This document shows positions 1 to 34,427 of a stretch of 34,427 nucleotides of DNA, piece after piece. How positions within the stretch are numbered: the stretch's first letter is position 1; each line of letters begins with the position of its first letter. Origin of the DNA: a virus; UHGV virus genome UHGV-0118447; one strand, given 5' to 3'. A model generated the notes under the pieces. It did not search any database. It was not told the origin of the DNA and saw only the letters and a list, made by a program, of their open reading frames with translations. A program made the translations under genes and the position numbers.

Positions 1-35
1 GAAGGTCGTAGGTTCGACTCCTATTATCGGCACCA
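1..35 (+). tRNA. 3' fragment of a tRNA gene (T-arm and acceptor end, ...GGTTCGACTCCTATTATCGGCACCA); consistent with a tRNA-Thr (thrW-type) integration target
   Basis: GGTTCGA T-loop motif and terminal CCA at 33-35 read directly; tRNA identity is from memory of thrW and was not verified. Confidence 0.6.
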
Positions 36-49
36 TTTAAATCAATGAG

Positions 50-1210
50 TTACCTCGCATTTAAGTAAACCACGTTCTCCTCTTGTGCCGTATTTGTGCC
101 ATTGCGACTTATAATCGCATCGATTTTGCTCGCGTGCTCGGTGAGATGCCCGGCTGAAAGGTGGGCGTATCTTTGAACCATTTCGAGAGTTTCCCATCCT
201 CCCATCTCTTTAAGTGCAAGAAGAGAGACACCGGACTGAACCAGCCAGCTTGCCCAAGTATGCCTCAGGTCATGGAAGCGGAAGTTGCTAATGCCTGCCC
301 GCTTTAACGCTCCCTTCCATGCCTTGTTGCTGTCGGTTCTCATCTTCCTTACCGCTGCTGTTTTTGTTCCGTCGCTTCGGTAGGCAGGTTTGGTGTGGAC
401 AAACACCCATCTCTTATGGAGCCCCTGCTGTTTTCTTAATATCTGGCATGCGGTTTCGTTAAGAGGAACTCCGATCGCATTGCCAGCTTTTGTTTCATCA
501 GGGTGCATCCATGCCATTTTCTTATCCAGATCGACCTGTGACCACTCAAGGTCTGTAACGTTGGAACGGCGAAGGCCTGTCGTGATTGCAAACATGACCA
601 CAGGGAAGAAATGAGGAGCAATTTCTGCAAACAGGCGCTTCGATTCCTCCTCTGTAAGCCATCTGATTCGTCCATTCTTAACGCGTGGTGTTGATATTTT
701 GGGCGCCCTGTCAAGCCATCCCCATTCAACAGCCATATTGAGAATAGCGCGAAGTATTGCCAGATGCCGCGTCTTCGTTCCTTTGCTTGCCAGCTTTGGT
801 TTATACTCCGGCACTGGCTTGCCAAGCCGCAAACACCTGTCCCGGCTCATTTCCCAGTTCAGGCGATGGCGGCGGTTTTCCATCCCGTCTACCGCCTCCA
901 TTATTTTTTCTGTTGTTATGTCAGAGAGAATGGTTTCTCTGAAGTGCAACATCCAGAACGATATAATGCTCTTGTCATCATCAATGGACTTCTTATCCGA
1001 TTTCTCACGCAGCCACCGTATGCAGGCTTCCTTGAATAGCTTTTTCGGCGATTCCCCGAGATTTTTTACTCTCCACGCTTCTGCTTTCAGACGATCGTGA
1101 AGTTCTTGCGCTTGCCTTTTGTCCGATGTTTCAAGAGAGCGTCTAACTCTTGATCCATCTGGCGCGACGAAATCACAGTGCCACGTGCCACCGCGTAGTT
1201 TGATTGACAT
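50..1210 (-). CDS. int: Tyrosine integrase (P22/lambda Int family)
   Basis: 386 aa; C-terminal HDLRHTWASW...YAHL catalytic motifs; overall resemblance to P22 Int; directly next to tRNA 3' end. Confidence 0.95.
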   Translation of the reverse strand: MSIKLRGGTWHCDFVAPDGSRVRRSLETSDKRQAQELHDRLKAEAWRVKNLGESPKKLFKEACIRWLREKSDKKSIDDDKSIISFWMLHFRETILSDITTEKIMEAVDGMENRRHRLNWEMSRDRCLRLGKPVPEYKPKLASKGTKTRHLAILRAILNMAVEWGWLDRAPKISTPRVKNGRIRWLTEEESKRLFAEIAPHFFPVVMFAITTGLRRSNVTDLEWSQVDLDKKMAWMHPDETKAGNAIGVPLNETACQILRKQQGLHKRWVFVHTKPAYRSDGTKTAAVRKMRTDSNKAWKGALKRAGISNFRFHDLRHTWASWLVQSGVSLLALKEMGGWETLEMVQRYAHLSAGHLTEHASKIDAIISRNGTNTAQEENVVYLNAR

Positions 1211-1434
1211 GCTTTAACCTCCTGCACATCAACCGCATTCACCGCGCTATTGTGTCTTACAGACTTAAGCGCCGCAATGCAGTCTGACTTGCAAATGCGA
1301 TATGGGCTTTTAGGTTTATCTGGATTTATCTTTGCGGCCTGAAGTCGTCCACTTCGTATCCACTGCGTGATAGTGCCTTTGTCTACCTTCAGATACGATG
1401 CTGCCTCTTCACGAGTGAAGATTTCTTCTTCCAC
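1087..1434 (-). CDS. xis: Excisionase (HTH, Xis-like)
   Basis: 115 aa; N-terminal HTH (EEAASYLKVDKGTITQWIRSGRL); GTG start with GGAG SD; 3' end overlaps int start by about 124 nt as in lambda xis/int. Confidence 0.7.
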   Translation of the reverse strand: MEEEIFTREEAASYLKVDKGTITQWIRSGRLQAAKINPDKPKSPYRICKSDCIAALKSVRHNSAVNAVDVQEVKACQSNYAVARGTVISSRQMDQELDALLKHRTKGKRKNFTIV

Positions 1435-1533
1435 TTGGAATCTCCATTTATTGAGTTGGTATTATTGCGGTAGGTCTGGATATCTTGAGAAATGAACAGG
1501 CCTCACCGAGTGTGAGGCGGTGTTATTTCATGG

Positions 1534-1878
1534 TTAGTCCTTGCGTAGCTCGCTAATTCTTCTGTAAGTCTCTGGTGCTTTGTTTCCGTGTATCTTCATT
1601 TCAGACTTCAACAGAGCAACGAGGGAATCCCATTCGTTGAGGATGCCTTTGAATGCCGGAACGCGCTTTGCAACCTTGTTGAATGAATCTCTGATTTCTG
1701 GAATCTGCTCAACAAGTGCAACGCATCGCCGAAAGTCTGCTGCGTCATGGGGAGCACCGAAGTAATGACCATAGATATTCTTTTTCAGTCCACATGCGAT
1801 TGAGGCAAGAGTTGCGCTACTGATACCGACATCGCTAGTCGATTGCCATTTCAAAACCTTCATAGCCAAATCTGACAT
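1534..1878 (-). CDS. Hypothetical protein (114 aa)
   Basis: ATG-initiated ORF in the int-proximal accessory region; no family recognised. Confidence 0.55.
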   Translation of the reverse strand: MSDLAMKVLKWQSTSDVGISSATLASIACGLKKNIYGHYFGAPHDAADFRRCVALVEQIPEIRDSFNKVAKRVPAFKGILNEWDSLVALLKSEMKIHGNKAPETYRRISELRKD

Positions 1879-1978
1879 TTCTTGTCTCCATAAAACAAAA
1901 CCCGCCGTAGCGAGTTCAGATAAAAGAAATCCCCGCGAGTGCGAGGATTGTTATTCACCTTTGACGGCAAGTTGCAGG

Positions 1979-2833
1979 TTAGCCACGGTTAACCTCCAGT
2001 TGTGGTGCTGCCTCAAGAGCAGCCCTGTAACCAGCAGCATGACCGCGAAAGTTAGCAATCTCTGATAGCCACGCTTTAATCATGGCCTGAGTTGGCTCCT
2101 TCGGCACCATAACCCAACCATCCGGAGTTACCGGAGAGTTGCCAGCCTGAACAGTAGGCATATCCGGACCTTTGCGAATCGCCCTGGCAAGATCGATTGG
2201 GTCGTCGTATAACCAGTCACCTGTTTGCGGATGATTGGCCTCTGCCAGTTGCGCCGCCCATTCAAGGCCGTCTTTGTGACCTTGCAGATAGTCCAACGGC
2301 AACTCATCACGATTACTTACGGGTTCGATTTGTTCGGAATTACCGGACAACTGCATGGTACCTTCATTGGTGAGGGTACCATCTGCACCCTGAAGCATGG
2401 CTGCCCGGCACTCATCAACAGCCTGACACAGCTTGGCGCGGTGATGTCCAGCCATAGTCCCTTTGTTCCAGTCATGCCCCATTGTCATGCCGTAAGCATG
2501 GTGGAGAAGGCGCTTGAAACACTCAGGCACAGCTACCGGCGCTGGAGGGGCGGTGTAGAGCGGCATTACCTCAATATTGAAGATATCCCCCTCGCTTGGA
2601 CACGCCTCTGCGCTACCGTAAACCCAAGGGTGAACGACTCCGTTACGCTTGTTGATTAATCTGTGCGCCCACGCCACAGGCTCCGCTTCGAGCGATGCCA
2701 GCGCGATACGCGCATTATTAATCAGGAGGCTATCAGCAGGAGATAAAACAACATGAGCGTTACCCTCCGCATCAATTTCAGAATTCGTAATTTTTCTGAA
2801 CAGCTTTGCCAGTTCTTTGGTAATAGTGCTCAT
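1979..2833 (-). CDS. Hypothetical protein, Ea22-like C-terminal region (284 aa)
   Basis: ATG start with GAGGA SD inside the upstream gene; C-terminal PDGWVMVPKEPT...AAGYRAALEAAP segment resembles the conserved tail of lambdoid Ea22-like proteins (recollection). Confidence 0.6.
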   Translation of the reverse strand: MSTITKELAKLFRKITNSEIDAEGNAHVVLSPADSLLINNARIALASLEAEPVAWAHRLINKRNGVVHPWVYGSAEACPSEGDIFNIEVMPLYTAPPAPVAVPECFKRLLHHAYGMTMGHDWNKGTMAGHHRAKLCQAVDECRAAMLQGADGTLTNEGTMQLSGNSEQIEPVSNRDELPLDYLQGHKDGLEWAAQLAEANHPQTGDWLYDDPIDLARAIRKGPDMPTVQAGNSPVTPDGWVMVPKEPTQAMIKAWLSEIANFRGHAAGYRAALEAAPQLEVNRG

Positions 2834-2836
2834 GGG

Positions 2837-3268
2837 TTAGTCCTCACCTTTCTGTTGCACTACCGGAACCGATAAATCGACGCACCAGGAGATAACGCCG
2901 AATTGATCATCGTTCTGCGCTTCACCCCAAACGTAATATTTTGATCCTGGCCGACCCATTGCCGGGTCAAATACTTCTATGCCGCGTTCTGCCGTTAACG
3001 ACATCAGAATCTGATGCAGGCCGCCTTTGATGTTCAGTGACGGAACGGTCAGGAAGTAAATAAACCCGTAAAGCAATTCGGCCTTGCGCTGGCTTCCGTA
3101 AAAATACGGGATTTTGTAATAATCCAGCGCGTCGTCGAGCCAGTCTGTTTTGTCGTGGAATTTCTGATGCCAGCGTTCCACTACCTCATCGACAGGTTGA
3201 CCGGCAACCATTGCAACGCAGGTAGCCATGCAGGTGTTAAATGTTGGCTGCATTTGATGTTGAAGCAT
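2837..3268 (-). CDS. Putative papain-fold cysteine peptidase-like protein (143 aa)
   Basis: Q-x5-C (QPTFNTC) near the N-terminus, then His (GGLHQIL) and Asp 17 residues later (VFDPA), the spacing of a papain-like triad; start ATG overlaps upstream stop (TGATG). Confidence 0.5.
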   Translation of the reverse strand: MLQHQMQPTFNTCMATCVAMVAGQPVDEVVERWHQKFHDKTDWLDDALDYYKIPYFYGSQRKAELLYGFIYFLTVPSLNIKGGLHQILMSLTAERGIEVFDPAMGRPGSKYYVWGEAQNDDQFGVISWCVDLSVPVVQQKGED

Positions 3269-3879
3269 CACTCCCCCTTACCGATGCCGGCGGCGCGGTC
3301 TATGCGTTCGATTTCAGCCAGAATTAAAGCCCCTGCTTTTACCAGGTTGCGACGGCGGGCATTTGGCTTCCACCATGAAGCATCCCAAGGCCACCCCCAC
3401 GGCTTGCCACCATTGCGGTTAACAGTTTCTGTTTCGTTTATGTAACAAACCGCCGCCATTGCCAGTTCCCCGTTGCAGTGTTCGTCATCATGCTCTGGCA
3501 TCCACCCCTCAACCGATTGTTGCCGCTGGCGCTCTGCTATCACATCCAGAATTGCAGGATTGAATGCACGCGCTTCCAGTTCAGCAATCCGCTCCTCATA
3601 CCGAGCGCCAACGGAAACGGCTTTATGGAAGGCTTCGCACCATTTTGACGATTGCGCCTGCATCTTCTCCAGCTCATCCAGCAGCGCCAAGACGGTAGCC
3701 GGATTGGCTGCGGCGATAAATGCAGCATCACGCGCTTCGTTTTCACTGAATACCATGGCTATTTGCTCATGGTTCACGCCGTCAGTGGAGTAAATCTCAT
3801 CGTCGAACTCAACAGCCCACCGGCCTTTCGTCGCCTTCTCCGCCGCTTCACGCAGAGCCTGGTAATTAATCTCGCTCAC
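3268..3879 (-). CDS. Ead/Ea22-like protein with C-terminal putative dATP/dGTP pyrophosphohydrolase-like domain
   Basis: N-terminal [16 protein letters not shown] motif typical of Ead/Ea22-like proteins; probable GTG start at 3879 preceded by AGGAGG (the ORF track starts at 3900). Confidence 0.6.
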
Positions 3880-4043
3880 TGGTTGCCTCCTTTGCGCCAC
3901 ATCGCATTCAGATATTTGTTGTCATTAACAGAACCGAAACTCTTTCTCTTAAGCAATTCCTCTCTCGATGGCATTGGCTTTACGCGTTGGCGAATAATCA
4001 TTTCTGCCGGAAGAATGCCGGGATTGTATGCAAGTCCTCTCAT
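3876..4043 (-). CDS. Small hypothetical protein (55 aa), translationally coupled to the downstream gene
   Basis: ATG at 4043 with AGAGGA SD; stop TGA overlaps the GTG start of the next gene (GTGA); below the ORF-track size cutoff. Confidence 0.4.
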
Positions 4044-4059
4044 GGTAAATTCCTCTTTG

Positions 4060-4374
4060 TTAATTTATTCGTATGCCTGCTCTTTCTTCATCGAGTTTTT
4101 TTAGCTTGTATCGCATAGCTCTTACTGAATAAATTGAGCGGCAGGTTGCAATTGCTATTTCTTCTGCGGAGAACTTACCGAAAAGTGATACTTCGGCTCT
4201 TGTCCATCGTCTTCCACGAAGTCGGCTAACAATGTCAGCTCCAATCCTTGTTGCTTTCGCCATTACTGCTTTTTCAGTCCTTTCCAGTTTTTCAGCGATA
4301 ACTTCAACTGGCATTGTCGCCGCTACTTCGCGCAAGAAATCGACTTCCCATTTCTCCCATGGAGTCTTTTTCAT
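4060..4374 (-). CDS. Hypothetical protein with internally duplicated helical motif (104 aa)
   Basis: Two similar W-x-E-V...E-I-A segments suggest a tandem HTH/Myb-like fold; ATG start. Confidence 0.5.
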
Positions 4375-4385
4375 AGGCGATACCG

Positions 4386-4868
4386 TTATTTGATAAGAAG
4401 TGAAGGTTTCCCAACTTTGAGTTGAGCACCGGGAATATTTATTCCTGCTTTTAGTTGGTGTTTGATTGCCAGTTTGTCGGCTTTAATTGTCGTTTCAAAC
4501 TCAACGTATTCAGGAGGAAGGGCGCTTGAGTCGATGATTTCTACAATTTCTGACGGTTTGCGGATTGTTACCTGGTGAATACCTGCTCGAATATTTTTCT
4601 TGCCAACCATTTCAAGCGATGACGCTATATATGATTTGATGCTGTCAATCTTATTTTGGATTACTGCGGCTCGCTCATTCAGTGACTTTGCCTCTTCCTT
4701 GAGGCGTTCAGCATAACCAGATTCATTTTTAATGACGGAAAGAAGTTGCTCTATTTTATCGGTAAATTCTCCTTCCATGCCTTCTATTGTGTCAGCAATC
4801 ATCTCTGGTTCTAAATCTGAATCCATCAATTTTGCGTATTCATTGGCAATTTCATACAGTTTGCTCAC
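4386..4868 (-). CDS. Gp157-family protein (RecT-associated)
   Basis: Coiled-coil protein directly downstream of RecT; probable GTG start at 4868 with GGAGG SD (track start 4874 is TTG). Confidence 0.6.
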   Translation of the reverse strand: MSKLYEIANEYAKLMDSDLEPEMIADTIEGMEGEFTDKIEQLLSVIKNESGYAERLKEEAKSLNERAAVIQNKIDSIKSYIASSLEMVGKKNIRAGIHQVTIRKPSEIVEIIDSSALPPEYVEFETTIKADKLAIKHQLKAGINIPGAQLKVGKPSLLIK

Positions 4869-5763
4869 TGGCAACCTCCAGTTTCGCTTTGCATTCTATG
4901 TAAATGGCTTGTACGTTCTGCTGCAATTTCATTCCAGACGTCAGGCGATATGCTTCTGCAAAATATCGCTTCAAATCATCCATGTTTTCTGCCTGAGCCA
5001 TTTCATCGCAAAGAAGTTGTACTTTATCCATTATTTCCTGCTGGCGTTTCCGTTCATCTTCGCGGATATCTTCCTCTGATTTGTGCGGCATAACTGGTTC
5101 AGTCCACACACCTTCTTCTTCGTTTAGTACGTGAATAGCACTATCAAGACGTGATGCCTTAGGCCAATACTTGCTTGCACGCTTTACGACCGTCTTTCGC
5201 GCCATCTCATTCCAGTGATTTACCCATGGTCCTTTATCGCTGAATGCCGCCTTGCTTGTTTTCCTTACAGCCTCAATTTCAGCCAGACTCATCTCTTCCG
5301 TTAGATAATCACCTGCTGGCGTCTTAACTGTGCAGTAAACGCCAACGATATCACCACGATCACCGAAGGCGTTGTATTTATGGGTTGGTGCTTTATCAAG
5401 CCCGTTTGACTCATAGGTATCGTTAGCATGAACAAGTTTTGCCTGACCCCATGAGATAACACCAGACTCCATTGCAATATGGAGCAATCCCATATAACTG
5501 ATATCAAGGCACACCATGCCGTCGCGCGGAACCAGATAAGCCAGTTTGCTGGCCGGGTTTAAGGTGATACCGATCGCCGCAACATTGATGATGGCGTTCT
5601 GTGCGCTGGTTGGATTTGCCAGTGCTGTTTTAGCCAGGTAATCATTTTTCTGGAAATACTGAATTGCAAACTGGCTTTCCTTAGCCCATGTCACCGTCTG
5701 TTCAGTCAATGCTCCGCAGAATAACTGCTCTTGCTGTTTAACGAATTCAACGATATTGCTCAT
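4852..5763 (-). CDS. recT: RecT-family single-strand annealing recombinase
   Basis: 303 aa; GPWVNHWNEMARKTVVKRASKYWP region matches the conserved RecT core. Confidence 0.85.
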   Translation of the reverse strand: MSNIVEFVKQQEQLFCGALTEQTVTWAKESQFAIQYFQKNDYLAKTALANPTSAQNAIINVAAIGITLNPASKLAYLVPRDGMVCLDISYMGLLHIAMESGVISWGQAKLVHANDTYESNGLDKAPTHKYNAFGDRGDIVGVYCTVKTPAGDYLTEEMSLAEIEAVRKTSKAAFSDKGPWVNHWNEMARKTVVKRASKYWPKASRLDSAIHVLNEEEGVWTEPVMPHKSEEDIREDERKRQQEIMDKVQLLCDEMAQAENMDDLKRYFAEAYRLTSGMKLQQNVQAIYIECKAKLEVASEQTV

Positions 5764-6071
5764 GCTGCTTCTCCAAAAATGTGTCTGCGTTTGAATATTG
5801 CGAAGGCATATTCAGCCTTAACTCTTTCGGTTATTGCATCCCAGAACCATTCAGCGGCTTTTTCCTGATAGTCACAGTCATCATCTTCCAGCCAGTCGAT
5901 AGCGTCCTTAGTGTGTTCATCTGGTTTATATGAGCGAAGCATTTCGCTTATTGGGTCGCAACGTTTGCAGAGGCGATCAACTTCACTGTTGATTCGTTCG
6001 TAATCTTCATCAGTAAAACTTGCGATTATTTGCGATATTTCACGCTTATCATTCAGAGTCAGAATCATCAT
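5760..6071 (-). CDS. Acidic hypothetical protein (103 aa) coupled to recT
   Basis: ATGA stop/start overlap with recT; strongly acidic; occupies the position held by gam/abc anti-nuclease genes in related phages. Confidence 0.55.
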   Translation of the reverse strand: MMILTLNDKREISQIIASFTDEDYERINSEVDRLCKRCDPISEMLRSYKPDEHTKDAIDWLEDDDCDYQEKAAEWFWDAITERVKAEYAFAIFKRRHIFGEAA

Positions 6072-6156
6072 CTTTCTCCTGTTCTTTGTGCTGATTGAGC
6101 ATTTTGTTCATCTGACGAATGAATTCTTCGTCTGACCATGTATCCGCAATACTCAT
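6049..6156 (-). CDS. Small acidic ORF (35 aa), uncertain
   Basis: ATG-initiated ORF whose start overlaps the upstream stop (ATGA); very short and overlaps the next gene by 23 nt. Confidence 0.25.
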   Translation of the reverse strand: MSIADTWSDEEFIRQMNKMLNQHKEQEKDDDSDSE

Positions 6157-6317
6157 TGCTTAACGACCTTAATCAGTTGAGTTACCTCAATGATGTCCTC
6201 GCATAAATCCGAGTACTGAAATGGGCCGCAGTTGTGAGAGTTAGTGCGTCTGGCGAAAGCCATTCTTCTAAGCTCTTTCATGGCTTCTTCCAGTTCCTCG
6301 TAAGTTGGTTTTTTCAT
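6153..6317 (-). CDS. Small hypothetical protein (54 aa) at the kil position
   Basis: ATG overlaps the cIII-like stop (ATGA); lies between cIII and the recombination genes. Confidence 0.4.
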   Translation of the reverse strand: MKKPTYEELEEAMKELRRMAFARRTNSHNCGPFQYSDLCEDIIEVTQLIKVVKQ

Positions 6318-6484
6318 GGCTGTACCTTTTGATTCAGAAACTCAACAAGACGATCCAGCAAGCTCTTAACGCGAGGTTGTTTAAAGTCTGCTCCGGTTAA
6401 AATATTTTTTCGTGAATGCTGTACCGATAAAATCGGGTTGAAAGGGCGAACCGATGCCGCCCCTGCAATAGCGAACTGTTGCAT
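6314..6484 (-). CDS. cIII: CIII-like protein (56 aa)
   Basis: MQQFAIAG...SLLDRLVEFLNQ resembles lambda CIII (MQYAIAG...RLIDILNQ); AAGGAG SD; the longer ORF-track N-terminus overlaps a terminator and is rejected. Confidence 0.55.
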   Translation of the reverse strand: MQQFAIAGAASVRPFNPILSVQHSRKNILTGADFKQPRVKSLLDRLVEFLNQKVQP

Positions 6485-6548
6485 AGGATGCTCCTTCTGT
6501 TTGATTGCATAACGAAAACGCCTCAAGTGAAGCGTTATTGGTATGCAT

Positions 6549-6575
6549 ATAAAAAAGCCCTCACACTGGAGGGCG
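6549..6575 (-). terminator. Intrinsic terminator (tL-like) upstream of cIII
   Basis: Minus-strand GCCCTC-CAGTGT-GAGGGC hairpin followed by TTTTTT. Confidence 0.6.
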
Positions 6576-6678
6576 AAGAAGATTTCCAATAATCAGAACA
6601 AGTCGGCTCCTGTTTAGTTACGAGCGACATTGCTCCGTGTATTCACTCGTTGGAATGAATACACAGTGCTTATTCATA

Positions 6679-7149
6679 CTAATAAAACACCCAATTTTCT
6701 GTTTCTTGGTTGTGTCCAAAGTTATATTCAATATCTGGTGTTGATGTATCAATATTCTTCATCCCATCAACAAGAGTTGATACAACAGCCAAATCTTGTT
6801 TGATTCTCATCAAATGGTATTTCTTCCGGCGCAATAAACTTTCAATGGCAAGTTTCTTCGTCGGGAACGCAAAAGATCTTTCTGCATTTTTTGCTACTTT
6901 CTTAATTGCATATCTATTTCTCCTTTGTTTCCATTCCTGTAACCACTGATTTGGTGCTGGTTTAAAATTAACAATCCAATGCGCAGGAACCAACCATGCA
7001 TAATGCTCTGTCTGATGAAAAGCTATATATTGAAGTGCGAATATTTTGATTCCATCTTCTTCAACTGTCGCTTGGAATCTCCAGAAAACAGGCATTCCCT
7101 CATGTTCAGTTTCTGATTCAGGAAAAGGTACGCTCCATGATTTTGTCAT
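6679..7149 (-). CDS. Hypothetical protein in AT-rich island (156 aa)
   Basis: ATG ORF; local GC clearly lower than flanks; followed by a 9-bp-stem hairpin (about 6637-6664) and the tL terminator. Confidence 0.6.
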   Translation of the reverse strand: MTKSWSVPFPESETEHEGMPVFWRFQATVEEDGIKIFALQYIAFHQTEHYAWLVPAHWIVNFKPAPNQWLQEWKQRRNRYAIKKVAKNAERSFAFPTKKLAIESLLRRKKYHLMRIKQDLAVVSTLVDGMKNIDTSTPDIEYNFGHNQETENWVFY

Positions 7150-7152
7150 ATA

Positions 7153-7440
7153 TTACTCATCTCCAAGGGCTTTGCTGATTGCTGCGATACCTTTATTAAC
7201 AGCTCCATACCATTCTGGATATGTTGTCGTTGTTCTATTTTTGGTTTGCTTAAGTAATAACTGAAGTGCTTCGAGAAGGTCAGGAGCTGCTGCTATCAGT
7301 AGCGCATCCTCCCTTTCATTTCTTGTTGCTGCTTCAATGTATGTGTCACCAATCGTCACACCATGGAACGTAGTCATCATCTCGTTGACGTTTCTAACCG
7401 TGTACTTCCATTTACCAGGCGTACCCTTAAACTCTTTCAT
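7153..7440 (-). CDS. Ead/Ea22-like N-domain protein (about 95 aa)
   Basis: GKWKY...AAAPDLLEALQ parallels the N-domain of the 3268-3879 gene; ATG at 7440 preferred over the GTG at 7446. Confidence 0.55.
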   Translation of the reverse strand: MKEFKGTPGKWKYTVRNVNEMMTTFHGVTIGDTYIEAATRNEREDALLIAAAPDLLEALQLLLKQTKNRTTTTYPEWYGAVNKGIAAISKALGDE

Positions 7441-7471
7441 ATCCACCTCTGTTGTTTATGCCAAAGCAAAT

Positions 7472-7714
7472 TTAACCATCAACAAACTCTTCTGGTAATT
7501 TATCAACCAGTTGATGACTTATTATCAGCCATTTGCCATCCTTCGTTTCGTATGCATATTTCTGGTCTTTTATCATCAGGTGTTCGGCTACTGCCCTAAC
7601 TGCCTGATCGGTGACATCTTCTCTCTTTCCTACCCACATTCCTTTTTCAGTGTTTAATGTTCCTTGAAAAATACGACCGCTTAATGGGCTTGCGCCCATA
7701 GTTTTTACTCTCAT
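7472..7714 (-). CDS. Hypothetical protein (80 aa)
   Basis: ATG ORF in the pL operon downstream of N. Confidence 0.5.
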   Translation of the reverse strand: MRVKTMGASPLSGRIFQGTLNTEKGMWVGKREDVTDQAVRAVAEHLMIKDQKYAYETKDGKWLIISHQLVDKLPEEFVDG

Positions 7715-7770
7715 GTATCAGCTCTCAAATAAGTGTTTTGCTGCGAAAATAAATCCGCTTAAGTTACCTG

Positions 7771-7908
7771 TTATTTATCCCACCAAGTTCCGTATCTATC
7801 TATCCAGTTACACCAATCGTCGACACTCCATTTTGTTGTGTCGCATTTTGGCAATTGGCATGAATATCTACCTTCTTTGTAAAGTCGGCGTTTGATTTTC
7901 TTGAGCAT
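7771..7908 (-). CDS. Small Cys/Trp-rich protein (45 aa) immediately downstream of N
   Basis: ATG 7 nt after the N stop with GAGGTGG SD; sequence MLKKIKRRLYKEGRYSCQLPKCDTTKWSVDDWCNWIDRYGTWWDK; below the ORF-track cutoff. Confidence 0.4.
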   Translation of the reverse strand: MLKKIKRRLYKEGRYSCQLPKCDTTKWSVDDWCNWIDRYGTWWDK

Positions 7909-7915
7909 GACCACC

Positions 7916-8248
7916 TCAATCGTAATAAGCTGGAATTGATTTTCCGCGTTGCTTCTGGCGGCCTGAACAGGTCACACCCATTTCACTACGTGGCTTGCTG
8001 TACCATGTGCGCTGATTCTTGCGCTCAATACGTTGCAGGTTGCTTTCAATCTGTTCGTGGTATTCAGCCAGCACTGTAAGGTCTATCGGATTCAGTGCGC
8101 TTTCTACTCGTGATTTCGGTTTGCGATTCAGCGAGAGAATAGGGCGGTTAACTGGTTTTGCGCTTACCCCAACCAACAGGGGATTTGCTGCTTTCCATTG
8201 AGCCTGTTTCTCTGCGCGACGTTCGCGGCGGCGTGTTTGTGCATCCAT
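7916..8248 (-). CDS. N: Antitermination protein N (lambda-type)
   Basis: MDAQTRRRERRAEKQAQWKAAN arginine-rich motif and lambda N-like remainder; start at the internal ATG of the track ORF. Confidence 0.9.
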   Translation of the reverse strand: MDAQTRRRERRAEKQAQWKAANPLLVGVSAKPVNRPILSLNRKPKSRVESALNPIDLTVLAEYHEQIESNLQRIERKNQRTWYSKPRSEMGVTCSGRQKQRGKSIPAYYD

Positions 8249-8420
8249 CTGGATTCTCCTGTCAGTTAGCTTTGGTGGTGTGGTAGGTGGGAGACCCATT
8301 TCGACCTGCTTCGGCCGACTTCAATTCGGCAATAGTTCCGCAGGCCTCGCCGCTTTACGTGCGACATATTCCCATCCATGAACCCTTCACCACACCCCAA
8401 AGCCTTCTGCTTTGAATGCT

Positions 8421-8451
8421 GCCCTTCTTCAGGGCTTAATTTTTAAGAGCG
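8421..8451 (-). promoter_or_regulatory. nutL (boxA CGCTCTTAA and boxB GCCCTGAAGAAGGGC)
   Basis: boxB hairpin at about 8421-8435 and boxA at about 8443-8451, read on the minus strand, upstream of N. Confidence 0.8.
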
Positions 8452-8490
8452 TCACCTTCATGGTGGTCAGTGCGTCCTGCTGATGGCTAA

Positions 8491-8519
8491 ATAGTACGAT
8501 TTGTACTTTATCGAGTCAA
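8491..8519 (-). promoter_or_regulatory. pL promoter with overlapping operator OL1
   Basis: Minus strand TTGACT-17 bp-TACTAT; dyad AGTACAAATCGTACT inside the spacer. Confidence 0.6.
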
Positions 8520-8582
8520 TACAAAATGTTCTATATATAATTAGTTTTTTATAACGCTTTGTATTTAATGGGTTTATATTTT

Positions 8583-8614
8583 GGAAAAAGAAAACCCGAC
8601 GCTAAGGTCGGGTT
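8583..8614 (-). terminator. Intrinsic terminator directly after cI
   Basis: Minus-strand AACCCGAC-CTTAGC-GTCGGGTT hairpin followed by TTTTCTTTTT, about 30 nt after the cI stop. Confidence 0.6.
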
Positions 8615-8644
8615 ATTGTTGTGTGTTTTAGAGTTGTGAGGCTG

Positions 8645-9304
8645 TTAACTAAATGTCTCTTCAGGCCACTGGCTGGCGATAACTTTCCCTACTACGGAAC
8701 AGCTATCATTGCATGGAATCATTGGATATTGCGGGTTTAGTGGCTGTAGGAACACCTGACCGCTATCCCTGATCAGTTTCTTGAAGGTAAACTCGTCACC
8801 ACCAAGTCTGGCTATGCAGAAATCACCTGGCTCAACAGCCTGCTCAGGGTCAACGAGAATTAACATCCCGTCAGGAAAGCTTGGCTTGGATCCTGTTGGC
8901 GCGGTCATGGAATTACCTTCAACTTCAAGCCAGAACGCACAATCACTGGCTTTTTTGGTTGTGCTGACCCATCTCTCCGCATCACCTTTGGTAAAGGTTC
9001 TAAGCTCAGGCGAGAACATCCCGGCCTGAACATGAGAAAAAACAGGGTACTCATATTGTTTTTTAACGGGGGCAGATGAGTATTCGCCAACAGGTGAAAA
9101 TGTACCGTCGTGGTTGAATGAGACGTTATCAATACCAAGGTATTTAAACACCACACCAATCTCGTCAAGAGATGGATGACGAGATCCGCGCAACCAGTGA
9201 CCAATTCCACCCTGCGTCATACCAAGCTCTTCAGCTAACTTCTCTTGAGTTATGCCGAGCTCTTTCATTCTGGATCTAGCCAGTTCATACCATTTCATTT
9301 TCAT
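8645..9304 (-). CDS. cI: CI repressor (LexA/S24 autopeptidase type) with lambda-like C-terminal domain and a different N-terminal HTH
   Basis: C-terminal roughly 150 aa match lambda CI from memory; N-terminal HTH ([23 protein letters not shown]) is not lambda; start at MKMKW, track N-terminal extension rejected. Confidence 0.9.
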
Positions 9305-9417
9305 ACCCTTATTATTACGCTCTGTACTAAAACCATCCATGCACAAGATGTATTTTTTTTGTTTGCATTCTAAAAGTACATATCGTATTATTGTTTCATG
9401 GTTACTATGGAGGGCAT
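9305..9417. promoter_or_regulatory. OR region: pR (TTGCAT-17-TATTAT), OR1-like site AAGTACATATCGTATTAT, and pRM-proximal site on the opposite strand
   Basis: -35 at about 9363-9368 and -10 at about 9386-9391; operator core nearly identical to the pL operator; related half-sites near 9311-9330. Confidence 0.55.
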
Positions 9418-9633
9418 ATGAGCAACCTACGAAAATATCGAGAGTCACTGAATATCTCTCAAACAACACTTGCTAAGGCTGTTGGATGCACACAGGGGGC
9501 TATCGGACATTGGGAATCTGGTCGTCGCTTCCCAGACCTTAAAACATGCCGTGCTCTTGTTGAGTGCCTAAACAAGTTAGGCGCAAAAGTCAGTCTTGAT
9601 GACGTGTTCCCGCCGGAACACAAAGCCGCTTAA
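9418..9633 (+). CDS. cro: Cro-like repressor (XRE-family HTH, 71 aa)
   Basis: GGAGGG SD 4 nt upstream; HTH related to that of the cI N-domain; divergent from cI across the operator region. Confidence 0.8.
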
Positions 9634-9641
9634 GACATTCC

Positions 9642-9673
9642 CGCTCTTACACATCCCAGCCCTGAAAAAGGGC
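9642..9673 (+). promoter_or_regulatory. nutR (boxA CGCTCTTA and boxB GCCCTGAAAAAGGGC)
   Basis: boxA at about 9642-9649 and boxB at about 9659-9673, just after the cro stop. Confidence 0.8.
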
Positions 9674-9752
9674 ATCAAATTAAGCCACACCTATGGTGTA
9701 TGCATTTATTTGCATACATTCAATCAATTGTTATCTAAGGAAATACTTACAT

Positions 9753-10031
9753 ATGCAACTTACAAGTACTCGCAAGAAAGCGAATGCAATTACAAGCAAC
9801 ATCCTGAATCGAATTGCTGTACGTGGTCAGCGAAAGGTTGCCGACGCGTTAGGGATTAATGAATCGCAAATTTCGCGATGGAAAGACAGCTTCATCCCCA
9901 AAATGGGAATGCTTCTGGCTGTTCTTGAATGGGGTGTTGAAGACGAGGAGTTGGCGGAACTGGCTAAGAAAGTAGCCAGAATGCTGACAAAAGAAAAAGC
10001 CCCGAAGAACGGCGAATTCTTCGAGGCCTGA
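9753..10031 (+). CDS. cII: Transcriptional activator CII (divergent from lambda CII)
   Basis: 92 aa; SQISRWK...IPK...MLLAVLEWGV core shared with lambda CII; upstream leader is lambda-like. Confidence 0.85.
   Translation: MQLTSTRKKANAITSNILNRIAVRGQRKVADALGINESQISRWKDSFIPKMGMLLAVLEWGVEDEELAELAKKVARMLTKEKAPKNGEFFEA
9786..9799 (-). promoter_or_regulatory. CII-binding direct repeats (TTGC-N6-TTGC) of a pRE-like promoter
   Basis: Plus strand GCAATTACAAGCAA inside the 5' end of cII, same relative position as lambda pRE. Confidence 0.5.
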
Positions 10032-10055
10032 TGTAGAAAGACTGGATCTATCAAC
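9989..10055 (-). ncRNA. oop: oop-like antisense RNA overlapping the cII 3' end
   Basis: Minus-strand 10-bp hairpin (one mismatch) plus CTTTTTCTTTT over about 9989-10026; the cII-O intergenic sequence matches lambda; 5' end placed by analogy, not observed. Confidence 0.45.
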
Positions 10056-10065
10056 AGGAGTCATT

Positions 10066-10965
10066 ATGACAAATACAGCAAAAATACTCAACTTCGGCAG
10101 AGGTAACTTTGCCGGACAGGAGCGTAATGTGGCAGATCTCGATGATGGTTACGCCAGACTATCAAATATGCTGCTTGAGGCTTATTCGGGCGCAGATCTG
10201 ACCAAGCGACAGTTTAAAGTGCTGCTTGCCATTCTGCGTAAAACCTATGGGTGGAATAAACCAATGGACAGAATCACCGATTCTCAACTTAGCGAGATTA
10301 CAAAGTTACCCGTCAAACGGTGCAATGAAGCCAAGTTAGAACTCGTCAGAATGAATATTATCAAGCAGCAAGGCGGCATGTTTGGACCAAATAAAAACAT
10401 CTCAGAATGGTGCATCCCTCAAAACGAGGGAAAATCCCCTAAAACGAGGGATAAAACATCCCTCAAATTGGGGGATTGCTATCCCTCAAAACAGGGGGAC
10501 ACAAAAGACACTATTACAAAAGAAAAAAGAAAAGATTATTCGTCAGAGAATTCTGGCGAATCCTCTGACCAGCCAGAAAACGACCTTTCTGTGGTGAAAC
10601 CGGATGCTGCAATTCAGAGCGGCAGCAAGTGGGGGACAGCAGAAGACCTGACCGCCGCAGAGTGGATGTTTGACATGGTGAAGACTATCGCACCATCAGC
10701 CAGAAAACCGAATTTTGCTGGGTGGGCTAACGATATCCGCCTGATGCGTGAACGTGACGGACGTAACCACCGCGACATGTGCGTGCTGTTCCGCTGGGCA
10801 TGCCAGGACAACTTCTGGTCCGGTAACGTGCTGAGCCCGGCCAAACTCCGTGACAAGTGGACCCAGCTCGAAATCAACCGTAACAAGCAACAGGCAGTCG
10901 TGACAGCCAGCAAACCAAAACTCGACCTGACAAACACAGACTGGATTTACGGGGTGGATCTATGA
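10066..10965 (+). CDS. O: Replication initiator O (lambda-type)
   Basis: 299 aa; N- and C-terminal sequences match lambda O from memory; contains the ori iterons. Confidence 0.95.
   Translation: MTNTAKILNFGRGNFAGQERNVADLDDGYARLSNMLLEAYSGADLTKRQFKVLLAILRKTYGWNKPMDRITDSQLSEITKLPVKRCNEAKLELVRMNIIKQQGGMFGPNKNISEWCIPQNEGKSPKTRDKTSLKLGDCYPSKQGDTKDTITKEKRKDYSSENSGESSDQPENDLSVVKPDAAIQSGSKWGTAEDLTAAEWMFDMVKTIAPSARKPNFAGWANDIRLMRERDGRNHRDMCVLFRWACQDNFWSGNVLSPAKLRDKWTQLEINRNKQQAVVTASKPKLDLTNTDWIYGVDL
10414..10499 (+). repeat. ori-lambda iterons (four repeats of about 18 bp, ATCCCTCAAAACGAGGGA-like) followed by an AT-rich region
   Basis: Four tandem iterons at about 10414, 10434, 10458 and 10481; AT-rich tract to about 10560. 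Confidence 0.85.
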
Positions 10966-11663
10966 AAAACATCGCCGCACAGATGGTTAACTTTGACCGT
11001 GAGCAGATGCGTAGGATCGCCAACAACATGCCGGAACAGTACGACGAAAAGCCGCAGGTACAGCAGGTAGCGCAGATCATCAACGGTGTGTTCAGCCAGT
11101 TACTGGCAACTTTCCCGGCGAGTCTGGCTAACCGTGACCAGAACGAACTGAACGAAATCCGCCGCCAGTGGGTTCTGGCTTTCCGGGAAAACGGGATCAC
11201 CACAATGGAACAGGTTAACGCAGGAATGCGCGTAGCCCGTCGGCAGAATCGACCATTTCTGCCATCACCCGGGCAGTTTGTTGCATGGTGCCGGGAAGAA
11301 GCATCCGTTATCGCCGGACTGCCAAACGTCAGCGAGCTGGTTGATATGGTTTACGAGTATTGCCGGAAGCGAGGCCTGTATCCGGATGCGGAGTCTTATC
11401 CGTGGAAATCAAACGCGCACTACTGGCTGGTTACCAACCTGTATCAGAACATGCGGGCCAATGCGCTTACTGATGCGGAATTACGCCGTAAGGCCGCAGA
11501 TGAGCTTGTCCATATGACTGCGAGAATTAACCGTGGTGAGGCGATCCCTGAACCAGTAAAACAACTTCCTGTCATGGGCGGTAGACCTCTAAATCGTGCA
11601 CAGGCTCTGGCGAAGATCGCAGAAATCAAAGCTAAGTTCGGACTGAAAGGAGCAAGTGTATGA
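10962..11663 (+). CDS. P: Replication protein P (DnaB helicase loader, lambda-type)
   Basis: 233 aa, lambda P-like throughout; ATGA overlap with O. Confidence 0.95.
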   Translation: MKNIAAQMVNFDREQMRRIANNMPEQYDEKPQVQQVAQIINGVFSQLLATFPASLANRDQNELNEIRRQWVLAFRENGITTMEQVNAGMRVARRQNRPFLPSPGQFVAWCREEASVIAGLPNVSELVDMVYEYCRKRGLYPDAESYPWKSNAHYWLVTNLYQNMRANALTDAELRRKAADELVHMTARINRGEAIPEPVKQLPVMGGRPLNRAQALAKIAEIKAKFGLKGASV

Positions 11664-11950
11664 CGGGCAAAGAGGCAATTATTCATTACCTGAGGACGCA
11701 TAATAGCTTCTGTGCGCCGGACGTTGCCGCGCTAACAGGCGCAACAGTAACCAGCATAAATCAGGCCGCGGCTAAAATGGCACGGGCAGGTCTTCTGGTT
11801 ATCGAAGGTAAGGTCTGGCGAACGGTGTATTACCGGTTTGCTACCAAGGAAGAACGGGAAGGAAAGATGAGCACGAACCTGATTTTTAAGGAGTGTCGCC
11901 AGAGTGCCGCGATGAAACGGGTATTGGCGGTATATGGAGTTAAAAGATGA
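11660..11950 (+). CDS. ren: Ren protein
   Basis: 96 aa, lambda Ren-like (MTGKEAIIHYL...). Confidence 0.9.
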   Translation: MTGKEAIIHYLRTHNSFCAPDVAALTGATVTSINQAAAKMARAGLLVIEGKVWRTVYYRFATKEEREGKMSTNLIFKECRQSAAMKRVLAVYGVKR

Positions 11951-11975
11951 CCATCTACATCACTGAGCTAATAAC

Positions 11976-12007
11976 AGGCCTGCTGGTAATCGCAGGCCTT
12001 TTTATTT
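11976..12007 (+). terminator. tR2-like intrinsic terminator between ren and ninB
   Basis: AGGCCTGC-TGGTAATC-GCAGGCCT hairpin followed by TTTTATTT. Confidence 0.75.
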
Positions 12008-12023
12008 GGGGGAGAGGGAAGTC

Positions 12024-12464
12024 ATGAAAAAACTAACCTTTGAAATTCGATCTCCAGCACATCAGCAGAACGCCATTCAAGCTATCCAGCAAATCCTTCC
12101 AGACCCAACCAAACCAATCGTAGTAACCATTCAGGAACGCAACCGCAGCTTAGACCAGAATCGAAAGCTTTGGGCTTGCCTTGGTGACGTCTCTCGTCAG
12201 GTTGAATGGCATGGTCGCTGGCTGGATGCAGAAAGCTGGAAGTGCGTTTTTACAGCAGCATTAAAGCAGCAGGACGTTGTTCCTAACCTTGCCGGGAATG
12301 GCTTTGTGGTAATAGGCCAGTCAACCAGCAGGATGCGTGTAAGCGAATTTGCGGAGCTATTAGAGCTTATACAGGCATTCGGTACAGAGCGTGGCGTTAA
12401 GTGGTCAGACGAAGCGCGACTAGCTCTCGAATGGAAAGCGCGATGGGGAGATCGGGCTGCATGA
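12024..12464 (+). CDS. ninB: NinB (Orf-family recombination mediator)
   Basis: 146 aa starting MKKLTFEIRSPAHQQNAI, lambda NinB-like; GGGGGAGAGGGAAG SD. Confidence 0.9.
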   Translation: MKKLTFEIRSPAHQQNAIQAIQQILPDPTKPIVVTIQERNRSLDQNRKLWACLGDVSRQVEWHGRWLDAESWKCVFTAALKQQDVVPNLAGNGFVVIGQSTSRMRVSEFAELLELIQAFGTERGVKWSDEARLALEWKARWGDRAA

Positions 12465-12988
12465 CTATCAAATCAAATACGCCAGCACACGACAAGGACT
12501 GCTGGCAAACTCCGCTTTGGCTTTTTGATGCACTGGATATTGAGTTTGGATTCTGGCTGGATTCGGCAGCGAGCGACAAAAATGCTCTGTGCGCTCACTG
12601 GTTAACTGAGGCCGACGACGCGCTAAATTCTGAGTGGATAAGCCACGGTGCAATCTGGAATAACCCACCGTACAGCAATATCAGGCCGTGGGTGGAAAAA
12701 GCCGCTGAGCAGTGCATACAACAGCGACAGACGGTAGTGATGCTTGTGCCAGAGGATATGTCTGTCGGATGGTTCAGCAAGGCTCTGGAGAGTGTTGACG
12801 AAGTTCGCATCATCACTGATGGACGGATTAATTTTATCGAACCATCGACAGGGCTGGAGAAGAAGGGAAACAGCAAAGGCTCCATGCTGCTGATTTGGCG
12901 ACCGTTCATCAGTCCTCGACGGATGTTTACTACCGTATCCAAAGCGGCATTGATGGCGATCGGGCAGGGCGTCAGGAGGGCGGCATGA
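12461..12988 (+). CDS. Phage DNA N6-adenine methyltransferase (Dam-like)
   Basis: NPPY catalytic motif ([10 protein letters not shown]); ATGA overlap with ninB; occupies the ninC position. Confidence 0.75.
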
Positions 12989-13161
12989 GACGACAGCGAC
13001 GAAGTATCACCGACATCATCTGCGAAAACTGCAAATACCTTCCAACGAAACGATCCAGAAATAAACGCAAGCCAATCCCAAAAGAATCTGACGTAAAAAC
13101 CTTCAACTACACTGCTCACCTGTGGGATATCCGGTGGCTAAGACATCGTGCGAGGAAATGA
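12985..13161 (+). CDS. ninE: NinE
   Basis: 58 aa starting [23 protein letters not shown], lambda NinE-like; AGGAGG SD; ATGA overlap. Confidence 0.85.
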
Positions 13162-13523
13162 CAATGGATTATTCACAGTTAAGTGATTTTGAAATTAACG
13201 TGGCGGTATTCGAAGCCATTCATAACGGATCACCGGATTACAAAGAAGGTGAGAATGGCGATATGGTGTTTGTCTCATTTGAGGGAGACATTGTAAACGG
13301 AGACGCAGTTGAAGTAGAAGTTGAGCGCGGATCCTTTAACCCATGCGCAAACCCAGTAGACGCATGGTCGATTATTGAAAAATACAGGATTAGCATTATC
13401 AATCTCGATGAAGACGAGTGGGGTGCACGCGGTGTGGCCTACTGTAAATCTAAGCGAGCTATACATGAAAATCCCCTCCGCGCCGCCATGATTGTCTTTC
13501 TCATGATGCAGAGAATCCAATAA
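13158..13523 (+). CDS. Hypothetical nin-region protein (121 aa)
   Basis: ATGA-coupled to ninE; acidic; family not confidently recognised. Confidence 0.55.
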
Positions 13524-13699
13524 TGCTTAGCCCATCCCAATCCATCCAATACCAGAAAGAAAGCGTCGAGCGAGCTTTAACGTGCGCTAACTGCGGTCAG
13601 AAGCTGCACGTGCTGGAAGTTCACGTGTGCTCCGATTGCTGCGCAGAACTGATGAGCGATCCGAATAGCTCAATGTACGAGGAAGAAGACGATGAGTGA
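13523..13699 (+). CDS. ninF: NinF
   Basis: 58 aa ([34 protein letters not shown]...), lambda NinF-like; TAATG overlap with upstream gene; below the track cutoff. Confidence 0.8.
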   Translation: MLSPSQSIQYQKESVERALTCANCGQKLHVLEVHVCSDCCAELMSDPNSSMYEEEDDE

Positions 13700-13961
13700 T
13701 TTCTCTGAGCTTATTTCCTTCAAAAAAGACAGAGAAGAAATGCGGACTGAATCTGTCTATTACGTTCAACACCGGAATAAACGCTCGGTGCTTGATCAGG
13801 AGTTGGTTATTACCGGAGACCTGGCATTCAGAACATATAAGGCCAGCATGGAAATGAAGGATTTCCCTAAATGTGGTTCTGAAAGAGAAGCCGCGTTAAA
13901 GCTGGCTGAGTGGATGCAGAGAATGGCTGCTGCAATTGAGAATTACTGGAGTGAACCATAA
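13692..13961 (+). CDS. Hypothetical nin-region protein (89 aa)
   Basis: ATG overlaps the ninF 3' end; no family recognised. Confidence 0.55.
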   Translation: MSDFSELISFKKDREEMRTESVYYVQHRNKRSVLDQELVITGDLAFRTYKASMEMKDFPKCGSEREAALKLAEWMQRMAAAIENYWSEP

Positions 13962-14251
13962 TGGCTAACCTACGCAAAGAAGCACGCGGCAGAGAATGCC
14001 AGGTACGTATTTACGGAATATGCAATGGTAATCCTGAAACTACAGTTCTGGCACATTACCGGATGGCTGGAATTTGCGGAACGGGAATGAAGCCTGACGA
14101 CCTGATCGGCGCATGGGCTTGTAGCGCGTGTCACGATGAAATCGACCGACGCACCCATAATCTCGAAAACAAAGACGCCAGACTTTACCACCTCGAAGGC
14201 GTGATCAGGACGCAGGCGATACTGCTGAAGGAGTGGAAGATTAAGCCATGA
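13961..14251 (+). CDS. Small Cys-rich zinc-binding protein (96 aa; HNH/zinc-ribbon-like)
   Basis: Cys pairs (C13, C21 and CSAC) in a treble-clef-like arrangement; common nin-region family (recollection). Confidence 0.55.
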   Translation: MANLRKEARGRECQVRIYGICNGNPETTVLAHYRMAGICGTGMKPDDLIGAWACSACHDEIDRRTHNLENKDARLYHLEGVIRTQAILLKEWKIKP

Positions 14252-14610
14252 ACGAATATCAGTTTGTGCTTCCATACCCGCCGTCGGTGAATACCTACTG
14301 GCGAAGACGGGGAAGCCAATACTACATCAGCGATAAAGGCCAGAAATACCGAAAAGACGTTCAGCAAATCATCCGCCAACTTAAGTTAGACATTTTCACC
14401 AAATCACGACTCCGCATCAAAGTCATCGCAGACGTTCCAGACTCCCGCCGCCGCGACCTCGACAACATCCTGAAAGGTTTACTCGACTCCCTTATCCACG
14501 CCGGATTTGCGGAAGACGACGAGCAATTCGATGACATTCGCGTAATTCGTGGCGTGAAAGTACCAGGCGGAAGGCTTGGAATAAAAATCACCGAACTGGA
14601 GAACGCATGA
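14248..14610 (+). CDS. rusA: Holliday junction resolvase RusA
   Basis: 120 aa; LPYPPSVNTYW and DSRRRDLDN motifs of RusA. Confidence 0.85.
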   Translation: MNEYQFVLPYPPSVNTYWRRRGSQYYISDKGQKYRKDVQQIIRQLKLDIFTKSRLRIKVIADVPDSRRRDLDNILKGLLDSLIHAGFAEDDEQFDDIRVIRGVKVPGGRLGIKITELENA

Positions 14611-14795
14611 ACGCCACAATTCAAACGATACCAGAGCTTCTTATCCAGACACGAGGCAATCAGACCGAAGTGGCAAGGATGCTTTCCTGCGCAAGAGGAA
14701 CAGTGCTCAAGTACAACCGAGACAGCAAAGGCGAGCGTCACGTAATAGTTAACGGCGTCCTGATGGTCAAACAGGGCAAGAGGGGAAGACGATGA
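14607..14795 (+). CDS. ninH: NinH
   Basis: 62 aa; GNQTEVARMLSCARGTV motif as in lambda NinH. Confidence 0.8.
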   Translation: MNATIQTIPELLIQTRGNQTEVARMLSCARGTVLKYNRDSKGERHVIVNGVLMVKQGKRGRR

Positions 14796-15310
14796 GCATA
14801 AGAGAACTAAACCTCACCAAAGAACAGCACGATTGGCTGAATGGCTGGCTTGAACTGTGGGGCGCATGGGTTTATTCAGGCCGCCTGGAAAAGCGCATGA
14901 GCAGCGTAATAGCGAAGTTCATGGAGAGCGTAGAGCCGGGAAGAGTTATGACAAGGCCAATGTGTAATGATGATGATGGAATGTTGATTTCTCAGGTCGT
15001 CGATTCCGTCATGTACATTGACAAGAAAGCTTTTGGCATCCTCCTCAGCTACTACGCTCATGGTTCATCTAAGCGAGCAATTGCATCCTACTATCACGCG
15101 ACTGCAAAGCCACGCAAGATGTGTGGACGTGGTGGCGAGGGATGGAGAAAACCTTCACTGGCAACCTGTAGAAACGAAATTGACGACATCCTGAAAGCGT
15201 CGTTATTTGTTTTGTACCAGCCAATGCAAAATGCTTTCAAAATGCGTAAACGTGTTGAGAAAGTTAAGCATGTTGCTGTTAAAAGCCTTGACATGCAATT
15301 ATCCATTTAG
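14792..15310 (+). CDS. Q: Late-gene antiterminator Q (non-lambda type, phage 82/933W-like family)
   Basis: 172 aa, position before the lysis genes; RWGAW and CDDDD segments resemble 933W/82-type Q from memory. Confidence 0.7.
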   Translation: MSIRELNLTKEQHDWLNGWLELWGAWVYSGRLEKRMSSVIAKFMESVEPGRVMTRPMCNDDDGMLISQVVDSVMYIDKKAFGILLSYYAHGSSKRAIASYYHATAKPRKMCGRGGEGWRKPSLATCRNEIDDILKASLFVLYQPMQNAFKMRKRVEKVKHVAVKSLDMQLSI

Positions 15311-15317
15311 CCATAAT
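15288..15317 (+). promoter_or_regulatory. Candidate late promoter pR' (TTGACA-18-CATAAT) overlapping the Q 3' end
   Basis: -35 TTGACA at about 15288-15293 and -10 CATAAT at about 15312-15317; a T7 run at about 15363-15369 may mark a pause or terminator site. Confidence 0.45.
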
Positions 15318-15620
15318 TAGAAGGTAAGCTGCCGTTAGTGACTCTTAAGTTGCAACGGTGGCTTTTTTTGTTTGCACAACAGGTAAGAGCATTGAACCCG
15401 CAGACCTCGCGGAATTGGTGAAAGGTGCCGCGCAGTGCTCTTATCGTTGTGGTGAATACGCAGGCTGATGCGTTAACTTATCAGCTAGATGGTGAGGTAA
15501 AGGCTCACCATGGCGACGACGGGTAGTTCATTTACATGCCGGAAAACACAGCACCGGTCACCACACACCAAATACCTACCAGGACCATAAGAGCAAAAGC
15601 TCAACGCACTACCCTCTATT

Positions 15621-15646
15621 GCCCACCGCGCCGTGGGCTTTTTTAT
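15621..15646 (+). terminator. Intrinsic terminator upstream of S (tR'-like)
   Basis: GCCCAC-CGCGCC-GTGGGC hairpin followed by TTTTTTAT. Confidence 0.55.
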
Positions 15647-15752
15647 TGCAGGCCGCAGATATCATTTTCAGATGCCATGTAGCAATCAGAGTCTGACGGC
15701 CTTTCCCCTACAAACACACACAGCACCATCCGGAAAATCGGAGGTGAGGCCT

Positions 15753-16076
15753 ATGAAAATGCCATACAAACAAGATTTCATCGCTGCGCTACTTGCCGCC
15801 AAGGAGCAGGGTATTGGTGCAATGCTGGCTTTTATCATGGCGTATCTGCGTGGTCGCTATAACGGCGGCGCGGTAACAAAAACGCTAATTGATGCGCTGA
15901 TGTGCGCGATGATTGCCTGGTTCGTTCGTGACCTTCTGGACTTTATCGGCCTGAGCAGCAACCTCGCCTACATAGCCAGCGTCTTTATTGGATACATCGG
16001 CACCGATTCGATCGGCAATCTGATTAAAAAACTTGCAGCAAAAAAGGCGGGAGTTGACGATGCAAACCAGTCCTGA
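15753..16076 (+). CDS. S: Holin (lambda S family, dual-start MKM motif)
   Basis: 107 aa starting [22 protein letters not shown], lambda S-like; GGAGGTGAGG SD. Confidence 0.9.
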
Positions 16077-16509
16077 CGGAATTGCTCTGATAAAAAAATT
16101 TGAAGGTTGTCGGCTGACTGCTTACCCCGACCCCGGAACGGGAGATGCGCCGTGGACCATCGGCTATGGCTGGACCCATCCGGTTGACGGAAAGCCAGTA
16201 AAGCGCGGTATGACTATCGACCAGCAAACAGCTGACAGGCTTCTGAAAACAGGGCTTGTTGGTTATGAGAATGACGTGCTGAAAGTTGTCAGGGTGAAGC
16301 TGACACAAGGCCAGTTCGACGCACTGGTGTCGTTCGCTTACAACGTTGGGTCGCGTGCTCTTTCCACATCTACACTGCTGAAAAAGCTGAATGCTGGCGA
16401 TATAAAAGGCGCGGCAGATGAATTTCTGCGCTGGAATAAATCAGGCGGAAAGGTGATGCCGGGGCTCACGAATCGCCGCAAGGCAGAGCGAGCTCTGTTC
16501 CTGTCATGA
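16060..16509 (+). CDS. R: Endolysin (GH24 T4/P22-type lysozyme)
   Basis: 149 aa; FEG-x-RLTAY-PD and GYG-x-T motifs; C-terminal [11 protein letters not shown] resembles the P22 gp19 lysozyme. Confidence 0.9.
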
Positions 16510-16982
16510 TTAGCGCACTGGTTAAGCGTTACTGGCTGCAGTTGCTGGTGCTGGCGTTAATCGGCGCACTGGCTTTCTTCGTGAACCACTACCGCGACAA
16601 CGCCATTACCTACAAAGACCAGCGAGATAAAGCCACCAAGAGTGTCCGCATGGCTAACGACACCATCAAAGACATGCAGACCCGCCAGCGTGATGTTGCT
16701 GCACTGGACGCCAAATACACGAAGGAGCTAGCCGATGCAAAAGCTGAAAATGATGCTCTGCAGCGCAAGCTTGATAATGGTGGTCGGGTGTTCGTCAAAG
16801 GAAAATGCCCTATGCCATCCTCAGCCGAAACCTCCAGCGCCTCCGGCATGGGCGATGATGCCACCGTCGAACTCTCTGCAGTTGCTGGACGAAACGTTCT
16901 CGGTATCCGGTCCGGAATCGTCAGCGACCAAACAGCCTTGAGGGCGCTGCAGGAATACATCACCACGCAGTGCCTGAAATAA
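16506..16982 (+). CDS. Rz: Spanin inner-membrane subunit Rz
   Basis: N-terminal TM segment then NHYRDNAITYK and RQRDVAALDAKYTKELADAKAENDAL, lambda Rz-like. Confidence 0.85.
   Translation: MISALVKRYWLQLLVLALIGALAFFVNHYRDNAITYKDQRDKATKSVRMANDTIKDMQTRQRDVAALDAKYTKELADAKAENDALQRKLDNGGRVFVKGKCPMPSSAETSSASGMGDDATVELSAVAGRNVLGIRSGIVSDQTALRALQEYITTQCLK
16735..16941 (+). CDS. Rz1: Spanin outer-membrane lipoprotein Rz1 (embedded in Rz, +1 frame)
   Basis: MQKLKMMLC...VVGCSS lipobox and Pro-rich region, lambda Rz1-like. Confidence 0.75.
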   Translation: MQKLKMMLCSASLIMVVGCSSKENALCHPQPKPPAPPAWAMMPPSNSLQLLDETFSVSGPESSATKQP

Positions 16983-16984
16983 CA

Positions 16985-17008
16985 GCCTCGCAATAGCGGG
17001 GCTTTTTT
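16985..17008 (+). terminator. Intrinsic terminator immediately after Rz
   Basis: GCCTCGC-AATA-GCGGGGC (one G-U pair) followed by TTTTTT; a palindrome ATGCGCATCTCACGCGCAT follows at about 17009-17027. Confidence 0.55.
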
Positions 17009-17143
17009 ATGCGCATCTCACGCGCATATTACATCACCCGAGCCTTTCAGAAAGTTGAGCCTGAGAACTGCCGTATATGGTGGCGACCATCTCGGGGCGG
17101 CTTTTCTGTGAGACAGGCTCACTTTCTAAAAGGTAAAGACGCT

Positions 17144-17662
17144 ATGAATAATCCGTCAGTTATTCCGGCCTTCGACTTCCGCGAAATGGTCACGACCCTC
17201 GACAACAAGATAATCACCACATCACTCAAGGTGGCGGATTACTTTGGCAAGCGACACAAAGACGTTTTGCGTGCCATACGTAACCTGAAATGCTCCGATG
17301 ACTTCACCCAGCGCAATTTTGCGCCCATTGATTTCATTGATAAAAATGGCGATGTTCAGCCTATGTATAACATCACCCGCGACGGATGCATGATGCTAGT
17401 GATGGGATTCACTGGCAAAACAGCTGCCGCAGTGAAGGAGTGTTACATCAATGCCTTCAACTGGATGGCCGAGCAGCTAAACCGGCGCATGGCGATGGGT
17501 GAAGAATTGCAGCATCGCTACGCCATCAAAGAAACGCGCTCAAAGCTGAAAGGCACGATCGGAAGCCGTTTGATGAACGAGCGGAAGAAAGAGAAGCGCG
17601 TCCTGGAGCTCGAACATGAGCACATCATGCAGGTAACGCAGCCGGAATTACTTATTGGCTGA
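17144..17662 (+). CDS. rha: Rha-family phage regulatory protein
   Basis: 172 aa; N-terminal KVADYFGKRHKDVLRAIRNL is typical of the Rha/antirepressor N-domain. Confidence 0.7.
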   Translation: MNNPSVIPAFDFREMVTTLDNKIITTSLKVADYFGKRHKDVLRAIRNLKCSDDFTQRNFAPIDFIDKNGDVQPMYNITRDGCMMLVMGFTGKTAAAVKECYINAFNWMAEQLNRRMAMGEELQHRYAIKETRSKLKGTIGSRLMNERKKEKRVLELEHEHIMQVTQPELLIG

Positions 17663-17722
17663 TCGCGGCATTACAGAAGCCCTTCATTGAGGGGCTTCGA
17701 TAATGGAGCACTGGAATTATTC

Positions 17723-18343
17723 ATGAACAGACCACACCCACCAGCGCATTTTACGATGCCACCTGACCCGAAGCCGTACATCAGCATTATGCCCGCTAAT
17801 GACGTTGGCGAGTGGCTGAATCAGCACATCCTGAGCGATGAGGGTGACCTCTACAACCATGACCACCAGCATTTGCTTGAAGCGGATCTGTGCTTTCTCT
17901 GGGCGTCTAACGCTTTCGAGAAGAAAGGGCGTTCCGTGCTGGGGCAGGCGGAAGAAGTGGCAATGCGGGCTGGAGGCTGGCAGAAAGCGCGGATGGAGCA
18001 GCAGATGTATGAATGGTTCGGCAGGGTGCCGCAGTTCATCATCACGCTGGCCGCTGATTACTGCTCGCAATGTTCCGATCTGGAATTCTGTGCGCTGATA
18101 GAGCACGAGCTTTATCACATCTGCCAGGCGACAGATGAATTTGGCGCGCCGAAGTTCACGCAGGAAGGGCAGCCAAAGCTGAAGCTGCGCGGCCATGACG
18201 TGGAAGAGTTTGTGGGCGTGGTTCGCCGTTACGGTGCAAGCCGGGACGTGCAGGAAATGATTGATGCGGCGAATCAGCCAGCGGAGGTTGCTCATCTCGA
18301 TATTGCCAGAGCGTGCGGGACGTGCATGCTGCGACTGGCTTAA
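17723..18343 (+). CDS. HExxH zinc-metallopeptidase-like protein (SprT/ImmA-like architecture)
   Basis: HELYH motif flanked by CxxC pairs (CSQCSD upstream, CGTC near the C-terminus); ATG at 17723. Confidence 0.55.
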   Translation: MNRPHPPAHFTMPPDPKPYISIMPANDVGEWLNQHILSDEGDLYNHDHQHLLEADLCFLWASNAFEKKGRSVLGQAEEVAMRAGGWQKARMEQQMYEWFGRVPQFIITLAADYCSQCSDLEFCALIEHELYHICQATDEFGAPKFTQEGQPKLKLRGHDVEEFVGVVRRYGASRDVQEMIDAANQPAEVAHLDIARACGTCMLRLA

Positions 18344-18374
18344 ATACTGGACTGTATAAGACGAATGGTGATTT

Positions 18375-18848
18375 ATGGCTGCATTAAAACCTGATGTGAA
18401 AGCCTTCATCATTCAATCGCTTGCGTGCTATGACACGCCATCGCAGGTGGTCGAGGCTGTCCAAAAAGAATTCGGGATCAAGATTACCCGCCAGCAGGCT
18501 GAATCTCACGACCCCACGAAGGCCAGCGGTAAGACGCTCGCCAAAAAGTGGATCGAGATGTTCCACGCGACGCGCGAACGGTTCCTGACCGAAACCAGCG
18601 ACATTCCGATAGCGAACAAATCCTATCGCCTCCGCGTGCTTGACCGCATGGCAACCAAAACCGAGGGGATGAAAAACTTCTCCCTGACGGCGCAGCTTAT
18701 CGAACAGGCCGCGAAAGAGGTTGGCGACGCTTACACCAATAAGCTGAAGGTTGAGAGCACTGGCAAGGATGGCGGCCCGATCAAGACCGAGACGACCAAC
18801 CTCACCGCAGATCAGGCCGCAGAGATTTACCGCAAGATGATGGGGTGA
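18375..18848 (+). CDS. Putative terminase small subunit
   Basis: 157 aa directly upstream of, and overlapping, the large terminase gene; family recalled as commonly annotated TerS. Confidence 0.5.
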
Positions 18849-18850
18849 TC

Positions 18851-20473
18851 ATGCCTCTCCCGTTTGAATTCGATTTCAGAAACCCTGATTACCAGATGGT
18901 TTTTGAATGGCGGATGGAGCGCTTACAGCGCATTCGCCAGAACCCTGAAATGCTGCCAGCGCTAAAGCAGTTTTATCGCACCAACCCGGCACAGTTCATC
19001 ATCGACTGGGGTATGACTACTGACCCGCGTAACATCGATTATGGCCTGCCGGTCACCATCCCTTTTCTGCTGTTCCCGAAACAGGAAGAGTGGATTCACT
19101 GGATCATGGAGCGGCGCGAACGACTGGAGAACGGCATCACCGAAAAGAGCCGCGAAATGGGGCTCAGTTGGACCGCGATCGGGCTGGCCTGCTCGCTTTG
19201 TCTCTTCAACAAAGAAATGGTTATCGGTTTCGGCTCCCGTAAAGAGGAATACGTCGACAGCACCGGTGACCCGAAGGCGCTGTTCTGGAAGGCGCGAAAG
19301 TTCGTGGAAACACTGCCCATCGAGTTTCGTGGTTCGTGGGACGAGAAGAAGCATGCGCCCTACATGCGCGTTGAGTTTCCCGATACTGGCGCGGTCATCA
19401 AAGGCGAGGCTGGCGACAATATCGGACGTGGTGACCGTACCACGCTCTACCTGGTGGATGAGGCTGCATTCCTCCAGCGTCCTCTGCTGATTGATGCGGC
19501 GCTGTCGCAAACCACCCGCTGCCGTATCGACCTGAGCTCGGTTAACGGCATGGCGAACCCGTTCGCGCAGAAGCGTCACGGCGGGAAGATACCGGTATTC
19601 ACATTCCACTGGCGAAATGACCCGCGCAAGGATGAAGAGTGGTATCGCAGGGAATGCGAGAAAATCGACAATCCGGTGGTGGTAGCGCAGGAACTTGACC
19701 TGAACTACAGCGCATCTGCGGAAGGCGTCCTGATCCCGTCCGATTGGGTACAGGCTGCCGTCGACGCTCATATTAAGCTGGGCATCCAGCCAACGGGCAA
19801 ACGCCTGGGCGCGATGGACGTCGCCGACGAAGGCCGGGACAAAAACGCCTTTTCGACCCGTCACGGCTTCCTCCTGGAGAACGTGCGGGAATGGTCCGGC
19901 GTGGGCAGCGACATTTACCAGTCCGTTGAGAAGGTCTTCGGCTTTTGCGAACAGGACAACCTCGAAGAATTTCGCTTCGACGAGGACGGCCTGGGCGCTG
20001 GCGTTCGCGGCGATGCACGCGCCATCAACGAACTGCGTAACGCTGCGCGCCGACCGTCAATACTCGCCACACCGTTTCGCGGTAGCGGCGCGGTGTTTGA
20101 TCCGGACGACGAAGCGGTGCGCGGCGACAATGGACAGGCCGCCCGCCTGAACAAGGACTTCTTCGCTAACGCTAAGGCCCAGAGCTGGTGGCAATTACGC
20201 AAGCTTTTCCAGAACACCTATCGCGCCGTGGTTGAGGGAATGGCCTACAACCCGGACGAAATTATCTCAATCAGCAGCGCCATGGCGAGCAAAGACAAAC
20301 TCATCATCGAGCTGTCGCAACCGACCTATTCCATTAACGGTGTGGGGAAAATCGTTGTTGATAAACAGCCTGACGGCACCAAGTCGCCGAACCTCGCCGA
20401 CTCGGTGATGATCAGCTACGCGCCAATGAATTCAGCCCTGAACATCTGGGAGCTGCTAGGGAGACAGGCCTGA
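18851..20473 (+). CDS. terL: Terminase large subunit
   Basis: 540 aa; position and size; ATG at 18851 preferred over the GTG at 18845. Confidence 0.8.
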
Positions 20474-21942
20474 TGGCACGAAACAAGCAAGCCTCTCAGC
20501 GAACGGCGCAGGCCACCGCTGATGGCTATGAAAACTTTGTCGCCCGCGTGGGGATGCAGACGCCTAACCAGCACTCAGCATCGACCTACCGGGCGAACTT
20601 CACCAGCCGCAACCGCATGCTGGTGGAATGGTCATATCGCGGATCGTGGGTTATCGGCGAAGCGGTCGACGCTATCCCGGACGATATGACCCGGAAAGGC
20701 ATTCGCATCACTTCGGAGATTGACGCCAAAGACCGTGGCACCCTCGAAGCGCAGCTGGATGAGTTGCAGGTCTGGGATGCGCTGAACGACGTGCTGAAAT
20801 GGTCGCGTCTCTATGGCGGCGCGGTTGGCTTCATCATGATTGAGGGGCAGGCACCAATGACCCCGCTGCGGCTCGAAACTATTGGAGAAGGCAAGTTTAA
20901 GGGCATTCTCCCGCTCGACCGCTGGATGATTAACCCGGTGCTGACCCGCCGCATTAAAGAGATGGGGCCGGATCTCGGCAAACCTGAGTTTTACGACGTG
21001 GTGACAACTGCAACGGGCATCCCGGCCTGGCGCATCCATCACAGCCGCCTGATTCGCTTCGATGGGGTGACGCTGCCATTCCAGCAGAAGATGACCGAAA
21101 ACGAATGGGGAATGTCGGTTGTAGAGCGTATCTGGGATCGGCTTACTGCGTTCGACAGCGCCACTGTCGGCGCGGCGCAGCTGGTCTATAAAGCGCATCT
21201 GCGCACCTACAGCGTGGAGAAGCTGCGCGAGCTTATAGCGCTTGGCGGCCCGGCGTTCGAGGCGCTGCTGAAGAACATCGACCTGATCCGCCAGTTCCAG
21301 AGCAATGAAGGCATGACGCTCATGGACTCGCGGGATAAGTTCGAAACCCACCAGTACAGCTTCAGTGGTCTGGATGACATTCTTTCGCAGTTCGCTGAGC
21401 AGATCAGCGGTGCCGTCGGCATCCCGCTGGTACGCCTGTTCGGTCAGTCCCCGAAAGGCTTCTCTACTGGTGATGCAGACCTCGCCAACTATTACGACCG
21501 GGTGAGCTCATTGCAGGAGCGCCGCTTACGGCTGCCGATGCGCCGGATACTGGACATTATGCACCGCTCGGAACTCGGTAAGCCGCTGCCGGACGATTTC
21601 ACGTTTGAGTTTAACCCGCTATGGCAAATGTCAGACGTTGACCGATCAACGGTGGCCGTAAACACCACCAACGCGATCAGTACCGCGCTGGGCGACGGAT
21701 TGATGACGCGTAAGGCGGCGATGACCGACCTGCGCGAAAACTCTGACGTCACCGGCATCGGGGCATCCATTACCGACGAGGATATCGAGAATGCCGAAGA
21801 CGAAGCGCCGCCAGGCATCGGCGAACTTGGCGACAAACCGCCAGAGTCGCCAGGCGGAGATCCGATATCGAACGAGCCTACGGCAGATAGCGCGGGCGGT
21901 CGGGGATATCGTAAATGGGCGCTACGATGGTTCAAACGATAG
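20473..21942 (+). CDS. Portal protein
   Basis: 489 aa immediately after terL (TGATG junction); acidic C-terminus. Confidence 0.8.
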   Translation: MARNKQASQRTAQATADGYENFVARVGMQTPNQHSASTYRANFTSRNRMLVEWSYRGSWVIGEAVDAIPDDMTRKGIRITSEIDAKDRGTLEAQLDELQVWDALNDVLKWSRLYGGAVGFIMIEGQAPMTPLRLETIGEGKFKGILPLDRWMINPVLTRRIKEMGPDLGKPEFYDVVTTATGIPAWRIHHSRLIRFDGVTLPFQQKMTENEWGMSVVERIWDRLTAFDSATVGAAQLVYKAHLRTYSVEKLRELIALGGPAFEALLKNIDLIRQFQSNEGMTLMDSRDKFETHQYSFSGLDDILSQFAEQISGAVGIPLVRLFGQSPKGFSTGDADLANYYDRVSSLQERRLRLPMRRILDIMHRSELGKPLPDDFTFEFNPLWQMSDVDRSTVAVNTTNAISTALGDGLMTRKAAMTDLRENSDVTGIGASITDEDIENAEDEAPPGIGELGDKPPESPGGDPISNEPTADSAGGRGYRKWALRWFKR

Positions 21943-22564
21943 CGTTACCGAAATAATGGATGCGCTGGAGCGCTACAGCGAAATCATCACCCCCTGGGCG
22001 ACGAAGGTTGCTGAGAACTTTACCGCCGACATTGCACGCCAGAATGAAAAGCAGTGGCGTCAGCACAGCCGGAACATCAGCTCAGAGCTGCGCAACATGG
22101 TCGACCGCGCCCCGGTAGGCCAGGTGATGAAATCCATCGTCGCCGAGCAAATTAAGTACATCAAGTCACTGCCTCTTGAGGCCGCCGATCGGGTGTATGA
22201 CATTCAGAACAAGGCCATCGAGGCCGTTGTGTCTGGTGGCCGCGCTGAGCCATTCGCGAAAGAGATAGCTGCTTCCGGTGACGTGTCACGCTCACGAGCG
22301 AACCTTATCGCCCGGACTGAGCTTGGGCGCGCAACCGGTGCACTGGATCAGGCGCGTGCGCTGTCAATCGGCTCGAATGGTTATATCTGGCGTACAGCCG
22401 AAGATGGCGACGTCCGGCATTCTCATCGAGAGATGGAAGGGAAGTTTGTCGAATGGGGCCGACCTCCAACGCTTGACGGCATGACCGGTCACGCTGGCGA
22501 GCTCCCGAACTGCCGCTGTTACAAAGAAATCGTCTTCCCCAATCCTCATTCTTATCTCGCCTGA
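21791..22564 (+). CDS. Head morphogenesis protein (MuF/SPP1 gp7 family)
   Basis: C-terminal WRTAEDGDVRHSHREMEGKFV and NCRCY motifs typical of MuF-like proteins; start uncertain (21791 with GAGGA SD, or 21956). Confidence 0.7.
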   Translation: MPKTKRRQASANLATNRQSRQAEIRYRTSLRQIARAVGDIVNGRYDGSNDSVTEIMDALERYSEIITPWATKVAENFTADIARQNEKQWRQHSRNISSELRNMVDRAPVGQVMKSIVAEQIKYIKSLPLEAADRVYDIQNKAIEAVVSGGRAEPFAKEIAASGDVSRSRANLIARTELGRATGALDQARALSIGSNGYIWRTAEDGDVRHSHREMEGKFVEWGRPPTLDGMTGHAGELPNCRCYKEIVFPNPHSYLA

Positions 22565-22578
22565 ATCGCAGGTAAAAC

Positions 22579-23811
22579 ATGAAATATTTTTTCAATACCA
22601 GGCTGGGGGAAACCCGTTATCAGCTGGCTGACGGCTCGCTGCTGTGCAAAGACGTGCCGATAGGTCGAACGGGTAAGCAGCTCTACGGCGCTGCCGATCT
22701 GCCAAACCTCAAACCCGACAAACTCGGCGAGATAGTCGTAACGCGCTCTCCTGAGCAGGTATTCCATCCGGCCACGCTCGCCTCATTCGAAGGGATGAGC
22801 ATCACGATCCTGCATCCTGAAGATGAAAACGGGAATGTGCGGCTGGTGAACCCCGAGAACTGGAAAGAGCTTGCGGTCGGGCATCTTCAGAACGTGCGGC
22901 GCGGGACAGGTGATCAGTCTGATTTGATGCTGGCTGACCTTATCGTCAAAGACGAAAGCGCCATTCAGCTTATCGAAGATGGCCTGCGCGAAGTGTCGTG
23001 TGGCTATGACGCGGAGTACGAGCAGACCGAGCCAGGTAAAGCCGAGCAGGTCGATATTACCGGAAACCATGTGGCTCTTGTCCCTAAAGGCAGAGCCGGA
23101 AATCGTTGTGCAATTGGAGACAGAGACACAATGGCAAATCAAAAGAAAAGCTGGTGGACCCGCATGCGCACGGCCATCAAAACGGGTGACGCTGACACCA
23201 TGAACGAACTGCTGGACTCTGCGCCAGCGGCTGTAACGGGTGATGAAGGGGATCTTCCGAGCGGCGTTAACCTCAACATTAACCTTTCACCGCAGCAACC
23301 ATTACCGGACAAAAAGCCGGAAATGGGCGGAGAGCCAACCGGCGACGGCGAGGACGATATCAAAACCTTGCTCAAAGCCCTGCTGGCTAAGCTGGAAGGA
23401 AATGCGACGGGCGATAACGACAATAAGCCTGGCGAAAATGATAACAAAAACCCGACCGGCGACGACGAGGACAAAGAAGAGGAAACCACGATTACCGGTG
23501 ACTCTGCCTATCGTGCCGAGGTTATCGTGCCGGGTATCGATCTGAGCCGTAAGGTGAAACCGACCGCGTTCAAACGTGATGTGCTGGCTGCCGCTGACAA
23601 AACACTGGTTCGCCAGGTTGTCGGTGATGCGGATATCCGCAAATTGCCCAAGCAATCGGTAGATATGGCGTTTAACGCCGTGTCAGAGATTGCCAAAGGG
23701 CGAAACACCCGCAGCACCACGGGCGATGCACAACGTCCAAATATGGGCATGACCAGCATCGCTTCCCTGAACAAACAAAACGCCGACTTCTGGTCTAACC
23801 GCAAAGGATAA
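22579..23811 (+). CDS. Putative scaffolding/head maturation protein
   Basis: 410 aa between MuF and capsid genes; acidic, low-complexity, D/E/G-rich C-terminal half. Confidence 0.55.
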   Translation: MKYFFNTRLGETRYQLADGSLLCKDVPIGRTGKQLYGAADLPNLKPDKLGEIVVTRSPEQVFHPATLASFEGMSITILHPEDENGNVRLVNPENWKELAVGHLQNVRRGTGDQSDLMLADLIVKDESAIQLIEDGLREVSCGYDAEYEQTEPGKAEQVDITGNHVALVPKGRAGNRCAIGDRDTMANQKKSWWTRMRTAIKTGDADTMNELLDSAPAAVTGDEGDLPSGVNLNINLSPQQPLPDKKPEMGGEPTGDGEDDIKTLLKALLAKLEGNATGDNDNKPGENDNKNPTGDDEDKEEETTITGDSAYRAEVIVPGIDLSRKVKPTAFKRDVLAAADKTLVRQVVGDADIRKLPKQSVDMAFNAVSEIAKGRNTRSTTGDAQRPNMGMTSIASLNKQNADFWSNRKG

Positions 23812-23815
23812 TCCA

Positions 23816-24319
23816 ATGACTGCATATCTGTACCGGATGCCTGTTGGCATTGCCGGGGCTATCTCTCGCCCGCAGGACTTAACCGTCGAGCCGGTGATCC
23901 TTAAATCCGCTAACGCCTTCGCTGCCTATGGTCTGGCTGGCAAATACGACGCTGACGGCTTTTTCGTGCCGCTGGCGGACGGTGACACCGCCGACAAGGT
24001 GAAGGGGATCTACGTTCGTCCGTATCCGACCACATCACAGCCAGACATGGTTCGCCAGGTGGGGACGGATAAGAACTTCCCGGGTGACGCCATGAAGCGT
24101 GGCTACATGACCGTTAATCTCGGTTCTGATTTTGATGCCAGCACCATCAAAAAAGGCGCCCCGGTATACGTTGTCGTCTCCACTGATGAATCCATAAAAG
24201 TGCCGCTGGGCGGCTTCATGTCCACGTCCGTCAGTGGCAAAAACGTGGCGCTGACCAACGCCGAATTCACAGGGGCCGGTGACGCTAACGGCAATGCAGA
24301 AATCTCCTGGAAGATTTAA
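23816..24319 (+). CDS. Putative head structural/decoration protein (167 aa)
   Basis: Gene between scaffold and major capsid genes. Confidence 0.45.
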   Translation: MTAYLYRMPVGIAGAISRPQDLTVEPVILKSANAFAAYGLAGKYDADGFFVPLADGDTADKVKGIYVRPYPTTSQPDMVRQVGTDKNFPGDAMKRGYMTVNLGSDFDASTIKKGAPVYVVVSTDESIKVPLGGFMSTSVSGKNVALTNAEFTGAGDANGNAEISWKI

Positions 24320-24330
24320 GGAACAGACGA

Positions 24331-25272
24331 ATGATTACTTTTGATCAGGCAACCGTTGATAGCTCTGGTGCCTTTCTCATCGGGGAGCTGGAGCGACTCG
24401 ACCAGACGCTGAACCTGCCGCTGGTGGGTTACACCTGGACCCGCGATATTCAGCTGCGTGAAGACGTTTCTATCGCAGATGACATTTCCAGCTGGACTAA
24501 CACCAGTTTTGGCGCTGCTGGTACTGGCGCAAATCCGAACGGTAAAAACTGGGTAGGCAAAGACTCCACCGCTATTGCTGGCGTGAACGTGGATATCAGC
24601 AAAGACGGCAATCCACTGAACCTCTGGGGTATGGAACTGGGCTGGACCGTTGTAGACCTGGCAGCTGCTCAGCAGGTAGGCCGCCCGATTGATACCCAGA
24701 AGTACGACGGGATGCAGCTCAAATGGCAGATGGACAACGACGAGCAGGTTTACATCGGTGATGACGCACTCGGCCTGAAAGGTCTGGCAAACCTCGTCGG
24801 TGTGACGCTGAACAACGCGCCGAAGACCTGGGCGAACTCAACCAACGACGAGATCCTCGATAGCGTGAACAGCATTCTGTCTAATGCCTGGGCAGCATCC
24901 GGTTATTCCATCGTGCCTTCTGATCTGCGCATTCCGCCAGAGCAGTATTCACTGCTGGCGAGCCGTAAGGTTTCCGAAGCGGGTAACCAGTCACTGCTGA
25001 CCTATCTGGCTGTGAACACTATCGCTTTCCACCAGAACGGCGTTCCGCTTGAAATCAAAGCGGTCAAATGGCTGAAAGGGCGTGGGGTTGGCGGTAAAGA
25101 CCGTATGATCGCCTACACCAACGACAAGAAATACGTGCGCTATCCGCTGGTGCCGTTGCAGAGCGTTCCTGTCCAGTATCGCGGTCTGTATCAGATTGCG
25201 ACCTACTACGGCAAGCTCGGTGCGGTTGAGCCAGTGTACAAAGAAACCCTGTCCTACGTGGACGGTATCTGA
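24331..25272 (+). CDS. Putative major capsid protein
   Basis: 313 aa, strong AAGGAA SD, followed by a stable GNRA-loop hairpin (about 25283-25298). Confidence 0.65.
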   Translation: MITFDQATVDSSGAFLIGELERLDQTLNLPLVGYTWTRDIQLREDVSIADDISSWTNTSFGAAGTGANPNGKNWVGKDSTAIAGVNVDISKDGNPLNLWGMELGWTVVDLAAAQQVGRPIDTQKYDGMQLKWQMDNDEQVYIGDDALGLKGLANLVGVTLNNAPKTWANSTNDEILDSVNSILSNAWAASGYSIVPSDLRIPPEQYSLLASRKVSEAGNQSLLTYLAVNTIAFHQNGVPLEIKAVKWLKGRGVGGKDRMIAYTNDKKYVRYPLVPLQSVPVQYRGLYQIATYYGKLGAVEPVYKETLSYVDGI

Positions 25273-25313
25273 TAACCAGAACGGCCCCGAAAGGGGCCAG
25301 AAGGGAACTGAAA

Positions 25314-25703
25314 ATGGCGAAAGAAAAGCTGGTTACCATCCATGTTCACACCCCGTTTACGCTGACGCTCGGCGATCAGTCAAAAAGGGAGTTTGGCCGG
25401 GGACGGCATAACGTACCGGAAGAGGTCGCGTCGCACTGGTTCACCCAGGCGCACTCCGAGCTTTCCGAAAGCGTGATTAGCGACACCGATGATCTGCAAC
25501 CCATTATCGACAGCCTGCAAGCTCAGATTGCCGACAAAGATAAGCAGATTATCGATAAAGATCAGTTGATTGCCGATCTGCGAGAAGCGCTGCTCAAGCT
25601 GCAAGAGCAGAACGACAGCCTGCAAGCGCAGATTGCTGCCGCCCAGACTGGCGGTAATGGGGCGAAAGATGCCAAAGAATCAAAGCCTGCCAACAGTAAG
25701 TGA
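25314..25703 (+). CDS. Hypothetical coiled-coil protein (129 aa)
   Basis: Heptad-like Q/L-rich C-terminal half; AAGGGA SD. Confidence 0.5.
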
Positions 25704-26076
25704 TTTTCGGCGCGACTTTCCACAGTTTGCTGACCCTGCCAAATATCCCGAAGCACAAATCCAGTTTCGTCTGAATCTGGCTGATGTGCTGCTGAGCGAA
25801 AACGTCACCGGCAAAGAGTTGTTTCCGTACTTTGTCGAGTTGTTCGTGGCTCACTACATGACGCTCTGGGCGGCAGATAGCCGGGCAATGCTCGTCGGCG
25901 GCCCGGGCGGCTCAACCAATGGTGTTCAGTCCTCCAAGTCCGTTGACAAGGTAAGCGTCAGCTATGACACCAGCGCGACGCTAAACCCTGACGCAGGCTT
26001 CTGGAATAACACCCGATATGGCGCTGAATTTTATCAGCTGATCACGATGTTCGGTGCAGGCGGTCGCCAGCTATGA
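25669..26076 (+). CDS. Putative head-tail connector/adaptor protein
   Basis: Internal ATG of the track ORF chosen ([13 protein letters not shown]...); position in the head-tail joining block. Confidence 0.5.
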
Positions 26077-26627
26077 GTTTCAAAAGCGGTGTAACAACGA
26101 GGGTGGATAACGCTAAGGCCATTCTGGATGCGCTCAGGTCGTTAACCAAAAAAGATGTGCTGGTCGGCATCCCGGAAGAAGACAGCGAGCGTGAGGATGT
26201 TCCGTTTGGTAATGCCGGGATCGGTTACGTCAACGAATACGGCTCACCAGCGCAAAACATACCCCCACGCCCGCACCTGATCCCCGGCGTTAAATCCGTA
26301 GAGGAACAGACGGTGCCGCAGCTCAAAGCAGCGGCGCAGGCTGCGCTTGATGGAAATGCGGCGGGTGCAGAAAGAGCGCTTAACCGCGCCGGAACGCTGG
26401 CCGCGAATGGCGTCAGGAGTTACATGACCATTACCGGCTTTACACCGCTTGCTGATAGCACCGTTGAAGCCCGTGCACGCCGTGGCCGCAAAGGGGCAAA
26501 AGCGGAACTTGCGCGGCGCGCTGCTGGCGAGTCTCCCGGAACCGACCTGGTGAAACCGCTAATTGACACCGGGCAATATCGCAGAGCCATTACCCATGTT
26601 GTGAGGGATAAAGATGCCGAATCTTGA
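26073..26627 (+). CDS. Putative head-tail joining protein (184 aa)
   Basis: ATGA-coupled to the upstream gene. Confidence 0.5.
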
Positions 26628-27003
26628 TGTGACGGACGTACTTTTTGACCCCGATTTTTGCGACTTCAACCTGTGGGTAACGCGTCGCGCGCAAACGGTG
26701 GACGAGGACGGGATCGGCAGCGACAGCGAAGTTAAAACGCAGTTTGCCGGGGTTGTTACTGTTGACCGCTCTCTCGAAAACCGACGTATGCAGTCCGGCC
26801 AGGTTATCAGTGGCGCGATTCTCATCGTGACAACTGAGCGGCTGACGCAGGGGCAGACTGGCCGTGATGCCGATATCGTGACGTACCAGAACCGTGATTA
26901 TCGTGTGACATTCGTCGACCCGTATACGGCTTACGGTGCTGGCTTTGTCCAGGCACATTGCGAATTACTGCCGTTTGATGGGGGAACTCCCATTGAGCAA
27001 TAA
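26614..27003 (+). CDS. Hypothetical virion protein (129 aa)
   Basis: GAGGGA SD; overlapping gene chain. Confidence 0.5.
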   Translation: MPNLDVTDVLFDPDFCDFNLWVTRRAQTVDEDGIGSDSEVKTQFAGVVTVDRSLENRRMQSGQVISGAILIVTTERLTQGQTGRDADIVTYQNRDYRVTFVDPYTAYGAGFVQAHCELLPFDGGTPIEQ

Positions 27004-27541
27004 CACCAGCACAGAGCGCGGCTGGCTGATACCAACCAGTGGCGATCCGGATTATGACGAAGCGCTCGACAGGCTGCTAAGCCAGTGGATGCGCAATGTT
27101 TCCGGCTTGCCGTCTGGAATGGTTCGTCCGCGCTGGCAGAAAAATCAGCCGCCACTGCCACCCGTTGAAACGAACTGGTGCGCGTTTGGCGTTACCGGGT
27201 TGCTCATTGATAACAACCCTGCATTCACCGGGCAGACTGAAGAGGGCGCTCAGCTCTGGAGGTATGAAACGTTCGAGTGCATGGCGTCGTTCTATGGCCC
27301 GGCTGGTATGTCTTATGCGTCCCGTTTTCGCGATGGCATATCTGTCCCGCAAAATAATGCTGAGCTGAACGCGCTCGGTTTATCCCTGGGCGACTATACC
27401 GGTCTGACCCCTTTCCCCGAGCTTATCAACCAGCAATGGGTTCGCCGCTACGACATGACGGTTCGCCTGCGCCGGAAGGTTGTGCGCGAGTACGGTATTA
27501 AATCGCTGGTGGAAGCGCCAGTCACCTTTTTTGGAGAATAA
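26978..27541 (+). CDS. Hypothetical virion protein (about 187 aa)
   Basis: Start at the internal ATG of the track ORF, overlapping the upstream 3' end. Confidence 0.45.
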   Translation: MGELPLSNNTSTERGWLIPTSGDPDYDEALDRLLSQWMRNVSGLPSGMVRPRWQKNQPPLPPVETNWCAFGVTGLLIDNNPAFTGQTEEGAQLWRYETFECMASFYGPAGMSYASRFRDGISVPQNNAELNALGLSLGDYTGLTPFPELINQQWVRRYDMTVRLRRKVVREYGIKSLVEAPVTFFGE

Positions 27542-27544
27542 ACT

Positions 27545-28705
27545 ATGACGCAGGGCTTACCTGTATCCAACGTTGTAAACGTTGATGTGATCATCTCGCC
27601 GAAAGCGGCTACTGGTCGTAACTTCGGCGCGCTGCTGATCCTCGGTTCTTCCACTGTCATTCCAGTGCAGGAACGCGTCCGCCTTTATGCGTCCGTTGAG
27701 GACATTGGCGAGGACTTCGGAGTCGACAGCCCGGAATATGAAGCGGCGCAGGTTTTCTTCAGCCAGTCACCGAAGCCGACACAGGTTTATGTTGGTCGCT
27801 GGGCGAAGACGCTGAGTTCTTCCGAGAGTGGAGATACTGAAACTATCGTGCAAGCCGTTAATGCCTGCCTGCAATATACCAACTGGTATGGGCTGGTTGT
27901 CGCTGATGATGTTGTCGCTGGTGGCGATGTGCTTGATGCTGATGACGTGATTGAGGTCGCCAAACTTATTGAAGCGTCCAGCCTTAGCCGTATCTTTGGT
28001 GTGACCTCTGGTGACGCCGGGATTATCAGCACGACTTCAATGACCGATGTTGCGTCGAAATTAAAGGCTGGCAAGTTTTCCCGCACTTTCATTCAGTATT
28101 CCACCAGTAGCCCTTATGCAGCGGCTTCTGCGTTCGGTCGTGCGTTCACTGTTAACTTCAACGGCAGCAATACCACCATTACCCTGAAGTTCAAACAGGA
28201 GCCAGGCGTAACCTACGAAACGCTGACGTTAGGTCAGGCGGCGGCTGTGGATGCGAAGAATGCGAACGTGTTCGTGTACTACGCCAACGACACGGCGATC
28301 CTGCAACAGGGTGTCATGGCGAACGGTGACTTCTTCGACGAGCGCCACGGGCTCGACTGGTTGCAGAACTACGTTCAGACCAACCTCTATAACCTGCTTT
28401 ACACCAGCACCACCAAAATTCCGCAGACTGATGCCGGTGTGACCCGTCTGCTTTCCAACGTTGAACAGTCCATGGATCAGTCCGTCACGAACGGTCTGGT
28501 AGCGGCTGGCGTGTGGAATGGTGGCCCTATCGGGCAACTGAATTCCGGCGATACGCTGACAAAAGGTTATTACGTGTATGCGCAACCTCTTTCCGAGCAA
28601 GCACAGGCTGACCGAGAAGCACGCAAAGCGCCGTTAATCCAGGTGGCTTGTAAGCTGGCTGGCGCAGTTCATTACGCCGATGTGCAGATCAACGTGGTTC
28701 GCTAA
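27545..28705 (+). CDS. Major tail structural protein (sheath-like)
   Basis: 386 aa, GGAGAA SD, first gene of the tail block before the tube-like protein, chaperone and tape measure. Confidence 0.45.
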
Positions 28706-28715
28706 GGAGCGATAA

Positions 28716-29156
28716 ATGGCAACTTATTCTTTTCTCGATGTAACCGCGTCGCTCACCGGGCCGACCGGCGTTATCGATCTTGGTCAGGGTTCTGCGAACT
28801 CTGAGGAAGGTATCACCCAGACCATGGGCGGCAACAAAAACACCATGACCATCGGTGCCGACGGCGAGGTGATGCACAGCCTGCACGCCGATAAGTCAGG
28901 CACCATTACGGTGACGCTACTCAAAACCTCCCCGGTGAATAAAAAGCTGTCTCTGGCGTATAACGCGCAAAGCCAGTCCTCTGCCACCTGGGGCAATAAC
29001 GTGATCGTCATTCGCAACACGGCATCGGGTGATATTTCTACTGCGCGTTCGTGTGCATTCCAGAAACAGCCTGATTTCAATAACGCCAAAGAGGGCGGAA
29101 CCGTAGCCTGGGTATTCGATTGCGGCAAGATTGACCAGCTGCTCGGGGAGTTTTAA
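28716..29156 (+). CDS. Tail tube-like protein
   Basis: 146 aa, strong AAGGAG SD, directly before the chaperone genes. Confidence 0.45.
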   Translation: MATYSFLDVTASLTGPTGVIDLGQGSANSEEGITQTMGGNKNTMTIGADGEVMHSLHADKSGTITVTLLKTSPVNKKLSLAYNAQSQSSATWGNNVIVIRNTASGDISTARSCAFQKQPDFNNAKEGGTVAWVFDCGKIDQLLGEF

Positions 29157-29159
29157 CGC

Positions 29160-29585
29160 ATGGAATTCGAAATTAAAGGCGTGAAATATCGCACCGCAAA
29201 GCTCAGCGTTTTCGAACAGCTGAAGGTGTCCCGCAAGCTGTTGCCGGTTCTGGCCGGGATGGTTTCGGACTTCCGGAGCGTTCAGGAGAAGATCAGCAGC
29301 AAAGACACCGAAGGCGCGATGGCTACCATCCTGCCAAAGATTGCCAATGCTGTGTCCGATCTGAGTGATGGCGACGTGGACGCTATCCTGTTCCCCTGCC
29401 TTTCCGTTGTTTCACGCGAGCACATGAAAGGCTGGGTGCCGGTCTACCAGCATGGCGAAATGGCGTTTGACGATATCGACCTGCTTACCATGCTGCAACT
29501 GGTGGCGCGGGTGGTCGCCGACTCTCTGGGAAATTTTTTGCAAGGACTCCCTACCAGCGAGACGCCCACCCCGCCAGCGGAATAA
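29160..29585 (+). CDS. Tail assembly chaperone (G-like)
   Basis: 141 aa immediately upstream of the tape measure gene; slippery site near its 3' end. Confidence 0.6.
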   Translation: MEFEIKGVKYRTAKLSVFEQLKVSRKLLPVLAGMVSDFRSVQEKISSKDTEGAMATILPKIANAVSDLSDGDVDAILFPCLSVVSREHMKGWVPVYQHGEMAFDDIDLLTMLQLVARVVADSLGNFLQGLPTSETPTPPAE

Positions 29586-29773
29586 CCTTCAACAGCCTGC
29601 CGGGCGGTGAAGACTTTATTCTTCGTCCGGCGATTGCCTTCCATATTGACCAGAAAGACCTTAACAGCGGTGCGGTAGACCTTTGCCGCATCGCGCTTCT
29701 CAATGACTACCTCGACATGCGCGAGGATAACGACGCCCGGGTAGATAAATGGAGAGCGGCCAATGAGCGGTAA
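29160..29773 (+). CDS. Tail assembly chaperone -1 frameshift product (GT-like)
   Basis: Heptamer A_AAT_TTT at 29531-29537 in the zero frame; the -1 frame is open from there to TAA at 29771-29773, overlapping the tape measure start. Confidence 0.5.
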
Positions 29774-32030
29774 CGCAGATACGATTAAAGACTTCCTTGT
29801 TTCGCTGGGATTCGATATCGATCAGGCTGGCGCTAATAAGTTTGAAGCCGTGCTGAAAGGCGTTACCGCAAACGTTCTGAAGGTCGGCGCGGTGGTGGAA
29901 GGCGCAGCGCTGAGCATTGTCGGATTTACCACCCAGATCGCGAATGGTCTGGATAAAATTTACTGGGCATCCCAACGGACGGGGGCCAGCGTCCAGGGCA
30001 TCAAAGCGCTGGGCTATGCCGCGTCGCAAACCGGTGCCAGCGCCGAGTCGGCCATGTCCTCCCTCGAAGGGCTGGCCGGTTTCATGCGTAGCAATCCGGG
30101 GGCGGAAGGCTTCCTGAACCGTCTGGGTGTCCAGACCCGTGATGCCAGCGGAAAGATGCGTGATGCTGCGGCCATCTTTACTGGCGTTGGGCAAAAGCTC
30201 AACAACATGCCGTATTACCGCGCGAAGCAATACGCGCAGATGCTCGGCATCGATGAAAACACGCTGATGGCGATGCGGCGCGGCATGAATGGCTTTACCG
30301 CCGATTACCAGTCTATGCTGCAAAAGACGGGGTTCAACGCTGATAAGGCAGCCGTTCAGTCCAACAAATTCATGACGTCCATGCGCGGGCTTACGTCGCT
30401 GTTCGGCATTATGCGGGACAAGATCGGCTCAAACCTCGCTGGTGGTCTTGCTGGTTCGCTGGACAGCCTGCGGCGGCGCATCCTCGACAACTTCCCGAAG
30501 ATTGAAGAGACGCTGACCAGAGTTATTAAAGGCGTGATCTGGCTTGCGAACGCCTTCACGCGAATGGCGTGGCGGCTCATACAGGGCGCTGGCTCTGTCA
30601 TTGACTGGTGGAAGCGTCTTGACGATGGCAGTAAAAATCTGCTGAAAATATTCGGTGCTCTACTTGTCGCATGGCGTCTGCTTAATTCTGCGTTCCTGAA
30701 ATCCCCGATTGGAATTATCACCACGCTGATTCTGGCGATCGGATTACTCTATGACGATTATCAGACGTGGAAAGAAGGCGGTAAAAGCCTGATTGACTGG
30801 TCCAAGTGGGAGCCTGCAATAGAAAAGGCGAAAAAGGCAATTCTCTGGCTGCGCGATAAGCTTCTGGGGCTGAAAGATTCTGTTGGTGGATGGCAGAACT
30901 CGCTGGAAATTTTGGCTACTTTCATCGCTGGGGTATGGGTAACAAAAGTATTGGGAGCATTCGCAAAAATATCCGGTCTTCCGATACCTCCATGGCTTAA
31001 ATTATGGGGAGCGTATGCTGGTTACCTGGTTTCAGATCGTGAAAACATAAAAGCCAGTGCTAAATCATCTTTGGACTATACCAAAAGGAACATTGGTGAT
31101 GCTCTTGCTACGGTTGGCATCAAAACCGACCTTGGGCGAAAAGATGTTAGCGAGGTAAGAGAATGGCCCGCATGGATGGATTGGCTGCATGGTGGCCCAG
31201 GTAAGATTATTCGTCAGGCGCAAAGCAATGGCGTCGTTTATGGCGATAATGTTCAGCCTGACATTCCCGGGGCGGAACAGCATGTTCGTAGTAATGAAAT
31301 TGCCCCGCATGAAAGAGATGAAATAAAAAACCGTCAGCAGGCTGCTAATGGTTATCTTGAAAAGATCTCAGACGGGATTGCCAAAATCGGTAATTTACTT
31401 TTCTCACCTGCTGGTGCTGCTGAAATCTCTCCAAATATATCGGGTGACCCCTCCCAGTTTGCGCAATCAGTCAAACGTCCACAGGCCACAGCCCAGGGCA
31501 AAGTATTGCTCGACTGGATGGGGCCAATGTTCAATAAACTGGAGTCTCTTTATCAGCTGCCTGCTGGCTTGTTGAAAAGCGTGGCGATCACCGAGTCGGG
31601 TGGTAACCAGTTCGCTGTGTCCGGCGCAGGCGCGAAAGGACTGTTTCAGTTTATGGATGGCACGGCGCGCGACATGGGCCTGCGTGGGAATGATGTATTC
31701 GACCCGGAAAAGTCAGCTCAGGCAGCCGCTAAGTACCTTAGCCAGCTATTGCGGCAGAACGGCGGAGACCTTAGTAAAGCACTGGCATCATATAACTGGG
31801 GGATCGGGAATGTTAAGCGTTATGGAATGGGGCTAATGCCGCAGGAAACGCGCAACTACATTCCGAAAGTAATGAGCAACATGCCCACCAGCGCCCCGGT
31901 GATTCAGCAGGAAACGAACATTAACATCCACGGCGTTTCCGATCCTCGCGAAGCTGCCCGTTTGACTGTTGACCGTCAAAAGGGTGTGAATTCACAGTTA
32001 ACCCAGCAACTCCCCGCAGGACCGAGATAA
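29763..32030 (+). CDS. Tail tape measure protein with lytic transglycosylase (SLT) domain
   Basis: 755 aa; hydrophobic central segments; C-terminal region has an SLT-like motif (ESGGNQFAVSGAGAKGLFQFM...AAKYL). Confidence 0.8.
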   Translation: MSGNADTIKDFLVSLGFDIDQAGANKFEAVLKGVTANVLKVGAVVEGAALSIVGFTTQIANGLDKIYWASQRTGASVQGIKALGYAASQTGASAESAMSSLEGLAGFMRSNPGAEGFLNRLGVQTRDASGKMRDAAAIFTGVGQKLNNMPYYRAKQYAQMLGIDENTLMAMRRGMNGFTADYQSMLQKTGFNADKAAVQSNKFMTSMRGLTSLFGIMRDKIGSNLAGGLAGSLDSLRRRILDNFPKIEETLTRVIKGVIWLANAFTRMAWRLIQGAGSVIDWWKRLDDGSKNLLKIFGALLVAWRLLNSAFLKSPIGIITTLILAIGLLYDDYQTWKEGGKSLIDWSKWEPAIEKAKKAILWLRDKLLGLKDSVGGWQNSLEILATFIAGVWVTKVLGAFAKISGLPIPPWLKLWGAYAGYLVSDRENIKASAKSSLDYTKRNIGDALATVGIKTDLGRKDVSEVREWPAWMDWLHGGPGKIIRQAQSNGVVYGDNVQPDIPGAEQHVRSNEIAPHERDEIKNRQQAANGYLEKISDGIAKIGNLLFSPAGAAEISPNISGDPSQFAQSVKRPQATAQGKVLLDWMGPMFNKLESLYQLPAGLLKSVAITESGGNQFAVSGAGAKGLFQFMDGTARDMGLRGNDVFDPEKSAQAAAKYLSQLLRQNGGDLSKALASYNWGIGNVKRYGMGLMPQETRNYIPKVMSNMPTSAPVIQQETNINIHGVSDPREAARLTVDRQKGVNSQLTQQLPAGPR

Positions 32031-32656
32031 TGGATATTTTATCAGCGATTTTTCGCCAGCAATCACGGCGAATTGGCCTGCTGATCCCCAGCGTGGTCGT
32101 CTCCGAAAAGCATTCTGATGCGCTCGAAATTACTGAGCACCCGGTGGAGAAGCCAACAACGAATAGCGCTTCGGGCTTCATCGCCGATCATGCGTATAAG
32201 CGCCCCAGCGAAGTCACAATGGAATGCGGCTTCGCTGGTGGCGGTTCGTTGCTGGACTTCATTGATACATCTTCAATCGGTCTTAGCGCTGGGCTTAGCC
32301 CAAAGGAGACATACCAAAAGCTGCTGGATATGCAGCTTGAGCGCGTACCGTTCGATGTGGTTACCGGGAAGAGGGTGTACACCAATATGCTGGTGCGCGC
32401 CATCGAGGTGACAACGGACAAAACCAGCGAGAACGTGCTGAACTGCACGCTTACCCTGCGTGAAGTGATCATGTCGCAGACATTTAAAAAGCAGGTCGCA
32501 GATAAGTCGGATATGCAGGACGGGGTTAGTACATCTGCGGTGCAGAATTCCGGGACTAAATCCACCACCCCAGTAAATGAATCGGTAATTAAGTCAACAG
32601 GGTGGTTTGATGGACTAAAAGGAACCAGTCTTGGTAACTCTATAGGTATCCAATGA
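32030..32656 (+). CDS. Putative distal tail/baseplate protein (208 aa)
   Basis: TAATG-coupled to the tape measure gene. Confidence 0.5.
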   Translation: MDILSAIFRQQSRRIGLLIPSVVVSEKHSDALEITEHPVEKPTTNSASGFIADHAYKRPSEVTMECGFAGGGSLLDFIDTSSIGLSAGLSPKETYQKLLDMQLERVPFDVVTGKRVYTNMLVRAIEVTTDKTSENVLNCTLTLREVIMSQTFKKQVADKSDMQDGVSTSAVQNSGTKSTTPVNESVIKSTGWFDGLKGTSLGNSIGIQ

Positions 32657-32958
32657 ATGTAACTGAAATCCCTTTATCGCCGGATAACCAGCTATTTCGC
32701 ATTCAGTTAGCAGAGACAACATACACGCTGAGAGTCATTTGGCGTGATTCTGCTGGCTGGATTCTGGATGTACAAGATAGCAGTGGCGAACCGCTTCTTT
32801 CTGGCGTGCCGCTGGTAACCGGTGTAAATCTTCTTGAGCAATATCCTCAACTAGGTATTAACGGGGCGCTGCTCGTTGGCTGCGATGTAGGCGCACCGGA
32901 CGAGCCCACCAAAACCAACCTCGGCACATACAGCCACCTCATTTTCGTGCAGGAGTAG
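32653..32958 (+). CDS. Hypothetical tail protein (101 aa)
   Basis: ATGA-coupled. Confidence 0.45.
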   Translation: MNVTEIPLSPDNQLFRIQLAETTYTLRVIWRDSAGWILDVQDSSGEPLLSGVPLVTGVNLLEQYPQLGINGALLVGCDVGAPDEPTKTNLGTYSHLIFVQE

Positions 32959-32960
32959 AA

Positions 32961-34025
32961 ATGTCTCTTAACTGGATGCGCCATTTTGAGCTGCAACTGT
33001 TGGACCAGAACGGGCAGGGCGTTTCCCTGTCTGATTTTAAGGTCACGTTCCAGATCGAGTGGGCAGATACACGCTGGCCGCGAGTGGCGAACGTGAAAAT
33101 TTACAACCTTTCGACCGATACCACGAACAAGATACTGGGGCAGGAGTTTGCAAAAATTCGCATCATTGCCGGGTATGACGGTATTGCGCCGGATGTTGAT
33201 GCGAGCCAGGTTGGTGTCGCCCGGGAGATTTCACCAGACCAGGTAGGGCAGGTGAACGGTCAGAACTACGGCCTGATATTTGACGGTGATATTCGCTTCA
33301 CCGTCACCGGGAAGGACAACATCACCGATTCCTGGGTGCTGATTCAGGCCATCAGTAACCACGAAGCGTTCCTCTACGCGACTACCATCACCACGCTTGC
33401 CGCTGGTTATACCGTTGCGGACCTGCACCGGGCGACGATGCAGGATTTCAACGCGTTCGGCGTGACGCAGGGCATTACCGGTGACTTTCCTGATACCGTG
33501 TTTCCTCGTGGCCGTGCGATTTATTCATCCACCCGTAACGTGATGGATAATATTGCTGCGCAGTGCAAAGCGACATGGCAACTGGTAGATGGTCAGGTCC
33601 AGATGGTGCCGGAGGATAAATATATTCACGAAGCCATTGTGTTGAATGCTGATACTGGCCTGATCGGTATGCCGCAACAGACTATGGGCGGCGGCGTAAA
33701 CGTGCGGTGCCTGATAAACCCCAACATTCGCATTAATGGTCTTATCCAGCTCGATCAGGCTTCGGTGTACCGCGCCGCGCTCGGTAATAGCGAAATCGCA
33801 CAGTCGCCCGGGCGTATCACCGAAACTGAAGAGAACGGCAACCGTGTGCTGACCGGCACGACGTCACAGGCTGCCAGCATTGCGACGGATGGCGTTTATA
33901 TCGTCAAAGCTATCGACTATACTGGCGACACCAGAGGTCAGGCGTGGTACATGGATTTGATGTGCTTTGCGCGTGGCAGTCGTGAATTATATAGTCAGTC
34001 GACGCTCCAAAAAGTACAGGTGTGA
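32961..34025 (+). CDS. Putative tail hub/baseplate protein (354 aa)
   Basis: AGGAG SD; position after the tape measure and small tail proteins. Confidence 0.5.
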   Translation: MSLNWMRHFELQLLDQNGQGVSLSDFKVTFQIEWADTRWPRVANVKIYNLSTDTTNKILGQEFAKIRIIAGYDGIAPDVDASQVGVAREISPDQVGQVNGQNYGLIFDGDIRFTVTGKDNITDSWVLIQAISNHEAFLYATTITTLAAGYTVADLHRATMQDFNAFGVTQGITGDFPDTVFPRGRAIYSSTRNVMDNIAAQCKATWQLVDGQVQMVPEDKYIHEAIVLNADTGLIGMPQQTMGGGVNVRCLINPNIRINGLIQLDQASVYRAALGNSEIAQSPGRITETEENGNRVLTGTTSQAASIATDGVYIVKAIDYTGDTRGQAWYMDLMCFARGSRELYSQSTLQKVQV

Positions 34026-34026
34026 T

Positions 34027-34377
34027 ATGACAAAAATTAGGAATGTTATCTGCGGAGCCGTTCTTTCGTTGGTCGGAGCTTCAACTGCAATGGCTGATAC
34101 CCAATGCGGGCCATATCGCCTCACCGCAGGTAATGATGGTTTTATGCATATTAATGGTGTAAAGCCAGAAAACCAGAAAATGACCTTTCTGAAAGCCAAG
34201 GAAGATTATCAAAATCTCAAGATGGAATGGACGGTTGCAACTAATCAACCCGGCCGCTGGGTTGGTCTTGAGTACATCAAGCGCAACGGCAAAGCCATTC
34301 TCAACGCTCAGTGGCTGCAAGCCAGCATGGATTCGCCGCGTCAGTATGCAACATACGACTGCCGAAAAGTAAAATAG
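34027..34377 (+). CDS. Secreted small protein with signal peptide (moron-like)
   Basis: MTKIRNVICGAVLSLVGASTAMA-D signal peptide with AxA cleavage site; lower GC than the flanking tail genes; GC hairpin right after the stop (about 34378-34400). Confidence 0.55.
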   Translation: MTKIRNVICGAVLSLVGASTAMADTQCGPYRLTAGNDGFMHINGVKPENQKMTFLKAKEDYQNLKMEWTVATNQPGRWVGLEYIKRNGKAILNAQWLQASMDSPRQYATYDCRKVK

Positions 34378-34427
34378 CCCGCCAGATAGGCGGGCATGCG
34401 TCAAAAATATTGAGCTTTAATTATAAT

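Follow-up and report, generated by a model that had tools for sequence, protein, structure and literature searches.

The 143-residue product of gene C (minus strand, 2837–3268, with an ATG start at 3268) is a minimal stand-alone papain-fold protein, nearest to the C39 peptidase domain that processes bacteriocins, and it has the complete Gln/Cys/His/Asp set. Gene C is the third of four minus-strand genes, here called A to D in the order in which they are read, in the 34,427-nt stretch of viral DNA that was analysed (the window). The best explanation overall, and one that we consider moderately probable, is that this homologue of the clan CA cysteine peptidases is a lone early C39-like thiol peptidase encoded in a mosaic early-left transcript. 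A very common 'hypothetical protein' thereby becomes a testable putative enzyme with four named catalytic residues.

The fold and putative catalytic residues of the gene C protein

An AF2 model of the gene C protein based on a 71-sequence alignment reached a pLDDT of 95.1 and a pTM of 0.89 (an earlier run, whose alignment was shallow with 19 close homologues, had a pLDDT of 56 and was set aside), and the fold that it predicts is the papain-like alpha+beta fold of C39 peptidases. In the model a helix begins at Cys13 and a strand at His85, Asp101 comes after the next strand, and the best Foldseek match is PCAT1. Six residues (Q7, C13, S77, H85, D101 and P102) are invariant across the 71 relatives (24–88% identity). 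Alignment of the gene C family with the C39 domain of CvaB by hhalign (probability 89.9%, E = 1.7e-6; the sequence used is 100% identical to that of plasmid cvaB) pairs C13 with C32, H85 with H105 and D101 with D121, and the two proteins have in common the motif C-x3-C-[LV]-A-M and a Gln six residues before the Cys. Judged by this alignment, the putative catalytic Cys, His and Asp and the oxyanion Gln stand in the canonical C39 order and spacing. An earlier note on this DNA had proposed a papain-fold Cys-His-Asp protein, which the predicted fold, the conserved residues and the CvaB alignment all bear out, and among the peptidase clans that it named for profile comparison C39 is the closest fold. 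Its Q-x5-C spacing is present as Q7-x5-C13, and the spacing that it gave as H-x17-D is in fact H85-x15-D101.

Direct comparison of the gene C protein with Pfam, NCBIfam, PADLOC and PDB sequences gave nothing useful, with no curated threshold reached, and a PDB profile search with the 71 sequences returned matches at chance level only, save for a weak one to PfhB2 (C58) over the His-Asp segment. Pfam Peptidase_C39 (PF03412) is matched by 24 of the 71 relatives, all below threshold (best E 7.4e-4; best score 18.7 bits against a cut-off of 22), and other relatives in this set match C58, DUF3335 or C39_2. A fold search of BFVD recovered uncharacterised phage proteins together with one Bacillus phage 'Peptidase C39 domain-containing protein'. 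PHROG 4049 matches gene C from end to end (E 6.9e-52) and is without functional annotation; the C39-like fold and the catalytic residues are added by the present analysis.

The known C39 peptidases (CvaB, ComA, PCAT1 and LahT; PF03412) are domains of PCAT/AMS ABC exporters, whereas gene C is stand-alone, phage-encoded and found in early operons, with 13–17% identity to the C39 structures and a score below the Pfam gathering threshold. Gene C also lacks the C39 trait of a fused or co-encoded ABC exporter with a double-glycine leader substrate, and neither the early-left region of the window nor the examined loci of relatives showed an ABC transporter. Proteins of Peptidase_C39_2, DUF3335, PDB 3erv (Bacillus anthracis) and the C58 group of YopT, AvrPphB and PfhB2 type show no significant sequence match to gene C; they come from bacteria, many of them as secreted effectors, whereas the gene C family is viral and predicted to be cytoplasmic. 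The gene C protein is without a signal peptide, because Cys13 sits almost at its N-terminus, and it has no ABC transporter.

The family is large (712 clusters at 50% identity) and has no Pfam or NCBIfam model. The assembly index lists the exact gene C protein in 2533 blocks, and it occurs in ea regions and nin regions both. Family members are stand-alone genes with varying neighbours in the early regions of phages, both temperate and virulent, the latter including phages of therapeutic type. In Kuttervirus the family lies between the topoisomerase II subunit genes, and it is also present in Certrevirus and in phages of Vibrio, Pseudomonas and Erwinia. A fusion-partner search found no informative extra domain in the longer members. 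The literature searched contained no biochemical or genetic data for any member of the family, and no characterised C39-like or papain-like protease of a phage and no anti-defence role for one.

Genes A, B and D and the early-left operon

The genes lie in a lambda-like prophage left arm with int, a xis-like gene, accessory 'ea' genes, Gp157, RecT and a lambda-N-like gene, and the minus strand carries all of int, RecT, Gp157 and the N-like gene. Genes A–D are inside an early-left operon of ∼17 genes that extends from the N-like gene to int. A consensus scan found a PL-like promoter match upstream of the N-like gene and two terminator-like hairpins directly 3' of gene D on the same strand (1949–1928 and 1917–1898, pattern matches only), and Rfam and tRNA scans of the whole window gave no matches. 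On the preferred reading, A–D are four consecutive genes on a long N-antiterminated early-left transcript. Sibling prophages have Gad1, Lar-like, anti-RecBCD Abc2 and HNH genes at the equivalent positions.

Gene A (3876–4043, minus strand) encodes a small protein of 55 residues that belongs to the DUF2737 family (PF10930, E 1.8e-29, 101.8 bits against a cut-off of 25; phrog_1117). Gene B (3268–3879, minus strand) encodes 203 residues from a GTG start at 3879 with GGAGG 6 nt upstream, which is favoured over the longer ORF from GTG 3900 by the homologues, called at 203 residues, and by the lambda Ea22 N-terminus 'MSEIN'. Residues 1–94 of B (3598–3879) form an Ead/Ea22 N-segment with a coiled-coil region, as the earlier note had recognised: PF13935 matches residues 2–102 with 72.6 bits against a cut-off of 27, and it is 32% identical to residues 1–102 of lambda Ea22, the first 16 residues being near-identical (BLASTP E 9e-9 over residues 1–103). 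Gene B shares with lambda Ea22 this N-segment, the coiled coil, the genomic region between exo and xis and a mosaic architecture with a replaceable C-domain, whereas its own C-domain is unrelated to the one in lambda Ea22, giving no PDB sequence hit at E up to 10, and the alignment stops at about residue 103. The nearest known counterparts of B are lambda Ea22 and the variants of it in Stx phages (PMC10834534, PMC7093339), and a pro-lysogenic role has been reported for Ea22.

The C-domain of B (residues 95–203, 3268–3597) is a portable domain of unknown function to which PHROG matches are confined (residues 95–201); it forms 1318 clusters, some of them stand-alone proteins of ∼100 residues. 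Its invariant motifs are AER-RQ..EGW..E-D and WPW..WWK..AEIER-DR, and the invariant acidic residues are E12, E20, E25, D27, E85, E87 and D90 (numbering of our alignment A3). This domain had been called pyrophosphohydrolase-like, a description that finds no sequence support: Pfam gives nothing on gene B beyond PF13935, none of 16 homologues of the domain matches a pyrophosphohydrolase family in Pfam at E up to 1, and there is no PDB sequence match. Comparison by hhalign with a genuine PF04447-containing protein gave a probability of 0.9%, and the domain thus lacks profile-level similarity to a MazG-like or PF04447 dATP/dGTP pyrophosphohydrolase, although its invariant acidic residues could still fit a four-helix bundle with a metal-binding acidic cluster.

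Gene D (1979–2833, minus strand) encodes a multi-module protein of unknown function of 284 residues, whose C-terminal tail matches modules of PHROG 60 and PHROG 12449. The Ea22-type N-terminus of gene B is likewise matched by PHROG 60, at the start of the profile, and the 'Ea22-like' tail that D had been given holds loosely in this sense; D itself has no similarity to lambda Ea22 and no PDB match, and it was rejected as an Ea22-like protein.

The earlier note described the four genes and their junctions correctly, with the TGA stop of A overlapping the GTG start of B within GTGA (3879–3876), TGATG at 3270–3266 between B and C and a 3-nt gap, CCC, at 2836–2834 between C and D. Stoichiometric co-expression had been deduced from this packing, which is generic to operons of this type. 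Equally tight junctions within the same operon are those of RecT (-4), Gp157 (overlap), orf156 (+3), orf47 (+1), orf104 (+11) and A itself (+16), and in a set of 80 related phage loci the peptidase gene touches or overlaps the ORF before it in 71 of 79 cases and the ORF after it in 60 of 77, whatever the neighbours. Given such junctions elsewhere in the operon and across the contexts of the family, those of A–D are nothing special, and B, C and D each have a Shine-Dalgarno sequence of their own. The TGATG overlap probably couples translation of gene C, to some degree, to any gene that lies upstream.

A mosaic cassette and the linkage of its genes

Comparison of the window by blastn with other prophages (loci L006–L011) delimits a 786-bp mosaic cassette (2812–3597, minus strand) of 97–99% identity, which comprises the B C-domain, gene C and the first seven codons of D, the only part that D contributes. 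The cassette is found in the PL (ea) or the PR (nin) operon of close E. coli relatives and is the only block common to them; A, the B N-domain and most of D are unlinked to C. The stretch was thus built by mosaic recombination, with the B N-domain and the body of D swapped freely, and A–D form a patchwork within a long early transcript and do not constitute a dedicated operon. They offer a clean example of lambdoid mosaicism, in which a cassette cut at a protein-domain boundary in an Ea22-like gene moves between PL and PR operons.

It might be supposed from the junctions, which are real, and from the co-inheritance of the B C-domain and C at such identity in several prophages, always with the TGATG overlap, that A, B, C and D are a dedicated translationally coupled module of fixed stoichiometry, such as a pairing of thiol enzyme and nucleotide hydrolase. 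However, junctions of this kind accompany the family in all its contexts, most of the supposed module is unlinked to C, homologues of C at ≤94% identity are nearly all without B- or D-like neighbours, and those of virulent phages are all next to unrelated genes. A B homologue of 69% identity, present in 1964 index blocks, has no C after it in the five places listed, and B carries no hydrolase signature. This comparative context has already largely refuted such a module, which we regard as very improbable, and the claim that the four genes are a conserved functional operon falls with it, since only 2812–3597 is shared. The near-perfect conservation of the cassette among E. coli prophages nevertheless leaves room for a functional link between B and C, in which the B C-domain, borne on a tetramerising Ea22 coiled coil, would serve C as partner, regulator or substrate adaptor. 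The edges of the cassette are sharp, at the domain border of B and just inside D, in two different operons; the B C-domain is directly upstream in 10 of 14 IMG/VR loci with a 99–100% identical C, a homologue of it lies within ∼1.3 kb of C at two distant loci (L046 and L066), and a mosaic build with exchangeable C-terminal domains is known for Ea22 proteins (PMC10834534). In three of these 14 loci, however, a different gene precedes C, and in one the domain is displaced; most of the gene C family has no B C-domain nearby, and the domain is far commoner than C in this clade (1318 clusters, compared with 27 close clusters of C) and also occurs without it. The linkage may be no more than a sign that a recombination module was recently inherited from a common ancestor, and we consider a two-component unit doubtful.

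Possible functions of the gene C product

On the preferred reading of gene C as a lone early thiol peptidase, its product would be an active thiol peptidase (or isopeptidase) that is made early in infection, cleaves a specific protein of the host or the phage and acts alone, not within a four-protein machine. Counter-defence and host-takeover genes concentrate in phage early accessory regions, and an accessory function of either kind is the most plausible role that we infer for it. A conserved cytoplasmic thiol peptidase in an early region would imply a specific, undescribed proteolytic event in early infection. A main reading of gene C as a prophage-encoded defence system was rejected, as PADLOC found nothing and homologues occur in strictly virulent phages.

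Papain-fold proteins include deamidases, acyltransferases and transglutaminases, and gene C might be a non-proteolytic enzyme of this kind (a glutamine deamidase, an acyl- or amidotransferase, or a transglutaminase-like protein) that modifies its target. The best structural and profile matches, however, are to true peptidases of C39 and C58, and CvaB has the same Gln-x5-Cys oxyanion arrangement and C-x3-C-LAM motif, so that this reading has a low probability. There is some reason to consider the canonical C39 role, that is, maturation of a phage-encoded double-glycine leader peptide with a bacteriocin-like or signalling function, given that the closest structures all process Gly-Gly leaders and that the gene A protein ends ...KGGNQ. 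Yet the Gly-Gly of A is two residues from the C-terminus and not leader-like, A is unlinked to C at other loci, and neither an ABC exporter nor a conserved adjacent small ORF is found across the family loci examined; we judge this role highly unlikely. The gene C family could also be a counter-defence protease or deconjugase that removes ubiquitin-like or C-terminal-glycine conjugates or cuts a defence protein, a proposal that we advance tentatively and with little weight. The text of the AntiDefenseFinder paper does not contain 'protease', 'peptidase' or 'cysteine' (PMC11724313). Bil-type conjugation and CBASS Cap2 priming are example targets, no less speculative, for a minimal, Gly-Gly-directed, early-made enzyme. 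If the counter-defence reading is true, the family would be a widespread anti-defence factor of protease type, present in temperate lambdoid phages and in virulent Kuttervirus, Seuratvirus-like and Vibrio phages.

A C39-like papain fold in gene C

Gene C (2837–3268, minus strand) encodes the 143-aa member of four consecutive minus-strand genes, A to D (1979–4043), which the earlier note had read as a translationally coupled operon joining a papain-like Cys-His-Asp protein to a hydrolase-like neighbour. Pfam, NCBIfam, PADLOC and PDB-sequence searches with the window's own protein returned nothing, and it matches end to end PHROG 4049, a family of unknown function. A word-indexed search recovered only 27 close clusters, all Enterobacterales, and an exhaustive profile search (E up to 1e-3) recovered 712 clusters at 50% identity, nearly all of them stand-alone proteins of 135–160 aa. 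Across an alignment of 71 family members (24–88% identity) Gln7, Cys13, Ser77, His85, Asp101 and Pro102 are invariant; the Q-x5-C spacing first proposed is correct, and the proposed H-x17-D is in fact a spacing of x15.

AlphaFold2 supplied with this alignment returned a model with pLDDT 95.1 and pTM 0.89 (a model built on 19 close homologues only, pLDDT 56, was discarded). In it Cys13 heads a helix, His85 begins a beta-strand and Asp101 comes after the next strand. Structural comparison puts C39 peptidase domains closest, with staphopain, AvrPphB, Josephin/UfSP deubiquitinase-type enzymes and papain-family proteases ranking later, and Foldseek is in accord, its best match being PCAT1 (E 2.5e-3). 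Pfam Peptidase_C39 is matched by 24 of the 71 relatives, all below threshold, and C58, DUF3335 or C39_2 by a few; the window protein itself has no such match. Profile comparison of the family with the N-terminal domain of CvaB (the sequence used matches the cvaB annotated on plasmids of E. coli at 100% identity) gives a probability of 89.9% and E 1.7e-6, and sets Cys13, His85 and Asp101 opposite CvaB Cys32, His105 and Asp121, which we take to be the catalytic residues of that protein; both have a C-x3-C-[LV]-A-M motif, and in both a Gln precedes the Cys by six residues. Alignment and model together show the predicted fold and catalytic residues, and on this fold, residue and profile evidence the papain-like reading is well supported and can be sharpened to a C39-like protein with a predicted Cys-His-Asp set.

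C39 proper is fused to an ABC exporter, whereas gene C is viral, falls below the Peptidase_C39 threshold and is not fused to an exporter, none being seen adjoining it in the loci examined. Cys13 lies so near the N-terminus that a signal peptide would not fit, and the architecture is that of a cytoplasmic, stand-alone protein. One GenBank depositor labelled a homologue in Salmonella phage SeF6a (ON809764.1, 102376–102804) 'ABC-type bacteriocin transporter peptidase domain', so the C39 resemblance had already been seen by an annotation pipeline; it is not discussed in any paper found by literature searches. Relatives in BFVD are uncharacterised, except for one 'Peptidase C39 domain-containing protein' from a Bacillus phage.

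Gene packing, neighbours and a mosaic cassette

The first 8.3 kb of the window is the left arm of a lambda-like prophage, with every gene on the minus strand: int (50–1210), an xis-like HTH gene (1087–1434), a 114-aa gene (1534–1878) between the latter and genes A–D, gene D (284 aa, 1979–2833), gene C, gene B (203 aa, 3268–3879), gene A (55 aa, 3876–4043), a 104-aa regulator-like gene, Gp157, RecT (4852–5763), several small ORFs and an N-like gene, immediately upstream of which a pattern scan places a sigma-70-like promoter match. Gene C is located in an early operon. Two tandem terminator-like hairpins (1949–1928 and 1917–1898) directly follow gene D and another (1500–1518) follows the 114-aa gene, which suggests that transcription into xis and int would need antitermination, as in lambda.

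The junctions within A–D are as claimed (GTGA at 3879–3876, TGATG at 3270–3266, a 3-nt gap at 2836–2834), and genes B, C and D each have their own Shine-Dalgarno within the preceding gene. The junctions are not special: elsewhere in this operon RecT and the gene upstream of it share 4 nt, Gp157 in turn overlaps RecT, and other gaps are +1, +3, +11 and +16 nt. In a survey of 80 IMG/VR loci with a gene C relative, that relative adjoins or overlaps (5 nt or less) the upstream ORF in 71 of 79 loci and the downstream ORF in 60 of 77, whatever the neighbour, and the int-proximal region of annotated lambdoid phages and prophages shows the same chains of overlapping small genes throughout. Judged from these sequences, phage early operons are tightly packed in general, and such packing is not evidence for a four-gene machine.

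Gene A is a DUF2737 protein. Its C-terminus (3876–3890, minus strand) reads ...WRKGGNQ, and this Gly-Gly two residues from the end, the only GG motif adjoining this GG-type peptidase fold, is probably coincidental because gene A and the peptidase are unlinked elsewhere. In gene B, an Ea22 variant, the N-segment and coiled coil share homology with lambda Ea22, which bears out the Ead/Ea22-like N-domain proposed before, whereas the C-terminal domains of the two differ. The literature presents Ea22 proteins as pro-lysogenic tetramers of mosaic make-up whose C-terminal domains are unrelated (PMC10834534, PMC7093339). The gene B C-domain (residues 95–203) is a portable module of 1318 clusters, sometimes a free protein of ∼100 aa, with invariant acidic and Trp-rich motifs in alignment. 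Comparisons relate it neither to a Pfam family nor to a PDB sequence, nor to a genuine PF04447 dATP/dGTP pyrophosphohydrolase domain, and the label 'pyrophosphohydrolase-like' therefore lacks support from sequence. A genuine PF04447 (DUF550/MazZ-type) domain does recur in sibling prophages (L016:4436–5809; L097–L106), where it follows closely on the Ea22-like and peptidase genes and is either the tail of a D-like protein of 457 aa or encoded by a gene of its own (149 aa); Pfam finds none in the window's gene D. The 'Ea22-like tail' ascribed to gene D is only loosely true, since what the tail matches is a PHROG 60 module, from a profile whose start also matches the Ea22-type N-terminus of gene B, and gene D itself does not resemble lambda Ea22.

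Coverage of 1500–4400 stays below 80% in every phage and complete E. coli genome searched. In one of six genomic places that encode the identical gene C protein it lies, as in the window, in the int-proximal ea region of the leftward operon; in the other five it lies in the rightward operon's nin region, flanked by the replication genes (O/P) and ninB/ninE. Common to the window and those places is only 2812–3597, 786 bp at 97–99% identity (blastn; L006–L011), comprising residues 95–203 of gene B, gene C and the first 7 codons of gene D; this one cassette sits in the leftward ea region in some prophages and in the rightward nin region in others. Its left edge falls exactly on a domain boundary inside gene B (PHROG matches) and on a conserved linker common to proteins with different N-termini (alignment), which may be a recombination joint.

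Among 14 IMG/VR loci with gene C 99–100% identical, the B C-domain lies directly upstream in 10, is displaced in one and gives way to a different upstream gene in three; in 66 loci with gene C at 94% identity or less, a B C-domain homologue occurs within 4 kb in only two and a full D-like gene in none. A 79%-identical copy in Raoultella has only gene C in common with the window, and in a distant temperate-phage clade the homologue lies directly upstream of ninB. Gene C follows a gene B homologue of 81% identity; after one of 69% identity (1964 index blocks) other genes, and not gene C, follow in the five places listed. From these changing neighbours gene C is autonomous over evolutionary time. 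A Gad1 (anti-Gabija, PF25705) gene lies in the same leftward operon as gene C in the ea region of a sibling prophage (L009:501–1475), so known counter-defence genes occur in this neighbourhood.

Phage distribution and possible role

Homologues at 26–49% identity are present in 187 sequenced phage genomes. In Salmonella phage Maynard (Kuttervirus; L005 2986–3435) the homologue lies between the annotated topoisomerase II large and medium subunit genes, separated from the upstream gene by a +1 gap and overlapping the downstream one by 4 nt; it keeps its place across the Kuttervirus loci examined (L005; L055–L061), and five Kuttervirus-size IMG/VR loci have the same pattern (ORFs of ∼637 aa upstream and ∼441 aa downstream). 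The homologue is among small early genes in Certrevirus and adjoins DNA polymerase in a Brenneria podophage, and others are found in Seuratvirus-like coliphages, T7-size Vibrio cholerae phages, Pseudomonas phages and Erwinia jumbo phages. The exact 143-aa sequence occurs in 2533 blocks of the assembly index and no copy at 60% identity or more in the sequenced phages of the collection, so the allele is essentially a prophage allele.

On alignment and predicted structure, gene C represents a stand-alone phage variant of the C39-like peptidase fold that is widespread and uncharacterised. It would be active early in infection as a thiol peptidase or isopeptidase, cutting a defined protein of the host or the phage, and a host-takeover or counter-defence role is most plausible, because Gad1, Lar-like, Abc2 and similar genes occur in both the ea and the nin regions of sibling phages, and because the family's retention in strictly virulent phages and the empty PADLOC search speak against a defence that protects the lysogen. 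Literature searches found no paper on the function of the family, nor any phage-encoded cysteine protease in the text of anti-defence and accessory-gene papers, and there is a small chance that it constitutes a new class of anti-defence enzyme. It is moderately interesting and cheap to test.

Rival readings keep the fold and change the activity, or widen the unit. Gene C might be a non-proteolytic papain-fold enzyme, or it might perform canonical leader-peptide maturation, to which the CvaB and PCAT1 matches lend a likeness and from which the missing exporter sets it apart. A two-component unit of the B C-domain and gene C takes up the only pair that is a candidate for functional linkage in these comparisons, a pair confined to one recent clade. 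The original four-gene module had the junctions in its favour; with the packing ordinary, no sequence relation to a pyrophosphohydrolase and only the cassette common to relatives, its operon and hydrolase parts do not hold.

Minor features of the left arm

Gene B probably starts at GTG 3879 and not at the GTG 3900 of a longer ORF, because a GGAGG precedes it by 6 nt, homologues are annotated with a length of 203 aa and the first 16 residues nearly match the lambda Ea22 N-terminus (MSEIN...). The N-like ORF (7916–8299, minus strand) holds MDAQTRRRERRAEKQAQWKAAN..., which we take to be essentially lambda N with its arginine-rich motif; since the longest ORF adds 17 residues upstream of that Met, the internal ATG is probably the true start. 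Between orf156 and orf54 lie 361 nt (6318–6678, minus strand) without a convincing gene and without a match in an Rfam search; a TTG-started 91-aa ORF (6314–6589) and terminator-like hairpins at 6574–6557 and 6536–6517 are found there.

Follow-up and report, generated by a model that had tools for sequence, protein, structure and literature searches.

Four small genes of catalogued families in the pL-operon cargo slot of a lambda-like prophage

In bacteriophage lambda, the interval between the antiterminator gene N and cIII holds sieB, orf28, ral, the PreS/tL2a element and ea10. P22 fills the equivalent place, in its gene 24-c3 region, with sieB/esc, ral, orf78, orf87 and 17, and Sf6 fills it with gp36, ral and gp34. 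The stretch from N to tL2a is the classical home of host-interaction genes, of which ral and sieB are the examples. SieB is a membrane protein of about 190 aa, encoded on the opposite strand and expressed from its own promoter. The far side of the lambda slot is marked by a small RNA: LPR1, or PreS, lies between ral and ea10 with its 3′ end at tL2a, is an Hfq-dependent sRNA of about 88/68 nt, and up-regulates host dnaN for phage replication (10.1101/2024.10.31.621285).

Here we describe the corresponding interval of the virus genome UHGV-0118447, a stretch of 34,427 nucleotides that we call the window. Read from its sequence, the interval is the known variable cargo site of the lambdoid early-left (pL) operon, running from N to tL2a, in an Escherichia coli lambda-like prophage. 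It contains four open reading frames, orfA, orfB, orfC and orfD, of 45, 80, 95 and 156 aa, all on the minus strand between a lambda-type N and a hairpin with a terminator. The features of the locus are as follows.

8491..8519, minus strand: pL-type promoter, TTGACT-17-TACTAT, found by consensus scan
8421..8451, minus strand: nutL, with boxA CGCTCTTAA at 8443-8451 and boxB GCCCTGAAGAAGGGC at 8421-8435
7916..8248, minus strand: antiterminator N of the lambda type, 110 aa from MDAQTRRRERR
7771-7908, minus strand: orfA, 45 aa from ATG, basic and Trp-rich, starting 7 nt past the N stop
7472-7714, minus strand: orfB, 80 aa, DUF7446
7153-7440, minus strand: orfC, 95 aa from ATG, PF27050 (Phage_P22_Y8K6)
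6679-7149, minus strand: orfD, 156 aa, basic, soluble, phrog_1636
6632..6669, minus strand: long hairpin with 17-nt arms and a 4-nt loop, on the 5′ side of the PreS locus
6551..6640, minus strand: PreS/LPR1 sRNA homologue with tL2a (a stem at 6557-6574 and a U-tract), the 5′ end being approximate and inferred from the published size of about 88 nt
6517..6536, minus strand: another terminator-like hairpin, whose lambda homologue lies immediately upstream of cIII
6314..6484, minus strand: 56-aa ORF in the cIII position, the first gene past the slot

Our starting point was a prediction, made from the letters of the window, that four ORFs downstream of N form a block clearly more AT-rich than the rest, in the slot where lambdoid phages carry genes such as ral and sieB. 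All of this held. The four ORFs are present and co-directional, and all four have conserved homologues. The annotated layouts of lambda, P22 and Sf6 confirm what kind of slot this is. The GC content of 6590-7915 is 39.4%, whereas the window averages 51.2%. Just 0.36% of segments of the same length are as low, the global minimum begins at 6611, and at the scale of 1.3 kb this is where the window is richest in AT. The AT-richness is also wider than the block, the entire early-left region from about 4000 to 8000 having a GC content of 40 to 46%.

The upstream flank is that of lambda. The leader downstream of pL is identical to the lambda leader, nutL (boxA and boxB together) is identical to the annotated lambda NutL, and the DNA of N is 99.3% identical to lambda over 7992-8282. 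The N product belongs to the N36 family (PF11438, E 2e-26; phrog_271), and an N gene of 110 aa is also called in context L006, one of several related prophage contexts that we compared. Using simple consensus scans, which weak promoters (of the sieB type) and Rho-dependent terminators would escape, we found no minus-strand promoter-like site inside the block, the only one near it being pL itself, and no minus-strand terminator-like site between 8593 and 6574; plus-strand promoter-like sites in the block were no more frequent than expected by chance. The block had been described as N-antiterminated, which the sequence does not require, since its coding strand has no terminator-like site from pL to tL2a. 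Because that stretch carries neither terminator-like nor internal promoter-like sites, N, orfA-D and PreS would probably share a single early transcript, produced upon induction or infection, and would be silent in the repressed lysogen. Expression of the four genes is probably limited to lytic growth.

The long hairpin and intrinsic terminator that were said to bound the block are both there, but they are not anonymous: by sequence comparison, they are a copy of the lambda PreS/LPR1-tL2a element. A single substitution separates the two phages between hairpin and terminator stem, the reference being the lambda ral-ea10 intergenic DNA, and the tails past the stem differ (GGGC-UUUUUU here, GGGC-GAUUUUUU in lambda). 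The terminator scan placed minus-strand sites at 6574-6557 and 6536-6517, and the folding z-score of the segment 6548-6680 is -5.05. The hairpin at 6632-6669 forms the upstream edge of a conserved ‘boundary sequence’ and is identical in lambda, Sf6, Stx2-converting phage 86 (Stx2-86) and CurroJimenez; the Sf6 record labels the same DNA as tL2A and boundary sequence bsq4. Scanning 5500-9800 against Rfam, which has no PreS family, gave no match at E≤1. Matches to the PreS core in our genome collection proved to be mostly lambda DNA contaminating unrelated assemblies. There is a practical consequence for anyone wishing to clone or delete the block: because its boundary hairpin and terminator correspond to the PreS sRNA, the experiment must keep, or control for, that RNA. 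Past the slot, the 56-aa ORF shares a leader, ribosome-binding site and first codons (MQ.AIAG) with the lambda gene and then diverges. It is called as a gene in contexts L006 and L009, with no Pfam match on record, and it matched nothing in NCBIfam or PADLOC.

What, then, are the four proteins? The original prediction recognised none of them except for a domain in one. They do lack an assigned function, but each falls in an already catalogued Pfam DUF or PHROG family, as far as sequence searches can place them. orfA is DUF5484 (PF17583; E 1e-12, 47.8 bits against a gathering cut-off of 27; phrog_1871), a family that includes T4 gp55.4 and Sf6 gp36, and tblastn matches to it occur in 925 phage records, mostly of T-even types. 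Its billing as Cys/Trp-rich is true of its own sequence, which has three Cys and five Trp; in an alignment that includes RB51 gp55.4, three of the five Trp are invariant, but the Cys are not conserved in the T4-type homologues. A zinc finger is therefore ruled out. orfB is PF24233 (E 1e-28; 99.3 bits against a gathering cut-off of 24.1; phrog_1578). Its homologue in the P22-like phage ST-35 is 90% identical and is followed there by an orfC-type gene, and homologues 47-57% identical are found in about 270 records of virulent phages of the Ackermannviridae type.

orfC belongs to phrog_1273 and matches P22 orf78 by BLASTP at E 4e-7. Its PF27050 assignment is a precomputed one made on the identical protein P0001, the model itself lying outside our local Pfam copy. 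This was the protein credited with an Ead/Ea22-like N-domain. It has no match to Pfam Ead_Ea22 (PF13935) at E≤0.1, and BLASTP is insignificant against both lambda Ea22 (E 0.57) and the window’s own Ead_Ea22 protein (E 2.2). A weak hhalign profile match (27.8% probability, E 6e-4, 60 columns) and a pattern common to the two profiles, K.T.G.W / NE..DA..IAAA.P, suggest at most a weak likeness. A PDB sequence match raised the idea that orfC mimics the RNA polymerase β′ subunit; at E 0.03, with a per-domain E of 24, it is a chance match. Alignment of the orfC family shows that the N-terminal 60 aa are conserved, as is an AAISKALG tail, with a hypervariable stretch between them from about 61 to 84. 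Because a hypervariable segment lies between conserved ends, the sequence suggests orfC as the best candidate among the four for a specificity-diversifying binder. We also found mosaic joints inside orfC, and its variability may simply reflect recombination joints within the gene.

orfD is the same protein as vb_24B_11c of phi24B, annotated there as similar to HK97 gp45, and as gp56 of Stx2-86. Its gene, which most 933W-type Stx phages possess, lies next to N in that type and in phi24B and has long been annotated as hypothetical. Profile searches brought in 87 remote relatives, forming a phage-only superfamily found in phages of Enterobacterales, Vibrio, Rhizobium, Achromobacter and Cellulophaga. 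These relatives sit in prophage early regions, among small ORFs, near methylases, RecE/RdgC and integrase. A Pfam scan of 76 members returned isolated noise matches only. The AF2 model of orfD rose from a pLDDT of 54 with 20 close homologues to 95 with a 76-sequence alignment, and fold searches of solved structures with this model yielded no counterpart. A conserved basic strand-helix region makes orfD the best candidate for a binder of nucleic acid or of a DNA-transaction protein, although a basic region is only suggestive. The gap between orfC and orfD is just 3 nt. We considered whether the two form a coupled module and rejected the idea: context L008 has orfC without orfD, Stx phages have orfD by itself, and in CurroJimenez orfD and an orfC-type gene come in the opposite order.

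Searches beyond these families added little. NCBIfam and PADLOC-DB v2 gave no real match for orfA-D, the PADLOC-DB scan producing noise only (E 0.018 and 0.0023, over short stretches). None of the four slot proteins matched Ral, SieB, Ea10 or known defence systems, and PDB sequence searches with all four found no solved inhibitor or other counterpart. In the literature, we found no paper naming DUF7446 or DUF5484, these peptide strings, or vb_24B_11c.

The cargo of the block is mosaic and differs among close relatives. Conserved flanks around different cargo are seen in lambda, P22, Sf6, CurroJimenez, Stx2-86, mEp213 and contexts L007-L011. We found no single place in a phage or in a complete E. 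coli genome that carries 80% or more of 6300-8300, though part of this stretch matches 2,271 of the 5,426 complete E. coli genomes. The same cassette does occur elsewhere, at 100% identity in L006, 99.7% in L013 and 98.6% in L010, and the layout of the pL slot is the same in L006 and L009. Breakpoints fall at gene boundaries (6546/6551, 6669/6675, 7151/7152, 7465, 7724 and 7912), and the partners of orfC differ across eight contexts. By these comparisons, orfA-D assort independently, and the PreS-tL2a element, which is conserved among phages that otherwise differ, acts as a joint for recombination. Otherwise the locus is ordinary lambdoid mosaicism.

We come to what the genes might do. Our preferred explanation, to which we give rather better than even confidence, is that this is known pL-slot cargo with a PreS/tL2a boundary, its products probably being early lytic binders for host takeover or counter-defence; the mechanism is one that we infer. 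orfA-D would act during early lytic growth as stoichiometric binders of macromolecules belonging to the host or to competing elements. Like Ral, Gam, Kil and CIII, they would serve to take over the host or to counter defences, and not to protect a lysogen by exclusion. Neither enzymatic motifs nor membrane segments are present in the slot proteins. Homologues of orfA and orfB occur in strictly virulent phages, in more than 900 T-even-type and about 270 Ackermannviridae-type records respectively. We favour lytic binders over exclusion because the genes have no promoter-like sites of their own, the proteins are free of membrane segments, and two are represented in lytic phages by these homologues. 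T4 itself owns exclusion genes, so a homologue in a virulent phage is compatible with exclusion of competitors.

The rival that survives best, though we consider it unlikely, is that the four are housekeeping modulators of replication, recombination, cell division or the lysis-lysogeny decision, like Kil, CIII, Ea22 and the genes between exo and xis. They share an operon with cIII, a gene in the kil position and a RecT module; orfC weakly resembles the N-terminal part of Ead/Ea22 proteins; the adjoining PreS sRNA raises host DnaN, to the benefit of phage replication; and the remote relatives of orfD adjoin DNA-transaction genes. Against this, their distribution is sporadic and shuffled, unlike that of a core developmental gene, and many lambdoids do without all four.

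The original prediction had looked to the block for a defence or anti-defence function. Of these two, counter-defence is favoured, by inference, in the lytic-binder explanation above. Protection of the lysogen, with at least one of the ORFs a superinfection-exclusion or abortive-infection gene functionally like the SieB or Rex genes that other lambdoids have here or nearby, strikes us as improbable. SieB does sit in the same slot of lambda and P22, and the cargo, like many defence islands, is rich in AT and has been shuffled horizontally. But all four genes are co-directional with pL, a promoter that the lysogen represses, and their strand has no promoter-like site within the block; no TM segment is found in any of orfA-D, unlike in SieB; and the matches in PADLOC are at noise level. 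A SieB would be sought on the opposite strand, where the block has only ORFs of up to 79 aa, none with a Pfam match, and promoter-like sites at chance level. The presence of orfA and orfB homologues in virulent phages also speaks against it.

Nor do we expect the cassette to be a replacement for Ral that acts against type I restriction-modification; we regard that as a long shot. Its attraction is that ral, present in lambda, P22, Sf6 and ST-35, is missing here, and that the genes are small and predicted to be expressed early. None of them resembles Ral, however, and their PHROG and Pfam matches go to other families. ST-35 has Ral alongside orfB and an orfC-type gene, and so orfB and orfC are not Ral substitutes. 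The four proteins, soluble and with pI values of 6.6 to 9.4, include none with the strong acidity of the DNA mimics Ocr and ArdA. Last, the suggestion that the ORFs are non-functional remnants or chance frames, prompted by their shortness, the AT-rich spacer and a functional annotation nowhere found, is effectively refuted by strong family HMM matches (E 1e-12 to 7e-112), 424 and 33 homologues retrieved for slot proteins, homologues in distant phage groups, full-length homologues down to 54% identity that keep many invariant residues, the confident, alignment-supported fold of orfD, and Shine-Dalgarno motifs that are clear for orfA, orfC and orfD and weaker for orfB.

It is possible, and we put it tentatively, that one or more of the four proteins is the first of a new class of early phage counter-defence or host-takeover factor, orfD and orfC being the best candidates. 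If this were true of orfC, its hypervariable segment would be what determines, and diversifies, specificity. If orfD is functional, it would bear on the biology of Stx-prophage induction, given its place next to N in 933W-type phages, which are clinically important. The families in this slot are abundant, and independent assortment, probable lytic-only expression and two genes common to T4-like and Vi1-like virulent phages together give experimenters a short candidate list.

How does the locus compare with the systems already described? One of these is T4, a virulent phage in which the gene for gp55.4 lies between gene 55 and nrdH, among the small early ORFs of genes 55.1-55.8. Across T-even-type phages, gp55.4 is 42-56% identical to orfA; the literature we found reports no function for it. 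P22 carries the orfC homologue, orf78, in the same slot, and both P22 and ST-35 have ral and sieB and are missing orfA and orfD; the antiterminator and terminator of P22 differ from those here. The lambda block, in the same N-to-cIII position, is like ours in plan, with sieB, orf28 and ral replaced here by orfA-D. Here there is no opposite-strand gene, and N is not followed by a terminator-like site. ea10, which in lambda separates tL2a from the hairpin before cIII, is absent, and tL2a abuts the cIII leader. PreS, predicted from sequence in our case, is on the same pL strand as in lambda and likewise has a GC-rich terminator hairpin and U-tail, but its neighbours are orfD upstream and the cIII-type ORF downstream, whereas in lambda they are ral and ea10. 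Finally, in 933W-type phages, phi24B and Stx2-converting phage 86, a gene 98-99% identical to orfD comes directly after an N of a different type and is followed by the same PreS/tL2a. In those phages orfD has the slot to itself; here, orfA, orfB and orfC precede it.

The early-left operon of this lambdoid prophage lies on the minus strand. Its pL-type promoter, nutL and transcript leader are identical to those of lambda in sequence comparison, and four ORFs, orfA to orfD, lie downstream of N and co-directional with it. Running down the operon, the features are:

8491-8519, minus strand: pL-type promoter (consensus scan), identical to lambda
8443-8451 and 8421-8435, minus strand: boxA and boxB of nutL, identical to lambda
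7916-8248, minus strand: lambda-type N (PF11438, E 2e-26)
7771-7908, minus strand: orfA, 45 aa, its ATG 7 nt past the N stop
7472-7714, minus strand: orfB, 80 aa
7153-7440, minus strand: orfC, 95 aa
6679-7149, minus strand: orfD, 156 aa
6632-6669, minus strand: hairpin with 17-nt arms, 9 nt past orfD
6574-6557 and 6536-6517, minus strand: terminator-like sites after the hairpin
6314-6484, minus strand: 56-aa ORF in the cIII position, with lambda leader, RBS and first residues (MQ.AIAG), then divergent
6153-6317, minus strand: 54-aa ORF at the position of lambda kil (phrog_32687)
6049-6156, minus strand: 35-aa ORF (phrog_17766/2123)
5760-6071, minus strand: 103-aa ORF (phrog_3486)
3268-3900, minus strand: Ead/Ea22-family protein (PF13935, E 8e-20), further down the same operon

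Scans for ORFs, GC and terminators bear out the original prediction of four ORFs in an AT-rich block with a hairpin and terminator downstream. Ribosome-binding motifs are clear for orfA, orfC and orfD and weaker for orfB, and the successive gaps between the four are 56, 31 and 3 nt. In a sliding-window profile 6590-7915 is the minimum, at 39.4% GC against 51.2% for the window (the lowest 1.3-kb stretch, 0.36th percentile); AT-richness also covers the entire early-left region, about 4000-8000. A perfect GC-rich palindrome with a 6-bp stem, ATGGGC-TTGC-GCCCAT, lies within the first codons of orfB (7684-7699). It scored as terminator-like on the plus strand only, the coding-strand T-run being too distant for a canonical terminator.

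The boundary was predicted as a long hairpin and intrinsic terminator, and both are present, but it is not an anonymous one. By sequence comparison it is the known small RNA PreS (LPR1) with tL2a: 6557-6669 carries one substitution relative to the lambda ral-ea10 intergenic region, difference otherwise being confined to tails past the terminator stem. LPR1, since renamed PreS, is an Hfq-dependent sRNA encoded between ea10 and ral, with tL2a as its 3′ end; species of about 88 and 68 nt occur in the lytic cycle, where it increases dnaN translation in the host and aids replication of the phage DNA, with conservation across thousands of genomes (10.1101/2024.10.31.621285, a 2024 preprint). The window's version has strong predicted structure (z -5.05), and an Rfam scan returned no model matching the element. 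Sf6, Stx2-86, phi24B, CurroJimenez, mEp213 and lambda all have it, irrespective of the preceding gene; the Sf6 record labels the same DNA "tL2A" and "boundary sequence bsq4". Experiments on the block must therefore control for PreS.

Two side observations concern this element. In mEp213 (JQ182733, 29282-34557) N is annotated twice, in tandem arrangement, and there are also two PreS-like segments, which would suit a duplicated N-slot module or a junction of two early-left regions. An exact-match scan with the PreS core also found loci L027-L030, L033-L039, L041-L042 and L045 in unrelated taxa, including Pseudoxanthomonas, Shewanella, Pseudomonas, Neobacillus and Kitasatospora. Several of these contigs measure about 48.4-48.5 kb, bear a low coverage value in the name and give precisely the alignment to the window that lambda gives; they look like lambda control DNA contaminating assemblies.

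ea10 is missing from the prophage, and tL2a directly precedes the lambda-like hairpin and RBS of the cIII leader. Beyond the second terminator-like site come the cIII-position ORF, the small ORFs, a RecT-family gene and a Gp157-family gene. Unlike the normal PF02061 cIII of other loci, the 56-aa ORF has no NCBIfam or PADLOC match and none recorded in Pfam; its opening part seems to contain a mosaic joint. The ORFs of 54, 35 and 103 aa, between it and the RecT gene, belong to PHROGs of unknown function, and the first has no Kil match in Pfam.

Mosaicism extends through the block itself. Neither a phage record nor a complete E. coli genome holds at least 80% of 6300-8300 at a single site; the cassette is present on three contigs, metagenomic or draft (100, 99.7 and 98.6% identity for L006, L013 and L010). 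Local alignments break at gene boundaries (6546/6551, 6669/6675, 7151/7152, 7465, 7724 and 7912), and an identical orfC occurs in eight contexts, preceded by DUF7446 or by genes of 55, 60 or 149 aa and followed by orfD or a 62-aa gene. On these alignments the four genes are therefore independent modules with no fixed operon, and the 3-nt gap between orfC and orfD is no sign of a two-gene system.

orfA is a DUF5484 protein (E 1e-12; phrog_1871). Its identity is 98% with Sf6 gp36 and 42-56% with T4-type gp55.4, for which we found no function in the literature. Matches to orfA occur in 925 phage records; in the alignment, three of the five Trp are invariant, as are several charged residues, but the three Cys are not. 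orfB is DUF7446 (E 1e-28). The P22-like phage ST-35 has a 90% identical version, and versions at 47-57% identity occur in some 270 records of large virulent phages of the Ackermannviridae type, from Salmonella, Escherichia, Klebsiella and Dickeya. That temperate and virulent phages have both genes in common is a point to carry forward.

orfC has a precomputed assignment to PF27050 ("Phage_P22_Y8K6"; phrog_1273) and is homologous to P22 orf78 of the same slot (E 4e-7). The family has a near-invariant N-terminal 60 residues ending in LIAAAPDLLEAL, a stretch hypervariable in sequence and length at about residues 61-84, and a conserved tail, AAISKALG. This pattern arises partly from recombination joints within the gene, and the hypervariable core also merits carrying forward. 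An Ead/Ea22-like N-domain had been proposed here. Pfam gave no match and BLASTP nothing significant, but profile comparison with the Ead/Ea22 protein at 3268-3900 (27.8% probability, E 6e-4) hints at a plausible common motif. The N-terminal 60 residues of the two share a K.T.G.W / NE..DA..IAAA.P pattern.

orfD is phrog_1636 (E 7e-112) with no Pfam match. Its close family is narrow (33 clusters, all Enterobacterales); the 83 phage records that contain it are mainly of Stx1/Stx2 phages, in which it adjoins N, and for the phi24B copy, vb_24B_11c, the annotation notes similarity to HK97 gp45. Searching 1.8 billion representatives with a profile yielded 87 relatives, the remote ones mostly 105-160 aa and about 20% identical. 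Adding relatives raised the AF2 model from pLDDT 54 to 95.4 (pTM 0.82): three long β-strands (19-55), short helices, a strand (83-86) and a 33-residue helix (98-130). The 12 predicted structures that match it all belong to uncharacterised proteins, from phages whose hosts differ widely. Superfamily-conserved residues are mainly basic and hydrophobic (K...K....RFA..TK..A...L..RK), with no catalytic-looking set among them. Remote relatives lie in prophage early regions among small ORFs, adjoining DNA methylase, RecE/RdgC and integrase genes. One (P0247; L020, 8603-8974) sits within an extended series of small ORFs lacking annotation, together with a PF21825 'Sequestin' gene, surroundings that fit an accessory or anti-defence-type neighbourhood. 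A confident, structurally unmatched model from a phage-wide family that sits beside N in Stx phages makes orfD worth pursuing.

What might these genes do? We are highly confident of the anatomy, pL-strand slot cargo below a lambda-identical nutL and N. Consensus scans found no terminator-like site on the coding strand between pL and tL2a, and no promoter-like site on that strand inside the block. N, orfA-D and PreS would form a single early transcript, silenced by repressor and made upon induction or infection; N would be required for reading past tL2a into cIII and the recombination genes, not for expressing the block. The cI-type repressor gene (8645-9469, minus strand) is closely followed by a bidirectional terminator-like hairpin at 8593-8614 (AACCCGAC...GTCGGGTT), where the repressor transcript probably ends.

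The proteins are hydrophilic (pI 6.6-9.4), have no membrane segments and match nothing in PADLOC, NCBIfam or PDB sequences. They are small and soluble, bear no enzymatic signatures and are shuffled between phages, and two of them have homologues in phages that are strictly virulent; this is most economically explained if they bind host components during early lytic growth. The functional class, early counter-defence or host takeover, we put forward tentatively. Developmental fine-tuning seems unlikely. Of the defence or anti-defence role originally proposed, counter-defence is favoured; lysogen exclusion is less likely, the block having no coding-strand promoter-like site, and we consider lysogen defence improbable. 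Equally improbable is a Ral-like anti-restriction replacement, since ST-35 has ral alongside orfB and an orfC-type gene. Junk ORFs are scarcely credible.

The locus type, the boundary RNA with its terminator and all four protein families are already catalogued. The block occupies the lambdoid variable slot after N, as predicted, and the cargo differs from phage to phage: lambda has sieB (on the opposite strand), orf28 and ral; P22, after gene 24, has sieB/esc, ral, orf78, orf87 and 17; Sf6 has gp36, ral and gp34; CurroJimenez has a 54-aa gene, orfD, an orfC-type gene and two further small genes; and in Stx2-86, phi24B and Stx2 phage I, orfD is the sole cargo.

What the first reader, a model, noticed from the sequence alone, without database searches (positions are those of the whole stretch)
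7771..7908. Unannotated 45-aa Cys/Trp-rich peptide directly after N
It lies 7 nt after the N stop with a GAGGTGG ribosome-binding site and encodes a peptide with three Cys and five Trp. It is below the ORF-track size cutoff and sits at the position of lambda ral (restriction alleviation), which is also a small Cys-containing protein, though I see no sequence similarity.
Basis: partly seen in the sequence, partly recalled or inferred. Interest (0 to 1): 0.45.

Follow-up and report, generated by a model that had tools for sequence, protein, structure and literature searches.

The report
Known small phage gene after N
The 45-codon reading frame right after the prophage's N gene is a real, conserved phage gene (the DUF5484 family: Sf6 gene 36, T4 gene 55.4) that NCBI's automatic annotation skipped in every genome checked; nobody knows what it does, and it is not a stand-in for lambda's ral.

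Summary
On the minus strand, ATG 7908 to TAA 7771 encodes a 45-aa peptide with 3 Cys and 5 Trp. It starts 7 nt after the TGA stop of a lambda-type N gene, and a GAGGTGG Shine-Dalgarno overlaps that stop.

It is not a new gene. It scores 48 bits against Pfam DUF5484 (cut-off 27) and matches PHROG 1871. It is 98% identical to Shigella phage Sf6 gene 36 and about 55% identical to T4 gp55.4. tblastn finds relatives in 1055 phage records. The exact protein is already in NCBI as "hypothetical protein". RefSeq/PGAP annotated nothing there in all 40 sampled E. coli genomes, of 146 that carry it.

The ral analogy fails:
- Sf6-type ral lies just downstream of this ORF in 27 of 61 related loci, so the two co-occur.
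- Profile comparison with Ral gives 0.2% probability.
- The three Cys are not family features; 18 of 56 members have no Cys.
- The conserved Trp/Tyr look like the core of a small alpha-beta-alpha-beta domain (AlphaFold pLDDT 85).

No function is known. T4 55.4 is dispensable in a published knock-down screen. The one functional clue is a conserved fusion of the domain to the C-terminus of a phage DNA polymerase.

Verdict: an ordinary, already catalogued accessory early gene of unknown function.

The parts
7771..7908 (-). 45-codon gene plus TAA stop. It is the DUF5484 / PHROG 1871 family member, equivalent to Sf6 gene 36 and homologous to T4 55.4.
   Evidence: Translation. Pfam PF17583 at 48 bits against a cut-off of 27. 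PHROG 1871, E = 1.6e-22. Sf6 annotation. Intact in 60 of 61 relatives.
7911..7917 (-). Shine-Dalgarno GAGGTGG, overlapping the TGA stop of N (7916-7918). GAGG lies 5 nt upstream of the ATG.
   Evidence: Read. GAGGT is kept in all 61 related junctions.
7916..8248 (-). Lambda-type antiterminator N gene (110 aa, ending ...IPAYYD), the cistron directly upstream.
   Evidence: Pfam N36 at 91.9 bits. PHROG 271. 'Antitermination protein N' in RefSeq relatives. Present upstream of the ORF in all 61 loci.
7715..7770 (-). Conserved 56-nt spacer after the ORF, ending in the ribosome-binding site of the next gene. It is the mosaic boundary, since the gene that follows differs between relatives.
   Evidence: the spacer is nearly identical in the 61 loci, whereas at least 8 different genes start right after it.
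7472..7714 (-). Next cistron in this window, an 80-aa DUF7446 protein. Context only; it is variable among relatives.
   Evidence: Pfam DUF7446 at 99 bits. Present after the ORF in only 6 of 61 loci.
8421..8451 (-). nutL. BoxB GCCCTGAAGAAGGGC (8421-8435) and boxA CGCTCTTA (8444-8451) match lambda as I recall its sequence. This is the N-utilisation site of the transcript that carries N and the ORF.
   Evidence: Read. The comparison with lambda nutL is from my own knowledge. Sf6 annotates a nutL at the equivalent place.
8491..8519 (-). Promoter-like site TTGACT-17-TACTAT, a candidate pL that would drive N and the ORF.
   Evidence: Consensus scan only. Position is as expected from the Sf6 annotation.

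Best explanation
This is a genuine protein-coding gene: the lambdoid copy of the DUF5484 / PHROG 1871 family, whose members include Sf6 gene 36 and T4 gp55.4.

Expression (inferred from anatomy): it is the second cistron of the early-left (pL) transcript and is made as soon as N is made. Its Shine-Dalgarno overlaps the N stop codon, so ribosomes finishing N can start on it directly.

Fold (predicted): the 45-aa product forms a compact helix-strand-loop-helix-strand mini-domain. I infer that its core is built from the family's conserved aromatic and aliphatic residues (Tyr15, Pro20, Trp27, Trp32, Ile36, Trp42). On that reading the Trp richness is structural. The Cys residues are incidental to this lineage, not a metal site.

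Function (inferred, weakest step): it is a dispensable accessory early protein. Most likely it works as a small protein-binding module that docks on a component of the replication or transcription machinery, of host or phage, during takeover. It is probably not an enzyme or a nucleic-acid binder. The confidence given covers the whole statement; gene identity alone is about 0.95 and the mechanism about 0.3.
For: Shown:
- Family membership.
- 98% identity to Sf6 gene 36, whose own note says 'similar to T4 55.4'.
- tblastn hits in 1055 phage records, mostly T4-like, at about 45-56% identity.
- 53 cluster representatives with E <= 0.001 in a scan of 1.8 billion proteins.
- Intact in 60 of 61 related contigs. 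Variable sites fall 11 at codon position 3, 6 at position 2 and 4 at position 1.
- Always directly after N, with a conserved Shine-Dalgarno.
- AlphaFold2 model with mean pLDDT 84.9: H3-12, E15-17, H29-39, E40-42.
- Nearly invariant K6, Y15, P20, W27, W32, I36, D37, G40, W42.
- Cys not conserved and mean net charge near zero.

For an accessory role:
- T4 55.4 knock-down scored 'Not Fit' (-0.35, p = 0.68) in CRISPRi-ART (PMC11879866, supplementary file 15).
- Only 146 of the 1322 E. coli genomes that matched the 951-bp N-region query carry the ORF.

For a link to replication or transcription machinery:
- The whole domain is the in-frame C-terminal ~40 aa of the family-A DNA polymerase in 17 Cbunavirus-type phage records. 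One of them is Escherichia phage EK8 at 72% identity, so the fusion has been maintained.
- It overlaps the 3' end of the RNAP2 gene in G7C-like N4 phages.
- It lies between primase-like and DnaB genes in a metagenomic phage contig.
- It lies among early genes upstream of the RNA polymerase in a T7-like contig.
Against: - No experiment, solved structure or annotated relative gives a function. All named relatives are 'hypothetical' or 'uncharacterised', and the literature searches found nothing functional.
- Gene neighbourhoods in phage early regions are rich in replication and transcription genes anyway, so adjacency is weak evidence. Only the polymerase fusion is specific, and it comes from one phage group.
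- Translational coupling to N is inferred from spacing, not shown.
- Within the close lambdoid alleles the non-synonymous to synonymous ratio is only moderately low (about 11 to 10 changes). One common allele even carries P20Q at the otherwise invariant proline.
Confidence: 0.55

Rival explanations
1. It is an anti-defence or restriction-alleviation protein, functionally like Ral though unrelated in sequence. It would neutralise a host immunity system early in infection.
For: - It sits in the non-essential early-left region where lambdoid phages keep ral and similar genes.
- It is small, early, and dispensable for T4 on a laboratory host.
- It is patchily present among prophages with the same N.
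- It is shared across virulent and temperate phages of enterobacteria, as many counter-defence genes are.
Against: - It co-occurs with ral in 27 of 61 loci and in Sf6, so it does not replace it.
- There is no profile similarity to Ral.
- The Cys residues behind the analogy are not conserved.
- A conserved fusion to a DNA polymerase is not what one expects of a restriction inhibitor.
- No anti-defence annotation exists for any relative.
Confidence: 0.15
2. It is a small nucleic-acid-binding domain. It would clamp DNA or RNA, for example as a processivity aid when fused to the polymerase, or bind the pL transcript when free.
For: - The N-terminal helix is basic: mean +2.1 across the family, and K3 K4 K6 R7 R8 K11 R14 in this protein.
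- The family has several conserved aromatic residues; some might be exposed, but the model's solvent exposure was not examined.
- It is fused to a DNA polymerase C-terminus.
Against: - Family-wide net charge of the domain is about zero (+0.34 +/- 2.5), and residues 15-45 are acidic on average (-1.8).
- In a 40-residue domain most conserved aromatics are likely needed for the core.
- There is no fold match to known DNA- or RNA-binding mini-domains.
Confidence: 0.1
3. It is an RNA-polymerase-binding factor with an omega/Rpb6-like fold that modulates transcription together with N.
For: - By my reading, the helix-strand-helix-strand order matches the RpoK core.
- The gene follows N here and follows RNAP2 in G7C-like phages.
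Against: - Foldseek against the PDB finds nothing.
- hhalign against yeast Rpb6 gives 0.5% probability.
- Most lambda-type N prophages lack the gene.
Confidence: 0.05
4. It is not a gene: a chance open frame in the N-to-next-gene spacer.
For: - ORFs of this length are frequent by chance in this AT-rich region.
- PGAP annotated no gene there in any of the RefSeq genomes checked.
Against: - Pfam hit well above the gathering score.
- Protein-level conservation down to about 40% identity across unrelated phage types.
- Excess of third-position variation.
- Conserved Shine-Dalgarno and start.
- Confident predicted fold.
Confidence: 0.02

Closest known systems
Shigella phage Sf6 gene 36 protein (NP_958212)
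   Same: Same gene. It is 45 aa and differs only at I5V. It has the same position directly after a lambda-type N, with the same junction and downstream spacer.
   Different: In Sf6 the next genes are a short acidic ORF and ral. In this window the next gene is a DUF7446 protein and there is no ral.
Phage T4 gp55.4 (Pfam DUF5484, PHROG 1871; 'uncharacterized 5.1 kDa protein in Gp55-nrdG intergenic region')
   Same: Same family and length, about 55% identity, with the same conserved core (Y15, P20, W27, W32, I36, D37, G40, W42). It is an early or middle small gene of unknown function.
   Different: T4 gp55.4 has no Cys and only three Trp. It sits in the gene 55-nrd cluster of a virulent phage, not after an antiterminator. 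It was shown to be dispensable by knock-down.
C-terminal domain of Cbunavirus (N4-like) family-A DNA polymerases, e.g. Pectobacterium phage CB1 gp46
   Same: The whole DUF5484 domain is recognisable (…GKYTCPKPVVDTSKWKPKDWVKYVDAHGTWTG).
   Different: It is covalently fused to a roughly 900-aa polymerase rather than free-standing.
Lambda / Sf6 Ral (restriction alleviation)
   Same: Small, Cys-containing, non-essential product of the early-left operon downstream of N.
   Different: No sequence or profile similarity. Ral is a separate gene that frequently lies just downstream of this ORF. The Cys residues in this family are not conserved.

Membership tests
Pfam DUF5484 (PF17583) / PHROG 1871 | Score above the curated family threshold over the full model | tested here: met
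   PF17583 at 48.0 bits against a cut-off of 27, residues 4-42 on model positions 2-41 of 43. phrog_1871 E = 1.6e-22, residues 1-43 on 1-44 of 45.
Pfam DUF5484 (PF17583) / PHROG 1871 | Conserved core residues (K, Y, P, W, W, I-D, G, W) in a ~40-aa domain | tested here: met
   K6, Y15, P20, W27, W32, I36, D37, G40 and W42 are all present. They are invariant or at least 90% conserved in 56 sequences.
Pfam DUF5484 (PF17583) / PHROG 1871 | Phage-borne small gene in an early-gene region | tested here: met
   Second cistron of the early-left operon here. Relatives lie in T4-like, N4-like, T7-like and lambdoid early regions.
Ral (restriction alleviation, lambda type) | Sequence or profile similarity to Ral | tested here: not met
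   hhalign of the family profile against Sf6 Ral: probability 0.2%. tblastn with Sf6 Ral finds nothing in the window.
Ral (restriction alleviation, lambda type) | Occupies ral's slot, i.e. is an alternative to ral | tested here: not met
   Ral lies downstream of the ORF in 27 of 61 loci and in Sf6.
Ral (restriction alleviation, lambda type) | Alleviates type I restriction in vivo | not testable with these tools
   Needs an EcoKI plating assay.
Small zinc-binding (Cys-rich) phage proteins | A conserved set of metal ligands (usually four Cys/His) | tested here: not met
   Only three Cys and no His. Cys17 is in 31 of 56 members, Cys22 in 5, Cys33 in 6. All three occur only in this lineage, and 18 of 56 have no Cys.
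RNA polymerase omega / Rpb6 / RpoK | Significant fold or profile similarity | tested here: not met

The most novel reading that the evidence does not exclude
DUF5484 is a pan-phage docking module, carried by T4-like, N4-like, T7-like and lambdoid phages, that binds one conserved component of the bacterial replication or transcription apparatus. Some phages make it free, early in infection; Cbunavirus phages have welded it to their own DNA polymerase. In lambdoid phages it would be co-translated with N as part of host takeover. That would give a function to a mini-protein present in more than a thousand sequenced phages and missing from the RefSeq annotations checked here.
Probability: 0.2. Interest if true: 0.55.

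Novelty: already known. Interest (0 to 1): 0.22.

Why it matters
Practical point: a real and widespread 45-aa phage gene went unannotated in every RefSeq E. coli genome checked (no feature in 40 of 40 sampled; 146 complete genomes carry it). Prophage gene inventories and pangenome analyses built on those annotations miss it.

Biological point: the family is one of many conserved phage mini-proteins with no known function. The conserved fusion to a phage DNA polymerase is a concrete, testable lead. Nothing here suggests a new kind of system.

Tried and rejected
- Ral analogy: rejected on co-occurrence and lack of similarity.
- Zinc or disulfide role for the Cys residues: rejected because they are not conserved.
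- Solved-structure relatives by sequence: none. Only a chance match to ribosomal protein S14 at E = 1.2.
- BFVD fold search: returned only uncharacterised family members.
- The afdb50 library was not available.
- NCBIfam: no model.
- RNA element in or around the ORF: no Rfam hit at E <= 1. The fold z-score is -1.15. No terminator-like hairpin was predicted on the minus (coding) strand between N and the next gene.
- Scan of representative genomes: only two spurious loci, because the ORF is absent from the species representatives.
- N-terminal parts of longer family members: no Pfam domain apart from a sub-threshold DnaJ-type CXXCXGXG match in one. Their contigs are too short to help.
- Literature: no paper on DUF5484, phrog_1871, gp55.4 function or Sf6 gene 36. 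The only mention of gp55.4 is in a transcript list.

Full report
**What is there.**
On the minus strand, an ATG at 7908 opens a 45-codon frame that ends at TAA 7773-7771.

The gene upstream (7916-8248, minus strand) is a lambda-type antiterminator N: Pfam N36 at 91.9 bits and PHROG 271. Its TGA stop lies 7 nt before the ATG and is overlapped by the Shine-Dalgarno GAGGTGG (7917-7911).

Further upstream lie boxB (8421-8435) and boxA (8444-8451), which match lambda nutL as I recall its sequence (sequence read). There is also a promoter-like site at 8519-8491.

The ORF is therefore the second cistron of the early-left operon. That operon continues through several small genes of unknown function to a RecT-like gene, a Mu Gam-like gene and the integrase.

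**Is it more than chance?**
ORF length alone says nothing here: 66 ORFs of at least 25 aa overlap this 4.5-kb stretch. Homology settles it:
- The peptide scores 48 bits against Pfam DUF5484, whose cut-off is 27, and E = 1.6e-22 against PHROG 1871.
- tblastn finds it in 1055 phage records. Ten are near-identical lambdoid or P22-like phages; the rest are mostly T4-like phages of Escherichia, Klebsiella, Yersinia, Pectobacterium and others, at about 45-56% identity.
- A scan of 1.8 billion cluster representatives gives 53 relatives at E <= 0.001.

Among 61 closely related viral contigs:
- The frame is intact in 60; one carries an 8-bp deletion.
- 21 variable sites split 11, 6 and 4 over codon positions 3, 2 and 1.
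- The ORF always follows an N gene ending ...IPAYYD, with GAGGT kept in the junction.
- The commonest junction, TGAGGTGAGCCATG, has an in-frame stop two codons before the ATG. That fixes the ATG as the start, not the GTG the ORF lister chose.

**Is it unannotated?**
Only in part. The exact sequence of this window's protein is in NCBI on 226 contigs, and the I5V variant on 998.

RefSeq/PGAP left it out wherever I looked. 146 of 5426 complete E. coli genomes carry the DNA, and none of 40 sampled has a feature there. NCBIfam has no model for it, which may be why.

**The ral idea.**
- Sf6 has both gene 36 and ral (gene 35).
- A full-length Sf6-type ral lies about 128 nt downstream of the ORF in 27 of the 61 loci.
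- The window itself has no ral.
- Profile comparison of the family with Ral gives 0.2% probability.

The ORF is thus a separate gene that often precedes ral, not an alternative to it.

The ORF plus a 56-nt spacer forms a conserved block. At least eight different genes start right after it in different relatives. That is the usual lambdoid mosaic boundary.

**What the family looks like.**
In 56 aligned members, P20 is invariant, and K6, Y15, W27, W32, I36, D37, G40 and W42 are at least 90% conserved.

The Cys residues are not conserved: Cys17 occurs in 31 of 56, Cys22 in 5 and Cys33 in 6. All three occur together only in this lineage. 18 members have no Cys, T4 gp55.4 among them. A metal or disulfide site is therefore not a family property.

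AlphaFold2 with this alignment gives a fairly confident model (mean pLDDT 84.9): helix 3-12, strand 15-17, a loop, helix 29-39, strand 40-42. In so small a domain, the conserved aromatics are most simply read as the hydrophobic core. This is an inference.

Mean net charge of the domain is near zero. The N-terminal helix is basic and the rest acidic.

**Search for a function.**
- No solved structure is related by sequence.
- Foldseek against the PDB finds nothing.
- BFVD returns only uncharacterised family members.
- Literature searches found no functional study.
- The one experimental datum is from the CRISPRi-ART screen. T4 55.4 knock-down scores -0.35 (p = 0.68, 'Not Fit'), so it is dispensable on the laboratory host (PMC11879866, supplementary file 15).

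**Context clues.**
- G7C-like N4 phages: the gene overlaps the 3' end of the RNAP2 gene in every contig read.
- A T7-like contig: it lies among early genes, next to a weak match to lambda Kil and upstream of the RNA polymerase.
- Another contig: it lies between a primase-like gene and a DnaB gene.
- T4: it lies in the gene 55-nrd cluster.

These all say 'early gene region' and little more.

The specific clue is a fusion. In 17 Cbunavirus-type records (Pectobacterium, Kosakonia and Escherichia phage EK8 at 72% identity), the whole domain is the in-frame C-terminus of the family-A DNA polymerase. A fusion kept across that much divergence suggests the domain can act at the replisome.

**Best reading.**
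This is a real, already catalogued accessory early gene (DUF5484, equivalent to Sf6 gene 36 and homologous to T4 55.4). It is expressed right after N and probably coupled to it.

It encodes a metal-independent aromatic-core mini-domain. Its most likely mode of action is binding a protein of the replication or transcription machinery. This last step is inferred, at about 0.3 confidence.

Rivals:
- An anti-defence role: 0.15.
- A nucleic-acid-binding role: 0.10.
- An omega-like RNA polymerase factor: 0.05.
- Not a gene: 0.02.

**Verdict.**
- The ral interpretation is not supported.
- The gene is already known as a family of unknown function.
- Interest is low. There is a modest practical point (an annotation gap in the RefSeq E. 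coli genomes checked) and one testable lead (the polymerase fusion).

Noticed in passing
L002 (Sf6) about 1410-1493, minus strand; the same in 30 further loci among L009-L069, starting about 57 nt after the DUF5484 stop. Not present in the window.: An unannotated 28-codon, extremely acidic ORF (MEEEFEEFEEHPQDVMEQYQDYPYDYDY) with a strong Shine-Dalgarno lies between gene 36 and ral. Its stop overlaps the first codons of ral. It is conserved in 31 loci with only minor variants.
   Followed up: partly
L006 (Pectobacterium phage CB1) 2001-2102; 16 further phage records: The DUF5484 domain is fused in frame to the C-terminus of the N4-like family-A DNA polymerase. The fusion is conserved across Pectobacterium, Kosakonia and Escherichia (EK8, 72% identity) phages.
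   Followed up: partly
L005 (phage IME11) 2004-2144; L070-L073 5001-5141: In G7C-like N4 phages the DUF5484 gene overlaps the last 14 nt of the RNAP2 (PF00940) gene in every contig examined.
   Followed up: partly
window 7715-7770 (minus strand): The 56-nt spacer after the ORF is nearly identical in 61 relatives, while the gene that follows it varies (at least 8 kinds). The recombination boundary of the mosaic sits at the next gene's start codon.
   Followed up: partly
L009-L069, codon 20 of the ORF: Four contigs carry P20Q at the only invariant residue of the family. One contig has an 8-bp deletion that frameshifts the ORF. Several others have an alternative C-terminal end (...WWERI...). This suggests relaxed constraint in some prophages.
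   Followed up: no
window 8593-8614: A G+C-rich hairpin scores as terminator-like on both strands. It lies between the end of the LexA-family repressor gene (8645-9469 region) and the candidate pL.
   Followed up: no
window 7472-7714, 7153-7446, 6679-7149 (all minus strand): The next three cistrons of the early-left operon are also conserved phage families of unknown function: DUF7446 / PHROG 1578, PHROG 1273 and PHROG 1636.
   Followed up: no
L077 3868-4165: In a T7-like metagenomic contig, the DUF5484 gene directly follows a 41-aa gene with a weak Pfam match to lambda Kil. Both are in the early gene block upstream of the RNA polymerase.
   Followed up: no

Follow-up and report, generated by a model that had tools for sequence, protein, structure and literature searches.

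Organization of the immunity region

The DNA analyzed is a stretch of 34,427 bp, hereafter called the window, which appears to be an integrated prophage; an integrase gene is located at 50-1210. A complete immunity module occupies positions 8421-9673 and extends from a lambda-type nutL to a lambda-type nutR: its ends coincide with the two boxB elements, at 8421-8435 and 9659-9673. It includes, from left to right, OL/pL, an intrinsic terminator, cI (219 aa), OR/pRM/pR and cro (71 aa). In nutL (8421-8451, minus strand), boxB GCCCTGAAGAAGGGC (8435->8421) is accompanied by boxA CGCTCTTA (8451->8444), within a stretch homologous to lambda nutL; nutR (9642-9673, plus strand), recognized from its sequence, features boxA CGCTCTTA (9642-9649) and boxB GCCCTGAAAAAGGGC (9659-9673). 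On the left flank, a lambda-type N antiterminator gene (7916-8251, minus strand) is detected by the Pfam N36 profile (E = 1.6e-26). The gene order is that of the lambda immunity region (N-nutL-OL/pL-cI-OR-cro-nutR), with three plus three operators of 17 bp, while the distance between OL and OR is about 0.9 kb, as compared to 2.4 kb in lambda.

Homology with lambda DNA (88-94%) covers N-nutL (window 7992-8485, 88% identical to lambda 35104-35583), the codons of the CI C-terminal domain (8651-9055, 93.8% identical to lambda 37233-37637) and nutR-cII-O-P (9640-12464, 93.8% identical to lambda 38247-41084). Its limits are sharp, and fall on OL, within the cI linker and at the cro stop: junctions are found at 8485/8486, on the OL edge, at 8651 and 9055, which enclose C-terminal-domain codons only and beyond which identity becomes undetectable within a few bases, and at 9640, where lambda homology restarts just past the cro stop. 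The immunity region is a recombinational mosaic; the interruption within the cI linker bears out the origin by domain swapping that an earlier, sequence-only reading of this DNA had proposed.

The CI repressor

The cI gene (8645-9304, minus strand; an alternative start at 9298 corresponds to the one annotated for Sp5 ECs_1185) encodes a protein composed of an N-terminal domain (residues 1-62), a linker (63-82) and a C-terminal domain (83-219). Pfam profiles detect HTH_3 at residues 11-58 (E = 8e-11) and Peptidase_S24 at residues 87-209 (E = 9e-29). When aligned to lambda CI, the C-terminal domain is practically the same (133 identities out of 137, 97%), while only 16 of 62 residues (26%) are shared in the N-terminal domain and 2 of 20 in the linker, in agreement with the previous description of a lambda-identical C-terminal domain joined to a different DNA-binding one. 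The Ala-Gly cleavage site is located at residues 92-93; the motifs HVQAGMF, EGNSMT and FKKL are unchanged in the alignment with lambda CI, and Ser (in GNSM) and Lys (in FKKL) correspond to the lambda catalytic residues. CI features the HTH, the S24 domain, the Ala-Gly site and the Ser-Lys pair of autocleaving phage repressors of the lambda CI/LexA type, and would be expected, on these grounds, to undergo RecA-stimulated cleavage.

Cro

The cro gene (9418-9633, plus strand) encodes an all-helical, 71 aa HTH_3 protein (Pfam, E = 1.4e-12). Between Cro and the N-terminal domain of CI, 19 of 47 aligned residues are shared (40%, E = 6e-12), and the recognition helices are nearly identical, TQGGIGHW in CI and TQGAIGHW in Cro: the kinship between the two HTH domains, anticipated from the sequence, is thus supported, and Cro is paralogous to the DNA-binding domain of CI. 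Cro also weakly matches structures of the P22 C2 N-terminal domain. This organization, where Cro and the N-terminal domain of the repressor are homologous and both of the HTH_3 type, is the one found in phages 434 and P22.

Promoters and terminator

Both main promoters were found where, and as, they had been described. A promoter scan reports pL on the minus strand (8491-8519), with -35 TTGACT (8519->8514) and -10 TACTAT (8496->8491) separated by a 17-bp spacer; pR (9363-9391, plus strand) reads TTGCAT-17-TATTAT in the sequence, and TTTGCA-18-TATTAT in the scan. A pRM is predicted on the minus strand at 9311-9339, with -10 AATAAT (9316->9311) and a weak -35, TGGATG (9339->9334): it escapes a consensus promoter scan, and its position was assigned from the sequence, on the model of lambda and of the pRM annotated in AP005153. 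Its start would probably coincide with the A of the cI ATG, giving rise to a leaderless mRNA, as in lambda.

The cI stop is at 8645, 78 bp from OL3. Between them, the terminator scan reports an intrinsic terminator of the cI transcript (8583-8614, minus strand), consisting of a stem-loop (8614->8593) followed by TTTTCTTTTT. RNA folding assigns to the hairpin at 8593-8614 an 8 bp stem and a dG of -12.4 kcal/mol (z = -3.4); the terminator is identical in phage Dewey. RexA, RexB and lambda Cro gave no significant tblastn match anywhere in the window. The sequence-only reading was therefore right in placing a terminator directly after cI, without rexA/rexB genes.

Operators

An 18-mer is common to the two promoters: AAGTACAAATCGTACTAT at pL (8508->8491) and AAGTACATATCGTATTAT at pR (9374-9391) are identical at 16 of 18 positions, as expected from the nearly identical operator core already noticed at both. 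A crude search for AGTAC-N5-GTACT, allowing up to three mismatches, proved too noisy (about 80 matches), and was replaced by a position matrix, for which the six published operators of VT2-Sakai were the only source, and which was scanned over the whole 34,427-bp window. The six best scores (11.8-21.2) correspond exactly to OL1-3 and OR1-3, clustered on the two promoters; in shuffled sequence, about one match reaches the sixth score or exceeds it, and the operator signal is thus above chance. The two sites originally recognized, OL1 and OR1, are real, but four of the six had been missed, the true set being three plus three.

The best score in the window, 21.2, belongs to OL1 (TAGTACGATTTGTACTT, 8492-8508), which has one central mismatch to its VT2-Sakai counterpart. 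OL2 (CAATACAAAATGTTCTA, 8517-8533; score 17.3, two central mismatches) overlaps the pL -35, and is followed by OL3 (TATAACGCTTTGTATTT, 8550-8566; 15.8, one mismatch). On the other side, OR3 (TATTACGCTCTGTACTA, 9313-9329) scores 15.5, with one edge mismatch, a putative operator being reported at the homologous place in AP005153; OR2 (ATGCACAAGATGTATTT, 9339-9355) is the weakest (11.8, two central mismatches), and OR1 (AAGTACATATCGTATTA, 9374-9390) scores 19.2, with two mismatches. All sites thus carry one or two mismatches to VT2-Sakai, most of them falling in the central spacer and the others at the outer edges. The consensus is a 17 bp pseudo-palindrome, tA(g/t)TAC(a/g)-N3-(t/c)GTA(c/t)Tt. 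A LexA (SOS) box was also considered, and rejected: the core is TAC-N5-GTA, not CTGT-N8-ACAG.

Set against VT2-Sakai, the Stx1 phage and Dewey, the region has kept its operators and promoter hexamers, but has diverged in the spacers and flanks of OL, whose overall identity to VT2-Sakai is 77%; this points to selection on OL. Centre-to-centre spacing is 25 bp for OL1-OL2, 26 bp for OR2-OR3, 33 bp for OL2-OL3 and 35 bp for OR1-OR2. The last one varies with a homopolymer T-run, and is 32-33 bp in relatives and 24 bp in lambda; because of this difference from lambda, a lambda-style cooperativity between OR1 and OR2 is not assured.

Immunity type

The module very probably represents the functional lysis/lysogeny switch of an E. 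coli prophage that is lambdoid and mosaic; its type was first sequenced in the Shiga-toxin phage VT2-Sakai (prophage Sp5 of O157:H7 Sakai). CI is 97% identical to the proteins of the Stx1 phage and of VT2-Sakai/Sp5 (ECs_1185): six residues differ, none of them in the HTH, which is identical. In the comparison with the Stx1 phage, 59 of 62 residues are shared by the CI N-terminal domains and 70 of 71 (99%) by the Cro proteins. The cI-cro DNA is 92% identical to the VT2-Sakai/Sp5 type, the pL and pR hexamers occupy equal positions, and all six operators are found at homologous positions in VT2-Sakai, with conserved outer half-sites. The VT2-Sakai operators are annotated in GenBank record AP005153 (Sato), and all six are given in PMC10742460. 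The CI comparison relied on the Stx1 phage and Sakai chromosome copies: the AP000363 copy of the same cI was left out because of an in-frame TAG at codon 31, whereas the chromosomal copy is intact.

The same immunity type is present in VT2-Sakai/Sp5 (cI, ECs_1185; cro, ECs_1186), Nil2, phage 2851 and the PA-series Stx2a phages, as well as in the Stx1 converting phage and Stx2 phage II of Morioka V526. The new immunity specificity put forward by the sequence-only reading, which had itself named a match to a characterised type as contrary evidence, has thus to be abandoned: VT2-Sakai/Sp5 is such a match. That reading was correct on the anatomy, but the module is already known, common in E. coli, and ordinary. 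In a 2023 paper (PMC10742460), Fattah et al. 2000 are credited with having described a repressor highly homologous to lambda CI at the C-terminus and little so at the N-terminus.

Some differences from the Stx phages are found around the shared parts. After cI, terminator and OL follow at once here, while about 1.5 kb, including orf22/b63, are present there; the flanks are lambda-type (N/nut/cII/O/P) rather than HK97- or HK022-like; the T-run separating OR2 from pR has 3 additional nt. The compact, rex-less module recurs, at 99% identity, in phages Dewey, Louie, 720R6 and 683R2, deposited as complete genomes, indicating that complete phages carry it along; Dewey, a complete circular genome from sewage inflow, encodes a 100% identical CI. 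Among complete E. coli genomes, 206 out of 5,426 (about 4%) contain the module.

Relation to lambda immunity and alternative interpretations

The module had also been considered distinct from lambda in its specificity. Operators do not cross-match: a lambda operator matrix scores -3.7 (OL) and 3.3 (OR) here, as compared to 13.5-22.5 on lambda's own sites, and in turn the lambda OL and OR reach -0.7 and 5.8 with the VT2-Sakai matrix. This part of the claim holds at the sequence level, and heteroimmunity to lambda is predicted; in conflict with it, a single second-hand sentence in PMC10742460 attributes to Fattah et al. 2000 a cross-immunity between VT2-Sakai and lambda. Cross-immunity, and hence no separate specificity, might arise from similarity of the recognition helices or from mixed oligomers: the helix-2/helix-3 region of CI is recognisably similar to that of lambda repressor (PDB 1LLI, E = 4e-4), the C-terminal domains are 97% identical, and lambda CI binds all six VT2-Sakai operators, with apparent Kd values of 3.7-6.4 uM (PMC10742460). 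These values, however, reach or exceed the weak end of those measured for lambda CI on its own sites in the same assay (0.21-3.07 uM; PMC10742460): binding is about 15-25-fold weaker than to lambda OR1/OL1, near the non-specific level. Along with unrelated operator matrices and an N-terminal domain only 26% identical, this makes cross-immunity with lambda improbable.

Two further readings concern the state and the origin of the region. A window that appears to be an integrated prophage, with its integrase gene, could be cryptic, and the stop codon in the AP000363 cI copy would fit a decaying remnant, where the switch no longer works; yet cI, cro, both promoters, the terminator and the six operators are all intact here, CI is the same as in Dewey, and the Sakai chromosome cI copy is uninterrupted, so that decay is very unlikely. 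Even less credible is a lambda-like C-terminal domain kept by purifying selection on a common ancestor, without recombination. Peptidase_S24 C-terminal domains are indeed conserved across many repressors, those of epsilon34 and S137 being 79-81% identical; but the nucleotide identity to lambda in the C-terminal-domain codons is 93.8% and vanishes abruptly at 8651 and 9055, and the same domain (79-97% identical) is carried by at least four different heads.

Proposed functioning of the switch

For a working switch of the VT2-Sakai/Sp5 type, we infer by homology a series of functional steps, including the order in which operators are occupied, the activation of pRM, looping, cleavage in the SOS response and heteroimmunity to lambda. 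The CI dimer would bind the six operators through its HTH_3 N-terminal domain, three of them overlapping pL and three pR/pRM. Occupation of OL1/OL2 and OR1 would shut pL and pR. OR2 and OR3 are placed as in lambda relative to pRM (about -43 and -17): CI at OR2, whose centre is at about -43 from the cI ATG, probably activates the weak, probably leaderless pRM, and at OR3 would shut it. The lambda-identical C-terminal domain would provide dimerisation, cooperativity between dimers and, probably, OL-OR looping, as well as RecA-stimulated autocleavage at Ala-Gly by the Ser/Lys dyad. Cro would read the same operators and lead to commitment to lytic growth, as in 434 and P22. The cI transcript is expected to stop at the intrinsic terminator, just before OL3, without rex-type cargo.

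A switch wired unlike that of lambda, in spite of the lambda cooperativity domain, with cross-talk through mixed dimers or tetramers of lambda- and Sp5-type repressors, is a rather doubtful extension of this scheme. A lambda-like spacing is found only in OL1-OL2 and OR2-OR3. The C-terminal domain might pair OR2-OR3 instead of OR1-OR2; CI would then shut pRM near its activating concentration, resulting in low repressor levels and in the 'hair-trigger' induction that PMC5977221 proposes for other Stx phages. Mixed oligomers may form because heteroimmune prophages share a 97%-identical dimerisation domain, and could result in anti-immunity or in the reported 'cross-immunity'.

Homoimmunity of the prophage with Sp5, the Stx2 prophage of O157:H7 Sakai, and with many other Stx phages is predicted from its sequence. 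Prophages of this type, present in about 4% of complete E. coli genomes, could therefore block lysogenic conversion by Stx phages of the same immunity, or recombine with them. As a discovery the region carries little weight: its recombination junctions, placed where protein domains meet and on the edges of operators, make it a textbook case of lambdoid mosaicism. The operator spacing, combined with the shared lambda C-terminal domain, offers a natural test case of how far the logic of cooperativity travels with the domain.

Comparison with other phages

None of what characterizes immλ (a lambda CI head with TATCACCGC-type operators, a lambda-type Cro, rexA/rexB) is found in the module: its operators are unrelated to those of lambda, and its Cro is a helical HTH_3 protein, not of the lambda Cro fold. 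A related build is found in Salmonella phage epsilon34 (g341c), whose repressor joins a head of the same family (50% identical) to a lambda-like C-terminal domain (79%). The epsilon34 OR features a related ATAC...GTAT core, and its record cites Nil2 and VT2-Sa as relatives. Its specificity is probably different, as suggested by the recognition helix, TKGAVSHW instead of TQGGIGHW.

The repressor of BAA2326/P13374, the Stx2 phage of O104:H4, was characterised and its operators footprinted by Chakraborty et al. 2018 (PMC5977221). It too is a Stx-phage CI, whose C-terminal domain is related to that of lambda and whose OR has three sites, but it was rejected as the same protein or immunity type: the P13374 CI is only 50% identical, and the footprinted operators (ATAACTGTGCGTAATG and others) bear no relation to those found here.

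The Cro proteins of phages 434 and P22 are likewise small, helical and paralogous to the head of the repressor, and read the same operators, as proposed here; the 434 and P22 repressors are only 32-37% identical to CI and their operators differ, while the C-terminal domain found here is that of lambda. The laboratory hybrid λimm434 likewise features a heterologous immunity cassette between lambda-type N and cII-O-P.

Organization of the early regulatory region

The early regulatory genes and sites of a lambdoid phage occupy window 8421-9673 and its flanks. The minus-strand N gene at 7916-8251 (Pfam N36, the lambda N arginine-rich peptide) is followed by nutL (8421-8451), OL/pL (8491-8566), a hairpin terminator on the cI strand (8583-8614), cI (8645-9304, minus strand, 219 aa), OR/pRM/pR (9311-9391), cro (9418-9633, 71 aa, HTH_3) and nutR (9642-9673); cII, recognized by Pfam Phage_CII, O, P and ren lie to the right of nutR. 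Two boxB hairpins mark the limits, 8421 and 9673, assigned to the region by the sequence-only reading. The hairpin between the cI stop and OL3 is stable (-12.4 kcal/mol, z = -3.4) and is followed, on the cI strand, by TTTTCTTTTT; RexA, RexB and lambda Cro have no tblastn match in the window. This agrees with the earlier description of cI as followed by a terminator, with no rexA/rexB.

Directly downstream of N, window 6679-7914 holds four small ORFs of unknown function, all on the minus strand (DUF5484, 7771-7914; DUF7446, 7472-7714; phrog_1273, 7153-7446; phrog_1636, 6679-7149), where lambda features sieB/ral. Exclusion or anti-defence genes are frequent at this pL-proximal moron position.

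Identification of the immunity type

When the 1,253-bp region was compared to phage records by megablast, 99% identity over the full length was found with vB_EcoP-720R6, vB_EcoP-683R2, Louie and Dewey, and about 93% over cI-cro with Nil2, phage 2851, the PA-series Stx2a phages and two phages of Morioka V526 (the Stx1 converting phage and Stx2 phage II). The CI sequence is the same as in Dewey (100%) and is 97% identical to the Stx1-phage, VT2-Sakai and Sp5 (ECs_1185) proteins; Cro shares 70 of its 71 residues with Stx1-phage Cro. In GenBank record AP005153, cI is annotated as 'similar to phage lambda CI', and three putative operators are indicated at OL and three at OR, together with pR and pRM. 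VT2-Sakai-type CI and lambda CI have been grouped in 'Clade I' (PMC8951638); the high C-terminal and low N-terminal homology of VT2-Sakai CI to lambda CI was noted by Fattah et al. 2000, as cited in PMC10742460. The module is therefore of the Sp5/VT2-Sakai immunity type, sequenced and annotated before, and does not define a new specificity: the match is essentially to a type already described, the outcome that the sequence-only reading had named as its refutation. The compact, rex-less form is widespread in E. coli: 206 of 5,426 complete genomes contain it (one unbroken match covering at least 80% of the query), and 1,421 match the query partially.

CI differs from Sp5 CI at six positions, none within the helix-turn-helix, and each operator differs from its VT2-Sakai counterpart at 1-2 positions, mostly in the central spacer, the others at the outer site edges; homoimmunity with Sp5/VT2-Sakai is predicted on these grounds.

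In AP000363, the original proviral record of VT2-Sakai, cI (3001-3660) carries an in-frame TAG at codon 31, in the recognition-helix region (MT*GG), and its CDS is annotated as shortened to 510 nt. The RefSeq copy of the Sakai chromosome (Sp5 ECs_1185; NC_002695, 7055-7714) has CAG at this codon and an intact cI. The TAG reflects a mutation in the clone or strain, or else an error in sequencing, and calls for caution in using AP000363 as a reference for cI.

Promoters and operators

The promoters are those originally indicated, pL being TTGACT-17-TACTAT and pR TTGCAT-17-TATTAT, and the near-identical operator core described for them is an 18-mer matching at 16 of 18 positions. A symmetrised matrix, built solely from the six 17-bp VT2-Sakai operators listed in a published supplement (PMC10742460), was used to scan the whole 34-kb window. 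The best six matches, scoring from 21.2 down to 11.8, are the six operators; the next match scores 10.3, and shuffled sequence equals or exceeds the sixth score at about one site. OL1 (8492-8508) lies between the pL hexamers, overlapping the -10, OL2 (8517-8533) overlaps the pL -35, and OL3 is found at 8550-8566; OR1 (9374-9390) overlaps the pR -10, OR2 (9339-9355) adjoins the -35 of a predicted weak pRM and OR3 (9313-9329) covers the predicted pRM -10. The operator consensus reads tA(g/t)TAC(a/g)NNN(t/c)GTA(c/t)Tt. The two sites first proposed belong to the set, from which four had been missed. When OL is aligned to VT2-Sakai and the Stx1 phage, operators and hexamers are kept, while the sequence between the operators, and all that lies upstream, is scrambled: this is the pattern predicted by selection on binding sites.

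Centre-to-centre distances are 25 bp for OL1-OL2 and 26 bp for OR2-OR3, similar to those of lambda (24 and 23 bp), but 33 bp for OL2-OL3 and 35 bp for OR1-OR2, against 20 and 24 bp in lambda. The T-run between OR2 and the pR -35 (9353-9362) is T8 here, T6 in Dewey and T5 in VT2-Sakai and the Stx1 phage, so that the OR1-OR2 distance takes values of 35, 33 and 32 bp, respectively, with no constant helical phase. Speculatively, with OR1 and OR2 32-35 bp apart, the lambda C-terminal domain might pair OR2 with OR3, rather than OR1 with OR2, making the autoregulation of the switch tighter.

By homology with lambda, 434 and P22, CI dimers would repress pL and pR from OL1/OL2 and OR1, activate pRM from OR2 (centred about -43 from the cI ATG) and repress it from OR3, while Cro would contest the same operators. 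The best pRM -10, AATAAT (9316->9311), would place the first transcribed base on the A of the cI start codon (9304); the message would then lack a leader, like that of lambda, and would be expected to terminate before OL3. The lambda C-terminal domain would provide dimerisation, pairwise cooperativity and RecA-stimulated autocleavage, and would probably also let OL and OR loop together across about 0.9 kb.

Relation to lambda immunity

A specificity distinct from that of lambda had also been proposed. A lambda operator matrix, which scores 13.5-22.5 on the sites of lambda itself, scores -3.7 on OL and 3.3 on OR here; the VT2-Sakai matrix scores -0.7 on lambda OL and 5.8 on lambda OR. As the matrices do not cross-match, the module is predicted to be heteroimmune to lambda. 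The opposite behavior, cross-immunity, would fit the VT2-Sakai/lambda cross-immunity reported second-hand, from Fattah et al. as cited in PMC10742460, where lambda CI is also seen to bind VT2-Sakai operators with an apparent Kd of 3.7-6.4 uM. In the same assay, however, its own sites are bound at 0.21-3.07 uM (PMC10742460), and the affinities for VT2-Sakai operators are regarded as near non-specific. With the matrices also against it, cross-immunity appears quite improbable; heteroimmunity, the preferred reading, is supported by the operators and opposed by the cited report.

Mosaic origin

CI contains HTH_3 and Peptidase_S24 domains. Aligned by domain, residues 83-219 are identical to lambda CI at 133 of 137 positions, the N-terminal domain at 16 of 62 and the linker at 2 of 20, in line with the lambda-identical C-domain and different head already noticed; the HVQ-AG-MF cleavage site and the catalytic Ser (GNSM) and Lys (FKKL) are kept. 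The proposed relatedness of the CI and Cro helix-turn-helices is borne out by 40% identity over 47 residues (E = 6e-12), with near-identical recognition helices (TQGGIGHW in CI, TQGAIGHW in Cro), as in 434 and P22 but not in lambda. The solved structure closest to Cro (9418-9630) is PDB chain 28tn_A, a 'lambda repressor-like protein' (E = 2.4e-16, residues 1-69), which shares its C-terminal SxDDVFPP tail.

A blastn comparison with the whole lambda genome gives three blocks: 7992-8485 (lambda 35104-35583, 88%), spanning N and nutL and stopping 6 bp short of OL1; 8651-9055 (lambda 37233-37637, 93.8%), confined to the codons of the CI C-terminal domain; and 9640-12464 (lambda 38247-41084, 93.8%), beginning 6 bp past the cro stop. 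The DNA that separates them is all non-lambda: OL, the terminator, the part of cI that encodes head and linker, OR and cro. Within cI, the junction falls at codon 83-84, where the linker meets the C-terminal domain. These blocks are direct evidence that the module was built by recombination, the 'domain swapping' originally suggested, and not by conservation. Similar C-terminal domains (79-97% identical) carry other heads in epsilon34, whose head is 50% identical to the present one, and in Salmonella phage S137, whose head is unrelated. OL (8472-8582) is only 77% identical to Stx-phage OL, vs 92% for cI-cro, and homology stops just past OL3, indicating separate histories of OL and cI-OR-cro even within one immunity type.

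Lambda and VT2-Sakai homology both run precisely up to the cI stop codon (8645-8651), and CI ends in Ser, where lambda, Sp5, epsilon34 and S137 have Gly. The 3' end of cI is therefore itself a recombination junction, past which a bare terminator replaces rexAB (lambda) or orf22 (Sp5).

The cII product (9753-10031; 92 aa, Phage_CII) has an N-terminus markedly unlike that of lambda CII, despite 93.8% overall blastn identity over nutR-cII-O-P; its counterpart in AP005153 is annotated as HK022-like. Read on the opposite strand, the first codons of cII give TTGCATTCGCTTTCTTGC, which may be a pRE -35 region bound by CII. The prophage overall, with its integrase at 50-1210, is a multi-parent mosaic: the early region is similar to those of HK140, mEp043, Louie and Dewey, and the late (morphogenesis) half, at 15568-25000, is not lambda-like and shares 97% identity with Citrobacter phage Omnitron.

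What the first reader, a model, noticed from the sequence alone, without database searches (positions are those of the whole stretch)
29531..29773. Programmed -1 frameshift site in the tail assembly chaperone
In the chaperone reading frame the sequence G_GGA_AAT_TTT_TTG contains the X_XXY_YYZ heptamer A_AAT_TTT at 29531-29537. The -1 frame is open from this point for about 80 codons to a TAA at 29771-29773, overlapping the tape measure start at 29763. This is the lambda G/GT arrangement in a non-lambda tail module; the heptamer is not one of the most commonly cited slippery sites.
Basis: seen in the sequence. Interest (0 to 1): 0.5.

Follow-up and report, generated by a model that had tools for sequence, protein, structure and literature searches.

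The report
Tail chaperone frameshift site, prophage
A prophage tail-assembly chaperone gene carries a very well conserved slippery stretch where some ribosomes should slip back one base and add a second domain; this is the ordinary, well-known phage "G/GT" arrangement, here in a family where genome annotation usually misses it.

Summary
A_AAT_TTT lies at 29531-29537 in phase with the chaperone gene (29160-29585). The -1 frame then runs 78 codons to TAA at 29771-29773, overlapping the tape-measure ATG at 29763.

The tract is CTG GGA AAT TTT TTG (29528-29540), three overlapping in-phase heptamers: G_GGA_AAT, A_AAT_TTT and T_TTT_TTG.

Evidence from 77 non-redundant relatives (down to ~50% protein identity):
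- The four codons are almost fixed: GGA 74/77, AAT 73/73, TTT 76/76, TTG 72/73. The same amino acids elsewhere in the gene use mixed codons.
- A -1 ORF of 60-65 codons follows in 76/77.
- The -1 frame peptide FFARTP is conserved from the first codon after the tract.
- The extension is Pfam DUF6889. In the window it has no usable start codon.

No conserved downstream RNA structure exists. An upstream SD-like GGTGG is a possible stimulator.

Each heptamer is the only one left in some lineage, so the slipping codon pair cannot be fixed by computation.

The closest analogue by gene order is P2 E/E+E', which slips at TTTTTTG. GenBank already annotates the frameshift in phages Mulock and Magia.

Verdict: a real, ordinary programmed -1 frameshift with no experimental proof here. 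It is a new member of a known kind and of low interest.

The parts
29160..29585 (+). Gene G: tail assembly chaperone, 141 aa, the product of normal (frame 0) translation
   Evidence: ORF. Pfam PF21822 Phage_TAC_15, E = 4.4e-33, 114.9 bits against a cut-off of 22. phrog_1688 tail assembly chaperone, E = 1e-56.
29528..29540 (+). Composite slippery tract G_GGA_AAT_TTT_TTG, made of three overlapping in-phase X_XXY_YYZ heptamers at 29528-34, 29531-37 and 29534-40
   Evidence: In 77 non-redundant relatives the codons are GGA 74/77, AAT 73/73, TTT 76/76, TTG 72/73. Synonymous pair difference is 0.00-0.08 here against a mean of 0.54 upstream. All three heptamers are present in 67/77.
29531..29537 (+).
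   Evidence: In phase. Present in 72/77 relatives. The homologous X_XXT_TTT is the only heptamer in Burkholderia phages Magia and BgManors32 (C_CCT_TTT). It falls in the class H_HH.U_UU.Y, which is efficient in E. coli (PMC4066793).
29537..29773 (+). -1 frame extension (T part): 78 codons plus TAA. It holds the DUF6889 domain and overlaps the tape-measure start by 11 nt
   Evidence: Translation. Pfam PF21829 DUF6889, E = 1e-10, 41.6 bits against a cut-off of 23.9. phrog_4364, E = 1.3e-16. The -1 frame peptide FFARTP is conserved from the first codon after the tract. The ORF is 60-65 codons past the G stop in 76/77 relatives.
29510..29514 (+). Candidate upstream SD-like stimulator GGTGG (inferred, not shown)
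   Evidence: It matches GGNGG, one of the SD-like stimulators listed in PMC4066793. [quoted passage not shown] It is present at that spacing in 66/77 relatives against 12% of control positions. Val118 is GTG in 71/77, with synonymous difference 0.15 against 0.45-0.74 at other Val columns. Shared ancestry and the R-V-V peptide could explain much of this.
29763..32030 (+). Tape measure protein with a C-terminal SLT lytic transglycosylase domain, the presumed client of the chaperone
   Evidence: phrog_2276, E = 1e-219; Pfam SLT, E = 3.4e-25.
28716..29156 (+). Tail tube protein (context)
   Evidence: Pfam PF11681 KPP10_Orf10, E = 5.8e-60. PGAP calls the E. coli orthologue a DUF3277 family protein.
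27545..28705 (+). Tail sheath protein (context)
   Evidence: Pfam DUF3383, E = 1.6e-102; phrog_205 tail sheath, E = 2.7e-128.

Best explanation
The window is a SEN34-like temperate myovirus prophage. Its tail genes run sheath, tube, chaperone, tape measure.

Proposed mechanism:
- Most ribosomes translate the chaperone gene to its TAA at 29583-29585 and make the 141-aa protein G.
- A minority slip back one nucleotide on CUG GGA AAU UUU UUG (29528-29540).
- These continue in the -1 frame to TAA at 29771-29773 and make a 204-aa fusion, GT. Its last ~78 residues include the DUF6889 domain.

The slip can use any of three in-phase heptamers. tRNA-Phe on UUU is the likely key player, either in the A site (A_AAU_UUU) or in the P site (U_UUU_UUG). 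A slip on either of the first two heptamers gives the junction ...LGNFFARTP.... A slip on the third gives ...LGNFLARTP....

No downstream RNA structure is involved. An upstream GGUGG may pair with 16S rRNA and help.

By analogy with lambda G/GT and P2 E/E+E' (inferred, not tested), G and GT in a fixed ratio coat the tape measure protein and recruit tube subunits, and neither stays in the virion.

Shown here: the anatomy, and the conservation of the tract, of the -1 ORF and of its peptide.

Inferred: that slippage happens at all, its rate (about 3-10% by analogy), which heptamer is used, and the chaperone roles.
For: 1. Gene identity and position: Phage_TAC_15, between the tube and tape-measure genes.
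2. The -1 ORF is real coding sequence: DUF6889 and phrog_4364.
3. The -1 frame has no ATG/GTG/TTG until 29719, which would leave 18 aa. PGAP has to use an ATA start for its separate 'DUF6889 family protein'.
4. In 77 non-redundant relatives the tract codons are nearly fixed, while flanking codons and the same amino acids elsewhere vary freely.
5. Changes just after the tract are non-synonymous in frame 0 (Q/P/H/K/R) but keep A-R-T-P in the -1 frame, with Arg encoded by both AGR and CGN. Selection therefore acts on the -1 frame from the tract onward.
6. Distant phages keep an in-phase heptamer at the homologous spot with different letters: C_CCT_TTT (Burkholderia), G_GGT_TTT plus T_TTT_TTC (Ralstonia), G_GGA_AAT (Bordetella), T_TTT_TTT (Providencia).
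7. In L034 a -1 frame TAG lies immediately 5' of T_TTT_TTT, which pins the shift to the tract.
8. A rare T7 allele makes an in-frame fusion with exactly the predicted junction, LGNFFA.
9. GenBank records for phages Mulock and Magia annotate a 'tape measure chaperone frameshift product' for the orthologous genes.
10. P2 slips at TTTTTTG, reportedly without a downstream structure (PMC3091744).
Against: - There is no experimental evidence for this element or any close relative. Neither the Mulock nor the SEN34 paper mentions the frameshift.
- No conserved downstream stimulator was found, so efficiency may be low.
- By the E. coli survey, two of the three heptamers (G_GGA_AAU and U_UUU_UUG) are not in the most efficient class.
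- The relatives were collected with peptide patterns that include DSLGN(FL). That biases amino-acid conservation at the site, though not codon choice.
- The sequences are related, so the counts are not independent events.
Confidence: 0.85

Rival explanations
1. The DUF6889 ORF is a separate small gene with its own initiation, as PGAP annotates it (63 aa, starting at the ATA at window 29582). No recoding is involved.
For: - RefSeq annotates a stand-alone 'DUF6889 family protein' in every listed hit of the two searches of complete E. coli genomes (116 and 337 records matched).
- 35 of 77 relatives have some ATG/GTG/TTG in the -1 frame between the T-run and 15 codons past the G stop.
Against: - In the window and in 42/77 relatives there is no canonical start in that interval. 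The window's first is the ATG at 29719, only 18 codons from the end.
- Where start codons exist, their positions differ between loci (+2, +14, +38, +47 and others).
- No SD precedes the ATA.
- The -1 frame peptide is conserved upstream of the annotated start, right back to the slippery tract.
- This reading does not explain the fixed synonymous sites of the tract.
Confidence: 0.05
2. Transcriptional slippage: RNA polymerase adds one U on the T6 run, giving a fraction of mRNAs in which G and T are in one frame.
For: - A T6 or T7 run is kept in 76/77 close relatives.
- The run is mutable at the DNA level, since T7 alleles give in-frame fusions.
- UUUUUUU is under-represented in E. coli genes, and one suggested reason is transcriptional slippage (PMC4066793).
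Against: - From general knowledge, six T is shorter than the runs of about 8-9 or more usually needed for productive slippage by bacterial RNA polymerase.
- Distant relatives keep an in-phase heptamer with only T4 or A3 (CCCTTTTA in Burkholderia; GGGAAATA in Bordetella and in Salmonella L070). That fits tRNA re-pairing, not polymerase stuttering.
- The tract's phase relative to frame 0 is conserved, which matters only for ribosomes.
- GGA and AAT are also fixed at synonymous sites.
Confidence: 0.05
3. Nothing functional: the open -1 frame and the heptamers are leftovers or chance, and only G is made.
For: - The heptamer alone is not above chance.
- Some relatives are clearly decayed prophages: L031 has a truncated -1 ORF, L067 a T part fused to other sequence, and L078 a truncated G.
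Against: - The -1 ORF is a Pfam and PHROG family found next to TAC genes in many genera.
- It keeps its length in 76/77 relatives.
- The tract shows the lowest synonymous variation of the whole gene; only codon 2, next to the start codon, is comparably low.
Confidence: 0.03

Closest known systems
Bacteriophage P2 E / E+E' tail chaperone frameshift (Christie et al. 2002; Xu, Hendrix & Duda 2004, as cited in PMC3091744)
   Same: - It is a contractile-tail phage with the gene order sheath, tube, chaperone with a -1 extension, tape measure.
- The -1 ORF lacks a start and overlaps the tape-measure gene start.
- P2 slips on TTTTTTG, which is the third heptamer of the tract here (29534-29540).
- P2 is reported to have no downstream RNA structure, and none was found here.
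   Different: - No sequence relationship was detected. The window protein matches only Phage_TAC_15 and DUF6889 in Pfam.
- The tract here carries two more in-phase heptamers 5' of TTTTTTG, and these are also fixed at synonymous sites.
- P2 frameshifting was measured: I recall about 10% from Christie et al. 2002, and the review read here says only 2- to 3-fold above lambda. Nothing has been measured for this element.
Bacteriophage lambda G / GT (Levin, Hendrix & Casjens 1993; Xu et al. 2013, 2014; reviewed in PMC5009743)
   Same: [quoted passage not shown]
- The first heptamer here, G_GGA_AAT, resembles lambda's G_GGA_AAG (lambda's site is from my own knowledge).
- The presumed roles are the same: G binds the tape measure and T recruits the tube subunit.
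   Different: - Lambda has a non-contractile tail.
- There is no Pfam match to lambda G or T families.
- The A-site codon is AAU (Asn) rather than AAG (Lys), which is a poor shifter in E. coli by the rules in PMC4066793.
Orthologous genes of Klebsiella phage Mulock (MN098327) and Burkholderia phage Magia (NC_070954)
   Same: - They belong to the same protein families and have the same gene order.
- Mulock has the identical GGGAAATTTTTTG tract.
- Both records carry a joined CDS annotated as 'tape measure chaperone frameshift product'.
   Different: - These are annotation-only predictions, and the Mulock paper does not mention the frameshift.
- Magia has a single heptamer, C_CCT_TTT.
- The window's closest records are either unannotated (Citrobacter phage Omnitron) or split into two genes by PGAP.
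E. coli dnaX frameshift (SD-like element upstream of the heptamer)
   Same: A possible upstream SD-like element, GGUGG, lies 14-17 nt before the first two heptamers. That is within the window shown to be stimulatory in E. coli (PMC4066793).
   Different: - dnaX also has a strong downstream hairpin and uses A_AAA_AAG (from my own knowledge).
- Here the SD-like element is only a sequence match and is confounded with the conserved R-V-V peptide.

Membership tests
G/GT-type tail assembly chaperone with programmed -1 frameshift (Xu, Hendrix & Duda 2004) | The gene pair lies between the major tail (tube) gene and the tape-measure gene | tested here: met
   Tube 28716-29156, G 29160-29585, T extension to 29773, tape measure 29763-32030.
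G/GT-type tail assembly chaperone with programmed -1 frameshift (Xu, Hendrix & Duda 2004) | The second ORF overlaps the 3' end of the first in the -1 frame and lacks its own initiation signal | tested here: met
   The -1 frame is open over 29471-29770. The first ATG/GTG/TTG is at 29719. There is no conserved start across relatives.
G/GT-type tail assembly chaperone with programmed -1 frameshift (Xu, Hendrix & Duda 2004) | An in-phase X_XXY_YYZ slippery heptamer lies inside the overlap | tested here: met
   Three are present, at 29528-29540.
G/GT-type tail assembly chaperone with programmed -1 frameshift (Xu, Hendrix & Duda 2004) | The site and the two-ORF arrangement are conserved among relatives despite sequence divergence | tested here: met
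   77 non-redundant loci plus six distant phages.
G/GT-type tail assembly chaperone with programmed -1 frameshift (Xu, Hendrix & Duda 2004) | Both G and the GT fusion are actually produced, in a set ratio | not testable with these tools
   This needs a reporter assay, western blot or mass spectrometry.
G/GT-type tail assembly chaperone with programmed -1 frameshift (Xu, Hendrix & Duda 2004) | Both products are required for tail assembly and are absent from virions | not testable with these tools
   This needs genetics and virion proteomics.
Pfam Phage_TAC_15 (PF21822) | Whole-protein score above the gathering threshold | tested here: met
   114.9 bits against 22, covering 121 of 127 profile positions.
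Pfam DUF6889 (PF21829) | Whole-protein score above the gathering threshold, for the -1 frame extension | tested here: met
   41.6 bits against 23.9, residues 165-200 of the fusion.
P2 GpE / lambda GpG protein families (sequence membership) | A detectable Pfam match to those families | tested here: not met
   Only Phage_TAC_15 and DUF6889 were reported at E <= 0.01. The likeness to P2 and lambda is in arrangement and mechanism, not in detectable sequence.
Frameshift sites with a downstream RNA stimulator (IS3/IS911, dnaX, viral pseudoknots) | A conserved hairpin or pseudoknot lies 4-10 nt after the heptamer | tested here: not met
   - Single-sequence folds give z = -0.7.
- RNAalifold finds 0 pairs in 45 sequences.
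- By a Sharma-type hairpin rule, no type is shared by more than 10/77 loci, and none is found in the window-type sequence.
- There is no Rfam hit.
- Pseudoknots were not searched explicitly.

The most novel reading that the evidence does not exclude
The 13-nt tract may be a deliberately redundant, three-in-a-row slippery site. Ribosomes would get three consecutive chances to slip (G_GGA_AAU, then A_AAU_UUU, then U_UUU_UUG). Together with an upstream SD-like GGUGG, this would set the G:GT ratio without any RNA structure.

Two observations point this way:
- Each heptamer is the sole survivor in some lineage: Bordetella and Salmonella L070 keep the first, Burkholderia the second, and Erwinia, Kalamiella, Providencia and Limnobaculum the third.
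- GGA and AAT are fixed at synonymous sites even though they lie 5' of the most widely kept heptamer.

So more than one heptamer may be in use.
Probability: 0.35. Interest if true: 0.4.

Novelty: new member of a known kind. Interest (0 to 1): 0.25.

Why it matters
Practically, it matters for annotation. RefSeq/PGAP splits this gene into a 'phage tail assembly chaperone' and a free-standing 'DUF6889 family protein' with an ATA start. This was so in every listed hit of two searches of 5,426 complete E. coli genomes, which matched 116 and 337 records. Pfam still calls the second part a domain of unknown function.

The evidence here says DUF6889 is the 'T' part of a G/GT-type chaperone, joined by a -1 slip.

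Biologically, it adds one more tail type (the E217/KPP10/Pam3-like sheath-tube-baseplate set) to the list of phages that keep this recoding. It also offers a compact natural test case of overlapping heptamers without an RNA structure. It does not change what is known about frameshifting or tail assembly.

Tried and rejected
- **Downstream stimulator.** Nothing conserved was found by single-sequence folds, RNAalifold on 45 diverse sequences, a Sharma-type hairpin scan on 77 loci or Rfam.
- **A local GGGA...UCCC pairing around the tract.** Considered and dropped: it shows no covariation, and the conserved ACUCCC is explained by Thr-Pro in the -1 frame.
- **PDB sequence search.** No relative was found.
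- **Finding which junction GenBank uses for Mulock.** Exact look-up of both possible fusion proteins found neither in the collection.
- **In-frame fusions as strong 'Rosetta stone' proof.** Weakened, because the closest complete E. coli genomes have T6, not T7 (641 of 642 bases). The T7 forms may be rare mutants or homopolymer errors. P0001 and P0105 are plainly error-ridden translations.
- **A second candidate site.** G_GGA_AAC at 12865 in the Dam methylase gene was rejected: the -1 ORF is NinE, with its own ATG at 12985 and the SD AGGAGG.
- **The Mulock and SEN34 papers.** Neither mentions the frameshift.

Full report
**What the window is.** The region is the tail module of a temperate myovirus prophage.
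- It is 98% identical over the queried 701 bases to Citrobacter phage Omnitron, whose record has no annotation.
- The same 701 bases matched 116 complete E. coli chromosomes, 37 of them at 95-99% identity over at least 80% of the query.
- It is about 70-79% identical to the chaperone region of Salmonella phage SEN34 (Brunovirus), Klebsiella phage Mulock, Hafnia phage yong1 and others.
- The genes in order are sheath (27545-28705, DUF3383/phrog_205), tube (28716-29156, KPP10_Orf10), chaperone (29160-29585, Pfam Phage_TAC_15 at E = 4e-33, phrog_1688) and tape measure with an SLT domain (29763-32030). Dit-like, Pam3 gp18-like plug and hub proteins follow.
- No promoter and no + strand terminator separates these genes.

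**Checking the observation.** The frame-0 codons at the site are CTG GGA AAT TTT TTG.
- AAATTTT at 29531-29537 is therefore in X_XXY_YYZ phase.
- The -1 frame is open from 29471 to the TAA at 29771-29773, which is 78 codons after the heptamer. It overlaps the tape-measure ATG (29763) by 11 nt.
- The heptamer alone is not unusual, at 5 copies in the window against 8.9 expected.
- In-phase heptamers are rare, however: 25 in 14,537 ORF codons. This is the only place in the window where such a site leads into a long -1 ORF that has no start of its own.
- The other candidate, at 12865, leads into NinE, which has its own ATG and SD.

**Is the -1 ORF real coding sequence, and does it have its own start?**
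- The extension matches Pfam DUF6889 (41.6 bits, above the 23.9 cut-off) and phrog_4364.
- In the window the first ATG/GTG/TTG in that frame is at 29719, only 18 codons from the end.
- PGAP annotates the E. coli orthologue as a separate 63-aa 'DUF6889 family protein' whose start codon is ATA.
- Among 77 non-redundant relatives, 42 have no canonical start between the T-run and 15 codons past the G stop. Where a start exists, its position varies.

**Comparative evidence.** Relatives were collected from one genome per species of GTDB (80 loci, 47-99% protein identity, many genera of Enterobacterales), from IMG/VR (80 loci) and from GenBank phages. After removing sequences above 92% nucleotide identity, 77 remained.
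- The -1 ORF extends 60-65 codons past the G stop in 76 of 77.
- The four codons of the tract are GGA 74/77, AAT 73/73, TTT 76/76 and TTG 72/73.
- The same amino acids elsewhere in the gene use mixed codons. Examples are Phe103 (TTT 42, TTC 34), Gly99 (GGC 30, GGG 15, GGT 10, GGA 7), and Leu columns dominated by CTG.
- The fraction of same-amino-acid pairs that differ in codon is 0.00-0.08 for codons 124-130, against a mean of 0.54 upstream. This is the lowest stretch in the gene; only codon 2, next to the start codon, is comparably low (0.08).
- Immediately after the tract, frame 0 varies (Q/P/H/K/R, then E/G/A/V) while the -1 frame keeps F-F-A-R-T-P. Arg is encoded by both AGR and CGN. Selection on the -1 frame therefore begins at the tract itself, not further downstream.
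- Caveats: the search patterns contained DSLGN(FL), which biases amino acids but not codons, and the sequences share ancestry.

**Which heptamer?** Among the 77 loci, all three heptamers are present in 67. Individually, A_AAT_TTT is in 72, G_GGA_AAT in 68 and T_TTT_TTN in 76. The lineages that have lost some are informative:
- Only T_TTT_TTN remains in Limnobaculum (L034), Erwinia (L042, L084), Kalamiella (L065) and Providencia phage PSTCR3. In L034 a -1 frame TAG sits directly 5' of it.
- Only G_GGA_AAT remains in a Salmonella prophage (L070) and in Bordetella phage IFTN9.
- Ralstonia has G_GGT_TTT plus T_TTT_TTC, and Acinetobacter Ab105-1phi has G_GGA_AAT plus A_AAT_TTT.

Each heptamer thus seems able to carry the function alone.

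The systematic E. coli measurements of Sharma et al. 2014 place H_HH.U_UU.Y, which includes A_AA.U_UU.U and C_CC.U_UU.U, among the most efficient classes. The reason given is that the A-site tRNA re-pairs cognately. G_GG.A_AA.U and U_UU.U_UU.G are not in that class (PMC4066793). On the other hand, P2 is known to slip on TTTTTTG (PMC3091744).

I conclude that the shift occurs within 29528-29540 and that tRNA-Phe on UUU is the common element. Computation cannot say more. A slip on heptamer 1 or 2 gives LGNFFAR, and a slip on heptamer 3 gives LGNFLAR.

**Stimulators.**
- No downstream structure was found. Single-sequence folds are no better than shuffles (z = -0.7).
- RNAalifold predicts no pair in 45 diverse sequences.
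- A hairpin scan with the rules of Sharma et al. finds none in the window-type sequence and no type shared by more than 10 of 77.
- Rfam finds nothing. This matches what is reported for P2.
- Upstream, GGTGG at 29510-14 fits the GGNGG class of SD-like stimulators. [quoted passage not shown]
- It is present in 66/77 relatives against 12% of control positions, and Val118 is GTG in 71/77.
- This is a lead only. The conserved R-V-V peptide and common descent may account for it.

**Rivals.**
- Independent initiation is unlikely, for the reasons given above under the -1 ORF.
- Transcriptional slippage on T6 is unlikely. The run is short, distant relatives keep an in-phase heptamer with only T4 or A3, and the phase relative to frame 0 is conserved.
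- In-frame G-T fusions with T7 exist: Logan contig L004, and the 16-member cluster of P0002, which includes E. coli ISC7 CDL28562.1. They have exactly the predicted junction.
- However, the nearest complete genomes have T6, so I treat the T7 forms as rare mutants or homopolymer errors.

**Comparison with what is known.** The arrangement is the G/GT recoding conserved in long-tailed phages (Xu et al. 2004; review PMC5009743).
- By gene order and tail type the nearest studied case is P2 E/E+E', which slips on a heptamer that forms part of this tract.
- There is no detectable sequence membership in the P2 or lambda chaperone families.
- Within this protein family, GenBank already carries joined 'frameshift product' CDSs for Mulock and Magia. 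The Mulock paper does not discuss it (the Magia paper was not looked up).
- SEN34 and the PGAP annotation of the E. coli orthologues inspected lack the joined CDS.
- The genomic screen of Sharma et al. did not include any of the three heptamers among its 21 search patterns.

**Verdict.** The finding is real and correctly interpreted in substance. It is an ordinary example of a well-known recoding event and is unproven experimentally for this element. Its value lies mainly in annotation, since DUF6889 is the T part of the chaperone. There is also a small mechanistic curiosity in the three overlapping heptamers, each sufficient in some lineage.

Noticed in passing
window 29582-29773; L001 1983-2174: RefSeq/PGAP annotates the -1 extension as a free-standing 63-aa 'DUF6889 family protein' with an ATA start. 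This was so in every listed hit of two searches of complete E. coli genomes, which matched 116 and 337 of 5,426 genomes. It looks like a systematic mis-annotation of a frameshift product.
   Followed up: partly
L004 1893-1909 (Logan SRR23924998); protein cluster of P0002: A T7 allele of the tract (GGGAAATTTTTTTG) makes an in-frame 213-aa G-T fusion with junction LGNFFA. The 16-member cluster includes E. coli ISC7 CDL28562.1. The closest complete E. coli genomes have T6, so these are rare mutants or homopolymer errors.
   Followed up: partly
window 12865-12871 and 12985-13161: An in-phase G_GGA_AAC lies in the Dam methyltransferase gene (12401-12988), with a long -1 ORF after it. That ORF is NinE, with its own ATG at 12985 (an ATGA overlap with the Dam stop) and the SD AGGAGG. 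It is ordinary gene overlap, not recoding.
   Followed up: yes
window 34027-34377 (ORF listed as 33967-34377): A 116-aa ORF starting from the ATG at 34027 has a signal-peptide-like N-terminus (MTKIRNVICGAVLSLVGASTAMA) and no Pfam match. It sits right after the baseplate hub gene. At about the same place the E. coli ECONIH5 relative carries a hypothetical gene followed by a Phd/Doc toxin-antitoxin pair, so this may be a variable cargo slot.
   Followed up: no
L070 (Salmonella enterica s1, CP191473) and L168 (Bordetella phage IFTN9): In these two the T-run is broken (GGA AAT ATT TTG and GGA AAT ACT TTC). G_GGA_AAT is the only in-phase heptamer left, yet the -1 ORF is intact at 62 and 64 codons past the G stop.
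   Followed up: partly
L031, L067, L078: These are decayed copies. In L031 the -1 ORF is cut to 22 codons. In L067 the T part is fused after about 50 residues to unrelated sequence, with the tape measure apparently deleted. In L078 the G ORF is cut short at 47 aa.
   Followed up: no
window 29746-29765: The last conserved residues of the T part (K-W-R, AAATGGAGAG) also encode the Shine-Dalgarno sequence GGAG for the tape-measure ATG at 29763. The T stop lies 11 nt inside the tape-measure gene, which suggests translational coupling.
   Followed up: no
L172 (E. coli ECONIH5 NZ_CP026202, 720145-760845): In this E. coli relative the prophage is interrupted upstream of the head genes by other mobile DNA: an integrase, a TOPRIM/DUF927 primase-like gene and an IS5 transposase.
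   Followed up: no

Follow-up and report, generated by a model that had tools for sequence, protein, structure and literature searches.

The window analysed here, the 34,427 nucleotides of the virus genome UHGV-0118447, ends shortly after a small gene of low GC content that lies directly behind a baseplate gene and appears to encode an exported protein. This raises the question of whether the gene belongs to the tail structure or is an accessory gene acquired independently of it, and what its product may do. The first-pass annotation had read it as a secreted-protein moron closing the tail gene block. The features to which the text refers are listed below.

29763-32030: tape-measure protein with a C-terminal SLT domain
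32030-32656: Dit-like baseplate protein
32653-32958: Pam3-gp18-type plug
32961-34025, plus strand: baseplate hub, Mu gp44 / E217 gp41-like, 354 aa; left border of the hotspot described below
33895-33923, plus strand: weak sigma-70-like TTTATA-17-TATACT, a 9/12 match within the hub ORF; candidate promoter
34018-34022, plus strand: Shine-Dalgarno-like AGGTG within the end of the hub gene, 4 nt 5' of the ATG, as read from the sequence
34027-34377, plus strand: the ORF under study, stop included, encoding a 116-aa protein (phrog_3443)
34027-34095, plus strand: signal-peptide coding part, residues 1-23, with a predicted signal peptidase I cut after A23
34096-34374, plus strand: mature part, 93 aa, 10.8 kDa, basic (pI 9.4), modelled as an 8-stranded up-and-down beta-barrel
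34377-34395, minus strand: hairpin GCCCGCC-tatct-GGCGGGC followed by TATTTTACTT, the predicted intrinsic terminator of the DUF4236 gene
34401-34427, minus strand: last 9 codons, stop included, of the DUF4236 gene, which is cut by the window end

The ORF, which runs from an ATG at 34027 to a TAG at 34375-34377 and encodes 116 aa as first annotated, is a genuine gene far beyond chance: its product matches phrog_3443 ("unknown function") with E = 4.4e-46 over residues 8-116, it has 79 homologous clusters at 90% identity, nearly all of them from Enterobacterales, and its overall pN/pS is 0.27 (76 alleles). A TTG start at 33967, which would give 136 aa, was rejected because it runs into the hub gene and because homologues align from the ATG. 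The stop codon of the hub gene (TGA, 34023-34025) is separated from this ATG by 1 nt which, together with the AGGTG at 34018-34022, suggests that the two genes are translationally coupled. Tight coupling or overlap with the hub gene was found in every relative examined.

This arrangement bears on how the gene could be transcribed. A search for a promoter just upstream had been proposed in the first-pass annotation, but the 1-nt gap after the hub stop leaves no intergenic room for one. The sigma-70-like TTTATA-17-TATACT ends 104 nt 5' of the ATG. It does not exceed what shuffled sequence would give (1 found vs 1.6 expected), yet it is the sole such plus-strand match across the 15.6-kb late region. 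It is present in close relatives and in locus L001, and absent from L002-L004, L086 and L087. It may be regarded only as a candidate promoter for expression in lysogens. With coupling to the hub this tight and no convincing promoter for the gene alone, late lytic co-expression with the tail genes is the only expression for which the sequence offers an argument. The base composition of the ORF is, as had been noted, below that of the adjacent tail genes, with a GC content of 46.7% (GC3 47.9%) vs 53.7% (GC3 63.1%) for the hub gene and 50.7-53.7% for the tape-measure, Dit, plug and hub genes; only 2.2% of the 351-nt windows of the late region have a lower GC content.

The apparent position of the gene at the end of the tail block proved to be wrong, the window itself stopping 50 nt 3' of the ORF. 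In an E. coli prophage that is 97% identical (L005), tail genes continue past the ORF, and in this prophage as well as in SEN34, Mulock, ST11-OXA48phi15.1 and vB_EcoM-683R1 the order is hub, ORF homologue, variable small genes and a gpV-type spike, followed by a gp25-like sheath initiator, baseplate J, a DUF2612 wedge and then the fibres. Comparison of gene order therefore places the ORF midway through the baseplate module. The prophage is lambdoid, with genes for an integrase, an S24 repressor (CI), replication protein O, a Q antiterminator, holin, GH24 lysozyme and Rz, and its lysis cassette (holin, GH24 lysozyme, Rz), which looks complete, is located 17 kb from the ORF. SEN34 and Mulock have been described as temperate (PMC5261728, PMC6856289). 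No virion proteomics is reported in the SEN34 paper, and no paper was found on the virion composition of Mulock, GZ7, YP3, Omnitron, Wanchaivirus or Brunovirus.

The first-pass annotation had also pointed to a GC-rich hairpin after the gene. The hairpin exists, with a stem of 7 bp that is all GC (-18.1 kcal/mol, z = -4.7), and it shares the last base of the ORF's stop codon, but it is not the ORF's own. It carries its T-run, TATTTTACTT, on the minus strand; it was found in all 23 loci with the DUF4236 gene and in no locus without it, and it occurs beside secreted-protein alleles that are 62-100% identical to that of the window. Because the T-run is on the minus strand and the hairpin is present only with DUF4236, whatever the allele of the ORF, it is identified as the terminator of this convergent gene, and its assignment to the ORF was rejected. 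In L005, where it is whole, the DUF4236 gene encodes 96 aa with a C-terminal membrane anchor; it represents a further cargo gene, on the opposite strand, of the hotspot that separates hub and spike.

This hotspot was delineated by comparing 80 viral contigs in which the hub is 84-100% identical to that of the window, 78 of which extend beyond the hub. An ORF homologue lies immediately 3' of the hub in 75 of these 78 loci; in 9 of the 75, it is fused behind a lipoprotein-type signal (LLSGC) in a protein of 296 aa, of which the domain makes up the C-terminal third. The slot is occupied in the other three loci (L051, L055 and L061) by an unrelated 241-aa lipoprotein with an LTSC lipobox, and this replacement occurs while the hub is 96% identical and the spike 100% identical. 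What lies between the ORF homologue and the spike ranges from nothing (L082, L084) to 2.1 kb (L033), the cargo of the hub-spike gap being 55 nt to 2.1 kb long. Among the cargo, the DUF4236 membrane protein on the minus strand was recognised in 18 loci when ORFs were clustered and by tblastn in 22 of the 80 contigs. Two distinct proteins with signal peptides (in 7 and 6 loci, respectively), one anchored by its N-terminus (5 loci) and a polytopic membrane protein are also encoded there, as are Phd-Doc-like and HEPN-like modules and RHH and Bro/ANT-like genes. PHROG and Pfam scans of the cargo other than the ORF returned "unknown function" only. More distant phages that have this hub also carry other small genes in the gap: other signal-peptide proteins are encoded there in Burkholderia phage Magia and Elizabethkingia phage EKP1, and three small genes in Hafnia phage yong1, two of which were inspected closely and have no N-terminal export signal.

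A plus-strand hairpin with a T-run occurs directly 5' of the spike ATG in L005 (10980-10999) and also in L082 and L084, and this putative terminator forms the right border of the hotspot. In L082 and L084, it directly follows the ORF homologue with no other gene between, and in L033 and L045 a plus-strand terminator is likewise found right after the homologue. A terminator of its own is seen for the ORF family only in arrangements without other intervening cargo. By analogy with lambda Q, late transcription should pass such terminators. Overall, the ORF family is the commonest first cargo gene of a hub-spike hotspot in SEN34-like temperate lambdoid myoviruses of Enterobacterales, of which no earlier description was found in a limited literature search. 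The hotspots of P2 and P4 are fixed junctions of conserved genes in temperate phages that hold variable accessory or defence cargo. The hub-spike junction resembles them in that the cargo varies among near-identical phages and includes toxin-antitoxin-like and HEPN-like modules, but it differs in being located inside the baseplate operon and in having mainly exported or membrane proteins as cargo.

The family itself is already catalogued, without an assigned function. An orthologue located right after the hub in E. coli AF20 (WP_042043841.1) is named "STY1065/STY2022 family phage-derived protein" by PGAP, the link to that family being based on locus position and DNA match, and two alleles carry the automatic UniProt name "Secreted protein". 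A scan of the window allele against NCBIfam release 20 gave no match, no Pfam family was found at E <= 0.1 and none of the PADLOC anti-phage defence models at E <= 1; no paper on STY1065 or STY2022 as genes was found in the literature searched. The family is narrow, since a profile search of 1.8 billion proteins yielded only 60 representatives at 50% identity; matches to large multi-domain proteins (List_Bact repeats, MucBP, WD40) were regarded as spurious, these being repeat proteins. Prophages carrying it are common in E. coli, Salmonella (including Typhi), Citrobacter, Enterobacter, Klebsiella and Serratia, and among 120 phage records with a homologous hub the protein is carried by 20, all enterobacterial. 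Distant members are also known: one that is 32% identical lies between hub and spike (L086), one that is 26% identical lies between plug and hub in marine contigs (L088), and another, also 26% identical, is chromosomal with no phage genes near (L090). For a moron acquired sporadically, such near-constancy at the slot, which extends down to 32% identity, is unusual.

Within this slot, the alleles have a history that differs from that of the genes around them. Citrobacter phage Omnitron has 90% DNA identity with the window up to position 33989 and a hub that is 96.9% identical, yet its copy of the ORF protein is only 59% identical. Over 52 loci, the mean difference is 0.25 for the mature protein, compared with 0.07 in the SLT region, 0.05 in the hub and 0.02-0.03 in gp25 and the N-terminus of the spike. 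Allele distances are uncorrelated with those of the SLT region, Dit, plug and spike (Spearman < 0.1) and modestly correlated with those of the adjacent hub (Spearman 0.31). A search for co-variation with the tape measure, Dit, plug, hub, N- and C-terminal parts of the spike, gp25 and J identified no partner, the only signals being modest ones with the adjacent hub and, for few pairs, the N-terminal part of the tape measure. The pS of the ORF is 0.70 vs 0.28 for the hub, which makes it 2.5 times as high, while the ORF is under purifying selection. These data suggest that the alleles are old lineages, constrained by purifying selection, which have been recombined among young structural backbones.

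In silico analyses of the protein point to export. Its N-terminus, MTKIRNVICGAVLSLVGASTAMA followed by DTQCG, has K3 and R5, a hydrophobic core of 12 residues and A-x-A at -3/-1, and in all 65 aligned homologues a hydrophobic core is followed by small -3/-1 residues ahead of a conserved Cys. The classical Sec signal with cleavage after AMA that had been proposed earlier is therefore borne out by features present in 65/65 homologues, as called by a heuristic (9-aa Kyte-Doolittle maximum of at least 2.0 plus small -3/-1 residues). In the window allele the signal ends in A-M-A and then D, with no Cys at +1 and no lipobox; relatives exist in which the same domain follows a lipobox signal, LLSGC or VLSGC. 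The two Cys that had been noticed in the mature part, C27 and C112, are the only ones after the signal and are invariant columns in the 65 sequences. An AF2 model based on the 65-sequence alignment (mean pLDDT 84; 85-95 across the mature part) is an all-beta, up-and-down barrel of eight strands, with C27 in the first strand (25-27) and C112 in the last (107-114). From the invariance of the Cys and their location in the first and last strands of the model, a C27-C112 disulfide closing the barrel is likely.

The modelled fold appears generic and does not allow a function to be assigned. The best structural matches found by Foldseek are avidin/streptavidin-type barrels with E >= 0.2 and 5-11% identity, and a profile search of PDB sequences gave only weak avidin and nanobody matches. 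The likeness to avidin is one of fold only, the ORF protein having about three-quarters of the length of avidin, and it was not found to be a member of that family. With MliC/PliC/Ivy lysozyme inhibitors, there was no family-profile or close structural match. Among prophage accessory proteins of the envelope, Bor is a lipoprotein and Lom a ca. 200-aa outer-membrane barrel of the Ail/OmpX family. Their genes resemble the ORF in being prophage accessory genes for envelope proteins in or beside the late genes, but the kinship with lambda lom/bor or cor-type genes suggested in the first-pass annotation did not hold: the 93-aa mature protein is predicted to be soluble, no match was found to the Bor or Ail/Lom models or to any other Pfam family at E <= 0.1, and there is no lipobox, unlike in Bor and Cor.

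Selection acts unevenly along the protein, with a pN/pS of 0.72 for the signal peptide, 0.10-0.34 across the mature part and 0.10 for residues 71-116, a profile that looks like that of a functional exported protein. Export signals, lipoprotein variants and replacement by an unrelated lipoprotein argue for an accessory protein of the envelope rather than a part of the tail, as do absence from most hub-bearing phages, atypical composition and independent shuffling of alleles. The ORF thus very probably encodes an exported, non-structural accessory protein, for which we infer a periplasmic localisation and non-virion status.

Whether the gene should be called a moron is a matter of definition. 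Morons have been defined as extra DNA of different GC content that has its own promoter and terminator and is expressed from the repressed prophage (PMC3594210). The ORF is extra DNA in that it occurs in 20 of the 120 hub-bearing phages, yet it is near-constant in the enterobacterial clade (75/78), and its GC content of 46.7%, in the lowest 2.2% of late-region windows, is deviant. The definition applies only in part. GC content, divergence, uncoupled alleles, replacement and the small share of hub-bearing phages with the gene stand behind the earlier view of an independently acquired accessory gene that is no part of the virion. The location, the hairpin and the near-constant presence at the slot do not, and the promoter is only a candidate. 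The core idea, an exported accessory gene of moron type whose product is non-virion, is supported by these sequence comparisons.

What the protein may do was considered by analogy with HK97 gp15, T4 Spackle, T5 Llp and phi80 Cor, from which superinfection exclusion at entry emerges, tentatively, as the most plausible role. Translation of the ORF would occur together with that of the hub on a late transcript antiterminated by Q, with possible extra synthesis in lysogens from the weak promoter within the hub gene. The Sec-exported precursor would be cut by signal peptidase I to give a soluble periplasmic protein of ca. 10.8 kDa, a small 8-stranded beta-barrel closed by the C27-C112 disulfide. 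This would act as a periplasmic protector of the cell of the superinfection-exclusion type: once incoming related phages have adsorbed, it would disturb either the action of their tail tip or the delivery of their DNA.

The genes of Spackle, HK97 gp15, Llp and Cor all lie beside those for the entry apparatus whose route is blocked by the product. HK97 gp15 is a superinfection-exclusion moron inside the tail operon (PMC3594210) that acts on the tail or DNA-delivery step of the incoming phage, and the two proteins are alike in being small and directed to the envelope; the gene of each deviates in GC and, in a temperate lambdoid phage, has essential tail genes on either side. They differ in that gp15 is an inner-membrane protein whose gene has its own promoter and terminator and lies between tail chaperone and tape measure, while the ORF protein is predicted to be soluble and periplasmic, its gene has only a candidate promoter and is coupled to that of the hub, and its sequence shows no similarity to that of gp15. 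T4 Spackle (gp61.3), a small periplasmic disulfide protein, inhibits the gp5 tail lysozyme and is a helical bundle (PMC7677548). It shares with the ORF protein an export signal, a small mature part (75 vs 93 aa) and a single Cys pair, and periplasmic action on a superinfecting tail tip, shown for Spackle, is proposed here for the ORF protein. Spackle is alpha-helical and is encoded by an early gene of a virulent phage, whereas the ORF protein is a modelled beta-barrel from a late operon of a temperate phage; neither the Spackle fold nor its pairing with a tail lysozyme was recovered, the model being all-beta and three carriers being without a detectable SLT domain in the tape measure, and phages have the ORF protein irrespective of whether their tail bears an SLT or lysozyme domain. 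The lipoproteins T5 Llp and phi80/N15 Cor exclude phages by blocking FhuA (PMC9586334, PMC11436027). They are similarly exported and encoded beside entry-apparatus genes, and some relatives of the ORF protein are lipoprotein fusions, but the ORF protein itself has a signal peptidase I site, no lipobox and no sequence similarity to either.

A broader proposal, which we consider rather doubtful, is that the STY1065-family barrels constitute an unrecognised class of soluble periplasmic exclusion proteins, that the hub-spike junction is a dedicated hotspot for exported and membrane proteins and that the old, recombined alleles set which related phages are excluded. In such a scheme, the barrels would catch spike, hub or ejected tape measure, the parts of the tail-tip complex, during their passage through the periplasm.

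The alleles co-vary with no tail-tip gene tested, and no target is pointed to. The chromosomal, non-phage homologue, the lack of any match in PADLOC, Pfam or NCBIfam, the want of a convincing promoter and the linkage to the baseplate module down to 26-32% identity were counted against the exclusion reading; this linkage could just as well reflect a function within the phage's own cycle.

Such a role is unlikely, although it survives best among the alternatives. The protein would be a late-made, exported protector against lysis from without, late superinfection or loss of progeny on debris, as has been proposed for T5 Llp, or else would tune the timing of lysis. The start codon 1 nt past the hub stop, with its Shine-Dalgarno sequence inside the hub gene and coupling or overlap in all relatives, is consistent with this, as are the near-universal occurrence in the enterobacterial clade (75/78 loci), the linkage to the hub module kept to 26-32% identity and the lack of a promoter above chance. 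However, an unrelated lipoprotein can substitute for the ORF product and most phages with the hub are without the gene, which suggests that it is dispensable for the cycle; alleles are shuffled independently of all structural genes, and the distant lysis cassette is apparently complete on its own.

Lysogenic conversion to the benefit of the host seems still less likely. Here a periplasmic barrel would sequester a small ligand or alter the envelope, with consequences for stress, serum or antimicrobial resistance. The avidin/calycin-like barrel is in keeping with it, many such barrels binding ligands, and so are the wide occurrence in enterobacterial prophages and the stand-alone chromosomal homologue (L090); the pN/pS of 0.10 in the C-terminal half would fit a conserved host target. 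On the other side, no sequence relation was found to Bor, Lom or any Pfam family, the 93 residues of the mature barrel are only ca. three-quarters of the matched avidin chains, and the strict linkage to the baseplate module is left unexplained.

MliC and PliC are small beta-barrels, a fold common among inhibitors, and the ORF product could be a periplasmic peptidoglycan-hydrolase inhibitor of this or the Spackle type that is directed against an incoming tape-measure lytic transglycosylase. The phage's own tape measure has an SLT domain (residues 589-689, Pfam), and Spackle is also a small periplasmic disulfide protein (PMC7677548). Inhibition of the tail SLT was rejected as a general explanation, given that three carrier phages have no detectable tape-measure SLT and that there is no co-variation with the SLT region; overall this is an improbable function.

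That the protein is instead a component of the virion or of baseplate assembly, its hydrophobic N-terminus not being a cleaved signal, is barely credible: the fixed slot in the baseplate operon, the hub coupling and the position kept in distant relatives would fit, but the -3/-1 motif is conserved, the N-region evolves near-neutrally as signal peptides do, lipobox variants exist, an unrelated lipoprotein substitutes beside a 96% identical hub and a 100% identical spike, the gene is absent from 100 of the 120 phage records with the hub, and its divergence is five times that of its structural neighbours.

For now, the ORF product is an unremarkable hypothetical secreted protein of a prophage, from a family already on record, and the main gain of the analysis is the hub-spike hotspot. 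If superinfection exclusion were true, the ORF product would represent a fold and family new among proteins that block phage entry in the periplasm, which would matter for the host range of therapeutic phages and for how prophages compete. The firmer by-product is a map of the hotspot within the baseplate operon, from the hub stop codon to the pre-spike terminator, and this junction is a useful place to seek new phage defence or exclusion genes.

Two lipoprotein-type proteins occur in the accessory-gene slot that follows the baseplate hub gene, here in the coordinates of the related loci that carry them:
~5069-5959, 296-aa fusion protein (L016, L017, L020, L029, L038, L043, L044, L050 and L052; protein entries P0081 and P0097)
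~5070-5795, 241-aa lipoprotein with lipobox LTSC (L051, L055 and L061)

In the nine close relatives listed first, the beta-barrel domain forms the C-terminal third of the 296-aa protein, the signal of which is of the lipoprotein type (LLSGC, but LLSGG by mutation in L016). Its N-domain of ca. 200 aa matched no family in Pfam or PHROG. In the other three loci the secreted protein is replaced after the hub by the 241-aa lipoprotein, which is unrelated to it and is also without a matching family in Pfam and PHROG. The hub of these three phages is 96% identical, and the spike of L051 is 100% identical.

Other cargo of the hotspot between hub and spike looks like toxin-antitoxin or defence modules, as judged from sequence motifs, and the right border of the hotspot is marked by a hairpin:
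~5480-6320 (L021/L060), ~5424-6547 (L063/L065) and 5413-7472 (L033), toxin-antitoxin- or defence-like cargo
10980-10999, + strand, hairpin followed by a T-run, at most 15 nt before the spike (gpV) start codon (L005, a near-identical E. coli prophage)
~5430-5447 (L082) and in L084, + strand, the same pre-spike hairpin and T-run

Across this set of cargo loci, the motifs point to RHH together with Bro/ANT-like genes, to a Phd/YefM-like gene paired with a Doc/Fic-like one, and to a HEPN-like protein of 123 aa that comes after one of 258 aa. The pre-spike hairpin is conserved across loci with differing cargo, and late transcription past it would need Q antitermination.

Convergent with the reported gene lies a DUF4236 gene:
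window 34401-34427, - strand, 3' part, cut by the window end
L005 10502-10792, complete gene

Its product (96 aa) has a membrane anchor at the C-terminus. The gene is preceded by AT-rich sequence and has a terminator to itself (window 34377-34395). Of the two genes, this opposite-strand one looks, by its architecture, more like a classic moron.

Upstream of the slot, two tail genes were also compared:
window 29763-32030, + strand, tape-measure protein (755 aa)
L002 4928-5566 and 5573-5992 (whole 4928-5992), hub of Escherichia phage vB_EcoM-683R1, annotated as two CDS

The window's tape measure has an SLT (lytic transglycosylase) domain at residues 589-689 that is absent from those of Mulock, vB_EcoM-683R1 and contig L086; the domain, too, is thus a module that varies within this group of phages. 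By tblastn the L002 hub aligns to that of the window over 352 residues, and its split annotation probably reflects a frameshift or sequencing error.

Two distant members of the reported gene's family, both 26% identical, were found:
L090 5001-5339, P0111 (NCBI GCA_026549045.1)
L088/L089 367-709, marine metagenome contigs

P0111 has ordinary chromosomal neighbours (tsx, a LysR regulator, ubiD and yoaK), and phage genes are absent for 5 kb around it, which means that the family is not strictly confined to phages. The L088/L089 member lies between the plug and hub genes, not 3' of the hub, and the same junction in L086 holds a different, 227-aa signal-peptide protein, so that exported proteins gather at more than one of the junctions near the hub.
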